DNA from: Macrostomum lignano
Lineage: Eukaryota
Length of the DNA: 64,000 nucleotides
NCBI GenBank assembly: GCA_002269645.1
Contig: NIVC01000600.1
Span: 238,638-302,637 of the forward strand
Reading direction: 5' to 3'
A program made the position numbers and the translations under genes. Within the stretch, counting starts at the first letter, position 1; each line of letters begins with the position of its first letter. The notes beneath the pieces are model-generated. The model was not told the DNA's origin. It saw nothing but the letters and a program-made list of their open reading frames with translations, and ran no database searches. Below are positions 1 through 64,000 of this stretch, one piece after another.

Positions 1-1557
1 ACCTCAAAGAACGTCAAGTTCACCTTGCTCTTTCTCCACAATCTCACTCTGTTCTATAAATATCCTGCCTGGGCGACAAATCCCAACCAGGCAACCAGCA
101 TTGTCTCAATCCTTTTTCTATTTTTAGCCTCGCAAAACCAGTTCTCGTCCGGAGAATTCCGCCTTTACTCCGGCTGGTTCACAGCAGATCTGCATCGTTT
201 TTCGTCTTCTGGAAATTCTAGTTCCATTCCGGTCTGCATCAGTTCACAAACCAGCCTCAACTGGCCTCAGTTCGCCTCACTCAGTTGGCTAAAACGCCCT
301 ATCGGCTCCGCGCCTCACTCAGTTGGCTCAACGCCCTACCACAATTCAGCTGTGATCCGCTCCAGCTCTTCTCTCCGCTGCAATTCTCATCCCCAGGGAT
401 AGAAAGTGAGGGAGAATGATTCTGTCACACCGGTGCGACACTCTCAGTACTCTCAATCTTCTCTTACCCCAGGGAATTCATTTTTGTTTCAATGGCTGCT
501 CCCCCTCCTTGGGCTTTCCCATCAGAAACCCCCATTGTTCTCTAATGGGAATAATTTCCGTCCCAAGCTCTTATTTATACTACAATCCGCTTTCCTTCTC
601 CGCAAAGTACAACCTACCACCCTCGTCTACCCATACACCAGCCCTTTAGCCTTCGCAGTCGTTCAAAATTTCTCAAAACAAAATAAAAATTACGCTGTGA
701 TTGCTACCCACCCTCTCCTATTCCCTATTCCTTGTTTCTCAATTTCAAGCAGCCACATCATTTCTTCATGATTAGCAGCGATAAGCCCGCGGCAATTTGT
801 CCTATACACAGGACCTCTACACCTGCCTTCAGGTAATTATAATTCTATTTTAGTCGGCCGAATCTATTTGTCAATTACACACTTAAACCCAGGACTGGTG
901 CTTGGTTCATGCTCATCGTGTTCCAAGTTTGAAGTTTTGGCACGCCACTCATACGCCTCTGCCTTGCTTCCACAGACTTCTGCAGAGTCTCTTTCGTTCC
1001 TTTTACAACAAATTCAAATCGCGTACTCAACACGCATCGCCACATCCGCTGGCATCTTAACCACAACTCACCAGCTGAGTTTTCAACGCCAATCCGTTCA
1101 ATCTCAAAGGCATCAATCAACGCGCACATTGCCGCCTCCGCTGAATCTTCTACCGAAATCTGTTCAAATTCTAATCAAACTCAATCCAAGGATGAGGCTC
1201 AGCTTTTCTTGCTGCTTCTATGAAATATTTTAACCGCTCCACCGCTGAGCTATATTATAATTAGTACAGGCGCATCAGCCGACTCTACTCAGTTCTACTT
1301 TATACAACTGTTCAACACTTGCTCAAAATTGCTCTAAACTCACACTTTTGATAAATGATACTACAGCTACCGAAGCTCTACATATTGAAAATTTGCTTAT
1401 ATAAAACAAAAAACTGACCCTGGATAGATGACCGCAAATCACGCTCAGATGCTATTGCTTCGCGCTATTTCAAATCTTTATTGTTACAAAATTGCGGATT
1501 ATTTTCAACTCTTAATTGCAAGACCACTCGAAGTAAACCCATTCCACAGATCATTGC

Positions 1558-4500
1558 ATGAAATTGCGTTCTGGTACCCAACTCGGACAACAACAACAAC
1601 AAGAGCCGCCTGCAATATCCACACCAAATTCTGCCGGTGTCGCTGAAAATCCTATTGATATTTCTGGTGATTCTACTGGCATTTGTGGACATTCTACTGG
1701 TATTGGTGGACATTCTACTGGCATTGGAGGACACCATACTGACGACACCCAACAGCAACTAACACAAACAGCTACCCCAGCTACATTTTGCCATCTACCT
1801 GGCCTCCATCAAGAAAACACTGCCATCGGCACCAGAGACGAAGAACAACCTTCTGAGTTGTACGAGCAGCAACAAGAACAACATCCTCCACAGCCACTTC
1901 TGCAACCTGATCATTTGAATCAAAATAACGCCAATATCCAGGAAACTGAGAGCAACGTTACAATGGCAGAAGCACTAATGCAACAATTTATCAATGCTGT
2001 GCGAGATCAACAAAGACCACACGCTGCAATCCCAGCTAGTACCATCAACGAGATCCGCGAAGGTCTCAAGGAGATAGATCAACTTCATGATTTTGCCTCT
2101 TTCATCATGGAGTATGATCTATCAGCGAGAACTTTTAATCTAGATGAAAACTCAAAGCTTCGCATCTTTCCTCGGCTCCTCAACGATCTCCTAAAGATCG
2201 AATATGCCGCTCTACCCGCCGAGACACAAAATGACTACACCCAATTAGTTCGGTCTCTGTCCGACAGAATAGCGGTACTCACTCTCGGATCCACTTCGGC
2301 ACTACATCACATCGCCAACCGCCGACAACTCCCGGGTGAGCCATTCATCCAGTACTACACGGACATTCGCCGCAAACTTCGTGCCATATACCCAGAAGTC
2401 TCGCCACTACCACCCGTGGATGGCGAAAATGCACCGGCTAACCAAGCGGTCATTGACCAACGAAATGAAATGTTTAACAAAACATTGATCGGCCATATAC
2501 TAAGTGGCGCTCTACCTCACCTTCGCGTTGAACTACTGCGAAACCCGCTGAATACCGAACAACAGCTGCTCAACCAGGCCATTCGCCTTGAACAAATACA
2601 GCAGTCTTCACAATTAACGGCCCCAAACAACGTTCCGGCCGATATAGAAAAACGCCTTGCTGCCTTAGAATGTGGAACCATCAAGCCCAAGCCAATAGTA
2701 GCGGCTATTCAAGGCGCTAGCAATACTAGAGAACCACCAACGTGCAAATTCTGCCACAGGATTGGACACACAACAGATCGATGCTACCAGGATCCTCGAA
2801 ATGCACGCCAACAAACTGCCAATGCTAGACAACCAAGACAGGCTGACTCTAAGTGGACACGCAATCAACCGATTCAAGACCGGTACAGACGAGGCTCCGA
2901 TGATCCTCGCAGCCGAGACACAGGCTCTCCAGCCAAATACTGCCACTTTCACAACTCGGACACCCATGATACCGAAGAATGTCGTACCCTACACGATATT
3001 AAACAGGGGAGAACAACAAACAATAACCCACAGCGGTATAATCTAGGCCGGCGCGTACAATTTCAGCGCAACCCCACTCAACGATATCAACGGGAACGCC
3101 ACTCTGATTCACCAAACCACGGACGTTCCAGAACACCGTCACCGCGCCCTCCTGCAGCCGGTGTAAACTCAATTCAGGTTGTCTCGAACGACCCCATGCC
3201 ACAACTGCCGACTATGGACTCGCCTCAACAAATTGTGCCACCGAACAGCACACCCAGTGCTCCACAGCGTCTCACTGAGGTTCCTGTGGCAAAATCAACG
3301 GCTACTCCAACCTATGCTTTGGACAGACCAATTGAGTACAAGTTCCATGGCTCGACCAGGCAGTTTAAGAAATTAATCCGCGACAGTCCATCTACACTGT
3401 CAGTCATCCACGTTCAACCGTACACTACGCTATCAGCCGCTCAACCAAAGCTAAGAAAAGATATGCTACGTGCCCAGCGACAGCAGGTACACGTAAAAAG
3501 ACCACTGTCTCAGCAGAAAGGACGTCGACTAACTGGTCTAACGACGCTTCTCGTGACACTCATCTGGCTATCGCTATTCCCGACGGTGCAGACAACACCA
3601 CTGCCATCGAATCCTAAGCAACATCCACTCTACGTGGACACACCAATGCTCTGTCCATTAGATGGACCCGTGCGCATCTTCAAGATTCCTCAGCAGATCA
3701 GATGCGAACAGTTCACGTCGTCACAGGACGTTACGACACCAGTGCACTTACAGCTCTACTCTACTAACCTGGAGCAAACCAGAACACCAGTCAGCTTATG
3801 CTTCCGTGAGGAAATCTCGGTTAATTGCCTCCCAATGAGCCAGGTTCTGCGCTCTCTCCGTGATGCGTACGTAACCTTACGCCCACTTACAGTCGCCGCA
3901 CAAGATTGCCAACATTGGACCGAATCATATAACTCACCTGATGGTCAGCTTCAACTGGTTGCCACCACTGGAAACTACAAAATCTCTCGCTCCAATACAG
4001 GAACCTCCTTCCTCGAAGACTGTTACCATCGCAAGGCACGAACTCAAATAGTTTCAACACTCATACAAGGGATAATAGCTTTCGCCTCTCCTAGCAAACC
4101 AATGGAATCGTTAGCCTTCTCCATGGCACACTGTAGCTATTCATCTCAAGGCTGCATTATTGAGACAACCTTTGACAACATGAAACGCTATAACCTACCG
4201 ACAACTCTCCTTCAAAACGCATGGGACACTCTCGACCCACCGGCGACACAACAACTGACCGTTACTGGCCAACGAAAACTGACACTTACGTGGAAAACAA
4301 CAAGCCGTTCGGACTGTATACTCACGCCATTCCGACAAATTCGAGGTAACATACACTCGGGATTCTTCATTAACGAAGAACAGACATTGGCTTTGACCTT
4401 TAAATTGCCGCTTCAACCCTTCCGCCTTACCTGCTCAATTGGAACGAAACGACTATATGTTTCCGAACAAGAACTGTACGTTGAAGTGCTCGACAACAGA

Positions 4501-6195
4501 GAAGAAGACTTCTTAAAGTCAATCGCGATTGTGCAATCTACAGCTGATGACACCACGAGCAACACAACACGCTCTGTCAAAGCCGCGGATGCTTTAACAG
4601 CTGACAGCAGCTCATCTTCTCGACAGAGCCGTTCACTACCTGACTTATTGGCTACCACAGAACAACCGTCAACCACACCGATTCCGACGACAGTTCAAGC
4701 TCCAACTATTACGTCTCTACCCTCACAGCAGACGCTTGATACAGCTTCACCTACATCCGAGCCTACTGTCACTACCACTACAATTAAAAAATCTACTACC
4801 ACACCTCTAAATCTGGAAATTACAACTCCACCAACTACGACAATAGCGACTAGTACAGTTCAAACACCCACAACAACGATGTCGCTTAGAAAACCTCAAC
4901 ACACTACATCTCTTCAACTTAAGTCTACAACTCTACCAACGACAGTAGCCACAACTACAGTTACGTCGTATAGTCCGCTAACTACGAAAACGACGACATC
5001 TACCGGTATTACCACCGAACAACTAACTCCTGGACCTATGTCTACAACACCTACTACCATACTGGAACCTGATCCTCTTAATATACCATACCTACACCGC
5101 GACCAACCACCAATGCTGGAACATCAGGACAGAATCCGTCGCGCGATTCCACCTCCAGACAAAACAGTCAACATCACCAACGCTGAACTCAAGCTATCAG
5201 AAAACCTCGTTTCGGCACAGCTTCTCTCCAGTCAACTACAAGGACTTCAATCGAAGACTCTACTCGATCTCAAGAAACTACACACTCAACTGACGACTAC
5301 GCAGTGCAAGATGTACGCTTTGAATCTTCGCTATAGTCGCAACCTATACTATACCAATCCGACACTAGCTGCGCGTCAATTATTCGCTGACAAATTCATT
5401 TATGCGCACTCCATCGCTGGCTACATCTTTGTTCACCAATGTAAGCCACTAAGTCAGTTCCAGTTCGTTCAACCGCGATACTCACGAGACGAATGCTACA
5501 CAAGACCACCGATACAATTTCAACTCCACAATAAGTCTGTTCTCGGATTCCTCGATACAACGACATCGATCATCTCAACAGCAAGACCACCACTAATATC
5601 CTGCCGTTACCTACGAGACTACTATCTTCCAAAGGGTGAATTCATCTACAAAGCCACAGCCAACTTCAGCTCCTTTAGTCCGATAGAAGCACAAAATAGA
5701 TCCGACGAAACCTACCTCCTACAGTCCTTATACTCCGACATTAGACAGAGTATCTTCACGCCACTTGGAGACGTCAACTACAGCGCTTTACGATCACCAG
5801 TAACAATAACTGACATGATGGAAAGTTTCATCCAAACACGTGATTTTCTAATCACTGTCTTTAAACTAAACAACGCTACTGGACGTCTCCACAAGGATGA
5901 ATTCAAGCAGTTTGGCCTAAACGCCTTGGAAGCTTACCAGAATCTTTGGACATCTACCTTCTTCAGTTGGGAAAGATTCCAACAGAATCATATGGAGAAG
6001 TTTCTGTTCAGTTCTGCTGTAATTGTCTACGCTGCACTACTAATTTTCCTTTGCAACATTGGTCGAATCTGCGTTGCCAACACACTAACTTATGGTCGAA
6101 CACACCGCCTTATGGTAATGCGAACGACCGACCCATCACCGCAACAAAACCGGAGCCCACAGCGACTTCCTACTACCCCGACCACGTGTCGTTAG
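1558..6195 (+). CDS. Gag-Env polyprotein (retrotransposon capsid + CCHC nucleocapsid, internal signal peptide, gB-like class III fusion glycoprotein, C-terminal TM)
   Basis: 1545-aa uninterrupted ORF. MHR-like RRQLPGEPFIQYYTDIRR; knuckles CKFCHRIGHTTDRC and CHFHNSDTHDTEEC; hydrophobic LTGLTTLLVTLIWLSLFPTVQT (~3532-3597); gB-like NPTLAARQLFADKFIYAHSIAGYIFVHQC and ECYTRPPIQF; TM FLFSSAVIVYAALLIFLCNI (~6001-6060). Confidence 0.9.
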   Translation: MKLRSGTQLGQQQQQEPPAISTPNSAGVAENPIDISGDSTGICGHSTGIGGHSTGIGGHHTDDTQQQLTQTATPATFCHLPGLHQENTAIGTRDEEQPSELYEQQQEQHPPQPLLQPDHLNQNNANIQETESNVTMAEALMQQFINAVRDQQRPHAAIPASTINEIREGLKEIDQLHDFASFIMEYDLSARTFNLDENSKLRIFPRLLNDLLKIEYAALPAETQNDYTQLVRSLSDRIAVLTLGSTSALHHIANRRQLPGEPFIQYYTDIRRKLRAIYPEVSPLPPVDGENAPANQAVIDQRNEMFNKTLIGHILSGALPHLRVELLRNPLNTEQQLLNQAIRLEQIQQSSQLTAPNNVPADIEKRLAALECGTIKPKPIVAAIQGASNTREPPTCKFCHRIGHTTDRCYQDPRNARQQTANARQPRQADSKWTRNQPIQDRYRRGSDDPRSRDTGSPAKYCHFHNSDTHDTEECRTLHDIKQGRTTNNNPQRYNLGRRVQFQRNPTQRYQRERHSDSPNHGRSRTPSPRPPAAGVNSIQVVSNDPMPQLPTMDSPQQIVPPNSTPSAPQRLTEVPVAKSTATPTYALDRPIEYKFHGSTRQFKKLIRDSPSTLSVIHVQPYTTLSAAQPKLRKDMLRAQRQQVHVKRPLSQQKGRRLTGLTTLLVTLIWLSLFPTVQTTPLPSNPKQHPLYVDTPMLCPLDGPVRIFKIPQQIRCEQFTSSQDVTTPVHLQLYSTNLEQTRTPVSLCFREEISVNCLPMSQVLRSLRDAYVTLRPLTVAAQDCQHWTESYNSPDGQLQLVATTGNYKISRSNTGTSFLEDCYHRKARTQIVSTLIQGIIAFASPSKPMESLAFSMAHCSYSSQGCIIETTFDNMKRYNLPTTLLQNAWDTLDPPATQQLTVTGQRKLTLTWKTTSRSDCILTPFRQIRGNIHSGFFINEEQTLALTFKLPLQPFRLTCSIGTKRLYVSEQELYVEVLDNREEDFLKSIAIVQSTADDTTSNTTRSVKAADALTADSSSSSRQSRSLPDLLATTEQPSTTPIPTTVQAPTITSLPSQQTLDTASPTSEPTVTTTTIKKSTTTPLNLEITTPPTTTIATSTVQTPTTTMSLRKPQHTTSLQLKSTTLPTTVATTTVTSYSPLTTKTTTSTGITTEQLTPGPMSTTPTTILEPDPLNIPYLHRDQPPMLEHQDRIRRAIPPPDKTVNITNAELKLSENLVSAQLLSSQLQGLQSKTLLDLKKLHTQLTTTQCKMYALNLRYSRNLYYTNPTLAARQLFADKFIYAHSIAGYIFVHQCKPLSQFQFVQPRYSRDECYTRPPIQFQLHNKSVLGFLDTTTSIISTARPPLISCRYLRDYYLPKGEFIYKATANFSSFSPIEAQNRSDETYLLQSLYSDIRQSIFTPLGDVNYSALRSPVTITDMMESFIQTRDFLITVFKLNNATGRLHKDEFKQFGLNALEAYQNLWTSTFFSWERFQQNHMEKFLFSSAVIVYAALLIFLCNIGRICVANTLTYGRTHRLMVMRTTDPSPQQNRSPQRLPTTPTTCR

Positions 6196-7511
6196 TACCA
6201 TTAGTACTTACTTCGCCCTCTAGGAGAAACACAAAGGCGACAGCCCCATCAGCTCCACCTATGGAACTCGAAGAACGACAGCCAGCTATACCGTCTACTT
6301 CTTCACGGACAGATTCAAGACTCTACCCGACACTTCAACACTGGCCGGTTGCCTACAACACCGTCTTGAAACATCTTACGATGCGAACCCTCATCACGCT
6401 CTGGTGCACAAGCCCAAGAATGACCAAATGCAAGTGCACCGCGCTGATTGATAGTGGCGCCTCTATCTCTTGCGTTTCACCTACCTTCGCACAGAAACTA
6501 CAGGCTGACATTTTACCCTGTAAAATACGCGTTCAATGTGCAGGAGGACAACTTCTTAACGTAACTAAACAGGCTAAATTTAGTATGATCATCGGATCAT
6601 CAAATCGGAAAATCACAGCTTACATATTGGAGGCTATGCCACCCGATTATGATCTAATTCTCGGTGTCGAAACCTTTAAATCCCTTGGCATACCACTGTC
6701 CATTGACTACGCCAAGTCAGAAGCACAAATCGATGGCACTTCGTTTCCCATATTGAATACTTACACAGCAACTGAGGTCGCTGAAGTCTACTTGCCAAAG
6801 CAGACTCACATACCCGCTCAATCTACCACCTGGATACAGGCGAATATCGACACGACCTATCCAAAGCGCCAGCCTGTCCTATTCATACCAAAGGATCATA
6901 CTATTCAACGCTATAAGCTCTTAATCGCAAGCTGCTTGACGCTTACAGATGAAACGGGTAATTCGATCCTCATACAGATCGCTAACCCTTCACTACAGCC
7001 AGTAACACTCTATGCTCAAACACGATTAGGCAGTCTGTCCGATCCCGCGGAATATACACCTGTTACTTCAAAACCTACAGCAACAGTCAATACCATCTCT
7101 ACCTCGCACGCACGACCTGAGACCGACCGCCAGCTAATTGAACAACAAACACGGCCTAACAATTCGCATCTGACACCCGAACAAGCTACGAGACTGTGCG
7201 ACCTACTTTTAGAGTACCGAGATACGCTGGCTCTGTTACCTACGGATATGGGATGCACTACTCAATATACCGCCACAATTAACGTTCAACCACATACGCA
7301 TCCAATTACATCGCGACCTTTTCCGATTGCACATGGTCTTCAAGAGCGTTTTGACCAACTGATCGAGAATTTCATCCACAAAGGAATACTCAGCCCTAGC
7401 GAGTCGGAATACTCAAGCCCATGTCTACTGGTCGAAAAGAAGACACTTGATGAACAAGGACGCCGCCAATTGCGTCTTGTCGTTGACTTTCGCCGTCTCA
7501 ACGAATTCTAA
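5946..7511 (+). CDS. pol: pol part 1: aspartic protease and N-terminal RT (-1 frame relative to gag-env)
   Basis: ALIDSGASISCVS (D-S-G active site), YDLILGVETF (protease C-terminal motif), SEYSSPCLLVEKK and RLVVDFRRLNE (RT N-terminal motifs). The true start is unknown. Confidence 0.9.
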   Translation: MDIYLLQLGKIPTESYGEVSVQFCCNCLRCTTNFPLQHWSNLRCQHTNLWSNTPPYGNANDRPITATKPEPTATSYYPDHVSLVPLVLTSPSRRNTKATAPSAPPMELEERQPAIPSTSSRTDSRLYPTLQHWPVAYNTVLKHLTMRTLITLWCTSPRMTKCKCTALIDSGASISCVSPTFAQKLQADILPCKIRVQCAGGQLLNVTKQAKFSMIIGSSNRKITAYILEAMPPDYDLILGVETFKSLGIPLSIDYAKSEAQIDGTSFPILNTYTATEVAEVYLPKQTHIPAQSTTWIQANIDTTYPKRQPVLFIPKDHTIQRYKLLIASCLTLTDETGNSILIQIANPSLQPVTLYAQTRLGSLSDPAEYTPVTSKPTATVNTISTSHARPETDRQLIEQQTRPNNSHLTPEQATRLCDLLLEYRDTLALLPTDMGCTTQYTATINVQPHTHPITSRPFPIAHGLQERFDQLIENFIHKGILSPSESEYSSPCLLVEKKTLDEQGRRQLRLVVDFRRLNEF

Positions 7512-10114
7512 CAACACCAAGCATACGCCCGCCACGTATACCGGACCTCCTACTACGCCTACGCGACGCCAAACTTTATTCGTTGTGCGACCTTGCCGAC
7601 GCGTTTTACCAAGTCCGACTAGACCCAGACAGCGCCAAATATACCGCCTTCATCGCACCTAATGGCCTCCTTTTTCAGTTTAATCGCTTGCCACAGGGTC
7701 TGGCCGCATCTCCCAGCCTGATGTGTCGTCTAGTCGCTCTACTCACAGCAGATTCACCTAATCTTATCGCCTACCTGGACGATGTACTCCTAATCGCAAA
7801 GGACTTTAATGGCATGCTGGGTGAACTCAGACATTTCTTGGCGAAACTCCGCCATCACGGTCTTCGTATCTCGCTTAGAAAATGCACCTTTGCAAAGAAC
7901 GAAGTACAGTATCTAGGCTTTCAAGTGTCCGAACATGGAATCCGACCGGCACCAGCGCTTGTCGAAAAAATTAAGAACTTCCCGGAACCTAAGACACCTA
8001 AGCAACTGCAGTCCTTCCTCGGACTTGCCAACTTTTATCGCTCGCATGTACAAGGATACTCTACGATTGTGACACCATTGCTTCGTGCTCTCAAAGACGC
8101 TCTGGCTACAAAAAGTTTGAAATGGACTACTATCACACAGACGGCCTTTGACAACATCCGAAAGATTCTGTCAACTGATATTATACTAGTACATCCTGAT
8201 CCTCGAAAGCCCTACGTGCTTCATACGGATGCCTCTGACTACTCTCTTGGTGCAGTCCTCTCTCAACACGATTCGCGTGGACATCTGCAACCCGTCGCTT
8301 ACATCTCTAAAACTTTGACTCCGACGGAACAACGTTATCCTGCCATTGAGAGAGAAGCCTATGCTATCTATTGGGCGATTCGGAAGCTCCATGTTTTCCT
8401 ATACGCCTCACACCTACCATTTACAGTGTTCACGGATCACCAACCGTTGCAATCTCTGTTCACTGACAAACAGCCTCTCTCGAAACGACTGCAAAAGTGG
8501 ATTCTACATCTACAGGATTACCAATTTTCGATCCACTATATTAAAGGCCGCTCAAACGCTGTAGCCGACTGCCTGTCCCGTATTCCTAGTGTGAATACTT
8601 TACATCCCATCCCAGCCTTTGACAACTTGCACGAAGCAGTAAACCAAGACCCATTCTGTGCGACAGTGATAGCCACTCTACAGAACCAAAAAGACGACGT
8701 ACTAACATCCATGTACAAGAACTTATCGAAAACAGAACAAAAACATCTGACGAAACATCTACACCACTTCTACTACACCAACGACACACTCTACTACGAT
8801 CCATTGGAAGGTGACTCTCGTAGTCCTAACTCGTCGACACCACGTCTGGTGATCCCAACCGCCTACAGAGACGCTCTCCTTCAGGAATGCCATTCCTCTC
8901 CATTTGGAGGACACCTTGGTCTTCAGAAAACCTTGTCCCGACTCAGCAAATTCTACTATTGGCCCAATTGCCACGCAGACGTGACAAGCTTCGTTAACAA
9001 ATGCGAGATTTGTCAAAAAGCCAAATCAGGACCTCGACTGCGTTCAGAACAGAAAGCAATGAAATTCCGCAGTGTCTTCTCACACCTGGCTATTGATCTT
9101 GTAGGACCGTTACCACCGGCTCATTACATGCGAGATGTGTACAAGTACATCTTGACAGCTCAGTGTGGTGTTAGCAAGTTTCTGTTCACGATACCACTGG
9201 CTGATACAACCACGTCTACTATTTGCAACCATTTGTTTCGACATGTCTTCGCGATAGCCGGACTTCCGGCCTGTCTGATTTCTGATAATGGACCACAGTT
9301 CATTTCCAAGGAGTTCCGCGAGTACATGGACACAATGGGAATCCGACTGATCTACACATCAGTCTATCAACCATCCAGCAATTTCGTAGAACGTGCCCAC
9401 CGAAACCTCAAACAGACACTAACTACCTTTGTGCACGACAAGCCCGATCACTGGATCGAATATTTGCCAGCAGTGACTCTTGCGTTGAACACCGCAGCCC
9501 ACACTGCCATGAAGGAATCGCCATTCTACCTGTTCTACGCCCGTGACTTCCTGGCACCCAGCACAAGAATCCTCGAAAATCAAATATCGATCTACACCGA
9601 GGAAATCCAACCAATCAGCTTGACCTGCTCAGCGATCACATTGGCCAGAGAAATTGCTCTCCATCACCTACACTCTACAGCCGATCAACGGGCCCAGAAA
9701 CAGAACGAAGAAAAAGCCCCTAATGCTCAAAAGCTCACCATAGGCTCCCGCTGTTACTTAGACATATCTGCTACTAAGCTGACAAAGTTCTCTAATCCGT
9801 TCCGAGGACCGATGCGAATTCTAAAATGGCTGAGCCCACAGAATGCGCTAATCCAGGATATTAATAAGCTGACAGAGCCACCATTCGTAGTCCATGCCTC
9901 CAAGCTAAAACGTTCCCCTTTTCAACCACAAGAGGAACTCAATCTGCCGAACTTCACATCATCGATACCACAGACTCACTTCGACCACCACCCGCCACTG
10001 GCACAGCATCACGCTACTCAGACTGACGTCGTGGATGAGCCTGACACTCGTGATCAGCACGGACTAGAACCTATTCCAGCTGTGCGATATCATCTGCGCT
10101 CACGGGATGTGTGA
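7505..10114 (+). CDS. pol: pol part 2: RT, RNase H, integrase (continues part 1 after an apparent 1-bp deletion near 7505; ORF track 7583-10114)
   Basis: CDLADAFYQV, LPQGLAASP, AYLDDVLL, HTDASDYSLGAVL, EREAYAI, TDHQPL, HHCC zinc finger (H..GGHLG..CEICQ), IDLVGP, SDNGPQF, VERAHRNLK, FRGPM. Frame 2 reads on as ILTTPSIRPPRIPDLLLRLRDAKLYSLCDL directly from ~7505. Confidence 0.92.
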   Translation: MLTTPSIRPPRIPDLLLRLRDAKLYSLCDLADAFYQVRLDPDSAKYTAFIAPNGLLFQFNRLPQGLAASPSLMCRLVALLTADSPNLIAYLDDVLLIAKDFNGMLGELRHFLAKLRHHGLRISLRKCTFAKNEVQYLGFQVSEHGIRPAPALVEKIKNFPEPKTPKQLQSFLGLANFYRSHVQGYSTIVTPLLRALKDALATKSLKWTTITQTAFDNIRKILSTDIILVHPDPRKPYVLHTDASDYSLGAVLSQHDSRGHLQPVAYISKTLTPTEQRYPAIEREAYAIYWAIRKLHVFLYASHLPFTVFTDHQPLQSLFTDKQPLSKRLQKWILHLQDYQFSIHYIKGRSNAVADCLSRIPSVNTLHPIPAFDNLHEAVNQDPFCATVIATLQNQKDDVLTSMYKNLSKTEQKHLTKHLHHFYYTNDTLYYDPLEGDSRSPNSSTPRLVIPTAYRDALLQECHSSPFGGHLGLQKTLSRLSKFYYWPNCHADVTSFVNKCEICQKAKSGPRLRSEQKAMKFRSVFSHLAIDLVGPLPPAHYMRDVYKYILTAQCGVSKFLFTIPLADTTTSTICNHLFRHVFAIAGLPACLISDNGPQFISKEFREYMDTMGIRLIYTSVYQPSSNFVERAHRNLKQTLTTFVHDKPDHWIEYLPAVTLALNTAAHTAMKESPFYLFYARDFLAPSTRILENQISIYTEEIQPISLTCSAITLAREIALHHLHSTADQRAQKQNEEKAPNAQKLTIGSRCYLDISATKLTKFSNPFRGPMRILKWLSPQNALIQDINKLTEPPFVVHASKLKRSPFQPQEELNLPNFTSSIPQTHFDHHPPLAQHHATQTDVVDEPDTRDQHGLEPIPAVRYHLRSRDV

Positions 10115-11839
10115 ATCAATACGCGGCAGTTGATTATCGATGGACAGTTGATTATCGATACGTTTTGAAAATTATTTTTGTTTATATTATTTCTATTAGT
10201 TTTATAATTATATATTATATCTTTCTTCCTCTTAAATCGCAATTTATCATTTTCCGCTTCAACTTATATATCTTCGTTAGATAATTTCCTTGACAATACG
10301 CTACTCTTTTGCTACTCACAGTAGAAATGTCAGTTCTCAACACTCTTATCAAAATTATTGTTTTATTCTGTTGTCGTCAAACGCTTTAGCCCTACATTTT
10401 ATTTGCTTACCTTTAATTACTATCACTCACCCTTGAAAAAATTTATCAGAACCATCTTCTCTACTCTTGCTCACCCACGTGAACTCAATGATCTTTTCTT
10501 TCGTCACCTCATAATCCCTATTCGGTCTTTTGTAAGACCACGCGTTACCCGGATCTACACAGCCGTCCCGCTCTACACTGCAATCCGGCTCTACACGCTG
10601 CCCTGACCGAAATTCAGCTTCGACTCTGTTCAACACCAACCCGGCCCACTGCCCAGCCCTATCTACTACTTGGAAACAACCTGCTATGCTCCGAATTAAC
10701 AGACTACATGCCTGCTACCGACAACTACGGCTAACTACGAACTACGACACCGGCCTGACTACAGAAACCCTACTGGCTGCAACAAAACTAAGACGAACAG
10801 CACTATCTGACACGTGGTGGCCTTGAAAAAGGCCGTTTTGACGTTGGCGCCCAAAGGACGCAGAAGACTTGGCAGACCAACTGTGCAGTTACACCGCAGT
10901 CTCCTGGACACGGGCAGTTGCAGCGGGCCGCAATGGTGCGCGACAACAGCGGCTGCAGCCGCCAAAGCAGCAGCAACACTTGCAGCAACAACAGCAGGCT
11001 ACAAACGCCGCCACTAGCAGTAACAGCAGCAGCAGCATGATGGCGACGACCGCGCTGATGGAAATGAAATACGCGTGACGCCCCTGGAGAATACCAGCCG
11101 CGATCTCTGTAATTTGCTCTCTTCCCAAAGACAGACCAGCCATTGACTAATCTAACTTGAATGATAAACGAGCTATATCGAAACTTAAAAACAATTGCGG
11201 ACAAAACCTGAACTAGAAAATTCCCTCCCTATCGTTTTTTATCTTATTTATACCACGCGACTCCATCCTTTCCTTTGAATTAGCTTCAGTGTACACTCAC
11301 GCGCTCTACGAACACCCACCCCAAGCCAATAATCTCTTCGACCCCACGTACAATGTACATTCTACACCCTTGATTAAAAATAGCTTTCTTTTTCACCTTG
11401 CGTCCCAGTCGTTTCTTTATAACAGTCAAACGAAATAATCTCAATTTCGTTTGACTGTCCTTTACTCAATTTTATTTATACCTCTAACTTTACTTGTTGC
11501 CTATTTTAGTCCATCTGAAAATTCTATGTTTTATCTGTCTTTGTCTGTTTTAGCAAACCCTTTAATAAGCCACTTTTGAAACTTGTTTTATCCTCCTTGC
11601 TATTCCTCTGTTCATTTAACTTTGGTTTCAACAGCTTTACTCTAATATTTAATGCCCTTTCCTAAGCCATGCTCTATGCTTATTTTCACCATTTTACTCA
11701 CCACTTTATCCACTTTCTCTAGCCTTCACCTTGCGCCTCGTATGCAAGTAGCATTAGTTACAACTTCACTAATAATCCAACACCTGTTTTCTTTTGCTTA
11801 TGCCGCTCGGTGGGCCTTCGCTTTGTGAAATAAGGGCAA

Positions 11840-12396
11840 TGAAGTGATCTTAATTTAAGCATGTTATGCCCAATGTTATTTTTTAGTCTAATGCGAACTT
11901 CAGAAGGTTTTTCTATCAGGAAAGTACAGCACATGCTTGTGCACCAGTAAAGATCCTATTGCGTGAAGCGAACACCAATGAAATGCGTTATAGAAATCAT
12001 ATATATACTAGCGTTCAGTGAGAATGAAGCCTCTCTCCAGTTTTTCCCGGTTCTCGGCTCTCCGCCTCTTTGCCTCCTCAACTGCTCCGCTAGCTTGCCC
12101 CAACAATCGGGCCTGAACTCTAATATCCCGATTTAACAGAGATAAATCCGGACAAACGTCAATTCGTGCAACAATATCGATAAGTAGCCTGTGGCTCCAT
12201 TTTCACTGAATTGCTTAACAAATTTGCGTAATTGCGTGATCAATATCCTATTAGGAATTGCTACTAACATTGATTAGTAATAAACATCTTGTTGAAGGTT
12301 AGAGATCGAGAGAAACAAATCGAACCTCCGACTTATTTGATTCAACAGAAACATCAACGATCATAGTCATCGTCAGAGGGGCACACCCCCGCAACA
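11840..12396 (+). repeat. putative 3' LTR of the gag-env-pol element
   Basis: Purine-rich GAAATAAGGGCAA followed by TG at ~11840 (alternative start TGTT at 11862), AATAAA near 12277, end ...GCAACA at 12396 just before host intron sequence. No second LTR is available to confirm. Confidence 0.35.
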
Positions 12397-12472
12397 CATT
12401 ATTCTAAAACATTTGAGAAGGAAGTAGAATTTTAGCCATACCAGTAGACAATTGCTATCTTCATCAGCCTAC

Positions 12473-15400
12473 CTTGCCCTGATGATTCGATCTCAGAAGG
12501 AAAGTCATCAGCACTGTAAAATGTCACATCAAGTTCATTAAAAAAATCGACTTCAAGCCACAGCAGCAGGAGGAAACTCAACGCTCGCTCACCCAGCTCA
12601 AAAAACAGTCCAACGCTAATCAGAGCGAACGGCATTTGCCTGCCGCAGAACTGATACAGCACGGAGCCGAAGGGAAATCCGACTGAAAATTGACGGAGAA
12701 TACGGAGAATTTGACCTCAGACTGCTCATAAACCAAAATCAAGTTCTCTGTTCACTGAGTCTGCCTTAAACTTCTCCCTTTTTTGCCATTCAACAGCAGC
12801 ACTCAGCACCCAATAAGACAATGTTCTTAGCACTAGCACTTAGCACTACTTTCAGCACTCAATAATAAATAATAATAATAATTGATTACACCTGCCCTAT
12901 TGGGCAGATGGGCAACCGACAGCTCAGCCGCAGCTATTGCGCGGCGCATCTGAAGGCTGCGTACGGCTGTTCAGTCCAAGGACTGGGGCTGGGGCGGGGT
13001 GTCACCACACACACCCTTAACTATACCCCAACTAATGCTGGCACCCATCTTACAGCTGGGTGAACTGAAGCAATGCAGAGTTAAGTCTCTTGCTCAAGGA
13101 CACAAATTGTTCCAGTGGGATCAAGAATCGAACCCCCGACCTTTCAGTCGTGAGTCCAACGCTCTGACCACTAGGCTACAACCCCCTCAACACAGTACAC
13201 AGCAATCAGTTCGTAGAAACCTGCACTGGGCATTCTGCGTTCGGCACTTTGCTTCTCAGCCCATGGACACCAAACAGACAGGCGTGAAAGCTTACTCAGC
13301 ACTCCCATGGCCTGTCCGCCCAACGCCAGTCCCATGGCTTTCGAACGCGACTGCTCGTCGGGGAAAATGTAAGCCAACAGGGCGAAGCCTGCAAATTGGG
13401 GAGTTGAGAAATGTCAGCAAATACTGACAGGTGACAGGCAACTCAGTGAAATGCTCTCACCAGCGATGGCGGTGCACGAAGAGCCAAGTCCGTGGATTGA
13501 TCGACCGGCTAGAAATGCCCAGAAACTGTCAGCCAGGCTGTACACTGCAACGTCGGGAGCAGGGTTTGACGAGGCAAATGTTCACTTGGCAAAGTTGCAT
13601 AACGATTTGATTATAATCTATACAAACCATTACCAATGGCTGATGTAAACATTGTGAGCACTCCAACTAGGAGAACCGCCACACAGCCGTGTCTGGAGCA
13701 GAAATCGAGTGATCGAATTTCTTTTAAAGTTTATTTTTTGCTGAATTGAGAGTCAGAGTTTGTCTACTGATAAGTAGAGTATAGAGTTTGGATCAGAAAG
13801 GTTGCATGGGGCGAGAGTATACCGATACTCTGAAGTTTTTGTTCAGCCAAGCTAACGGGTGGCTTGGGCAGGTCAACCGAAGAAGTCTACGAACGTATAG
13901 CAACAGGAACCGATCCTGTCAGTATTACCCGGGTAGGGACCACCTCTTACGTTGTCCTTGCAGCCTGGGTTTGATTCGTTGATTCTATGGTCAGATTGGG
14001 GTGTCGATTCGTTGATTCTATGGTCAGATTGGGGTGTCAATTCGTGATTCTATGGTCGGATTGGGGTGTCAATTCGTGGTTCTATGGTCGGATTGGGGTG
14101 TCAATTCGTTGATTCTATAGTCGGATTGGGGTGTCAATTCGTTGATTCTATAGTCGGATTGGGGTGTCAATTCGTTGATTCTATGGTCAGATTGGGGTGT
14201 CAATTCGTTGATTCTATGGTCAGATTGGGGTGTCAATGCGTGATTCCATGGTCGGATTGGGGTCTCAATTCGTTGATTCTATGGTCGGATTGGGGTGTCA
14301 ATTCGTTGATTCTATGGTCAGATTGGGGCGTCAATTCGTTGATTTTATGGTCAGATTGGGGTGTCAATTCGTGATTCTATGGTCGGATTGGGGTGTCAAT
14401 TCGTGATTCTATGGTCGGATTGGGGTGTCAATTCGTTGATTCTATAGTCGGATTGGGGTGTCAATTCGTTGATTCTATAGTCGGATTGGGGTGTCAATTC
14501 GTTGATTCTATAGTCGGATTGGGGTGTCAATTCGTTGATTCTATGGTCAGATTGGAGTGTCAATTCGTTGATTCTATGGTCAGATTGGGGTGTCAATGCG
14601 TGATTCCATGGTCGGATTGGGGTGTCAATTCGTTGATTCTATGGTCAGATTGGGGTCTCAATTCGTTGATTCTATGGTCGGATTGGGGTGTCAATTCGTT
14701 GATTCTATGGTCAGATTGGGGCGTCAATTCGTTGATTTTATGGTCAGATTGGGGTGTCAATTCGTGATTCTATGGTCGGATTGGGGTGTCAATTCGTGAT
14801 TCTATGGTCGGATTGGGGTGTCAATTCGTTGATTCTATAGTCGGATTGGGGTGTCAATTCGTTGATTCTATAGTCGGATTGGGGTGTCAATTCGTTGATT
14901 CTATGGTCAGATTGGGGTGTCAATTCGTTGATTCTATGGTCAGATTGGGGTGTCAATGCGTGATTCCATGGTCGGATTGGGGTCTCAATTCGTTGATTCT
15001 ATGGTCGGATTGGGGTGTCAATTCGTTGATTCTATGGTCAGATTGGGGCGTCAATTCGTTGATTTTATGGTCAGATTGGGGTGTCAATTCGTGATTCTAT
15101 GGTCGGATTGGGGTGTCAATTCGTGATTCTATGGTCGGATTGGGGTGTCAATTCGTGATTCTATGGTCGGATTGGGGTGTCAATTCGTGATTTTATGGTC
15201 AGATTGGGGTGTCAATTCGTGATTCTATGGTCGGATTGGGGTGTCAATTCGTGATTCTATGGTCAGATTGGGGTGTCAATTCGTTGATTCTATGGTCAGA
15301 TTGGGGTGTCAATTCGTGATTCTATGGTCGGATTGGGGTGTCAATTCGTGATTCTATGGTCAGATTGGGGTGTCAATTCGTGATTCCATGGTCGGATTGG

Positions 15401-16265
15401 GGTGTCAATTCGTGATTCTATGGTCAGATTGGGGTGTCAATTCGTTGATTCTATGGTCGGATTGGCGTGCGAAAAAACCTGCTCACTTATTGACAAAATG
15501 TCCCACAAACGGGTTGGTGACAATCTGCACAAGCGACCTCGAGGCCAGCAGGCAGCCCACTTTGTCGTTTTCGTCGGAGATGTCCAACAGTTTGCGGATG
15601 TCGTCGACCACGGGAAGACTGCCGGATGCGCCCTGGCTGTCTACCCGGCTGCTGGCAGCTGCGCCCAAGATGCTGGAATTTCTTGCGGACTGCTGGTTGA
15701 AGCTGGCTGCTCTAGCCGAATGGAGATCTCGCTCGTAGAGGTAGTGTGGAATTATTGGCGCTGCAAGTCGGGGTGGTTTTGTATCGCATGCACCATCGGG
15801 GCTAAAATATGCTGTTAGAGGACTAAATATTCAGCGAAAGGCATTTAAATTTATCGAAATTTACAACCGTTAAAGCACTGTAGTGTACAGCCACATATAG
15901 CAGTGTTAGACATGTCAGTGACTATAAAAGGTTCTACTTCTGTAAAGTTAGAGACTCAACAATGAGAGACTAGGGAGTGACACTACATGCAATGACGGGC
16001 TCTGATACTTACACACTGAAGTGACAGAACTTGACACTCTACAGTGACCGCACTGCTTGGAATCTGCTTAGAAGTCATGCAGTTTGCAGTAGTGTTCAGT
16101 CAGACCCCGAGAACTTAAGCAAAAAAATGGCTCACCGATGGCGGTGACTAGGCACTGGTCGAATAAGTTGACGGCAATCACCAAGCCCAGGATGAAGGGT
16201 TTCGAGTTCTCCAGGTGACACCTCACTGACGCCGCTAGTCGAATGGCAAAAGCGATGGCGCCCAT
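12473..16265 (-). CDS. SLC18-family vesicular amine transporter (VMAT-like), N-terminal 7 exons: 16265-16136, 15760-15487, 13692-13634, 13544-13461, 13388-13296, 12682-12593, 12513-12473; remainder not in window
   Basis: GT-AG exons with consistent phases encode NSKPFILGLVIAVNLFDQCLVTAI-APIIPHYLY..ENDKVGCLLASRSLVQIVTNPFVGHFVNK..GRSIHGLGSSCTAIAG-FALLAYIFPDEQSRSKAMGLALGGQAMGVL-IGFPFGSVLYQFCGRQMPF. This parallels VMAT motifs ([57 protein letters not shown]). Confidence 0.9.
12861..13184 (-). mobile_element. tRNA-derived SINE in VMAT-like intron
   Basis: Minus-strand head GGGGTTGTAGCCTAGTGGTCAGAGCG...GGTTCGATTC (pol III A and B boxes), central GTGTCCTTGAGCAAGAGACTTAAC...CCAGCTGTAAGATGGGT, (TTA)n-like tail at ~12861-12880. 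Confidence 0.75.
13972..15465. repeat. 32/33-bp minisatellite (TTCGTTGATTCTATGGTCAGATTGGGGTGTCAA)n in VMAT-like intron
   Basis: Roughly 45 near-identical head-to-tail units visible directly. Confidence 0.97.
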
Positions 16266-18730
16266 TTTTTCTTCGAGCTATAGCGTGAACGAACCCAGCA
16301 GAATTGAGCTCCGGCTCATTAATTTTTCCCCAACCCTTATATTCTTCTCCAGCTTGGATTCGGAATCCAATGGGGTGATCGAGTGCACACCCACCGATCC
16401 AGGTTCGAAATATTTTTTTAATAAAGTGTGGGAGAACGATTGAGCGTGTGTGGCTCAGAGGCGATAAAGGAGCTCTGGAAAAGTCTGAAGCGATATCACC
16501 GCAACAGTGAGCTCGAATATTCGACTTCAGCAGTTATTAATTTTTCGTTTTTGCTCTTGCAGAGTACCTTTGGGAGTTGGAGCCGTTCATTTAGCCAAGA
16601 TTTCCTCGCTAGGCCAGTTTGGCATCGCTCGATGAACCTTGAAATGAAGTTTTCATGCAAATAAAGAAGCGCACTGCATCGATATATTTTCAGAGAAATA
16701 TGCTGAACTTCGTACAAAAATTATTTCAAGGTTGGTAAAGACAATTCACGAATTTTCTCCCTATTGTAGACCTCAGAGACATGCACAGTTTTTTGCTGTG
16801 CTGAGATCCAATTGTTTTTTTTAGATATAAGAGAAGCAAATATTCAGAAACATTTATATGCTCGTATATTTAGGCTTACATCCGCACGTGTACGAAGTTC
16901 GACTGTATGATCAGATTAAATTTAAGATCTATGCAAAACTTTATGCATTATGTACAACTTCATAGTATTTTATTTTAGAGCGTAATCGAATTCCGTACTT
17001 TTTTGTATTTTTGAATGCGTTAATTGGGCGGTCTTTTAACGCCAGAGTTGTACTGTGTGTGTATGCATTTTTCATAAACATATTGAATTTTTATGAAAAA
17101 TAAGAATGAAAAACAAAACAAATCTTAGTATAAATAAAATTCTAACATTCTAATACCGATTGAAAATTTATTTTATGCTTTGGTAAACTTTAAATAAATA
17201 GAGACTGCATGGTGCAGCCTCATCTTCGTATAATTATCGTTCAATAACTAAGCGTTTAACTGTTCGATATTGTTCAATTATGCGAAATTTAGCTAAAACC
17301 AACTGACCCATTATATTTTAGGACAACCAGTTTTCATTAAGTTTCCAAAGTTTCAAAGCTTTCCAAAGCATACACAGCCTTAATCGTTGTCGAACGAAAC
17401 CTCGACGCGATGAAAATCATTTATCGATTAAAATCATAAATTCATTAAAAGCCGACGGGAGGCCCCTTGCGCGCACGCGCTCGCAGAGCAGGCGAGAGGG
17501 GCAGGTTGCAGCAGCCTGAGGGGTCAGCTCAAGCGCCTGCAAGTCAGCGATGAGGCAGTCCGTTAGAGTGGCAGTGCCAAAGTTGGCATTAGCTATAACA
17601 AAAGCAAGCAACTTCTGGTAACAGAAAACTGTATTGTCTTATTTTTTCCCTTTCAAAAATATAAAATTCTATTAAAATCATGAAAAGCTTTCGTTTTCTA
17701 TAATTTTTTTTACGTACAATAAAGCGAAATAAAAAATTCATAGAAACCACGAAAATACTCAAATGATCGCAATTTACATCAACAAAGCCAACGAAAGAAC
17801 TTCACTTCACTTCACCTATTTTTTCTAATATGACATAGTCGAAAAAGGAGCTGAAAGAAGATCAATATTCACTTAAACAGAGTTTCCGATTTTTTTAGTT
17901 TTGAGGCATAAGCATTTTTTTCTCATTTAGACATCGAAGTTAATTTTTACTCGTCCTGCCAATATATTCAAGTTACTAAATTGTCATTGTCGACTTTCTA
18001 TGATACGAGAACAAACTTTTTAAAATATAATATCATTCTGTTAGTGTTAGCATATATTTACTTTTTGCAATTTAATTGTGCTCCTTATCGCTGGTCCAAA
18101 AATGATAGTCCTCAAATTATCACAAGTTTAGTTTTTCTCTTTTATTTTCTTTTCTAGGCTTTTATGAGTGTGGGCTAACTAAGGGAGTATAGTTAGCTCT
18201 AAATATGTAGTTTTGAATTTTCATTTGTTTTCAAGTTTCAATGGTTAAATATTTATTAATTGTTAGACGATTTACTGAATTAAAGCCTTAATTTAAATAT
18301 ATTTTTATATAACGATTTCAGGTACAATGCTACTTTTGGTTTAAAGCAGATCAATTTAAAAAATCTGGTTAAAATAAATTATAGTATTCAAAAAAGTTTT
18401 TAAATCTATTTGAATAATTATATTTTCCATATGTATTAATAAAATAGAAGTAATTTGAATCTATCATTCTTTTAAATATTTTGATAGTCCTTAAAACTCA
18501 TATTTTATATTATTATCAAATACCTAACTTTAATTTGTAAAAGCTAGAGATTTTCTATTTCTCAGTTAAAAGACTAACATCAGTATTAACTGTTTCTTAC
18601 TTGTTTTTTATTTTTTCTAAATTTCTAGGTCTGCAACCAACTTGGCAAGCCACTCTGTGCAACCAGTTAACAAGCAGCCTGTCCTCTCCAGACAGTAGTG
18701 GATTAAGCATTGCAGCCAGGGCCGCATGAA

Positions 18731-19491
18731 ATGGACATTCACGTGAAGAAGAGTCGCAAAGTGAAGGGAGTTCGCCAGAAGCTGAAATTATTTCGAGCAA
18801 ATGAACCGCTGAAGTCAGTTATAATGTGGGGCATCAGCTACTCTGTAAGTACCTTCCAGAATAATTATATCAAGGTAGTGGACAGGAAGATGGAGAGGAA
18901 GCAAGCGGGGAGAGAGGGAGAGGAAGGGAGCGGTGAGAGAGAGAGGGGGAAGGGAGCGGGGAGAGGGAGAGGAAGGGAGCGGGGGAGGAGAGAGGAAGGG
19001 AGGGGGAGGGGAGAGGAAGGGAGCGGAGGGGGGAGAGGAAGGGAGCGAATGAGAGGAGAGAAATGGAGAGGGAGAGGAAGGGAGCGGGTCGGGAGAATGT
19101 TTGGAGATCGAGAGAAGCGAGAATGAATTCCCTAGCCAGATTTCCAAACAGTGCATCACGTGACCAATACCACAACCTGGCACCAACTTCCAGTTCGAGC
19201 AGCTGAACCATGTGAATAAGCGCACAATGCTGCTGCCTGACGATTTCAAGAGCTATCTGAAGGTCAAGGTCGACAACCATCTGTTTAACAAGTGAGTGCC
19301 TTTATAAGCTTAATGGCCTTCGACTTCGATTTCTTTGTATGCAAAAGTTTTGCATTCAATCAGTCAGGTTTCCTGTTCAGTTCAGGTTAATTACAATCAC
19401 GCAGCTTCCTTCCAGTAAGCTTGATGAATTAATCAATTTAATCTGTTGGCTCTGTGTAGATGAACTGAGAAACGGTCGTTTAATTAGCTTT

Positions 19492-19530
<39 letters not shown>

Positions 19531-22500
19531 GAAACAGCTGAGAGACTTTAAGCTGTAGCAGATGCAGCCAGGTGAGCCGGATTTACGCTGTTGTTAATCT
19601 GAGATGAGCCGCCTGTGTCAGCACGCAATGCTTAGCATGGAGCTGCTGTTTACTCCTCTAGGGGGCAGGTAAAGTAATCGGCAGGTCTGCCTTCTATAGT
19701 GGGAGGTGAGTAATTTTACCGCCATTGAATGCTCTGCGTCGCGCTTCTATCAGTAGCTAAATTGTCAGGTTATGCTGGTTGCTAGGGTAGGAATGAATGA
19801 GACAGAGTTGCACTGCAGGAAAATGTGATGATAATAGAGGAAAAGCGATGGGGGAATTTATAGTAGTTAATAACGATGAGGGAGGGACAACAAGATAGGG
19901 CAGGGCAGGAGAGCCAGGAGAGAGGGGGAGACAGGGAAGGTGAGAGGGGGGAGACACGGGGGACAGGGAAAGTGAGAGAGGGGGAGACAGGGAAAGTGAG
20001 AGAGGGGAGACAGGGGACAGGGAAAGTGAGAGAGGGGGAGACAGAGAAGGTGAGAGAGGGGGAGACAGGGGACAGGGAAAGTGAGAGAGAAGGGGAGACG
20101 GAAGGTGAGAGAGGGGGAGACAGGGGACAGGGAAAGTGAGAGAGGGGGAGACAGGGGACAGGGAAAGTGAGAGAGGGGGAGACAGAGAAGGTGAGAGGGG
20201 GGAGACAGGGGACAGGGAAAGTGAGAGAGGGGGAGACAGGGGACAGGGAAAGTGAGAGAGGGGGAGACAGAGAAGGTGAGAGAGGGGGAGACAGGGGACA
20301 GGGAAAGTGAGAGAGAAGGGGAGACGGAAGGTGAGAGAGGGGGAGACAGGGGACAGGGAAAGTGAGAGAGGGGGAGACAGAGAAGGTGAGAGAGGGGGAG
20401 ACAGGGGACAGGGAAAGTGAGAGAGGGGGAGACGGAAGGTGAGAGAGGGGGAGACAGGGGACAGGGAAAGTGAGAGAGGGGGAGACAGGGAAGGTGAGAG
20501 AGGGAGACATGGAAGGTAAGTGGGGGAGACAGGGAAGGGGAGAGAGGGAGACAGGGAAGGTGAGAGGGGGAGACAGGGAAGGTGAGAGGGGGAGACAGGG
20601 AAGGGGAGAGAGGGAGACAGGGAAGGGGAGAGAGGGAGACAGGGAAGATGAGAAAGGGGGAGACAGGAAAGGATTAAGGAAAGGGAGCTAGAGAGAAGAC
20701 AGAGAAAAAGAGAGGGAAAAGGAGAGGAGACAGGGAAGGGGATGAGTGAGGAGGAGGCTGGACAAAGACTTCGTCAATCAGTGCGCACTTTTCAGTTTCC
20801 AATCGATCAAATATCATCCAACTGAATATTGGTATAGATTCATCTACTTTCTAATTTTTAACGAATTTTAATGAAAATGAATCGAAACGATTTTTCCAAC
20901 CTCCCAGAGACAACATGCCCAGCCGCTTCCAGTTCAAGGAGTACTGCCCGCTAGTGTTCGCCGACCTGCGCGCCAAGTTCGGCGTGGCGGACTCCGCAGA
21001 CCTGCTGTCCAGCTGGACGAAGCGCCAGCCGCACTGGGACAGCTCGCTCGGCCGGGCTGATGCTCGCTTCCTGTGCACCCAAAATCGGCGATACGTGCTC
21101 CGCCTGATCACCTGCGAGGAGGTGGAACAGGTGCACCAGGTGCTGCAAGCCTATCACGGATATATTGTCGAATGCTCAGCCGCCACCCTGCTGCCTCAGT
21201 ACCTGGCTATGTACAGGGCTACTGTTGAGGACACCGACTACTACCTGCTCATGATGCGGTGAGCTGCTTCCCAATAGAAAAGTTCAACACCGGACAATAT
21301 GGAAGCTGCAAGCGTGTAAAACTCTGCACAAAAATTGGCCGTAGGGTTGTTGCGTCTTTCGCAGCCATGAGGTCCAACACCCCCAAGGCACAAAGTGGGT
21401 GCATGCCTAACGATTAGAAAGTCGGGGCCGCTTTACACCCTTTGTGAGCGTGTGTGTGAGTATTGGTGCGCTTGTATTGTGCCACAAGGCATTGCGCCAC
21501 GTTGCCTTGTGGGCTGGCGCTCAAAGGCGTTAATTGCATGAGCAGAGCCAAACCGAGATTCCTTGGAATCGAGCCTGGGCCGCGTGTGCAATGACCCCAG
21601 CCCTGAGCTCTTTGTCAATCGGTGTGCAAATACAAATCGAATTTCTTTCGCCAATTAAAATCCGAATTGAGCAGTGAAGGGAGCAGCACTCGCATCTGCC
21701 AAGTGCACTCGAAGCCAACTGAACCGACGGACCCAACCCCTTCTCTCTTTCCCGCCTCCTTCCCGCCTTTACTCTCTCTCCCCGCTATATCGACTTCATT
21801 TTCGAGTCCGTCCCTCGAGCTGTCAGCCGACTGAGCCACTCATTCCCGGCCTTCTCCCCTACACTCGGCTTCTCTCCACGTTGGACTCATCCATCATTAA
21901 TTTGTGTCCAAACTGGTCGCTGATCTCCTTCATGCCTCTCCCTGATCAGAGTCAGCTCAAGTCTATCATGATCGGTCATTTGTCAGCCAATGTAAAATAT
22001 TTTATAGAAGCAGTCCATTTTTTGAGGAGATGCTCTTCAGAATCTATTTGTTGTCTGCTGTCCCATTCAGGCGAATTAGTTGCACCTGTGCGTCCCCACC
22101 TTTCAGCTAAATTTTGCTTTGCAAATTGCTTCTTTTCTGCTTTAAGCTCGCCGTTGATTGCTTTCGGATGCTGAGGTTCCCGGTCTCAGCTGGAGACCAG
22201 AGATGCCTGCCCCCCCCCCGCGAGCATCGACCCAATCCTCTCTCCCCCTCCGCTCCTCTCCCGATGCTCCATTTTGTCATTTCCCAATCCCACTCCCCGC
22301 GCTCCTCCAGGCCTTCCGCTGCAATATTTCATTTCCTCCTTGAAGAAGCTGACTTCAAGCCGCGCGGCATCGGCCCTGCTACCAGGCTGAAAATAAAATT
22401 CTCCCCCCTGTCTCTCTCTACCGTGGGCAGTCATGCGGATATTCCCATATCTGATCCTGATCCCCACTTGGATAATCCGTGCTGGCGCTTCTCCGCTTAC

Positions 22501-25500
22501 TAGGATGGCGAGGCAGTGGATTCCCGGCTTAGCAACCCTGTCCCGCTGTGCGTGCTCGGCAGAGGTGTTTCGCGATGGATTTCCTGGGAGACAGACATGT
22601 TGGATTCGTTTGAAGACTTCTTCACTATCTAATCTCAATGAACTGCTCTCCCTCGCTCTTGCTTCACTCTCAAAATGTACTTCTCTGACACCAAAATGCC
22701 CTCTCCTGTCTTGTCCTGACACTCAAGTGTCTTCTGACACCTCTCCTGATACCCAAGTGTCTTCTGACACCTCTCCTGATACCCAAGTGTCTTCTGACAC
22801 CTCTCCTGATACCCAAGTGTCTTCTGACACCTCTCCTGATACCCAAGTGTCTTCTGACACCTCTCGTGATATCCAAGTGTCTTCTGACACCTCTCCTGAT
22901 ACCCAAGTGTCTTCTGACACCTCTCCTGATACCCAAGTGTCTTCTGACACCTCTCGTGATATCCAAGTGTCTTCTGACACCTCTCCTGATACCCAAGTGT
23001 CTTCTGACACCTCTCGTGATATCCAAGTGTCTTTTGACACTTCTCTTGACATTTAAGTGTCTTCTGACACTTCTGATATCCAAGTGTCTTCTGACACTTC
23101 TCTTGACATTTAAGTGTCTTCTGACACTTCTGATATCCAAGTGTCTTCTGACACTTCTCCTGATATCCAAATGTCTTCTGACACCTCTCCTGATACCCAA
23201 GTGTCTTCTGACACCTCTCGTGATATCCAAGTGTCTTCTGACACCTCTCCTGATACCCAAGTGTCTTCTGACACCTCTCCTGATACCCAAGTGTCTTCTG
23301 ACACCTCTCGTGATATCCAAGTGTCTTCTGACACCTCTCCTGATACCCAAGTGTCTTCTGACACCTCTCGTGATATCCAAGTGTCTTTTGACACTTCTCT
23401 TGACATTTAAGTGTCTTCTGACACTTCTGATATCCAAGTGTCTTCTGACACTTCTCTTGACATTTAAGTGTCTTCTGACACTTCTGATATCCAAGTGTCT
23501 TCTGACACCTCTCCTGATACCCAAGTGTCTTCTGACACCTCTCGTGATATCCAAGTGTCTTCTGACACCTCTCCTGATACCCAAGTGTCTTCTGACACCT
23601 CTCGTGATATCCAAGTGTCTTCTGACACCTCTCCTGATACCCAAGTGTCTTCTGACACCTCTCCTGATACCCAAGTGTCTTCTGACACCTCTCGTGATAT
23701 CCAAGTGTCTTCTGACACCTCTCCTGATACCCAAGTGTCTTCTGACACCTCTCGTGATATCCAAGTGTCTTTTGACACTTCTCTTGACATTTAAGTGTCT
23801 TTTGACACTTCTCTTGACATTTAAGTGTCTTCTGACACTTCTGATATCCAAGTGTCTTCTGACACTTCTCTTGACATTTAAGTGTCTTCTGACACTTCTG
23901 ATATCCAAGTGTCTTCTGACACTTCTCCTGATATCCAAATGTCTTCTGACACCTCTCCTGATACCCAAGTGTCTTCTGACACCTCTCGTGATATCCAAGT
24001 GTCTTCTGACACCTCTCCTGATACCAAGTGTCTTCTGACACCTCTCCTGATACCCAAGTGTCTTCTGACACCTCTCGTGATATCCAAGTGTCTTCTGACA
24101 CCTCTCCTGATACCCAAGTGTCTTCTGACACCTCTCGTGATATCCAAGTGTCTTTTGACACTTCTCTTGACATTTAAGTGTCTTCTGACACTTCTGATAT
24201 CCAAGTGTCTTCTGACACTTCTCTTGACATTTAAGTGTCTTCTGACACTTCTGATATCCAAGTGTCTTCTGACACTTCTCCTGATATCCAAATGTCTTCT
24301 GACACCTCTCCTGACATCCAAATATCTTCTGACACTTCTCCTGACATCCAAGTGTCTTCTGACACTTCTGCTGACATTCAAGTGTCTTCTGACACCTCTC
24401 CTGACATCCAAGTGTCTTCTGACACCTCTCCTTACATCCAAATATCTTCTGACACCTCTCCTGACATCCAAATGTCTTCTGACACTTCTCCTGACATCCA
24501 AATGTCTTCTGACACCCTTCCTGATATCTAAGTGTCTTCTGACACTTCTCCTGACACCCAAGTATCTTCTGACACTTCTCCTGACATCCAAATATCTTCT
24601 GACACTTCTCCTGACATCCAAGTGTCTTCTGACACCTCTCCTGACATCCAAATGTCTTCTGACACTTCTCCTGACATCCAAATGTCTTCTGACACCCTTC
24701 CTGATATCCAAGTGTCTTCTGACACTTCTCCTGACACCCAAGTGTCTTCTGACACTTCTTCTGACACCCAAGTGTCTTCTGACACTTCTTCTGACACCCA
24801 AGTGTCTTCTGACACTTCTCCTGACATTCAAGTGTCTTCTGACACCTCTCATGATATCCAAGTGTCTTCTGACACCCAAGTGTCTTCACACCTCTTCTGA
24901 CACCCAAGTGTCTGCTGACACCCCTCCTGACACCCAAGTTTCAAACTTTTCAAACTTGACCCCCTGTCTATCAGGTGTGTGTTCAACCCGCGCTACAAAA
25001 TCCACCGCAAATACGACCTGAAAGGCAGCACCATCGACCGCGAGGCCAGCGAAAAGGAGCGCAGCAAAGAGCTGCCAACCTACAAGGATGTCGACTTTGT
25101 CACCGCCCGCGAGTGCATCGAGGTTGGCCCGGCCGAGAAAGCCCGTCTGATGTCCACGCTGCGGGCCGATGTCGATTTCCTTCAACGCGAGAACCTCATG
25201 GACTATTCGCTGCTGGTTGGGGTACACGATCGGTCCCGGCTGGGGGAAGACGAGGTCTGTGCGCCACTGCTTTAAACGCGTCTGCTTCCTGCGCGTCTTT
25301 TGTATGCGCGTGTTTTGTATGCGCGGCTTATGTATGTGTGTCTGTTGTCCGTTGTCTCTCATCAACTCTCTCAACGCCTCTCATCACCCCAACCTCATCT
25401 GGTCAGGCAGTCGACGGGGCTCCCTGCGATCTGGACGAAGCTGGCGAGACCGACGCTGACGGTGCTGATAGCGAAGCTGAAGAGGCCGCCGCCGCAGCCG

Positions 25501-25778
25501 CCGGCGCCACGGTGTCAGCCGGCGACGATGACGACGAAGAAGAGGCTGCGCTTGTCGCCCCATCCGAAGAGAATTTTGCGGTGACCTCGGCTAGCGGCCA
25601 GTGCGTGTACTTTATCAGCATCATCAGCATACTCACCAAGTACGGCGTGCGTAAGCGGACCGCCCAGACCTACAAATCCATGAAGCACGGATCGAGTAGT
25701 GAGAATCAGCTGAGCACAGTCCGGCCCGAGGTCTACGCGCGCCGCTTTCTGGAGTTCATCGAGGCCAGCATGCAGTAG
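18731..25778 (+). CDS. phosphatidylinositol 5-phosphate 4-kinase (PIP4K2-like), possibly catalytically impaired; exons 18731-18844, 19194-19291, 20908-21258, 24975-25254, 25407-25778
   Basis: Phase-consistent GT-AG exons encode [93 protein letters not shown], all characteristic of type II PIP kinases. Confidence 0.95.
18880..19100. repeat. purine-rich (GA/GGA) low-complexity tract in PIP4K intron 1
   Basis: Almost exclusively G/A on the + strand. Confidence 0.9.
19900..20745. repeat. purine-rich tandem repeat (GGGAAAGTGAGAGAGGGGGAGACAGGGGACA-type units) in PIP4K intron 2
   Basis: Recurring ~22-31-bp G/A-rich units. Confidence 0.92.
21430..21610 (-). mobile_element. SINE-family fragment related to the 27567-27936 element
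   Basis: Shares TAATTGCA-GAGCAGAGCCAA-CCGAGATTCC and TTGGAATCGAGCCTGGG with 27815-27890. Confidence 0.5.
22710..24935. repeat. 30-bp minisatellite (ACCCAAGTGTCTTCTGACACCTCTCCTGAT)n in PIP4K intron 3
   Basis: About 70 units with recurring variant blocks; source of the long periodic ORFs on both strands. Confidence 0.97.
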
Positions 25779-25799
25779 CGATTGCTTCTTCTAGGCTTT

Positions 25800-26290
25800 G
25801 GGATTGGTTGCTATAACGTTGGTTGCATAGCGTTGGTTGCTATGGAGTTGGTTGCTAGGGCATTGGTTGCTATGTAGTTGGTTGGTATGAATTTAGTTGC
25901 TATGGCTTGGTTGCTATGGCGTTTGCTGCTGAGTTGGTTGCTATGCCATTGGTTGCTATGGAGTTGGTTGCTATGACATTGGTTGTTATGGCGTTGGTTG
26001 CTATGGCATTGGTTGCTATAGAGTTGGTTGCTACGGCATTGGTTGCTATGAAGTTGTTTGCTATGGAGTTGGTTGCTATGGAGTTGGTTGGTATGAATTT
26101 AGTTGCTATGGCTACGTTTGCTGCTGAGTTGGTTGCTTTGGCGTTGGTTGCTATGGCGTTGGTTGCTATAAAGCTAGTTGCTATGGTGTTAATTTTTATG
26201 GGTTTGATTGCTATGCAGTTGGTTGCTATGCAGTTGGTTACTATGGTGTTGGTTGCTATGACGTTAGTTGCTATGGGTTTAACTGCTGTG
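25800..26290. repeat. ~15-bp degenerate tandem repeat (GAGTTGGTTGCTATG)n just 3' of the PIP4K stop codon
   Basis: Repeated TTGGTTGCTATGG cores. Confidence 0.9.
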
Positions 26291-27566
26291 TGTTCGCTAC
26301 ATCCGTAAGCTAATATAATTGCAATACGAGTTGAGGCCATGGAGTCAGTCATCTTGTTGCTGTGTTCGAATGCTTCAGGACTCGCTGCCCTGCCATTAGG
26401 AGGTTCGTAGATTCAGCTTTTTAAACAAATTCGCCACAGCACACAGTGCCGAAAGAACACGCGGCACTAGCGCTTGTTAATAACTGATTTTGTCCTAAAC
26501 CAGCAATTTAGCAGACCTGGCTGAGGGGATCCAGTTTTAGAGCTCTTCAGTATACTTAATTAACTCTTTCAACAAGCATACAGACTACTATAAGTAGGCG
26601 TCTGAAAGTAATCATGGGAGTGGCCACTCAGCCAGATCTGCTGTCTATTAAATATTAATGCGTTCCATTGTCGCGATCTGGACTCTAACTAAGAATAATG
26701 ATAATAATAATGTATGATTTATTACTTCTAATGCTAATTATTGGTCCTGTTCATTTCTATGCTTTTGCGTGTAAATATTATGCTTATTTTGAACCCTGCC
26801 GGAAAATCTTCATCTATCAATTTTCCATCGAGTCCAGGTTGCGTACGGCTAGCCAGAGCAAGGACTGCTATGCATGGGCAACTGCTATTAGCACCTGGAC
26901 TCGATGGTCATTCCTGTTTTAAAAAGAATCTCGAGACCAAATAATTATTCACAGATTTTTTGTTCCTTACAACGCGCGGCACACTACTAAAGTTTGTCAG
27001 TAGTTTTAAGCATTTTTCTCAACTATTGCTTTCTTTATGACTCTATCTATCAATAGTATTAATATCGTAATTATTTTATTAATAATAATCACAATTTGAT
27101 CTCAATGCTTTAGTCTAGTCAGTTTATTAAATGTTATTTTAATTCCTTTGCATGCCGTCGCTTTTTTGTCTACTGTCGGTAGTGTCTGTCGGAAAATGTC
27201 ACCTATTTTTATTCTCCATATTATTTTATTGAATACGGTCGTATAATTGTGATTTATGATGCTAATCTGCTACCTGCCTGCTGGCTGATTCGGATTTTTT
27301 ATCAGTGGGATTGTCTGTCTGTGTATTGAGCCGCAGTTATATTTTACTAACCATTTTTGCATTCGATCTGTGATACAGTGGCACTAATGTCGCAGGGCAG
27401 CTGTGACCGGAGTGAACCCATCAAGCCGCCAGATGCGCGTTCGAATCAACGAGTTTTAACAGAATCAATTAAATATTAAGACAGAACTGTATTGCACAGA
27501 CTGGCAGTTATATATCCATTGTGCTATGGCGCCCACCTTCAATGTTTTGTATTCATTGGCTCGGTA

Positions 27567-27936
27567 ATTTTTTTTATTTTTTTTATTAGAGGCAGGGGGG
27601 GGTTGTGTGCACCCTGGCGCACTTTGAGCGACATTGGCACACAACCGGCGAGAGGCATTACTGCCCATTCCGCCGACTCCCCTGAGCAGACATACAAGCG
27701 CGTGGATACGTACGCAGGCACACACTCACACAGGAGTGTACAGCGGCCCTAACTTTATTAATCGTTAGGCATGTACACTTCACTGCGCCTTGGGGGGTTG
27801 GCTCTCAAGGTCGTTAATTGCACGAGCAGAGCCAAGCCGAGATTCCAATTCAGCCCCAAATTAATGTGACTGCACTTGGAATCGAGCCTGGGTCACTGGC
27901 ACACCAGAGCAGCTGCGCTACCGCTGGGCTACGCCC
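27567..27936 (-). mobile_element. tRNA-derived SINE
   Basis: Minus-strand head GGGGCGTAGCCCAGCGGTAGCGC...GGCTCGATTCC (A and B boxes); A-rich tail at ~27567-27587. Confidence 0.65.
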
Positions 27937-27989
27937 CCCTTGCTCGGTAATTCATTTGTTAATCTCTTTGACTAAGTCCGTCTCACTGC

Positions 27990-28215
27990 AACTCTCCCAT
28001 CCCACTGCAACTCTCTCCTTCTCTCACTGCAACTCTCTCCTTCTCTCACTGCAACTCTCTCCTTCTCTCACTGCAACTCTCCCATCCCACTGCAACTCTC
28101 TCCTTCTCTCACTGCAACTCTCTCCTTCTCTCACTGCAACTCTCCCCATCTCACTGCAACACTCTCATCATCTCACTGCAACTCTCTCCTCCTCTCACTG
28201 CAACTCTCTCCTTCT
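27990..28215. repeat. ~20-bp tandem repeat (CTCACTGCAACTCTCTCCTT)n
   Basis: About 10 direct units. Confidence 0.9.
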
Positions 28216-28439
28216 TTCCCTGTCTGAGTTTGTAAAAAATGAACATCGTTTCGTTTAGTCTTCAAAACAACAGTATCTAACTACAATAGTATGTATTGAA
28301 ATCGAGTGCAGATCAAAGTCTGCAAGTTTTATTTTGTGCGCAGCAGAAAAAAAGCATACAGTAGAAAATCTAAGTAAATAATCAAGTAAATGGATGTCAG
28401 CTGTCTTACTGGAGGCTTCTACAATTCGGAATTTGCTTC

Positions 28440-29014
28440 TATTTATGGGGGCTATCGCTGACATGTTAAGGCTTACGGGGGGAATAGCTGAGATTTCAAG
28501 GCTAAAGTCAGAAGCTACATGTAGTTTATTGAAAACTTTTTATTACATTATTTGATGCCTCCTCATTGGAGGGATCGCTGATAAAAAAGCGTAATGTAAA
28601 AAATAAAAGAAGCTTCATGTCGAAGTTAAGAGATTCATTTGGGAATCCCTACGATGTCGAGGCTTGCAGGGAATCGCTATAATGCTGTAGTAGTGCTATA
28701 ATGACTCTCAGAGAGAATTACTGAAATTTCAATGCTTTAGGGTTAGGTTAGGGTTAGGGTTAGGGTTAGGGTTAGGCTAGGGTTAGGGTTAGAAGGTTGA
28801 CAGATATTTTTAGATTTCCAAGGCTTATTGGGGGCATTGCTGAGATGTCAAGGGGGGAAGTTGATGTGTTAAAGCTTGTGGGGGGGAATTATTGACATGT
28901 CAAGGCTTACAAGGTTTGACAGGAGATTTTTTAAGATTTCAAGGATATATGTAGCTTATTAAAAAACGTGTATTGCATTTCTTTGGCTCCCCAACGGGGG
29001 GCGTAGATTGCTAG
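28440..29014 (+). mobile_element. 3' part of a non-autonomous Helitron-like element (same family as 35684-38445); 5' boundary approximate
   Basis: Ends GCTCCCCAACGGGGGGC hairpin (28986-29002) + CTAG (29011-29014) followed by T; internal sequence is the reverse complement of ~35684-36200. Confidence 0.7.
28737..28792 (+). repeat. interstitial telomere-like (TTAGGG)n tract carried inside the Helitron-like element
   Basis: About 9 TTAGGG units with variants; a shorter (CCCTAA)n counterpart lies at 35886-35914. Confidence 0.9.
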
Positions 29015-29678
29015 TTTGCTTCTACTACTGGAGATCTCAATGCAACGAGGGGGTCTATTTCTTGATACTTAAAAGAGGAAAATTTGCTAAAAGGAATATT
29101 TAGAGCTTTTATAAACAACTATACTCGTAAACAAAAGAAAAAGAAAAACATTACTTTTTAGTCCCAAAAGCCTGTCGACCAAGGACCAATTTTTTCTATT
29201 TTGAGCTTTTAAATGAAGAAAAAATTGGCACGGCAAATTTTTCTGCGACTGACCATTCATTATGACCGATTCAATCATATTGATGTACATCCACATCATC
29301 CACCCAACTACTCCTACGGCGGCTCTATTTTTAGCTACAATGTACATTGACTCAGTTCTTCACATCGCCCACCCCTCCACCCGGCCGGTGACTCCATTTA
29401 TAGCTAGTATGTACATGGGCTCAGTTCTTCACATTACCCACACCCCATCCACCAGGCGACTCTATTTTTAGCTACAATGCACATTCCCTCGGTTCCCTCA
29501 ATACACAACTCACTCCCTCCACTCTTTTTAAGCTTTGTTCACGACCTTGTGCAAAGTAAGGTGCCAAATAAAAAATAGTAAAAATGAAAAAAATCCCAAT
29601 GATCTCATCTCAATGAGCCCCATTTAAAGAGCTCACAACGCGAGCCAATATGTACATGAACACTGCATGCCTTAAGCA

Positions 29679-30523
29679 CTAAAGTTCACCACTGCCCACC
29701 CTTGCCGCGTGGGTGCTGACGCCTGACTGAAGCCAATCGGGCAGCAACTGCTGCCACTTGTCGGGCAGGAAGGATGCACTCCAGGCAAAGCAGTGCGCAG
29801 CCATGGTGCAGCCGTAGAAGCAGCAGAGGCCGGCAAGCAGCAGCATTAGCGAGTTGAACACGGCAACCTCTATTGGCTCCAGAGCGGAGGCCGCAGTTAT
29901 CAGCAGGTACTGGTAGTAAATCTGGCGCACCCTGGCCTTGGCCGCGAGCCACAGTCCGGTCTGAGCAACGGGTTTGTGTTGTGGGAAGTTGAGTAATAGT
30001 CACAGTCTGCCATCCACACTTCCATCACCCACATCACTCCCGTCACCCACCTCACTCCCGTCACCAACCTCACTCCCGTCACCCACCTCACTCCCGTCAC
30101 CCACCTCACTCTCGTCACCCACCTCACTCCCGTCACCCACCTCACTCCCGTCACCCACCTCACTCCCGTCACCCACCTCACTCCCGTCACCCACCTCACT
30201 CCCGTCACCCACCTCACTCCCGTCATCCACCTCACTCCCGTCACCCACCTCACTCCCGTCACCCCCTCACTCCCGTCACTCCCCACTCCCGTCACCCACC
30301 TCAATCCCGTCACCCACCTCACTCCCGTCACCCACCTCACTCCAATCACTGCCTCACTCCAATCGCCCACTTCGGTCCAATCACCCACCTCGCTCCAATC
30401 ACCCACCTCATTCAACTCAGCCAGTTAAGCTTCTAAACAGCGCGCTTCAGAGCCTGCACTTACCCCACGTTTTCCGGACTTATCAAAAGCAGGCGCTGCA
30501 CAGTCTCCATAGCGGTCCGACAT
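29679..30523 (-). CDS. serine palmitoyltransferase small subunit (SPTSSA/B-like); exons 30523-30464 and 29960-29679, 113 aa
   Basis: QIYYQYLLITAASALEPIEVAVFNSLML matches the ssSPT signature (WFYYQYLLVTALYMLEPWERTVFNSML). ATG exon MSDRYGDCAAPAFDKSGKRG ends in GTAAGT, phase 0, matching the CTCAG acceptor. Confidence 0.85.
30010..30415. repeat. 18-bp minisatellite (CCCGTCACCCACCTCACT)n in the ssSPT intron
   Basis: About 20 units. Confidence 0.95.
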
Positions 30524-31284
30524 TTTGCCTTCTTTGTACCTCGCAGTAGTAGCTTGGTCTCTCAAAGCTAATACAGACAGCCGCCCATAGTTACTAAAAA
30601 ACTGGAAACCAGCTACTCATATAACCGTGCAAAAAGAAAGAGAGAGATGAGGAGAAGAGGTTTTAGCTGTACTTGCCTCGAGAACAATAGCAGCTGGATT
30701 GGTCTTGGGCAGGATTGGCCTAGCCGGGGCCGTACGCAGCTCTGCGTCCAGAAAGACTGCTCTCATTCACGATAGAGTAGATGCTTGGTGCAGGATTGAG
30801 AGGGGAGAGATGAGGAGGAGAAGCTGAGGAGAATGCTGGCGCGTGAGGAACGGTACCGATGGGGTGCACATGTTGGGGGATCTGGCTGGGAGACGCAGGA
30901 GTAGGGGGGGGGGGTGAAACAGAGACACACAGAGCTTAAAGAAAGTAGGCAGTGAGATCAAGCTGCCTGGCTGTCCAACCCGCTACTTTGCTCAACGCGC
31001 CATTCACAAGGGTGTGAGCCGGTGCTGGCTGGAATTCGCTAGACCGCTGGTTGCAGGCTTAACCTCGGGCGGGGGGGGAGGCTGGGCGAACTTTGAACAA
31101 AAGCAAAGCTGAGTGCCATGAAAGAATTCTACGCTGTGAACTGCCTGACAGTGACTGTTGTCTCAATTCACACAGTGTGCCATGCAGTTCTCGTTTAATT
31201 GTGAATGCACAATAGCCATTCTCCTGTTGGTCACTCCGGTTCTGTCACTCTTATTTTGTCACTCTTACTTCGTCATCTCATTCT

Positions 31285-31885
31285 TTGATTCTCAGCCACT
31301 CCTATCCTATCACTCTCGATCGGTCACTCTTAATCAGTCACTCTCGATCGGTCACTCTTAATCAGTCACTCTCGATCGGTCACTCTCAATCTGTCACTCT
31401 CAATCAGTCACTCTCAATCAGTCACTCTCAATCACTCTCAATAAGTCACTCTCAATCAGGTCACTCTCAATCAGTCACTCTCAATTGGTCACTCTTAATC
31501 GGTCACTCTCAAGCGGTCACTCTCAATCAGTCACACTTAATCGGTCAATCTCAATCGATCACTCTCAATCGATCCTCAGCCGGTCACTCTTAATCGGTCA
31601 CTCTCAATTCGTCACTCTCACTCTCAATCGGTCACTCTCAATCGGTCACTCTAAAGCGGTCACTCTCAATCGATCATTCTGAATCGGTCACTCTCAATCG
31701 ATCACTCTCAGCCGGTCACTCTCAATCGGTCACTCTCTATTCGTCACTCTCACTCTCAATCGGTCACTCTCAATCGGTCACTCTCAATCGGTCACTCTAA
31801 AGCGGTCACTCTCAATCGATCACTCTCAGCCGGTCACTCTCAATCGGTCACTCTCTATTCGTCACTCTCACTCTCAATCGGTCAC
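31285..31885. repeat. ~14-bp degenerate tandem repeat (CGGTCACTCTCAAT)n
   Basis: About 40 units. Confidence 0.93.
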
Positions 31886-34079
31886 TATTATTTCTTCATT
31901 TATATATTCTGCCAAACCGACCGCTAATTATGACTGCAATTCTCAAAGACTGGATTACAACGCATTTTTGAACCTGTGATTCTGTCACGAGATTAGATTC
32001 TTAACTATTGTAACAGCAATCACTCCTGTACAATCATTTTGATAGATAAATGCTTCCAATTTAGTGAAATTATACTCATACGAGTGCGCGGTGTTCTAGT
32101 GTGTGTTTGCCGCAGTACTCTCTCACTCTCACAGTACGTAATTTATTTGGTCAGGTTTGGTCCAGATTGTTTTCTTTTGTGAATAACAAGCCTCTAGCTC
32201 TGCTCGTTCGCCTCTATCTACTGCGAGTATTCGGCAGCTTCAGAGTGGCTATGATATCTGGAGAATTAAACGATTTAATTCTCCTCAAAAGTTAACTACT
32301 TTTTTCCATAGACTACGGACTGGCCACAAACACTGTATATTTAACATTGTAGAATTTTAATCGAATTTCATTTCATATAGGATAAAAGCCGTTTAATTCA
32401 TCATATAGTCTATGGTATAGGGATTAGAAATTAGAAAATCGGGACAAAATAAAGGTTCACTAAAGGGCAAAATAAGAAGCTAAAAGCAGGGGGCGAAATT
32501 TCAATTTAAAGATAGGACTCCTAAGTGAGAGAAATTAAAGAACGTCAAGAAGCGTAAGAAATCATAGATAAGAACCAGAGTATTGAGGTCGCCTAGTATA
32601 GAGTGCCAATAAGGATGAAAATCTGAAGCCGATTTTTAGAATCCACCCACCCCCTCCGGTCACCAAGCTTTTTAGTCTATGGCACAAGTTGTGTATCGAC
32701 GACGGCAACTGAGTCTGGTGACTGAGAGCGATGTTACTACATAACGCGTAGATTCTGCCGGGTTTTCAGAATTCTGACGCAAAAAACGCAAATTATACTA
32801 CTATTCGAAAATGAAGTAAGTAGTATACAAAAACGCTATCCTAAGCGTGATATACGGTAATATGTAATTGTAATAATCCATGTGCTCATATTAATTCCAT
32901 GTACATTAATCCCTATCTATCTCAAAATGTACATTAATCCCATGTACATTAATCCCTATCCCAAATGTCTATCCCCAATTCTATATGTACACTCACATTA
33001 ATCTACAGTGTCATCCCCAGACGGTCTGAGCGCGCACCAAAATTACAACTCGAAACCCTACTACATGTACAATCTCATACAAATGAGTCAACACCCAAGT
33101 TTTACAAACCACGTTATATACATATTCCTATTTATATGTCAATTATTCAAAATCTACATGTAGCTGATTACACTACTACCTTTAGTAGAGTTACAAATCA
33201 AGATTCTATTGAAAAAGACTGTATTCATATAGTTTTCACATTGGAAAAGCGTATATTTTCATTTCAATAATTGAAAAAGAGAGCAAAAACAGTAAGGAGA
33301 CAACAGCAAGTTGAGACTTAATTATAGCCTGTACTACCAAACCCTCCTGCACCGCGAATTGAGTGGCTGCCAGCGGCCTCCTCATCGCCATTCCCTCTAG
33401 TATATCCTCACCCCTCGAAGCCCCTATACTGAATGTTGAATCACCCTTTAACTCGGACCATAGTCAAATTCAACCCTGTTCGAAAACAGCCACCCCTCCG
33501 ATGTTTACCAGACACAGCGCAGACCCCATAACAAATCGAGCTAAATTTTAACACTCGCCCCTGTTTTCTCTGTCCCCCTTCTAAATGCCAAGGAATTTCG
33601 ACCCTCTCTCCATTTTCAGTGTACAGACAGATCTTTCCACAGCACAGATCCTATATTAAACTTCAAAACCCCTCTCTTCTCCGATTACGTCATCCATGCC
33701 GCCCCAGTTAGCAAGATACCAACTTTTAATGCACACATCAACCCGCGAGCAAATCCGAGTCAACCTCTACCTGCATTGACAAACCCCAGCTGCATTTGTA
33801 AATGTACACAGCCTATGAATCAGTGTCTCCTCCGCATACAATTCCGAGACTGAATTCTATGTATGTTCAAATAAATACTTTGACACTATAACCCATGCGG
33901 TATACTAGAAGTAGTGAAGTCCACCCGCCCAAAAACGGGCTGCTATGCCAATTCTATCGCCTCCCCTACCTTCTCACTTCAAGCTTTCAGACTCGGTCTT
34001 TGAGACGGTCGGTTTAATCTGTTAGAAGCAGGAATGAATCATGCACTGACCTCTCCATACAAAGTAAAGTTGGAATTTC

Positions 34080-35240
34080 AGACAAAAAATTTGGTTATTT
34101 TAAAAGCTAAATGACTAGAAATGCACATTTTTTCATTAAAATGCAGCTTTTTACAGTTTTTTTTTACGATTTTAACCTTAAAATGCAGACTTTGTTGATC
34201 AAAATCAGTAGTTTCATCACTAGAAACCATACTTTCAACAGCTAATTTGTCCAAATGTCGCTTTCAACTTGACCTTAGACTGCTTTTAAGCAGGAATGAA
34301 CCCCACACAAACATCCACAAGCCAGCCCAAAATCATCCAAAGACATGGCTATTGAAGCCTAAATTGCTAGAAATGCGCATTTTTTTTCATAAGAAAATAC
34401 AAATTTTCACAGTTTTTATGCATTTTTACGTTAAAATGCAGACTTTATTGATCAAAATCAGTAGTTTCATCACTAGAAACCATACTTTCAGCAACTAATT
34501 TGTCCAAATATCGCTTTCAACTTGACCTTAGACAGCTTTTAAGCAGGAATGAACCCCCCACGAACATACACAAGCTAGCCCAAAATCATCCAAAGACGGC
34601 TGTTGAAGACTAAATTGCTAGAAATGAGCATTTTTTCAAAAGAAAACACAAATTTTCACAGTTTTTACGCATTTTTTCGTTAAAATGCAGACTTTATTGA
34701 TCAAAATCAGTAATTCATCACTAAAAACCACAATTTTAACACAAAATTATCACAAATGCTACTTCTGGAACTCTGAGACAGCTTTGAGCAGGAATTATAA
34801 TCGCACACGGATTACCCGAGCCAGTCCAATATTCCACTGAAGCCAGGGTTTTTTAAAGCTGAATTGTTAGAATTGCTCATTCTTTCGTTTAATAAATGAC
34901 AATTTTCACAGTTTTTTTATTTTCTAACGTTAAAATGCGAAATGTATTGGTCAAACTTAGTAGTTTCATCCCAAAAGCCATAATTTCAACCGCTAATTTG
35001 TCCAAATGCTGATTTCAAAGTTGGCAAGAGACAGCTTTCGAGCAGGAATGAGTCACACACTGATCTCCATATGCGCACCCCGGCCCAAGTTGGAATTCCA
35101 CCCAAGACATTTTCATTGAAAGCTAAATTACTAGAAATTGCACATTTTCGTTTTAAAAAGGTCAATTTTCACAGTTTTTACTCTTTTTAACGTTAAAATG
35201 TTGACTTTATTGAACAAAATTAATCACTTCATCAGCAGAA
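34080..35240. repeat. ~250-bp tandem units (about 5 diverged copies) inside the left fold-back arm; mirrored at ~42310-43470
   Basis: AAAATGCAGACTTT..GATCAAAATCAGTAGTTTCATCACTAGAAACCA recurs at ~34180, 34435, 34685 and in diverged form at ~34930 and 35195. Confidence 0.8.
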
Positions 35241-35683
35241 ACCATAATTTTTACAACTTAATGCTGTTTCATCATTCAAATGTATGTATTTGGTACGTGT
35301 AATACCCCTCAAGAAGTCAGGGAAGGGATTATTCTTGAATATTGGGTTAAAACGTACAGTTTGCTATAAACCTAGCTATAATAATTTTAACATATACAGT
35401 CGGCGAAGCGGCCCGTTGATTTCGATTGACATTTAAACTGTCCCTCCCAGACCTCTCTCTCTCTCTCCTTCTGCACCCACCGAGAAAAGTGACTCATGCG
35501 GCAATCAGCTGGACAGGTTTTATTACTGAATTGGCAAAACAGCCAACACCCAATGGTCATATTAGACTCGTCTTCACAGCACAGACCCATGTAGAACAGA
35601 ACCACTCGTCCCTGTCTCTCTGACCTTACCATTTCTAACTGTCAAGGAATTCCGACCCTCCCTCTCCAATTTCAGTGTACAAA

Positions 35684-38445
35684 CTAGCAATCAGTGCCCC
35701 CCGTTGGGGAGCCAAAAAATGCAGTACAAGTTTTTTTAATAAACTACATGTAAGCGTCTCTTTGCATTATACCTTGTAAGCCTTGACATGTCAGAAAATC
35801 CCCCCACAAGCCTTAGCATATCAACCGCCTTGACATCTTAGCAATGCCCCATAAGCCTTGCAATCTTAAAAAATCTGTCAACCTTCTAACCCTAACCCTA
35901 GCCCTAACCCTAAAGCATTGACATTTCAGTAATTCTCTCCAACAGTCATTATAGCACTACAGCATTATAGCGATTCCCTGCAAGCCTCGACATCGTAGGG
36001 ATTCCCAAATGATCTCTTAACTTCGACATGAAGCTTCTTTTATTTTTTACATTAGGGCCTACGCTTTTTCTATCAGCGATCCCTCCCCTGAGGAGCGAAC
36101 AAATAATGTAATAAAAAGTTTTCAATAAACCACATGTAGCTTCTGACTTTAGCCTTGAAATCTCATTTATACCCCAGTGAGCCTTGACATCTCAGCTATT
36201 ACCCTCATAAGCCTTGACATGTCAGCAATGCCCCCCATAAACCTTGAAATCTGAAAAATCCCCTGCTAACCTTGAAACCCGATAAAATATAACCCTCAAC
36301 CCAAACCTGACCTAAACCTAACTTTAACCCAACATAAAGCCTTAAAATCTCAGCAATTCTTCTCCCCTAAGCCTTGACAATTTAGTGATTCTTTTTTTCA
36401 AGAATCACATCACTATAGCGATACCCTCCCCAAGCCTTGACATTGTAGCAATTCCCAAATGAATCTTTTAACTTCGACATGACTCTTCTTTTATGTATAC
36501 ATAGTGCTTCTTTTCTTTTTTACATGACTCTTCTTCTATCAGCGCCCCCCCGTGGCGAGCCAACAAAGAATGTAATAAAAAAATTGAGTAAAGTACATGT
36601 ACTTTGAAGTAGCTTCTGACTTTTGCTTTGACATCTCAGAAACCCCCCCCCGTAATCTCAGTTATTCTCCGTGAGCCTTGACATCTCAGTAAGTCTCCCC
36701 AGCACAGCACAATAGCCTCATTTAATTTTTACATGACACTTCTTTCATGTCTGACATTTTTTATTGTCACTTGATTTTTGATGTCAGTAAGATTTTTTTA
36801 CATGACACTTCTTTCATGTCTGACATTTTTTATTGTCACTTGATTTTTGATGTCAGTAAGATTTTTTTACATGACGCTTTCATGATTGTTTACATGACGC
36901 TTTCAAGATTGTTTACATGACGCTTCTATGATTGTTTACATGACGCTTCTATGATTGTTTACATGACGCTTCTATGATTTTTTACATGACGCTTCTATGA
37001 TTGTTTACATGGCACTTCTATGATTGTTTACATGGCACTTCTATGATTTTTTACATGACGCTTCTATGATTTTTTACATGACGCTTTCATGATTGTTTGC
37101 ATGACGCTTCTATGATTTTTTTACATGACGATTCTATGATTGTTTACATGACGCTTCTATGATTCTCTACATGACGCTTCTATGATTTTTTACATGACGC
37201 TTCTATGATTGTTTACATGACGCTTCTTTGATTCTCTACATGACGCTTCTATGATTTTTTACATGACGCTTCTATGATTGTTTACATGACGCTTCTATGA
37301 TTGTTTACATGACGCTTCTATGATTTTTTAAATGACGTTTTTTTGATATTTATCTGACGCTTCTATGATTTTTTAAATGACGCTTCTATGATTGTTTATA
37401 TGACGCTTTTACGATTTTTTACATGACGCTTCTATGATTTTTTACATGACGCTTCTATGCTTTTTACATGACGCTTCTATGATTTTTACATGATACTTCT
37501 ATGATTTTTTACATGAAGCTTCTATGATTGTTTACATGACGCTTCTATGATTGTTTACATGACGCTTCTATGATTTTTTACATGACGCTTCTATGATTGT
37601 TTGCATGACGTTTCTATGATTTTTTACATGACGCTTCTACGATTTTTTACATGACGCTTCTATGATTGTTTACATGACGCTTCTATGATTCTCTACATGA
37701 CGCTTCTATGATTTTTTACATGACACTTTTATGCTTTTTACATGATGCTTCCACGATTTTTTACATGACACTTCCACGATTTTTTACATGACGCTTCTAT
37801 GATTTTTTACATGACGCTTCTATGATTTTTTTAGTTTCCTTGGCGTTAAAAAGCTTTAATTAAAAAAACTCTACTCTCTAAAAATTCGAACCATCGTTTC
37901 TGCATTTAGCAGTTCAGTCTGTTTACCTCTAGGCTAGCTCTCATCGTTTTGATAACATGAATTCAGCACTTATAATTATAAGTTTCAAAACTCCAAGCAT
38001 AGAGTAAATCACACGAGGCAGTTATGACATAATCAATTTCTCAGTCAGTCAGTATCAGTTAACAATATGGTTGCGCAATCTAAATCAAGTCTGGTGCTAC
38101 GCTTCCACACTGCATTTTCAATACTGTGACGCAATTCAAGTTGGAGTTACAATTCAGTTATGATGTAATCCATTTCAGAATCAGAATTCAACCAGTCAGT
38201 TTTTTCTCTAGCATTCTTACAATGCATTTCAAGTCGAAAAGTTTGCTTGACCTTTGCAAAAAAGCATGTTTTTCGAATATTTAATGCCTTTAGCATCGAG
38301 CAATTTCTTAGCCACGATGCATGTACCGTCACGGGAAAATTTCTAATCGAACAGTGCAAGTTCGAACAAAATCGGTCCAGCCATTTTTTCTCTAATCTAT
38401 CACATATATATATATAGATAGACATCACATTTTTAGTATATAGGA
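35684..38445 (-). mobile_element. non-autonomous Helitron-like element (2762 bp) inserted in the left fold-back arm
   Basis: On the minus strand it begins TCCTATATACTAAAA and ends with a GC hairpin (35696-35712) + CTAG. No TSD. The right arm shows the exact empty site (ATCTG|TTTGTAC); its length equals the 2762-bp offset between the two symmetry axes. Confidence 0.85.
36740..37830. repeat. 23/24-bp minisatellite (ACATGACGCTTCTATGATTGTTT)n inside the Helitron-like element
   Basis: About 45 units. Confidence 0.95.
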
Positions 38446-41400
38446 CAGATATTTTCACAGCACAGACTCATATATTGAGCCTCCTCCAACCAAAACCCTA
38501 TCTTGATTACGTCATCCACCTCCCCATAGGAGCAGTTAGCAAGAAACAAAATTTTTCGATGCACATATGAACACTGTGGACCATGCAAAATCGCACATCT
38601 ACGGGTCGATTTTGATTGACAATTTAATACCTTTTGTTGATGCTGCTGTGTACAGTAGTCTTATTTCCGAAGCTCCTAGCAGTCATCTTTTAGATGTGGT
38701 GAATCAGTGTTGTTTTTGCCAACTTTACATCTTGATTCATCCTCCAAATTCTTCAACTCTGACCATCAATAATTTAACCCATGCAAGTAGATTTGCCAAT
38801 TCGCCAAATTAGCCAATACGAATGGGGCCAGAGGACCCACCCAAATCGAGCCCTTGTCTCTCTCAGGCCTCTCTCTCCTACACATACCCCAGAAAAGTGA
38901 CTCATGAGGCAATCAGTTTAACAGGTTCAGTATACTGAATTGGCAAAACAGCAAACACCCAATGGTCAATGGACTCGTCTTCGCAGCACAGACCATTTTG
39001 AATAAAGCCAAAACACACATACACCCCTATTCTCTGACCAAACCTTTCCATTTCTAGTTGTCAACGAAATTCGACCGGCCTCTCTCTCAATCCCAATGTA
39101 CATTTTGACGAAGCAAGCAGATCTTTTCACAGCACGGACCCAGCCTCCCCCAACCAAAGCCCTATCTCTGATTACGTCATCTATACATCCCCATAGAAGC
39201 AGTTAGCAAGAAAAAAATTTCGATGCACATATATGAACAATGCGAACCAAGCAAATCCGCGCGTCTACCAAAGCCAACCCTACCCTGCGTGCTGTAATTG
39301 CATTTGTCAATGTACACACCCTATGAATCAGTGTCTCCTTCTTTGGAACACACGAAGGCATTAGTCAGAAAGTTTGGATGCAATTAAAAACTCTCTCGAT
39401 GCTTTGCGTATAAACGAGTAATCGATTGAATCAATTGTACACTTGACACATTTAATTACGTGCTGCCATGCAACGGAAAGACAGGATAATGGGGTGGGTG
39501 GTCACGCAGCCTCATTCTCTCTTTCCTACTGATTTTTCATTATCTATCAATCTCAGCTCTTTCCGGGGCAACTCGCGCATGTGTGCATAGTTCCTCATCA
39601 GATTTACCACATTTTCATTTACATGTGATGTACATATGCAAGCGGCAGCCGATTTAAACCTGAGAAATGGTTGAAGTACTCCCCCGACTACGACTAAATG
39701 CACGTACGTTCAGTCAAATACAGGAAAATTTGACACCCGTAGTATGAAGATGTAATCTTCACGAAAGCTTCACATGTTTATCTTTCTCTGTGGAAATGAC
39801 GATAGTTTCTCAATAAAAATCTGTCATAGGCCCAATATAGCAGTTTAAATATTTTCACGAAAATGTCGCATTCTTCCAAGAACTGATTTTTGCAAACTCT
39901 ACTGTCAGTAGGAAGATGAGTTTTCATAGAGACATTTTGTAAAACATAGACTAAACTTTCAAATTATTCGTTTACACGACCAACTGTCTATATTAATGGT
40001 GGGGTTATTATTACTTTACAGAAAAACGCATGTCCTGTGTTACGACACTGCCTAGCAACCGTATAATTTTATTAATACATGAACTAGCACTCCTATTATA
40101 CATTCATTGAGAGGCGGCGGCAGCGGGCGGAGGCGGCAGTAGAGACAGGGACTGTGCTGCGCACAGTCACGGTCCGGCCACCCTCCGCCCGCTGCCGCCG
40201 CCTCTCAATGAATGTATAATAGGAGTGCTAGTTCATGTATTAATAAAATTATACGGTTGCTAGGCAGTGTCGTAACACAGGACATGCGTTTTTCTGTAAA
40301 GTAATAATAACCCCACCATTAATATAGACAGTTGGTCGTGTAAACGAATAATTTGAAAGTTTAGTCTATGTTTTACAAAATGTCTCTATGAAAACTCATC
40401 TTCCTACTGACAGTAGAGTTTGCAAAAATCAGTTCTTGGAAGAATGCGACATTTTCGTGAAAATATTTAAACTGCTATATTGGGCCTATGACAGATTTTT
40501 ATTGAGAAACTATCGTCATTTCCACAGAGAAAGATAAACATGTGAAGCTTTCGTGAAGATTACATCTTCATACTACGGGTGTCAAATTTTCCTGTATTTG
40601 ACTGAACGTACGTGCATTTAGTCGTAGTCGGGGGAGTACTTCAACCATTTCTCAGGTTTAAATCGGCTGCCGCTTGCATATGTACATCACATGTAAATGA
40701 AAATGTGGTAAATCTGATGAGGAACTATGCACACATGCGCGAGTTGCCCCGGAAAGAGCTGAGATTGATAGATAATGAAAAATCAGTAGGAAAGAGAGAA
40801 TGAGGCTGCGTGACCACCCACCCCATTATCCTGTCTTTCCGTTGCATGGCAGCACGTAATTAAATGTGTCAAGTGTACAATTGATTCAATCGATTACTCG
40901 TTTATACGCAAAGCATCGAGAGAGTTTTTAATTGCATCCAAACTTTCTGACTAATGCCTTCGTGTGTTCCAAAGAAGGAGACACTGATTCATAGGGTGTG
41001 TACATTGACAAATGCAATTACAGCACGCAGGGTAGGGTTGGCTTTGGTAGACGCGCGGATTTGCTTGGTTCGCATTGTTCATATATGTGCATCGAAATTT
41101 TTTTCTTGCTAACTGCTTCTATGGGGATGTATAGATGACGTAATCAGAGATAGGGCTTTGGTTGGGGGAGGCTGGGTCCGTGCTGTGAAAAGATCTGCTT
41201 GCTTCGTCAAAATGTACATTGGGATTGAGAGAGAGGCCGGTCGAATTTCGTTGACAACTAGAAATGGAAAGGTTTGGTCAGAGAATAGGGGTGTATGTGT
41301 GTTTTGGCTTTATTCAAAATGGTCTGTGCTGCGAAGACGAGTCCATTGACCATTGGGTGTTTGCTGTTTTGCCAATTCAGTATACTGAACCTGTTAAACT

Positions 41401-44400
41401 GATTGCCTCATGAGTCACTTTTCTGGGGTATGTGTAGGAGAGAGAGGCCTGAGAGAGACAAGGGCTCGATTTGGGTGGGTCCTCTGGCCCCATTCGTATT
41501 GGCTAATTTGGCGAATTGGCAAATCTACTTGCATGGGTTAAATTATTGATGGTCAGAGTTGAAGAATTTGGAGGATGAATCAAGATGTAAAGTTGGCAAA
41601 AACAACACTGATTCACCACATCTAAAAGATGACTGCTAGGAGCTTCGGAAATAAGACTACTGTACACAGCAGCATCAACAAAAGGTATTAAATTGTCAAT
41701 CAAAATCGACCCGTAGATGTGCGATTTTGCATGGTCCACAGTGTTCATATGTGCATCGAAAAATTTTGTTTCTTGCTAACTGCTCCTATGGGGAGGTGGA
41801 TGACGTAATCAAGATAGGGTTTTGGTTGGAGGAGGCTCAATATATGAGTCTGTGCTGTGAAAATATCTGTTTGTACACTGAAATTGGAGAGGGAGGGTCG
41901 GAATTCCTTGACAGTTAGAAATGGTAAGGTCAGAGAGACAGGGACGAGTGGTTCTGTTCTACATGGGTCTGTGCTGTGAAGACGAGTCTAATATGACCAT
42001 TGGGTGTTGGCTGTTTTGCCAATTCAGTAATAAAACCTGTCCAGCTGATTGCCGCATGAGTCACTTTTCTCGGTGGGTGCAGAAGGAGAGAGAGAGAGGT
42101 CTGGGAGGGACAGTTTAAATGTCAATCGAAATCAACGGGCCGCTTCGCCGACTGTATATGTTAAAATTATTATAGCTAGGTTTATAGCAAACTGTACGTT
42201 TTAACCCAATATTCAAGAATAATCCCTTCCCTGACTTCTTGAGGGGTATTACACGTACCAAATACATACATTTGAATGATGAAACAGCATTAAGTTGTAA
42301 AAATTATGGTTTCTGCTGATGAAGTGATTAATTTTGTTCAATAAAGTCAACATTTTAACGTTAAAAAGAGTAAAAACTGTGAAAATTGACCTTTTTAAAA
42401 CGAAAATGTGCAATTTCTAGTAATTTAGCTTTCAATGAAAATGTCTTGGGTGGAATTCCAACTTGGGCCGGGGTGCGCATATGGAGATCAGTGTGTGACT
42501 CATTCCTGCTCGAAAGCTGTCTCTTGCCAACTTTGAAATCAGCATTTGGACAAATTAGCGGTTGAAATTATGGCTTTTGGGATGAAACTACTAAGTTTGA
42601 CCAATACATTTCGCATTTTAACGTTAGAAAATAAAAAAACTGTGAAAATTGTCATTTATTAAACGAAAGAATGAGCAATTCTAACAATTCAGCTTTAAAA
42701 AACCCTGGCTTCAGTGGAATATTGGACTGGCTCGGGTAATCCGTGTGCGATTATAATTCCTGCTCAAAGCTGTCTCAGAGTTCCAGAAGTAGCATTTGTG
42801 ATAATTTTGTGTTAAAATTGTGGTTTTTAGTGATGAATTACTGATTTTGATCAATAAAGTCTGCATTTTAACGAAAAAATGCGTAAAAACTGTGAAAATT
42901 TGTGTTTTCTTTTGAAAAAATGCTCATTTCTAGCAATTTAGTCTTCAACAGCCGTCTTTGGATGATTTTGGGCTAGCTTGTGTATGTTCGTGGGGGTTCA
43001 TTCCTGCTTAAAAGCTGTCTAAGGTCAAGTTGAAAGCGATATTTGGACAAATTAGTTGCTGAAAGTATGGTTTCTAGTGATGAAACTACTGATTTTGATC
43101 AATAAAGTCTGCATTTTAACGTAAAAATGCATAAAAACTGTGAAAATTTGTATTTTCTTATGAAAAAAATGCGCATTTCTAGCAATTTAGGCTTCAATAG
43201 CCATGTCTTTGGATGATTTTGGGCTGGCTTGTGGATGTTTGTGTGGGGTTCATTCCTGCTTAAAAGCAGTCTAAGGTCAAGTTGAAAGCGACATTTGGAC
43301 AAATTAGCTGTTGAAAGTATGGTTTCTAGTGATGAAACTACTGATTTTGATCAACAAAGTCTGCATTTTAAGGTTAAAATCGTAAAAAAAAACTGTAAAA
43401 AGCTGCATTTTAATGAAAAAATGTGCATTTCTAGTCATTTAGCTTTTAAAATAACCAAATTTTTTGTCTGAAATTCCAACTTTACTTTGTATGGAGAGGT
43501 CAGTGCATGATTCATTCCTGCTTCTAACAGATTAAACCGACCGTCTCAAAGACCGAGTCTGAAAGCTTGAAGTGAGAAGGTAGGGGAGGCGATAGAATTG
43601 GCATAGCAGCCCGTTTTTGGGCGGGTGGACTTCACTACTTCTAGTATACCGCATGGGTTATAGTGTCAAAGTATTTATTTGAACATACATAGAATTCAGT
43701 CTCGGAATTGTATGCGGAGGAGACACTGATTCATAGGCTGTGTACATTTACAAATGCAGCTGGGGTTTGTCAATGCAGGTAGAGGTTGACTCGGATTTGC
43801 TCGCGGGGTTGATGTGTGCATTAAAAGTTGGTATCTTGCTAACTGGGGCGGCATGGATGACGTAATCGGAGAAGAGAGGGGTTTTGAAGTTTAATATAGG
43901 ATCTGTGCTGTGGAAAGATCTGTCTGTACACTGAAAATGGAGAGAGGGTCGAAATTCCTTGGCATTTAGAAGGGGGGACAGAGAAAACAGGGGCGAGTGT
44001 TAAAATTTAGCTCGATTTGTTATGGGGTCTGCGCTGTGTCTGGTAAACATCGGAGGGGTGGCTGTTTTCGAACAGGGTTGAATTTGACTATGGTCCGAGT
44101 TAAAGGGTGATTCAACATTCAGTATAGGGGCTTCGAGGGGTGAGGATATACTAGAGGGAATGGCGATGAGGAGGCCGCTGGCAGCCACTCAATTCGCGGT
44201 GCAGGAGGGTTTGGTAGTACAGGCTATAATTAAGTCTCAACTTGCTGTTGTCTCCTTACTGTTTTTGCTCTCTTTTTCAATTATTGAAATGAAAATATAC
44301 GCTTTTCCAATGTGAAAACTATATGAATACAGTCTTTTTCAATAGAATCTTGATTTGTAACTCTACTAAAGGTAGTAGTGTAATCAGCTACATGTAGATT

Positions 44401-45186
44401 TTGAATAATTGACATATAAATAGGAATATGTATATAACGTGGTTTGTAAAACTTGGGTGTTGACTCATTTGTATGAGATTGTACATGTAGTAGGGTTTCG
44501 AGTTGTAATTTTGGTGCGCGCTCAGACCGTCTGGGGATGACACTGTAGATTAATGTGAGTGTACATATAGAATTGGGGATAGACATTTGGGATAGGGATT
44601 AATGTACATGGGATTAATGTACATTTTGAGATAGATAGGGATTAATGTACATGGAATTAATATGAGCACATGGATTATTACAATTACATATTACCGTATA
44701 TCACGCTTAGGATAGCGTTTTTGTATACTACTTACTTCATTTTCGAATAGTAGTATAATTTGCGTTTTTTGCGTCAGAATTCTGAAAACCCGGCAGAATC
44801 TACGCGTTATGTAGTGATGTTGTCTTGCTTATTTGATACATGCATTTTCTAAGTGTGAAATGTCTTATATTTCTGAGCATCGGCTTTGTACACCATTCTA
44901 GCCACAACTTGTGCCATAGACCAAAAAGCCCGGTGACCGGAGGGGGCGGGCGGACTCCAAAAATCGGATCCAACACAACTAACACATCTAACACTTCCAA
45001 CAGCAACCGACAGATACAAAACTTACTATTACACACGACCCCTAGCCGCCCCGTAGGGGCTTGGGGCACAGAAAGCTTTTTTATGTTACTAAAAATGAGC
45101 CGAGTTTACAACTTTTCAGTAAGTGATACTTTTGAAACTGTTGCTAAAAATGCAGAGATAATAAAACAGCATATATTGAATGGAAT

Positions 45187-45504
45187 TGTAACGGTTTCGT
45201 AATTTCCATTATCAACTTTTCCAAATGTATGTAATTTATTTATTAACTGTTTCTTCTGTGTATAAATCAAAGTTAAAATGCATAAATTTTGTTTTATCGG
45301 ATTCTTCTTGGCACAAATTTAAATGCTGTTATCTATTTAAGTTATACCTTAGTGAGACGTAGGCACGTGGTGTCTGGCGTTGTTGTCGTCCAATTCCTCG
45401 CTAGCTCGCTAGCATTTCTCGCTAGCCAACAATAGCAGCCCAGCTCGTCTACGCGAACTCGCTCCGTCAGAACGCTACATAATTTTTGGAGGTCCCACCG
45501 AGAC
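45187..45504 (+). mobile_element. element D: 5' LTR (45187-45479) and tRNA-Gln-type PBS (45487-45504) of a truncated LTR element
   Basis: TGTAAC...GCTACA termini followed by TAATTTT and TGGAGGTCCCACCGAGAC, complementary to the tRNA-Gln 3' end. No second LTR or coding region was found in the window. Confidence 0.6.
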
Positions 45505-45755
45505 GAGATAATAATATATTGATTAATCTTGGTTTCATTTGTCTAAAATATTCTGAGGCAGCGCTGGATTCTGCCGATGTACTTATGACTAAGTGACTAA
45601 GTGGTTTCGTGCCCCGTGTGCCCCACCACCCCAATGCGTTAATAATTATATATTGAGCATCGTTTGTGTTAGCATCGTTGATGAATAATACATCGAAACT
45701 GAGACATCGTTTATTTTACCAAATCATCGCGCTACTCAGTTGAAACGACGCGACA

Positions 45756-46576
45756 ATGGCGTCGCAAGCAAATAGGCAGAGTCATGAACTCGATTTGGAC
45801 GACGCCGACATGGCCGAAGCATGGATGCAGCGACTCTCAGCCACAGCGCGCATCAAAAAGCTAACGGACTCGGATGAGGCTCGGGACAAAACTGACCTAT
45901 TCTTATCTAAGGCCGGCCTTCAGGCAATTCGCACGCTATCTCTAATGGCAGCGCCAAAAAAACTTGATGAGATGAAATTAGATGACATCAAAAAGCTCGT
46001 TGACGAGACGATCCGGCCGAAAAAGTCACTTGTAATTGCCGAACGCACCAGATTCCTCAGCCTGAAGCAGGTATCGGGTGAGAGCGTCATAGCCTACTAC
46101 CGGAGGCTGAGGGCTGCTACGTCACACTGCGAGTTTGAAAAGCTGGGCAGCAAGCAGATAAAGGAGGACGACATGATTACCATGCGATTAATTGACGGCC
46201 TCAACTCCTCAGAGCACAAAAAAAGAATCTTGGAGCGCCTACAAAACGAAGATGGAGAAATGCCACTCGACAGGATTTTGCAGAATTTGCAGCAGCTTGA
46301 GCAGATCCGTGACTACAACACGCCGGCCCCTGCTGACATCGCCTTCGCCGGTCAACAGAGGGGAGTCTCCTCACCTGCCAAGCCGCAGCCGTCAATCAAA
46401 TGCGGGTTCTGTGGCGCCAATCACTCTAGAGGCAACTGCCCAGCCTACGGCAAAAAATGCTTCAAGTGCCAAAAAAGAAATCACTTTGCGGCTGTCTGCA
46501 GATCGCGAGCTGTCCATCAGGAAATCGCACTCGATGCAGAAGAAGCAGACGTGTATACTCTCAGTCCCAACAGAGC
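45756..46576 (+). pseudogene. gag: element A gag, interrupted by element B
   Basis: AERTRFLSLKQVSGESVIAYYRRLR (MHR-like), CGFCGANHSRGNCPAYGKKCFKCQKRNHFAAVC; the frame resumes after B as AKVGLFKTIKIN..QVDTGA. Confidence 0.88.
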
Positions 46577-49500
46577 TGTTATGTTTTCTTTTACACCGAA
46601 GAAAGACGGAAGATAGTGTTTGAGCGTTTGCGAGCTTATGCCACTCGAGAGCATAGCCGTTTCAGAAACTTAATATATTTCTTTGGCTCGCGAGCCGTCT
46701 CAAGCATTTAATACTGTACCGAGTATCTAGAGTTTCAACCCTAGACACTTTAGAAGCAGAAAGCAAACGAGGCCGAAGTCTATAAGAAGTTAGAAGTCAC
46801 GTCACAACATCCCTCTTCCTTTCAATCTTGAGCCTGATACCTCTCCGGCGGTCTTCGCGTTCGCTGAGGGTATCTGCGATCCGCCATCGGTTGATCCTCA
46901 GCACTTGGAGGTTCTCTCACTGGCTCATTCGTTGCCTCGGCTCTGTCCCTGACATGGTCACGGTGCACGACCAGATCTCGTCCTTGCTCGTCCCGCACTC
47001 GTCTCAACTGTTCGCCGACAGCTTCGCGCAGCACTCCTTCCCTCCACTCCTTGTTAAACGGATCCTGGACCCAGACTGGGCTGTAGGCTTGGTCAATCCG
47101 CTTGTCTTGAAAGGACCGACGGTGCAGCAGTGAGAGTCTCGTGTTGAACTCGCGCCCAAACATTTCTCGGCACGGCGCGACTCCGTTGGCTCTTGGACAG
47201 ACTCGCACCGCGTACAAAGCCTGTTGCATCCGAACCTCCGGATCTGGGTCATTCAGCTGCTTCAGCTTGGTCTTCAGCTTTTTCACTGCAGCCTCTGCTA
47301 CGCCATTTGATGCGGGGTGGTAGCGGGGAGACTTCAGGTGTAACACTCCCATCCGCTTCAGCCAGGCCTCCGTCTCATGCGCCACAAACTGTCGTCCGTT
47401 GTCAGTGACTAGTACATCTGGGATACCAAAGTTGCAAAATGTTCTGCGGAGTACTCTGATGACCGACGTTGCATCGATTTCGCGCACCCATTCGGCAGCG
47501 ATGAATCCCGTCTTGGCGTCTGAAACCACCAGAAAGTTGCTTCCATCCAGTTGTCCCAGGTCAGCGTGCACTTGGCACCAAGCCTCCTTTGGTACTGGCC
47601 ATGGTTTGAGCACCGATTTCTGGGATGGTCTCATGCGCTGGCACGTGTGGCATTCCGAAACGCACTTTTCTATCTCTGTCTCCATTAGCGGCCACCAGAC
47701 ATACTGGCGGGCCCACGCCTTTATGGCTTGCATTCCGGGATGGGAACAGTGGAGAAATTGGATGACTTGCGCTCGGAACTTCACCGGGATGACGATCCGA
47801 TGGTCCAGTAGCAGTAGATGGTCGCTGCAATTCAGTCTGCACTGTACTCTTCTGTATGAGTCCGGCACGTCCTCACCAGATCGCAACCTCTGTAGAACGT
47901 CTTGGATCTCCTTGTCCTCCTTGGACGCCTGCTCCATCTGATCCTTCGTGACTGGTCCATCTTCTGACAGGGCGATGTCCACCGCAGCAACTTCGTTAAC
48001 CGCTTCAGTCGCCGTTTTGTCGCTCCAGTTATTTCCGTCAGTTGGTAGTCTCGACAACGCGTCGGCATGAGGAATTTCGTGCGTTCTTTTGCCTCTGACT
48101 AGGTACTGGTACGTAGCCAGCAACTCAGCCCAGCGCTGAACTCTCTTACTTGCTCTCTCGGGCAGGTCTTTGTGTGATGCGAATAAGAATTCTAGAGGCT
48201 TGTGATCGGTCACAATCACAAAACTCCGATAAGCTAGGAATCGATTTAGCTTCTTGACGCACCAGACCACTCCGAGGGCTTCTCGTTCTAGCTGGCTGTA
48301 TCGCGACTCCGCAGGTGTGAGTTTCTTGGACACAAACGCTACAGGCCTTCCATTCTGCTCCAGCACTCCTCCAATGCCGTAGGGCGATGCATCTGTAGTC
48401 AGAGTTAGCTCCTTACTTGGATCGTACGGCGCTAGCACCTGCCTTGATGTAATGTCCTGCTTCAATTGCATCACGGCCTTCGTGTGTTCTTGTTGCCATG
48501 TCCAGTTGACATCTTTCTTCAGCAAGTTATACAGAATGGCAGTCTTCGTGGCCACTTGCGGGATGAACGGCGCATAGAAATTTATCAGTCCCAGAAATGT
48601 TCTCAGCTCTTCCTGGTTTCTTGGATCTTCCATGCTTTGTATTGCCGTCACCTTATCCTCGTTCATGCAGCATCCCTCCTTTGAGATCTTAAGGGCTAGA
48701 AATTCGACCTCTTCCTTGTCGAACTGGCACTTCTTAGCATTCAGTGTGATGTCATTTTCTTGCAGCCTTTTAAGTATTATTTCCGTCTTCTCAGCTAAAT
48801 TTTCCCGGTTTTTTCCACAGACTAGAATGTCGTCAATGAACACCACCACTCCGAGGACATCCCGAAGCAACTCGCATAGTGTGTTCTGAAACAATCCAGG
48901 AGCAGATGACAGTCCGTATGGTAATACCCTGTACCGAAAGTAACCAAAAGGTGTTGCGATAGTAGTGATATCCCGTGAGTCCTCGCACAGCTCCAGGTTA
49001 TGGTATGCATCCTTCAAATCTAGCACAGTGAAACGGCTGCATCCTGAGATGGCTCGTTGCACATCCGCCTTTGTTGGCATATCGATTGGCGGTAGCCGTA
49101 AAAACTGGTTGACCCGTCTATAGTCTCCACACAGCCTGATGTCTCCCGAGCTTTTGGGAACGACCACAATCGGACTAGCGAACACCGGCTGTTCTACTTT
49201 TTCAATTATCTTCCGCTTTTCCAGATCTTCTAATCTTTCCTTAACGGCTGGTACCAGCGAAAATGGGAGTGGTCGGGCCTTCGATACCACCGGTCTCGTG
49301 TTTTCTCGTACTTCCAACTTCACTTGAATTCGCTTATAAGCCACTGAAGCTTGACAACGGCGTTTGGTAACTTCGATACCCAAACTACTAAACCAATTTC
49401 GGCCAATAACCGGCTTTGCGTTCATGTCCATGACTACCACAGGTAATGAGCACTTACTTTCATCTTCGGTCTGAACTCGAACATCTGCGGTACCACATAC

Positions 49501-50803
49501 TGGTAGGTCTTGTCCTCCGTATGATGTTAGTCGACAATTTGGGTCTGTCCAATGCAGTCCTAGTTGTTCAGCCAAAATCTTAGAAATGCAGGTCACTGAT
49601 GCACCAGAGTCCACCATCATAGCAACGTCCTTATCGTTCAGTTTTACATTGATCCAGACGCTTGATCTGTCCCGGTCATCGCATAGGCTAAAAAGCTCAT
49701 TGTCCTTGGCTGGTTCATCCTCCTCCTCGATTCCTGCACACTCTCGCATTGACAACTTTCCTTTAATGGAGCCAGATGCCATCCTTCCATGTGAGCTAGC
49801 TTGCTTGTTAAGCTTACATGCAGCTTCAAAATGGTTTATTTTCCCACATTTTCGACATTTTGCTCCAAACGCAGGGCATGCCTTTGGCGGGTGCCTCTTC
49901 ATACAGAAATTGCAAGCCTTGCTGAATGTGCGTCCTTGAGCTTGGGCCCTGTTTTGTTGTCGTACTCTGCCCTTAGTCGCACTGACTGTTTCCACCTTTC
50001 CATTAGCGCTTAAGGCACTCTTGCTTACTTGCTCTTGCGCCGTGGCAGTCTCCACCGCCAGCTCCAGGGTCAGCGGGTCTTTGATAAGCAGCTCTTTCAC
50101 CACTGACTCACTGCGCAGTCCTGCCACGAATCTGTCTCGCAAAGCTTCTTGTAGGAAATCTCCGAATTGACATCGGTCTGCTTGAGCACGTAACCTGTTC
50201 TCAAAATCTGCCGCTGATTCGTATTCATCTTGCTTCAGTAAGTTAAACTTGTAGCGCTCAGCTACAACCAGTTTCTTCTGCGGCACGACATGCTTCTCAA
50301 TTTCATCCTTCAATTCCTTGAAGGTCTTGTTCTCTGGCTTCGCCGGAGCGACCAGGTTCCGCAGCTTGTCGTAGGCAGTTTCCCCCATGAGGCTTATGAA
50401 GAAGTCGGTCTTGGGCGAAAACCCTTCCTCCTTCTCATCCTTCACGCCGGATCTCCTGCAGACGGCTTCAAACCGCTCGATCCAGGCCTCGAATTTGTCC
50501 TCTGTCCAGGGAAGCTCCCGCAGGTTCTCTCGAGACAGCGACGCCATTGTTATCCTGCTTGCGACGCCATTGTTATGTTTTCTTTTACACCGAAGAAAGA
50601 CGGAAGATAGTGTTTGAGCGTTTGCGAGCTTATGCCACTCGAGAGCATAGCCGTTTCAGAAACTTAATATATTTCTTTGGCTCGCGAGCCGTCTCAAGCA
50701 TTTAATACTGTACCGAGTATCTAGAGTTTCAACCCTAGACACTTTAGAAGCAGAAAGCAAACGAGGCCGAAGTCTATAAGAAGTTAGAAGTCACGTCACA
50801 ACA
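46577..50803 (-). mobile_element. element B: intact 4227-bp Gypsy (Mag-like) LTR retrotransposon
   Basis: Two 233-bp LTRs (46577-46809, 50571-50803) identical by eye, TSD AGAGC, PBS TGGCGTCGCAAGCAGGAT (tRNA-Ser-like 3' end), PPT GAAAGGAAGAGGGA. Confidence 0.96.
46822..50547 (-). CDS. element B Gag-Pol polyprotein (1241 aa)
   Basis: CCHC knuckles, MVDSGAS protease, RLCGDYRRVN / LDLKDAY / FIDDIL RT, TDASPYGIG RNase H, HHCC, ADLG..TDNGRQF..NGVAEAAV integrase. Confidence 0.96.
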   Translation of the reverse strand: MASLSRENLRELPWTEDKFEAWIERFEAVCRRSGVKDEKEEGFSPKTDFFISLMGETAYDKLRNLVAPAKPENKTFKELKDEIEKHVVPQKKLVVAERYKFNLLKQDEYESAADFENRLRAQADRCQFGDFLQEALRDRFVAGLRSESVVKELLIKDPLTLELAVETATAQEQVSKSALSANGKVETVSATKGRVRQQNRAQAQGRTFSKACNFCMKRHPPKACPAFGAKCRKCGKINHFEAACKLNKQASSHGRMASGSIKGKLSMRECAGIEEEDEPAKDNELFSLCDDRDRSSVWINVKLNDKDVAMMVDSGASVTCISKILAEQLGLHWTDPNCRLTSYGGQDLPVCGTADVRVQTEDESKCSLPVVVMDMNAKPVIGRNWFSSLGIEVTKRRCQASVAYKRIQVKLEVRENTRPVVSKARPLPFSLVPAVKERLEDLEKRKIIEKVEQPVFASPIVVVPKSSGDIRLCGDYRRVNQFLRLPPIDMPTKADVQRAISGCSRFTVLDLKDAYHNLELCEDSRDITTIATPFGYFRYRVLPYGLSSAPGLFQNTLCELLRDVLGVVVFIDDILVCGKNRENLAEKTEIILKRLQENDITLNAKKCQFDKEEVEFLALKISKEGCCMNEDKVTAIQSMEDPRNQEELRTFLGLINFYAPFIPQVATKTAILYNLLKKDVNWTWQQEHTKAVMQLKQDITSRQVLAPYDPSKELTLTTDASPYGIGGVLEQNGRPVAFVSKKLTPAESRYSQLEREALGVVWCVKKLNRFLAYRSFVIVTDHKPLEFLFASHKDLPERASKRVQRWAELLATYQYLVRGKRTHEIPHADALSRLPTDGNNWSDKTATEAVNEVAAVDIALSEDGPVTKDQMEQASKEDKEIQDVLQRLRSGEDVPDSYRRVQCRLNCSDHLLLLDHRIVIPVKFRAQVIQFLHCSHPGMQAIKAWARQYVWWPLMETEIEKCVSECHTCQRMRPSQKSVLKPWPVPKEAWCQVHADLGQLDGSNFLVVSDAKTGFIAAEWVREIDATSVIRVLRRTFCNFGIPDVLVTDNGRQFVAHETEAWLKRMGVLHLKSPRYHPASNGVAEAAVKKLKTKLKQLNDPDPEVRMQQALYAVRVCPRANGVAPCREMFGREFNTRLSLLHRRSFQDKRIDQAYSPVWVQDPFNKEWREGVLREAVGEQLRRVRDEQGRDLVVHRDHVRDRAEATNEPVREPPSAEDQPMADRRYPQRTRRPPERYQAQD

Positions 50804-50808
50804 AGAGC

Positions 50809-52188
50809 TAAAGTGGGCCTTTTCAAGACCATCAAAATCAACGCCCAGGGCATCTCAATGCAAGTCGACACCGGAGCTGAGGTCAGCCTGATTCCGCAGA
50901 ACCTCTGGCGCCAGCTGGGCCAGCCCACCCTGCGCAAGTGTAGGAGAATTCTCCGGCAGTTCGACGGCTCCAGCATCGCCTGCCTCGGGGAATTCACTGC
51001 GTCACTCGAGACCAACTCGAAATTCGTCACGATTGACCTGGTTGTCACCGCCGCGGAGAAGAAGCACGGTCTGCTTGGCATGGACAACATCAAGCTCCAA
51101 GAAGACGCGGTCACCATCAACGCGGTCCAGCAGCTCGGGTGCCTCAAAGGGTTCAAAGCTAAGATTAGACTGGTGGTAGGAGCCAAGGCGTTCTATTGTG
51201 CTGCCCGATCTGTGCCGCTACACCTCAGAGACTTGGTGGTGCGCGAGCTGCAGAGAATGGAATCCGAGGGTATCATTGAGGTGGTCCCTCCCGGAGGCAG
51301 CCAGTGGGCATCGCCTATTGTCAACGTGCTCAAACCAAATGGAAAGGTTCGCGCCTGTGCCGATTTTAAAGCTGGTGTCAATCACCAGATATGCAATGAC
51401 ACCTACCCGATCCCGGAGATGGAGACGATTTTTTCTGAGATGGCAGGCATGTCGCACTTTGCTAAACTGGATCTCTCTGATGCTTATCTGCAAATCGAGC
51501 TCGATGAAGATAGCCGAGAGGTGACGACAATCGCGACGCCTTTGGGTCTCTTCCGCTACAAAAGGCTGGTTCCCGGGCTGAAATCTGCATAGGCCATTTT
51601 CCAGAAAGCCATGGAAACAATCCTACAGGATGTCAGCAACAAGATTGTCTACCAGGATGACGTCCTCCTGGGAGCGAAATCCAACGCCGAATTAAGGAGC
51701 AAAGTGCAGCACGTTCTCCAGACGATGCGAGCTGCTGGAATGACAATCAATCTAGAAAAGTCCAATCTGAGCGCAACGGAGGTCAGATTCCTCGGCTACA
51801 GCATCAGCGCGGGCGGGATCACCCCGGACCCCAATCTGGTCGGAAAAATTCGCTCCGTGAACTCGCCGAAGGACAGAAAGCAGCCGAATCGTTTCTTTGA
51901 CTTTCCAACTTCTTCGGGAGGTTTATTAAGAACTACTCTGATGTCATAGAACCGCTCAATCAACTCCGGGGCCGAAACGTTGAGTTCGTCTGGGGCCCAA
52001 CCCAGGAAGCTGCCTTCACGCGAATCAAGGATCTGCTCTGCAGCGAGCCTGTAATCAAGCCGTATGACAAGCACAAAGAGACCACGCTCACTACCGATGC
52101 TAGCGAGAAAGCCATTGGAGCGATCCTCTCGCAGGGCAACCACCCGATCATGTACTTCAGCCGGAGACTGAGCAGTGCAGAAGCACGG
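50809..52188 (+). pseudogene. pol: element A protease-RT-RNase H (premature TAG at 51590-51592, frameshift ~51880-51950), interrupted by element C
   Basis: QVDTGAEVS, WASPIVNVLK, CADFK, KLDLSDAYLQ, YQDDVLL, TDASEKAIGAIL, YFSRRLSSAEAR. Confidence 0.88.
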
Positions 52189-52338
52189 TGTGACGGTGGA
52201 CTTTTCTTTGTGCCACCCCATTTTTGATAAGTCTATAAATAGACCTGGTGCACGCCAGAGGGCGATACTTGTTTTTTTTTGGTTTTGGCTCAGTTAGGAG
52301 CCTTGGACAATCAATATCATTCTTATTTATTTACAAGA

Positions 52339-53600
52339 ATGCAACATGGTGGCAGCGGTGCGGGCTCGAAGCACCCGTACAACCTGCGTTCCCAAGACGG
52401 GGCGCTCGGAGAAGGCTCCGAAGACAATGCTGAAGAAGCCAGCGGAATCCAAGATTCAGCTACGCTGGAGGGCGCGAATCTGATGGAGACAATGAAGATG
52501 CTCCTGACGCACCAGAGTCAGCAGCTACAAGAAATGACTCGCGCGCAAGAAAGGAATCAGCATTTTACCTGGAGCAACTGGCTCGTCAACAAGCGGAGTT
52601 CACAAAGCTCCTGGCCGAGTCTAAGCCACGACCACAAGCAGCGGAGCCCAAGCTGTTTAAGCTGACGGACTCTGATGACATCGAGGCATTCCTGATGACC
52701 TTCGAAAGGGCAGCGGCATCGTGTGGATGGCAAAAGTCAGAGTGGACGATTCGGCTGGCACCGCTACTGACGGGCGTTGCGCAGAGCGCATTCCACAGTC
52801 TGACGACAGCGGCGAGCGCGGACTACGACTTGGCAAAGGCGACCATCTTAGCGAGATACAACATCGGCGAGGAGACCTACCGACAGCGATTTCGGTCTTT
52901 GCGGAAGGCGCCTGAAGAGACCTTCCAGGTGTTCGCGACAAAGCTGGAAGACCTGTTTGTCCGATGGATGACAGCTGGGCTGGACGAGGATCAGAGAGAG
53001 GAACTGATAAGTGGCGACTCCATCGTCAGGCAGAAAGTGCTTCTGGAGCAGTTTACGGACTCTCTGACAAGAGGACTCCAGGTGTGGATGCGAGAGAGAA
53101 AACCGAAGGACATCAAAGAGGCTGCGAAACTGGCGATGACTACGCAATGGCAAGAAACAGCGACAAGGGCGGCGGAACACCAGGACACCCGAGCCAAGAG
53201 ACCTCTGAGGGGGCGACGGCGTCCAATGCTATGGACAAACAAAGGACGATTCAGAGACCGCAAAGCCTAAAGCCTAAGATTAGCTGCTTCAACTGCGGAG
53301 GCCCCCACAAGAAGTTTCAGTGTACCAACAAGCCCGCCAATGTCCACTTGGCCTCAGAGGAAAGAGCTATGGATGCTGCTTCGGGCATGTTCGTCACCGG
53401 ACATGCGGATGGCAAAGAACTGCTTTTCCTGTGGATACTGGAGCTGATCGAACTACGATTCGGCGTAGCTGTCTACCTGAAAACATTAATTGGACAGGAC
53501 ATCATGCACTATTGCGCTGTTTTGGCGGCGACCTACACCGTCTTCCAATCGCTAAAGTGGAGCTGCACCTAAAGGGCTACATAGAACCACTGAGGTTTGT
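52339..53600 (+). pseudogene. gag: element C gag (SCAN-related capsid, CCHC knuckle) and protease, with several 1-bp frameshifts
   Basis: DDIEAFLMTFERAA..W..RLAPLLTG..YRQRFR..LLEQF..VWMRERKPK; CFNCGGPHKKFQC; protease VDTGA split across frames at ~53425. Confidence 0.8.
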
Positions 53601-56396
53601 GTGGCTGACTCACTACCCGTAAGCGCGCTGGTTGGACTGGATTTGATTAGCCAGCTCAAGTTGGGGGTGGAGACGCCCCGAGTACAGTGCTTGGAAGAGA
53701 GACGCGCGAGAGGGTCCACGGCCAACCCCTCTCAGCCAATGAGAGAGAATGGGTGGGTGCGCCGCACCGCCAATGCCCCAGTCAGAGGGGGACGAGAGGC
53801 TTTCGCGGAGGGCATCGTGGCTAGCGGCCTTAACCAGATCGATCCGGAGCCGGCTGGCAAAACAAAATCAAGAATAACTAGAGCCCAAGCGCGTAAACAA
53901 CGGCAAGAGTACAACAAAACGAGACAAGAAACTGCAATGCGCCCTATAACATTGGATTACGAGGCGGCCCTACAAGACGACAAGGAGTTGCAAGCAGCGG
54001 TACAAACCAACGACTTGGTGAAGGAAAGCCGCGGCAGACTGTTTCGGCATCAAGCAGCTGGAGAGGACCAACTGGTGCTTCCGAAGGCTCTGCGTGCTAC
54101 GGCGCTGTCCCAGGCCCATGAGAGTGCATTCGCTGGCCACTTGGGAACAAGGAAGACTTGTCAACGACTAGAACAGCGATTCTGGTGGCCAACGGTGACA
54201 AAGAACGTGAAGGACTTCGTAGCAACGTGCGACAAGTGTCAGAAGACGGCTCGAGTCCCAGGCAATCACAAGGTACCACTAGTCCAAGTGCCTGGAGTGG
54301 AGGAGGCCTTCACCAAAGTTATCATCGATATCAGTGGACCGTATACGAGGACTGCGAGTGGTCACCAGTACATCCTGTCGATTATCGATGCGGCTACTCG
54401 ATTCCCCGAAGGAGTCCCGCTGCGAAAGATCGACGCTGAGTCCGTAGCGAAGGCATTGGTGGACTGCTTCGTGAGGACCGGATTCCCGAGGGAGATCCAG
54501 AGCGATAAGGGTACTAACTTTTCATCAGCACTGCTGCAGGCCCTGTACCGGTGTACCGGGGTCGAGGGCATCCAGTCGACGCCGTACCATCCGCAAAGCC
54601 AGGCGTTGGTGGAGAGGTTCCACGGCACTCTCAAGAATATGTTGAGGAGACTACCAGCTCGCGAGAAAAAGAAGTGGGACCAGTACCTACCGTATCTGCT
54701 GTTCGCCATTCGGGAGGTGCCCAACGAAACAACTGGCTTCTCCTCATTCGAACTTTTGTATGGACGCACTGTGCGGGGACCGCTAGATCTACTGCGGCAG
54801 ACCTGGGATGAGCAGCTCTCCGAAGAGAAGAAGGACATCATCTCGTTCGTGCTGGCCCAGAGAGACCGACTGCGGGCTGGCCAGGAAGCGGCACGGAACA
54901 GCGAAGAGCTAGCACGGAAGCGTCAGAAACTCTGGTACGACCGGCAGTCGCGGGAACGAGAGTTGCAGCCCGGAGATCAGGTGCTGCTGCTGCTGCCATC
55001 GTCATCCAAGAAGCTTCACGCTGAATGGCGCGGTCCCTATGAAGTACTGGAGAGGTGCAGCGATGTGAACTACCGGATCCGGATGGGCCCTGCGACAAAC
55101 ACGTTTCATGTCAACCTGCTCAAGAAGTACAATTCACGAGAGGCGGTTTTGATGCAGCTTCCAGCGGCAGCTACGAGTGCTCCTGAGTTGTCCGATCATC
55201 TGACACCTGCCGAGAGGGATCGTCTCCTGGAGCTGGTGCAGGACTTCGCGGGCGTCTTCAGCGAGACCCCGGGGAGGACTGACCTAGTGGAGCGCCGTAT
55301 CCGGACGACATCTGACCGCGTAGTGCGCATCCGGCCGCGACGGGAGCCGCAGGCGCATCGGCAGGTGCTCCAAGAGGAGATTCAACGCATGCTGGACCTC
55401 GGGGTGATCGAACCATCTGACAGTGACTACTGCTCCCCAGTCTGTCTGGTGGCCAAGAAGGACGGCTCAGTCCGGTTCACTGTCAACTTCAAGGCGCTGA
55501 ATGAGCTGGTGGCCTTCGACTCCTATCCGATGAAGAACATCGAGGACCTACTGGAGCGGGTCGCCAAGGCCAAGTTCATATCTAAGCTAGACTGCTGCAA
55601 GGGCTACTGGCAAATTCCACTGTACGAGGATTCAAAGCGATTGACGGCTTTCGCGGCCTGCGGCAAGCTGTATCAATTTACTGTGATGCCCATGGGCTTA
55701 AACTGCAGCAGCGCGACGTACCAGAGGCTCATGGACAAGCTGTTCCAAGGGCTGGACAACGCGGACTCCTACATCGATGACATCGCCGTGTTTAGCGCGA
55801 CATTCGAGCAGCACGTCGAGGACCTGAGGGAAGTATTTGGTCGCCTTAAGGCTGCCGGTCTAACGGTGCAACCCCGAAAGTGCTACCTGGGCGGCAACTC
55901 TGCTGACTACCTGGGTTTCAAGCTCGGCGGAGGCGAGATCGGTACAAGCGAGGACCGAGTGCGGACAATCACGGCGCTGGCTCAGCCCCGGACCAAGGCT
56001 CAGCTGCGATCTGTGCTCGGAGTGCTCAACCACTACCGTCGGTTCGTGCCCGATTACTCAGAAAAGGTGGCGGCCCTGACGGACCTCACGAAGAAGTCGG
56101 CACCCGATGACCTGACGGCGGCCTGGGGAGAGCAGCAGACGCGAGCCTTTGAGGCTGTGAAATCTCTGCTGGCGAGCGAGCCGGTGCTGCGCGCGCCGGA
56201 CTACAGTCGGCAGTTCACCTTGGAGACTGACAGCTCGGAGACTGGGATCGGCGCGGTGCTAACGCAAGAGTTCGAGGACGGCATCCATCCCGTGCTATTC
56301 GTATCTCGGCGGCTGACTTCGGCGGAGCGGAGCTACGCGACGATCGAGAAGGAGTGCCTCGCCGTGCGCTGGGCGGTCGAGAAGCTGCGGCAGTAG
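53601..56396 (+). CDS. pol: element C pol: integrase followed by RT and RNase H (frameshift at ~56395 before the RNase H end)
   Basis: HESAFAGHLG..CDKCQ, IIDISGP, SDKGTNF, VERFHGTLK, WRGPY precede YCSPVCLVAKK, YIDDIAV, ETDSSETGIGAVL, EKECLAV. Confidence 0.92.
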   Translation: MADSLPVSALVGLDLISQLKLGVETPRVQCLEERRARGSTANPSQPMRENGWVRRTANAPVRGGREAFAEGIVASGLNQIDPEPAGKTKSRITRAQARKQRQEYNKTRQETAMRPITLDYEAALQDDKELQAAVQTNDLVKESRGRLFRHQAAGEDQLVLPKALRATALSQAHESAFAGHLGTRKTCQRLEQRFWWPTVTKNVKDFVATCDKCQKTARVPGNHKVPLVQVPGVEEAFTKVIIDISGPYTRTASGHQYILSIIDAATRFPEGVPLRKIDAESVAKALVDCFVRTGFPREIQSDKGTNFSSALLQALYRCTGVEGIQSTPYHPQSQALVERFHGTLKNMLRRLPAREKKKWDQYLPYLLFAIREVPNETTGFSSFELLYGRTVRGPLDLLRQTWDEQLSEEKKDIISFVLAQRDRLRAGQEAARNSEELARKRQKLWYDRQSRERELQPGDQVLLLLPSSSKKLHAEWRGPYEVLERCSDVNYRIRMGPATNTFHVNLLKKYNSREAVLMQLPAAATSAPELSDHLTPAERDRLLELVQDFAGVFSETPGRTDLVERRIRTTSDRVVRIRPRREPQAHRQVLQEEIQRMLDLGVIEPSDSDYCSPVCLVAKKDGSVRFTVNFKALNELVAFDSYPMKNIEDLLERVAKAKFISKLDCCKGYWQIPLYEDSKRLTAFAACGKLYQFTVMPMGLNCSSATYQRLMDKLFQGLDNADSYIDDIAVFSATFEQHVEDLREVFGRLKAAGLTVQPRKCYLGGNSADYLGFKLGGGEIGTSEDRVRTITALAQPRTKAQLRSVLGVLNHYRRFVPDYSEKVAALTDLTKKSAPDDLTAAWGEQQTRAFEAVKSLLASEPVLRAPDYSRQFTLETDSSETGIGAVLTQEFEDGIHPVLFVSRRLTSAERSYATIEKECLAVRWAVEKLRQ

Positions 56397-56953
56397 TGCT
56401 AGGCCGCCGGTTCGTCATCAAGTCCGACCATAAGCCGCTGCAGTACCTGCAGATGGACCACGCCAACCCACGACTCCAGCGGTGGGCCTTCTCGTATCTG
56501 TCCGGCTATGACTACGAGATCCAGTACCAGCCAGGCGAAAGCAACACGGTGGCCGATGGTCTCAGCAGGATCTGGGCTAGTGACCGACCAAGTGATTTAG
56601 TGACCGACCAAGTGATTTAGTGACTGACCAAGTGATTTAGAGACTGACTGAGCGATTTAACTTTTATTAAAGTCGTTAGTGGCCAAGTTTGCATTGTTTT
56701 TTTTGTAAGACATATCCGAACTTTGCGTGACCCTGCGATTGATTTTTGGCTTGCGATTTTTCCGGCTTCGATCTTTTGGTGGAGGGTGTGACGGTGGACT
56801 TTTCTTTGTGCCACCCCATTTTTGATAAGTCTATAAATACTCGTAGACCTGGTGCACGCCAGAGGGCGATACTTGTTTTTTTGGTTTTGGCTCAGTTAGG
56901 AGCCTTGGACAATCAATATCATTCTTATTTATTTACAAGAATGCAACACACGG

Positions 56954-57859
56954 CATTCAAACATCGAGAGAGAGGCGCTGGCGATCGTCTGGGCTATGCA
57001 GCGTGCGAAACAGTTCCTATTAGGGTCGCGCTTCACACTCAGAACGGATCATCCTGCTCATTCTAGTTGACGCTATGTCCGGCTGGCCCGAGGCCGTACG
57101 AGTGCAAAACAGGGACGCGGCGACAGTCAAGCGGGTGTTGCAGGCGGTCTTTGCTAGGAACGGCGTGCCTCATGTGCTGGTCAGCGACAACGCCGCCGAG
57201 TTCCACGACGCCAATCTGGTCGCCTGGCTGGAAAGAATCGGCTGCCGCGCCATCAAGACTCCCCGCGACACCCTCAATCTAACGGCCTGGCCGAGTGGAT
57301 GGTCCAGTCTATCAACAGAGCATCTGCGGCGTGGGACCAGTCCGAAAGCTACGAGTCGTTCTTGTTCACGGTACTCATAAACTACAGGTGTGTGCCGCAT
57401 GCTGGGCGCCAGCAGAGCCCGTCGCAGCTCATGGGTCGACAACTACGCCACCCGATAACCATGCGCACACCAATTGGAGCGAGCCTGTGGTACACGCCTG
57501 GAGATCAGCAGCGTCAGGAGCGAGCTGAGTTCATCGTGCAGAAAGGGACCAACACTGCCCTAATCGCTCGTCAAGGCGGTCGCATCGCCCTGGCGCATGC
57601 GGATCAGCTGAGCCGCGTTGTAGAAGACCAGGTCCAGCCAAACCGATTCGGCCAGAGCCTACCTATCGAACTCGGTCAGGATCCGCCCTGCGGCCTCGGT
57701 CAGGACCCACCTGGCGAACTCGGTCAGGACCCGCCTGGCGAACTCAGTCGGGACCCGCCCACCGAATCCGAACAAGGCCCAAGTCAAACAGCAGCGCGTC
57801 GCTACCCAGCTCGGTCAACTCGAGGCGTGCCCCTTATCCGTTTCGAAGGGGGGAGATGA
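56954..57859 (+). pseudogene. pol: element A RNase H tail joined directly to the integrase core (internal deletion)
   Basis: HSNIEREALAIVWAM..RTDHP is followed immediately by LILVDAMSGWPEA..VSDNAAEF; no connection or HHCC region. Confidence 0.8.
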
Positions 57860-59668
57860 GGCAGCGCTGGATTCTGCCGCTGTACTTATGACTAAGTGAC
57901 TAGCTGATTGACTATTGAAATATTGACTGTACATCCAGTGTACCCACCACCCCGGTTTCGTGCCCCGTGTGCCCCACCACCCCAATGCGTTAATAATTAT
58001 ATATTGAGCATCGTTTGTGTTAGAATCGTTTATGAATAATATATCGAAACTGAGACATCGTTTATTTTACCAAATCATCGTGCTACTCAGTTGAACTCTT
58101 AGTTAAACGACGCGACATATTCTTTATAGTCCGTATTTATTTCATTATCTATATTTATGAGCGATAATGAAGTGAAAAATGTATAATTTATCCTTAATAA
58201 CAATAATTTTAGTTTGTTGCTTGCAATTGGTTTGCTGGCAATTTTGTATGGTATAATACTACTGGTCAAAAGTCACTGGCGGTCAAAAGTCACTGGCAGG
58301 CAAAATTCACTGACGGTCAAAAGTCACTGGCGGTCAACAGCCAAAGTCCTAGACACCGCATCATTGCACGGATCCATGCATATTGTCGTTGTCGACTGCC
58401 TCAGGTTTGGACGCATGCCTGTCTTGAACTGCCGTGACTGACTGACTACTTCCTGTGAGCTGCAAATCTGTCGCGGAAAACCAATGCTCTGGCGCCGAAA
58501 ATGTGAAGCCGCTTTGACAGTCAGTCATTAAAACGCGTGCTCAGTAACACCACTAGTCTTTGTGAACAAGTTCCTATTGGGTTTTGACTACAAGACTCAC
58601 ACACTACCTCGGGCTAATTTTCTATCCTACGAGCTAAGATTTTAGCGGCGACAAGTAGCTTTCATTAAATGTTAAAGTATACCCAGATAATCTGGGCGAA
58701 ACATAGGATATTTAAACTGAAGAAATTGTCCAGAACGTGCACACTCTAAGAGTGAAACGCTATCAAGGAATCCGGGACCAGATCAGCGGTAATAAGCTCG
58801 TCCGACTCTCGCATCACAGTACCCAAGGTCAGCGGAATGAGTCTGACTGCTTGCGTCCTCACTGACTTGCTGACTTCCACCCAGAGGCCCCTGCAAACTG
58901 ACTAACTAAGCCATCAGAAGGCCAATGCTAATGATTTAAAGTCGATTTTTAAGTTGAAGAAAGTTTCTCAAGGCATAAAGTGAACCCTCAGTTGGATGCA
59001 TATTCTGATTTTTTAAGGACTGCTTTAGAATTTTAGTCGTAGCTATATTTCAATATTGAACAAATGGTCGAAGAGAGACAAGAAACTATTAGTTTCAGGA
59101 CAGCACAGCTTAGTGCCAAAGTGAACGAGTAAGCTATATAAATATTGTTTTAATCAATAGATGGGGAGTCAAGTAAAATTCTGGAGTTGAAAAAGCGACA
59201 TAATAGTCCATAGAATATGATCAGATGATACTTATATATTAATCCTTTATCCTTTCACGCGTCAATATCGTGTAATGCCAGGTGCATAATCTAAAAATAG
59301 GTAAGAGTACATAAAGGTATTTCGCCAGAAAATTTGATAACAAAGAAGAGAATAATAAATCAGTTCTAATGGGAAAAATTATCAACAGCCAATCAATACA
59401 GAAAATATATTGAGGAAGAAAATAATTAGAATATCGGATAGCATTTAGTGTCCGCTAAAGCACTTAGTTTGTCCTTGTTTGGATTAGCTAATTTGCATTG
59501 GTAATTAGCAATCTGTGACCAATCAGAGCTTCAGGCAAGTCCGCGATCAAATCCAGCCGGTGGTATTTGTGACTGAAGCGGAACAGAGTGATTCATCATG
59601 TCTGTGACTGACTAACTGGTGCCTCCAAAGAGATTTGATTAGCACAAAAGCTTAGATAGAGAGCTCAC

Positions 59669-62600
59669 CGTTTAGACTTTGAGTAGAATAAACCAGGCGG
59701 AATCCTTTCGAAGTAACGCTTGAGTCAGTTTTGAATCGAAGCAGCACAGGACCTTGCAGGCTTAGTGAAACTCCAGTGGCATTGCTGTTAACCAGACTCG
59801 TTGTCAGCTTGCTATCGTCTACCTCATCAGAGATGCTGAATCTGTCGTATATGAAGATTTTGTCACAGCAGTTCTCAATGTCCACTTCTTCCATCCGGAT
59901 GTTGACGGGCCCGTCGCGTCGATCAGCCATTGATAGTCTTTGTTATTAGCGTATTTTGCGTACATCGACGATCCATAGTTGCTTGGACACTTGATCGTGC
60001 CCAAGTCCTCCGAAACTAAAAGAAATGCGGTCAACTTGCACTCGATCTACATTCTAAAGCCATTGTGTACATCGTAAATTTGCAAGTTTGGGTAAAACGA
60101 TCACACACAAACGCACACACATACCTACCGAAAAACCATTTTTAGTATTAGACAAATCTTAGAGATTTAGTATATGTGGATTTAGTATATTTAGATTAGA
60201 GCTGCAGTTGAATAAAATCAAGCGAAGTACATATTTAACCCTCTCAGTGGTGAATGCAATCGTAAAAAATTCAGCACCTCGAGCTCACCTACAACCGGTC
60301 CGCGTCTATAAGAGAACGCAATGCCCCGACCATCAAAGCGTCTGCCAGTTTTAACTCTAATCAGCAGGGGTCCCGTCAGGACAAAGTCCGCTGACGTGGC
60401 ATTCGCGTCAGTTAGAATGAACAGCAAGTTTTGCTCATCGGCATCGGCGCTTGCTTGATCAGAAATTGCAAAGACTTCAATGAAGCTTCCATCTGCTCCG
60501 AGATTTGACCAGTTGAATGCCAGCTTGTAAACATATTTGCCCGGAATCAGCCACTTATACTCCATCCACTTCTCCATTGTCCTGTTAGCATCGGTTGGGT
60601 ACTGAAGCATTGCAAAACTTTGGGACTGATTGGCGAAAACTGAAACTGTTTGAAAGTAGCGGGGGATCAGAGATGATTGGAAAATGTCAGAGGAAGTGTA
60701 AAAAGTGCAATTACCAGTCCTAGGCTCGATGGAATAGGACAAGTCGAAGCCCTGACCGACTAGCCGTTTATCCGTGCTAAACCGGATCAGCACGGGACCA
60801 ATCAGCTTATACGTTGCCGATGTCGCATTCGCCTGTGTCAGTGTGAACCTCAGCTTGCTCTCTTCTGGCTCATCGGTTTCTCCATCAGTCATCTCGTACA
60901 ACTGGATGATGTCATTTCCGTAGCCAATGTCAGCAGATGTGACAGTGATGAGGACGAAATTCCTTCTGTTGATGGTCCATCTGTACTCCATCTCGTTAGC
61001 GTAAGTCGAGCCAGTCTCTTCGGGACAACTAAAGCTAGCAGAGTCATTGGTCATGGCCACGTGCACTGAAAATGTAAACAAATTTTAAGCACCACATTGT
61101 CCACATTGTGCAAAGTTGGAACTTAGTGTCAATCAGCAGATTAATATTATCGCAATACAATGTGCAACTAAAGAATTCTCACCACTTCTGATCTGATAAT
61201 CGAAAACAACTTGACCGCTCGCCGAAGCAGAGTTGTTGGACGAATATACAACTGCAAGGATGCCTTTGTGCGTCACGTGATTCGCAAATGGGATCCGTCT
61301 CGCACTTTTCTGCATCGCTGGGCTGCTTAGCAGATCCATGTCGCCAGCGAATATCTCTACAGAAGACGAAGTCGTGATACGGTTAAAGATGAGGTGCGTC
61401 AGGAAATCATGAGAACCATTTGGTGCCACAATCCACTTTGTGCTCGAAGGTCTCGGGAGGACGGTGGATCCTTCCGCTGGATTGCAGAGTCTCATGCCTC
61501 TGCTGCCCCTGATTACCTCGGTTGCTGGTGAAGCCTCTGAAAGATTCAGTTGTGTTTCAGTGCTAATGATTTGGTGGTCTTTGGAATCAAATGACTGAGA
61601 CGGAGGTTCTGGCCAGATTTTTCTTGGCGATGCAGTCACAATGATGGTAAACTCATAATCCTTGAATGAGGGCGTACTTGGATGTAAGAAATCGCTAAGG
61701 TGTTAACTTAAAAAGGTGATCTCTGAGTAGGAAGTTTTCTGAATCTTCAACAAAACAAGGAATTACCTTCAGCTGAACCATCAGCTGTGTAAGTGAGCTT
61801 GAAGTCCCTGCGGCTGCCGTCGCTGTTGGCTGTGAACCGAAGCAGCACAGGACCGGACAGTCGGAACTCTGACTGGCTGGCACTCGAATCGGACACCACA
61901 AATTTCAGATTGTCCTCCGTCTCAGACCTCGTGTTTTGGTACAGGTACACTTTGTCCCCAGCAGGAAGATTGATGGAGCTGAACCTGATGCGAACCGTGC
62001 CGCTTCTGTCGATGATCCATCGATGGTCCAGGTTGCCATCAGTTGCTTCACTTTGCGAGGAGTAACTGATTTCTCCTTCGGCATCACTCAGAGAAACTGA
62101 AATTCGTGGCAGGCGTTTAGGAGGTCAAATCTAAAGGTCAAAGCGGCCTGCTTTGAACTATAAGATGCAATAAGAGGAAAGGGTGGAACTCTTTAGATGA
62201 CAAAGACACAGCAGACTTCGGACTCAACTCACCATTCCCAACGGAGTAGGTGAACCTCAAGCCGAATCTGTCTCCGCTGGCTCCAGTTCTCAGCACCACG
62301 GTGACGAATCCGCTCGCTCTCAGGGTCTTCCTCTCGCCAAGTAGGCCAGTCTGACTGAATATGGGAGACTCGCTGAGCCTGGGCTCAACTCCCGTGTACA
62401 CACTGACTGTATCGCCATGCGGCTGGCCTCCCTCGGCATCAAAGAGCTGCAGCTCAACCGTCTGTTGAGGGCTCACAGCGATGGACCAGGCTCTCGATGA
62501 GCCCACTGGTCCTCTGGACGGATAAATTGCTTTGCTTCCCTCAATGTTTTTGATGAGTTCAGTCGGCGTTGGTAGTTCTGGAATAATGCGAGGGTAAATA

Positions 62601-64000
62601 TGAGTCCAGCTCTTATCCGGCCATTAGCAAACAGTGAAAGGTAAGAGTGCTGGCGATACTAAGAATGTGTTCGCTGGATAAGTTTGTTACACTGAACAGG
62701 GCAAATAATCATCGTTTCCTATCGGAGACACTATTATTATCCGCTGTCGTGTATTCTGTGGTGACAGCCCGCCCAGTTTTGTCTATCCGCCCTACATGCT
62801 ATTGCTGAACAGAAACACGGTCCAAATTATCGTTGTCATTTCTGCGGTTGAAATATCCCATAAACTGGATGAATTAGTTTAGAAATAATTTTTCATTGGT
62901 TTGACCAATAATGGAGCCACTGAGTCACCAACGGCAGTGCGAACCGCATTAAAAACTGAAGTACAGTAAAAAGACGCTAAATCGATTTTCCCAGTAATGA
63001 GCTGAAGGTAAGGAACACACAGTACGAGTATAATTGTCGCATCGCTAGTGCTTTTGCTCTCAAGAAGTCGGATTTTTCTAGCGCAAAGTTTTTTCGACCG
63101 AATTATTCTATAGCGAAAGCCCCTTCAGAGCCGTGCCCTCTAGCGATTCGGATAATATTCGGTCTTTACAAGCGTGCACCTCATTTCTAAAAAAATCGAG
63201 TGTGCCGTTCACTTCAGTTGTCCATGGCAAACCGACCTTAAGCATATCAAGCGTCTGTACACATTGAATGCTCTGTAATGAAGGCGTGTTTATACTTATT
63301 AAACGTGTTTGAGCAGTTGAACAATCATGTATCTGGGACTCAAAAGTTTATTTACAATATTTCCTATAAATGATGAATAAATGGAAAATGATCATATTTT
63401 ACCTTCGCTCCCGCTCTGATACGACAGCTTGAAGATGTTGCCACTGACCCCGCTTTGTGGTGACTTGAACCAGCACGGGACCTCTGAGCCTGAACTCTAC
63501 AGAGGTCGCATTCGTCATTGACCTGTGCTCAGAGACGAAGGCCAGCCTGTCCTCGCTGGGGTCAGCAGTCATCTCGTACAGTCTGACAATATCTGCGTGA
63601 GACAGCTTCAGCGAGACCCAGCCTTGACGATCAATGAGCCACCTGTAGTCAGTCTCGAGGTCATACTTCATCTCTTCTTCCGCAGGAAGCTGCTCGCCTT
63701 CAGAGCAGACAACATCGGCTTTTTCGTCTGTCAGGTTTCTCGATTTTCCTAAAACGGTTTCATTCAGAGCGTACTGAGGAATGTTACGAATATTAAAGAT
63801 GTAAATAAGTAGTTTGACGGAAACAGTAACATCACTTTCTGTTTGTTTTGTTTTGATTTGTTTTGTCACTCTCTGTAAATTTTTACTGACTAAATATTTA
63901 ATTAACAACAACTTACTTCTGCTGTCAAGAGCCGAGTAAGATAAGTTGAAGCCCGCCCCGATGATACTAATGTCAGTAACGAATTGGATCAGCACCGGAC
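59669..64000 (-). CDS. multi-exon protein with tandem divergent CUB domains (partial; exons include 64000-63917, 63773-63403, 62577-62233, 62066-61767, several at ~61640-60290, ~60020-59669)
   Basis: Repeated Y-x-N-x-x-(D/E)Y-x-W-x-I...(D)x(I/V)xxY...(S/T)GPVL(L/I)RFxTD..xxGFxLxY modules bounded by GT-AG sites; a donor at 59669 shows the gene continues. Confidence 0.75.

What the first reader, a model, noticed from the sequence alone, without database searches (positions are those of the whole stretch)
32730..44821. A 9.3-kb non-coding near-perfect palindrome that integrated as one unit (6-bp TSD)
Seen: excluding the Helitron, the element is two ~4.63-kb arms that differ by eye only at a few simple-repeat lengths, a 48-bp spacer, an exact GATGTT duplication at both ends, and no credible protein-coding ORF. 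Established: long TIRs with 6-bp TSDs typify Polintons/Mavericks (usually AG termini; here AC), fold-back elements are known from Drosophila (FB, Galileo), and long perfect palindromes are usually unstable. Inference: a snap-back defective genome of a Polinton-like or other linear-DNA element, or a new fold-back family mobilised in trans. It could also generate kilobase dsRNA.
Basis: partly seen in the sequence, partly recalled or inferred. Interest (0 to 1): 0.82.

Follow-up and report, generated by a model that had tools for sequence, protein, structure and literature searches.

The report
Non-coding foldback transposon, 9.3-kb palindrome
Two identical, mirror-image 4.6-kb halves sit in an animal genome as one inserted, gene-less mobile element; it has the build of a 'foldback' transposon of an unidentified family, and nothing tested here links it to virus-like Polintons beyond the 6-bp target duplication.

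Summary
Window 32736-44815 is a palindrome of two arms (4636 and 4634 nt) with 0 substitutions and 5 length differences, all in homopolymer or CT runs. The arms flank a 48-nt centre and are bounded by an exact GATGTT duplication. A 2762-bp Helitron/Helentron-like element interrupts the left arm only. No reading frame of an arm matches any protein family.

The arm layout matches published foldback transposons. It has a unique terminal domain with three exact subterminal 15-mers, a ~250-bp tandem array, an inner domain with a thrice-repeated module, and a tiny non-coding middle.

The 48-nt centre is itself an imperfect hairpin on nearly the same axis as the arms. This favours origin by fold-back copying of one end of a parent element.

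Polinton membership is not supported. The termini are ACTACA..TGTAGT, not AG..CT, there are no gene remnants, and the arms are three times the longest reported Maverick terminal repeat. IS3EU/GingerRoot termini (TA..TA) do not fit either.

No second copy or partner could be found, because the source species is absent from every collection searched.

Verdict: a real, young, non-autonomous foldback-type element of unknown superfamily. Interest is moderate.

The parts
32730..32735 (.). Left copy of the 6-bp target-site duplication GATGTT
   Evidence: Direct reading; identical to 44816-44821.
32736..35683 (+). Left arm, outer segment (terminus ACTACATAACGCG...), up to the Helitron-like insert
   Evidence: 100% complementary to 41871-44815 apart from 5 run-length indels.
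32899..32956 (+). Subterminal cluster of three exact copies of ATGTACATTAATCCC; mirror cluster at 44595-44652. Candidate binding sites for the mobilising enzyme (inference).
   Evidence: Six matches in the window, all in the element; 0.15 expected by chance; TRF 15-bp array.
33552..33833 (+). Copy 1 (partial) of a ~400-bp module repeated three times per arm. The other copies are 35457-35683 plus 38446-38600, and 38867-39337. Each holds the motif GATTACGTCATCCA. Mirror copies in the right arm are 43718-43999, 41713-42094 and 40976-41446.
   Evidence: Arm self-comparison, 76-95% identity; motif 3 times per arm, 0.31 expected by chance. Coordinates accurate to ±2 nt.
34069..35255 (+). About 250-bp tandem repeat, roughly 4.7 units, inside the left arm (mirror: 42296-43482)
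   Evidence: TRF period 252-253; the repeat finder families D1-D5; blastn self-hits.
35684..38445 (-). Non-autonomous Helitron/Helentron-like insert, present in the left arm only. It contains three ~465-bp modules, TTAGGG-like runs and a 23-bp x42 satellite at 36863-37831. It is not part of the palindrome.
   Evidence: Boundaries come from the uninterrupted right arm. No target duplication; 3' hairpin plus CTAG; relative at 28443-29014 with the same 3' end. Internal repeats. Layout as in HINEs.
38446..40133 (+). Left arm, inner segment, ending in a GC-rich (GGC)n-like tract
   Evidence: 100% complementary to 40182-41870.
40134..40181 (.). 48-nt centre. It is an imperfect hairpin with a perfect core GACTGTGC-tgc-GCACAGTC (40150-40168), flanked by 16 and 13 nt that pair only partly.
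   Evidence: Reading. DNA fold is continuous with the arms. Spacer alone: z = -2.79, 2 of 200 shuffles as stable. An 8-bp stem within ±2 nt of the axis occurred in 48 of 20000 shuffles.
40182..44815 (-). Right arm, uninterrupted (4634 nt)
44816..44821 (.). Right copy of the target-site duplication GATGTT
32624..32693 (.). Left repeat of an outer, unrelated inverted repeat whose partner is 44903-44972. Without the palindrome and one GATGTT copy, the two flanks form a ~263-bp MITE-like hairpin element with the insertion in its loop.
   Evidence: I19, 87% over 70 nt; blastn 89% over 65 nt, E = 4e-18; reading.

Best explanation
This is one copy of a non-autonomous, foldback-type class II (DNA) transposon.

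Shown:
- It consists of two inverted, sequence-identical copies of a single 4.63-kb non-coding end, joined through a 48-nt imperfect hairpin.
- It is bounded by a 6-bp target duplication.
- It lies in the loop of an older MITE-like inverted repeat.
- One arm was later hit by a Helitron/Helentron-like element.

Inferred, step 1: the palindrome arose at some earlier locus. A strand copied inward from one terminus of a parent element folded back on a pre-existing imperfect internal hairpin (the present 48-nt centre). That strand then primed on itself and copied the same end back out. This produced two perfect arms around an imperfect centre.

Inferred, step 2: the product carries two identical termini and two identical sets of subterminal 15-mer sites. 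An enzyme encoded elsewhere recognised them, made 6-bp staggered cuts in the target and inserted the element here as a unit.

Inferred, step 3: the event is recent, or the arms are homogenised by conversion. With 0 substitutions in 4634 nt, the 95% upper bound on arm divergence is about 0.065%.

The superfamily of the mobilising enzyme is unknown.
For: - Exact 6-bp duplication at the exact ends of complementarity.
- The flanks on the two sides differ from each other and together reconstitute an outer 65-70-nt inverted repeat. The palindrome is therefore an insertion, not a local fold-back of host DNA.
- An insert is present in one arm only, so the arms are two physical DNA segments.
- No coding capacity.
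- The arm layout is terminal domain, then ~250-bp tandem repeats, then inner domain, then a tiny non-coding middle. Tetris and other foldback elements are described with the same layout (PMC4079207).
- Three exact subterminal 15-mers per end are found nowhere else in the window.
- The centre is an imperfect hairpin nearly co-axial with the arms. It holds at least 6 mismatched or unpaired positions within 29 nt, while 9.2 kb of arms hold no substitution. This pattern is expected if the centre was a pre-existing imperfect inverted repeat used as the turn-around point. It is not expected from uniform decay of a once-perfect palindrome.
Against: - Only one copy is available. No second copy, empty site or coding partner was found in the window or in any collection.
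- The 6-bp duplication differs from those of described foldback elements: FB and Tetris 8-10 bp, and Galileo, which by my own knowledge makes 7 bp.
- The termini AC..GT match neither superfamily documented here with 6-bp duplications.
- The last two nucleotides of the centre are unpaired in the predicted fold. Simple self-priming therefore requires that the pre-existing hairpin reached a few bp into what now counts as arm.
- Perfect arm identity could be inflated by assembly polishing.
Confidence: 0.6

Rival explanations
1. It is a terminal-repeat-only or snap-back derivative of a Polinton/Maverick (self-synthesising, virus-like) element, inserted by that element's retroviral-type integrase.
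For: A 6-bp target duplication and long terminal inverted repeats are hallmarks of Mavericks. An imperfect hairpin at the centre of perfect arms is what self-priming of a displaced single strand would leave, and protein-primed linear replicons do produce single strands (established knowledge for adenovirus-type replication).
Against: The termini are ACTACA..TGTAGT. The motifs quoted for vertebrate Mavericks are 5'-(AG)3 or (AGT)2. The ACT/AGT resemblance here is on the wrong strand polarity. No remnant of pPolB, integrase, ATPase, protease or capsid genes appears in six frames. The arms are 4.6 kb against a reported maximum TIR of 1447 bp. No Polinton gene occurs among the window's ORFs of 130 aa or more. 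The termini are absent from IMG/VR. A 6-bp TSD is not exclusive to Polintons.
Confidence: 0.12
2. It is an assembly or library artefact, such as a fold-back chimeric long read or a collapsed or mis-joined repeat, and not a structure in the genome.
For: Long-read libraries do produce palindromic chimeras. The only arm differences are run-length differences typical of long-read error. Perfect identity may be a polishing effect. No read data could be examined.
Against: A fold-back chimera copies one molecule, so it cannot carry a 2.76-kb insert in one arm only. It would not end in a precise 6-bp direct duplication. It would not sit between two different flanks that together form one small inverted-repeat element. 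The structure is internal to the window, with about 32 kb on the left and 19 kb on the right.
Confidence: 0.05
3. It formed in situ. An ordinary element with short terminal repeats inserted here, making the duplication, and one half was later overwritten by an inverted copy of the other through template switching during replication or repair. On this view the palindrome never moved as a unit.
For: Strand switching at a hairpin explains the imperfect centre equally well. With a single copy, nothing shows that the palindromic form itself transposed.
Against: It needs a second, precise switch back at the far terminus to preserve the right end and the duplication. That is less parsimonious than formation elsewhere followed by one insertion. 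No trace of a different right half remains.
Confidence: 0.13
4. It is an internal-deletion derivative of a parent that already had ~4.6-kb terminal inverted repeats around a coding middle. On this view the 48 nt are simply what is left of the middle.
For: [quoted passage not shown]
Against: A leftover middle has no reason to be a hairpin co-axial with the arms. An 8-bp perfect stem within ±2 nt of the axis occurred in 48 of 20000 shuffles.
Confidence: 0.1

Closest known systems
Foldback-type DNA transposons (Drosophila FB; Tetris of D. virilis; sea-urchin TU, Chironomus TFB1 and plant FARE as listed in PMC4079207)
   Same: The element is almost entirely two long inverted repeats. Each repeat has a unique terminal domain, an array of ~220-250-bp tandem repeats and an inner domain. 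The middle is short and non-coding, there is no transposase, and a target duplication is present.
   Different: The duplication is 6 bp, not 8-10 bp. The arms are sequence-identical over 4.6 kb. The middle is only 48 nt and is itself a hairpin. No sequence relationship could be tested.
Galileo (P superfamily, Drosophila)
   Same: Long terminal repeats with internal tandem repeats that carry extra transposase-binding sites (as cited). Many non-autonomous copies consist of little more than the repeats (PMC4168063, listed).
   Different: Galileo makes 7-bp duplications and its terminal repeats reach about 1.2 kb (my own knowledge, not checked here). Here the values are 6 bp and 4.6 kb.
Polinton/Maverick
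   Same: 6-bp target duplication and terminal inverted repeats.
   Different: The terminal motif, gene content and repeat length all differ.
IS3EU/GingerRoot
   Same: 6-bp target duplication.
   Different: Their termini are TA..TA, occasionally TG..CA; here they are AC..GT. No transposase remnant is present.
Replicated form of a hairpin-ended linear DNA (for example the poxvirus concatemer junction) and snap-back defective genomes of linear DNA viruses
   Same: Perfect long inverted repeats surround a short, incompletely paired hairpin sequence. The comparison rests on established knowledge and was not tested here.
   Different: Here the structure is integrated with a target duplication, is GC-rich at the centre, and has no viral gene.
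HINE/Helentron non-autonomous elements (for the insert in the left arm only)
   Same: No target duplication, insertion at a T-rich site, a 3' palindrome, a microsatellite and a central satellite-like array.
   Different: No clear subterminal inverted repeats were found between the two ends. The ends TC...CTAG also fit a canonical Helitron.

Membership tests
Foldback-type transposons (structural class) | Long terminal inverted repeats make up most or all of the element | tested here: met
   9270 of 9318 nt are arms.
Foldback-type transposons (structural class) | Tandem subrepeats inside the inverted repeats, between a terminal and an inner domain | tested here: met
   About 250 bp x 4.7 at 1334-2520 nt from each terminus; layout as described for Tetris.
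Foldback-type transposons (structural class) | Short or absent non-coding middle domain; non-autonomous | tested here: met
   48-nt centre; no Pfam match in six frames.
FB/Tetris lineage (Mutator-related foldbacks) | 8-10-bp target duplication | tested here: not met
   The duplication is exactly 6 bp, against 8-10 bp.
Any family of mobile elements | Multiple copies with the same termini and different target duplications | not testable with these tools
   The window holds only this copy. The species is absent from the collections.
Polinton/Maverick | 6-bp target duplication | tested here: met
   GATGTT on both sides; family feature.
Polinton/Maverick | Terminal inverted repeats (46-1447 bp in vertebrate elements) | tested here: inconclusive
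   Repeats are present but 4.6 kb long, three times the reported maximum.
Polinton/Maverick | 5'-AG-type end motifs ((AG)3 or (AGT)2 ... (CT)3 or (ACT)2) | tested here: not met
   The ends are ACTACA...TGTAGT against the motifs.
Polinton/Maverick | pPolB, retroviral-type integrase and capsid-module genes, or their remnants | tested here: not met
   Six-frame Pfam scan found no match apart from one chance-level, sub-threshold line unrelated to these genes. The ORFs are 103 aa or shorter.
IS3EU/GingerRoot | 6-bp target duplication with TA..TA (rarely TG..CA) termini | tested here: not met
   The duplication length fits but the termini are AC..GT.
Repbase rule for placing a non-autonomous DNA transposon in a superfamily | Same duplication length and terminal positions 1-11 alignable (1 mismatch or fewer) with a classified element | not testable with these tools
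   The rule is quoted. No Repbase or Dfam library was available.
Helitron/Helentron (insert 35684-38445 only) | No target duplication; 3' hairpin a few nt before CTRR; insertion at AT or TT | tested here: met
   The empty site in the right arm shows no duplication beyond a 2-bp ambiguity. CCCCAACGGGG is followed by 11 nt and then CTAG. One boundary choice puts the insertion between T and T.
Helitron/Helentron (insert 35684-38445 only) | Rep/helicase gene | tested here: not met
   The longest ORF in the insert is 103 aa, so the insert is non-autonomous.

The most novel reading that the evidence does not exclude
The element is the visible product of a so-far undescribed lineage of animal mobile DNA that moves or replicates through a single-stranded or hairpin-ended linear intermediate. 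This could be a Polinton-like or other self-priming replicon with AC..GT ends and a 6-bp-cutting integrase. Its imperfect central hairpin would be the fossil of the turn-around or telomere, giving direct sequence evidence for self-primed replication of such elements in an unsampled metazoan lineage.
Probability: 0.08. Interest if true: 0.7.

Novelty: new member of a known kind. Interest (0 to 1): 0.4.

Why it matters
Long near-perfect palindromes are fragile, so a 9.3-kb one with identical arms marks very recent activity of a DNA transposon in a poorly sampled animal lineage. If other copies exist, three things follow.
- The family would add a 6-bp-duplicating member to the foldback class, whose known members belong to the Mutator and P superfamilies.
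- The imperfect central hairpin would give a readable record of how such palindromic elements are made.
- Loci like this are natural candidates for hairpin-RNA and small-RNA production and for inversion breakpoints.

On present evidence it is a single copy of unknown family, so the value is as a lead.

Tried and rejected
- Exact look-up of the 101-aa arm ORF and of the neighbouring intact 1241-aa Gypsy polyprotein in public assemblies: neither is on record.
- Homologue search with a host-like ORF: none found. With the Gypsy polyprotein, the best identity was only 36%. With the arm ORF, no hit. The source species and its close relatives are therefore not in the collections, and other copies cannot be fetched.
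- Exact-pattern scans for the terminus and for a conserved internal module in IMG/VR, JGI metagenomes and prokaryotic genomes: no hits.
- Full-text search of papers for the terminal and subterminal motifs: no hits. A literature search for foldback elements with 6-bp duplications returned no such report.
- Rfam: only sub-threshold miRNA-hairpin look-alikes at the palindrome centre. Nothing at gathering level anywhere in the window and no tRNA. A Dada-like RNA-gene target is therefore not supported.
- Decay of a once-perfect palindrome as the source of the centre was considered and rejected. It is incompatible with 0 substitutions in 9.2 kb of arms.
- Two independent head-to-head insertions were considered and rejected. 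The inner ends do not resemble the outer termini, and there is one duplication, not two.
- Shifted or shorter duplication assignments that would give TG..CA or AG..CT ends were considered and rejected. None is possible with the flanking bases.
Full report
**1. The observation**

An inverted-repeat scan of 31000-46500 returns seven abutting blocks, each 100% complementary. Together they pair 32736-35684 and 38445-40133 with 40182-44815, with 48 nt between the innermost arms.

I removed the insert and aligned the left arm to the reverse complement of the right arm. The arms are 4636 and 4634 nt, with no substitution and five indels. Four indels are single bases in C or T homopolymer runs and one is a CT unit in a (CT)n run.

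The ends read gatgtt|ACTACATAACGCG... and ...CGCGTTATGTAGT|gatgtt. The neighbouring bases allow neither a longer nor a shifted duplication, so the target-site duplication is exactly GATGTT. The chance of this at fixed boundaries is 1/4096. The element is 9318 nt without the insert and 12080 nt with it.

The longest ORF in the arms is 101 aa. A six-frame translation of the right arm plus centre, with stops marked X, matches no Pfam family. The one line returned, at E = 0.21 over 11 residues, is noise. The 101-aa ORF has no homologue in the 5.8-billion-cluster collection.

**2. The insert in the left arm**

The uninterrupted right arm supplies the empty site. The insert therefore occupies 35684-38445, with a 2-bp 'AC' ambiguity and no target duplication.

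On the minus strand it begins TC and ends with a CCCCAACGGGG hairpin, 11 nt, then CTAG. A second partial copy on the plus strand at 28443-29014 is 81% identical over 581 nt. It ends at the same hairpin and CTAG and is again followed by TTTG.

Inside are three ~465-bp modules that each resemble the 3' end, TTAGGG-like runs and a 23-bp x42 satellite. This is the build described for non-autonomous Helitron/Helentron elements (HINEs): no duplication, T-rich targets, a 3' palindrome, a microsatellite and a central satellite-like array (PMC7492417).

The insert matters for the main question because it is present in one arm only. The arms are therefore two physical stretches of DNA, not one stretch read twice.

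**3. The surroundings**

The window is TE-dense animal DNA.
- Gypsy-type protease/RT/RNase H/integrase ORFs lie at 5946-10114, 46822-50547 (uninterrupted 1241 aa), 50813-51592 and 53601-56396.
- Several minisatellites fill 19.9-30.4 kb.
- The best database match to the 1241-aa polyprotein is 36% identical.
- A host-like ORF at 60218-61081 has no homologue.
- Exact look-ups fail.

The source species is not in any collection I could reach. None of the ORFs of 130 aa or more that I scanned against Pfam is a DDE transposase or a Polinton gene; the others looked repeat-derived or were not scanned.

Immediately outside the duplication, 32624-32693 and 44903-44972 form a separate inverted repeat. It is 87% complementary over 70 nt by the repeat scan and 89% over 65 nt by blastn (E = 4e-18), and it is unrelated to the arms. 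Without the palindrome and one GATGTT, the flanks make a ~263-bp MITE-like hairpin element. The insertion point lies in its 123-nt loop.

The palindrome is therefore a discrete insertion between two different flanks. A local fold-back duplication of host DNA would not produce this, and neither would a chimeric read.

**4. Anatomy of an arm** (distances from the outer terminus)

| Distance from terminus (nt) | Feature |
|---|---|
| 1 to ~150 | Unique terminal sequence |
| 164-221 | Three exact copies of ATGTACATTAATCCC. Six matches in the window, all in the element; 0.15 expected by chance |
| 817-1098, 2722-3103, 3370-3840 | Three diverged copies (76-95%) of one module. Each keeps GATTACGTCATCCA (three per arm; 0.31 expected) |
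| 1334-2520 | About 250-bp tandem repeat, roughly 4.7 units |
| Inner end | GC-rich, (GGC)n-like |

This is the layout published for foldback transposons. Tetris has a terminal domain, ~220-bp tandem repeats, an inner domain and a non-coding middle. It has no ORF, and its autonomous partner has not been found (PMC4079207). [quoted passage not shown] By analogy, I take the subterminal 15-mers to be candidate binding sites. That is an inference.

**5. The centre**

The 48 nt are not arbitrary. Folded as DNA, the centre continues the stem of the arms. There is a perfect 8-bp stem with a 3-nt loop (40150-40168) whose axis lies 1.5 nt from the axis of the arms. It is flanked by 16 and 13 nt that pair only in part.

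An 8-bp perfect stem within ±2 nt of the axis occurred in 48 of 20000 shuffles of the spacer. The spacer alone folds better than all but 2 of 200 shuffles.

The structure therefore has three zones: a perfect tip, an imperfect collar with at least 6 unpaired or mismatched positions in 29 nt, and 4.63 kb of flawless arms.
- Uniform decay of a once-perfect palindrome cannot give this pattern.
- Repair of a broken hairpin tip would destroy the tip rather than the collar.
- The pattern is what remains if a pre-existing imperfect inverted repeat served as the turn-around, with a nascent strand folding back and copying itself.

One reservation applies. The last two nucleotides of the centre are unpaired in the predicted fold. 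The original hairpin must therefore have reached a few base pairs into what now counts as arm.

**6. Most likely mechanism**

Shown: a gene-less element made of two identical inverted copies of one end, with a 6-bp duplication, inserted in a MITE-like loop and later hit by a Helitron-like element.

Inferred:
- (a) The palindrome was generated by fold-back copying of one end of a parent element at the internal hairpin, at an earlier locus.
- (b) It has two identical termini and two identical sets of subterminal sites. An enzyme encoded elsewhere that makes 6-bp staggered cuts inserted it here in one piece.
- (c) It is young, or its arms are kept alike by conversion. With 0 substitutions in 4634 nt, the 95% upper bound on divergence is about 0.065%.

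Because the insert lies 1689 nt from the centre, a perfect 2 x 1689-nt palindrome remains. Such palindromes are known to be fragile (established knowledge), which again argues for youth.

**7. Comparison with known families**

The element works like, and is built like, a foldback transposon. It does not pass as a member of the FB/Tetris lineage, whose duplications are 8-10 bp.

Two groups that make 6-bp duplications are documented in what I read.
- Polinton/Maverick has AG-type end motifs, 46-1447-bp terminal repeats and eight core genes.
- IS3EU/GingerRoot has TA..TA termini.

The termini here are ACTACA..TGTAGT. The ACT/AGT triplets recall the Maverick motif but on the opposite strand polarity, which is not equivalent. 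No gene remnant is present. The Polinton reading therefore keeps only the duplication length and the snap-back logic. I give it about 0.12.

By my own recollection, some hAT and Dada elements also make 6-bp duplications. Dada targets small-RNA genes, and none is present here. The Repbase rule for placing non-autonomous elements, which requires the same duplication length and terminal positions 1-11 alignable, could not be applied without that library.

**8. Rivals**

- Artefact (0.05). It is contradicted by the one-arm insert, the precise duplication and the two different flanks. No reads were available to check.
- In-situ conversion of an ordinary element (0.13). It explains the centre equally well but needs a second precise switch at the far terminus.
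- Internal deletion of a parent with long terminal repeats (0.10). This is the usual story for foldbacks, but it does not explain a co-axial hairpin centre.

**9. Novelty and verdict**

This is a real and unusually clean foldback-type element of unknown superfamily. It is a new member of a known structural kind. Its 6-bp duplication was not found reported for foldbacks in the searchable literature, which is not proof of absence.

Everything beyond structure rests on one copy. Interest is 0.4. It would rise if a genome-wide census finds a family and a partner, most of all if the partner is a self-synthesising element.

The direct functional test of mobility is outside what this report may propose. 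The census, the presence/absence allele and the identity of any coding relative are the descriptive substitutes.

Noticed in passing
window 32629-32693 vs 44903-44967: The two repeats of the outer MITE-like element differ at 7 positions. All 7 are A on the left and G on the reverse-complemented right, a one-directional transition pattern. Three are in CpG context. This suggests strand-specific deamination or editing rather than random drift.
   Followed up: partly
window 32624-32735 + 44822-44972: The palindrome is inserted in the loop of another hairpin-forming inverted repeat. With one case, this cannot be distinguished from coincidence. It would be worth checking at other copies for a preference for hairpin or cruciform targets.
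   Followed up: no
window 28443-29014 (+) and 35684-38445 (-): Two copies of a Helitron/Helentron-like non-autonomous family, 81% identical over 581 nt. Both have the same 3' hairpin plus CTAG, both are followed by TTTG, and both contain TTAGGG-like runs. The larger copy carries three tandem 3'-end-like modules and a 23-bp x42 satellite (36863-37831).
   Followed up: partly
window 33683, 38505, 39170 (+) and mirror sites 41132, 41797, 43854 (-): The motif GATTACGTCATCCA, which contains a TTACGTCA core, is conserved in all three diverged internal modules of each arm (6 matches; 0.31 expected by chance). It is a possible protein-binding site.
   Followed up: partly
window 1558-10114 (+): A Gypsy-type element whose first ORF is 1545 aa with no Pfam match. 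That ORF has a CCHC-like knuckle, a long Thr/Pro-rich stretch and a hydrophobic C-terminal segment. It is followed by protease and RT/RNase H/integrase ORFs. The large first ORF is unusual and may combine gag with an envelope-like part.
   Followed up: no
window 46822-50547 (-): An uninterrupted 1241-aa Gypsy-type polyprotein ORF (protease, RT, RNase H, integrase) lies 2 kb right of the palindrome. Its best database identity is only 36%, so the retrotransposon lineage and the host are poorly sampled.
   Followed up: partly
window 19918-20667, 22724-24876, 25804-26276, 27981-28222, 30017-30410: A run of minisatellites, for example 30 bp x 72.6 and 18 bp x 22. They produce long spurious ORFs in several frames and on both strands.
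   Followed up: partly
window 60218-63995 (-): Three ORFs (287, 168 and 198 aa) share a repeated motif (…LYEMT…GPVL[IV]…) and look like exons of a repeat-domain host gene. They have no Pfam match and no homologue in the protein collection.
   Followed up: partly
window 1-12000 and 32000-44800: Strong strand compositional skew. GC skew is about -0.24 to -0.31 over the first 12 kb. Within each arm C is 24% against G at 15%, and the sign flips at the palindrome centre.
   Followed up: no
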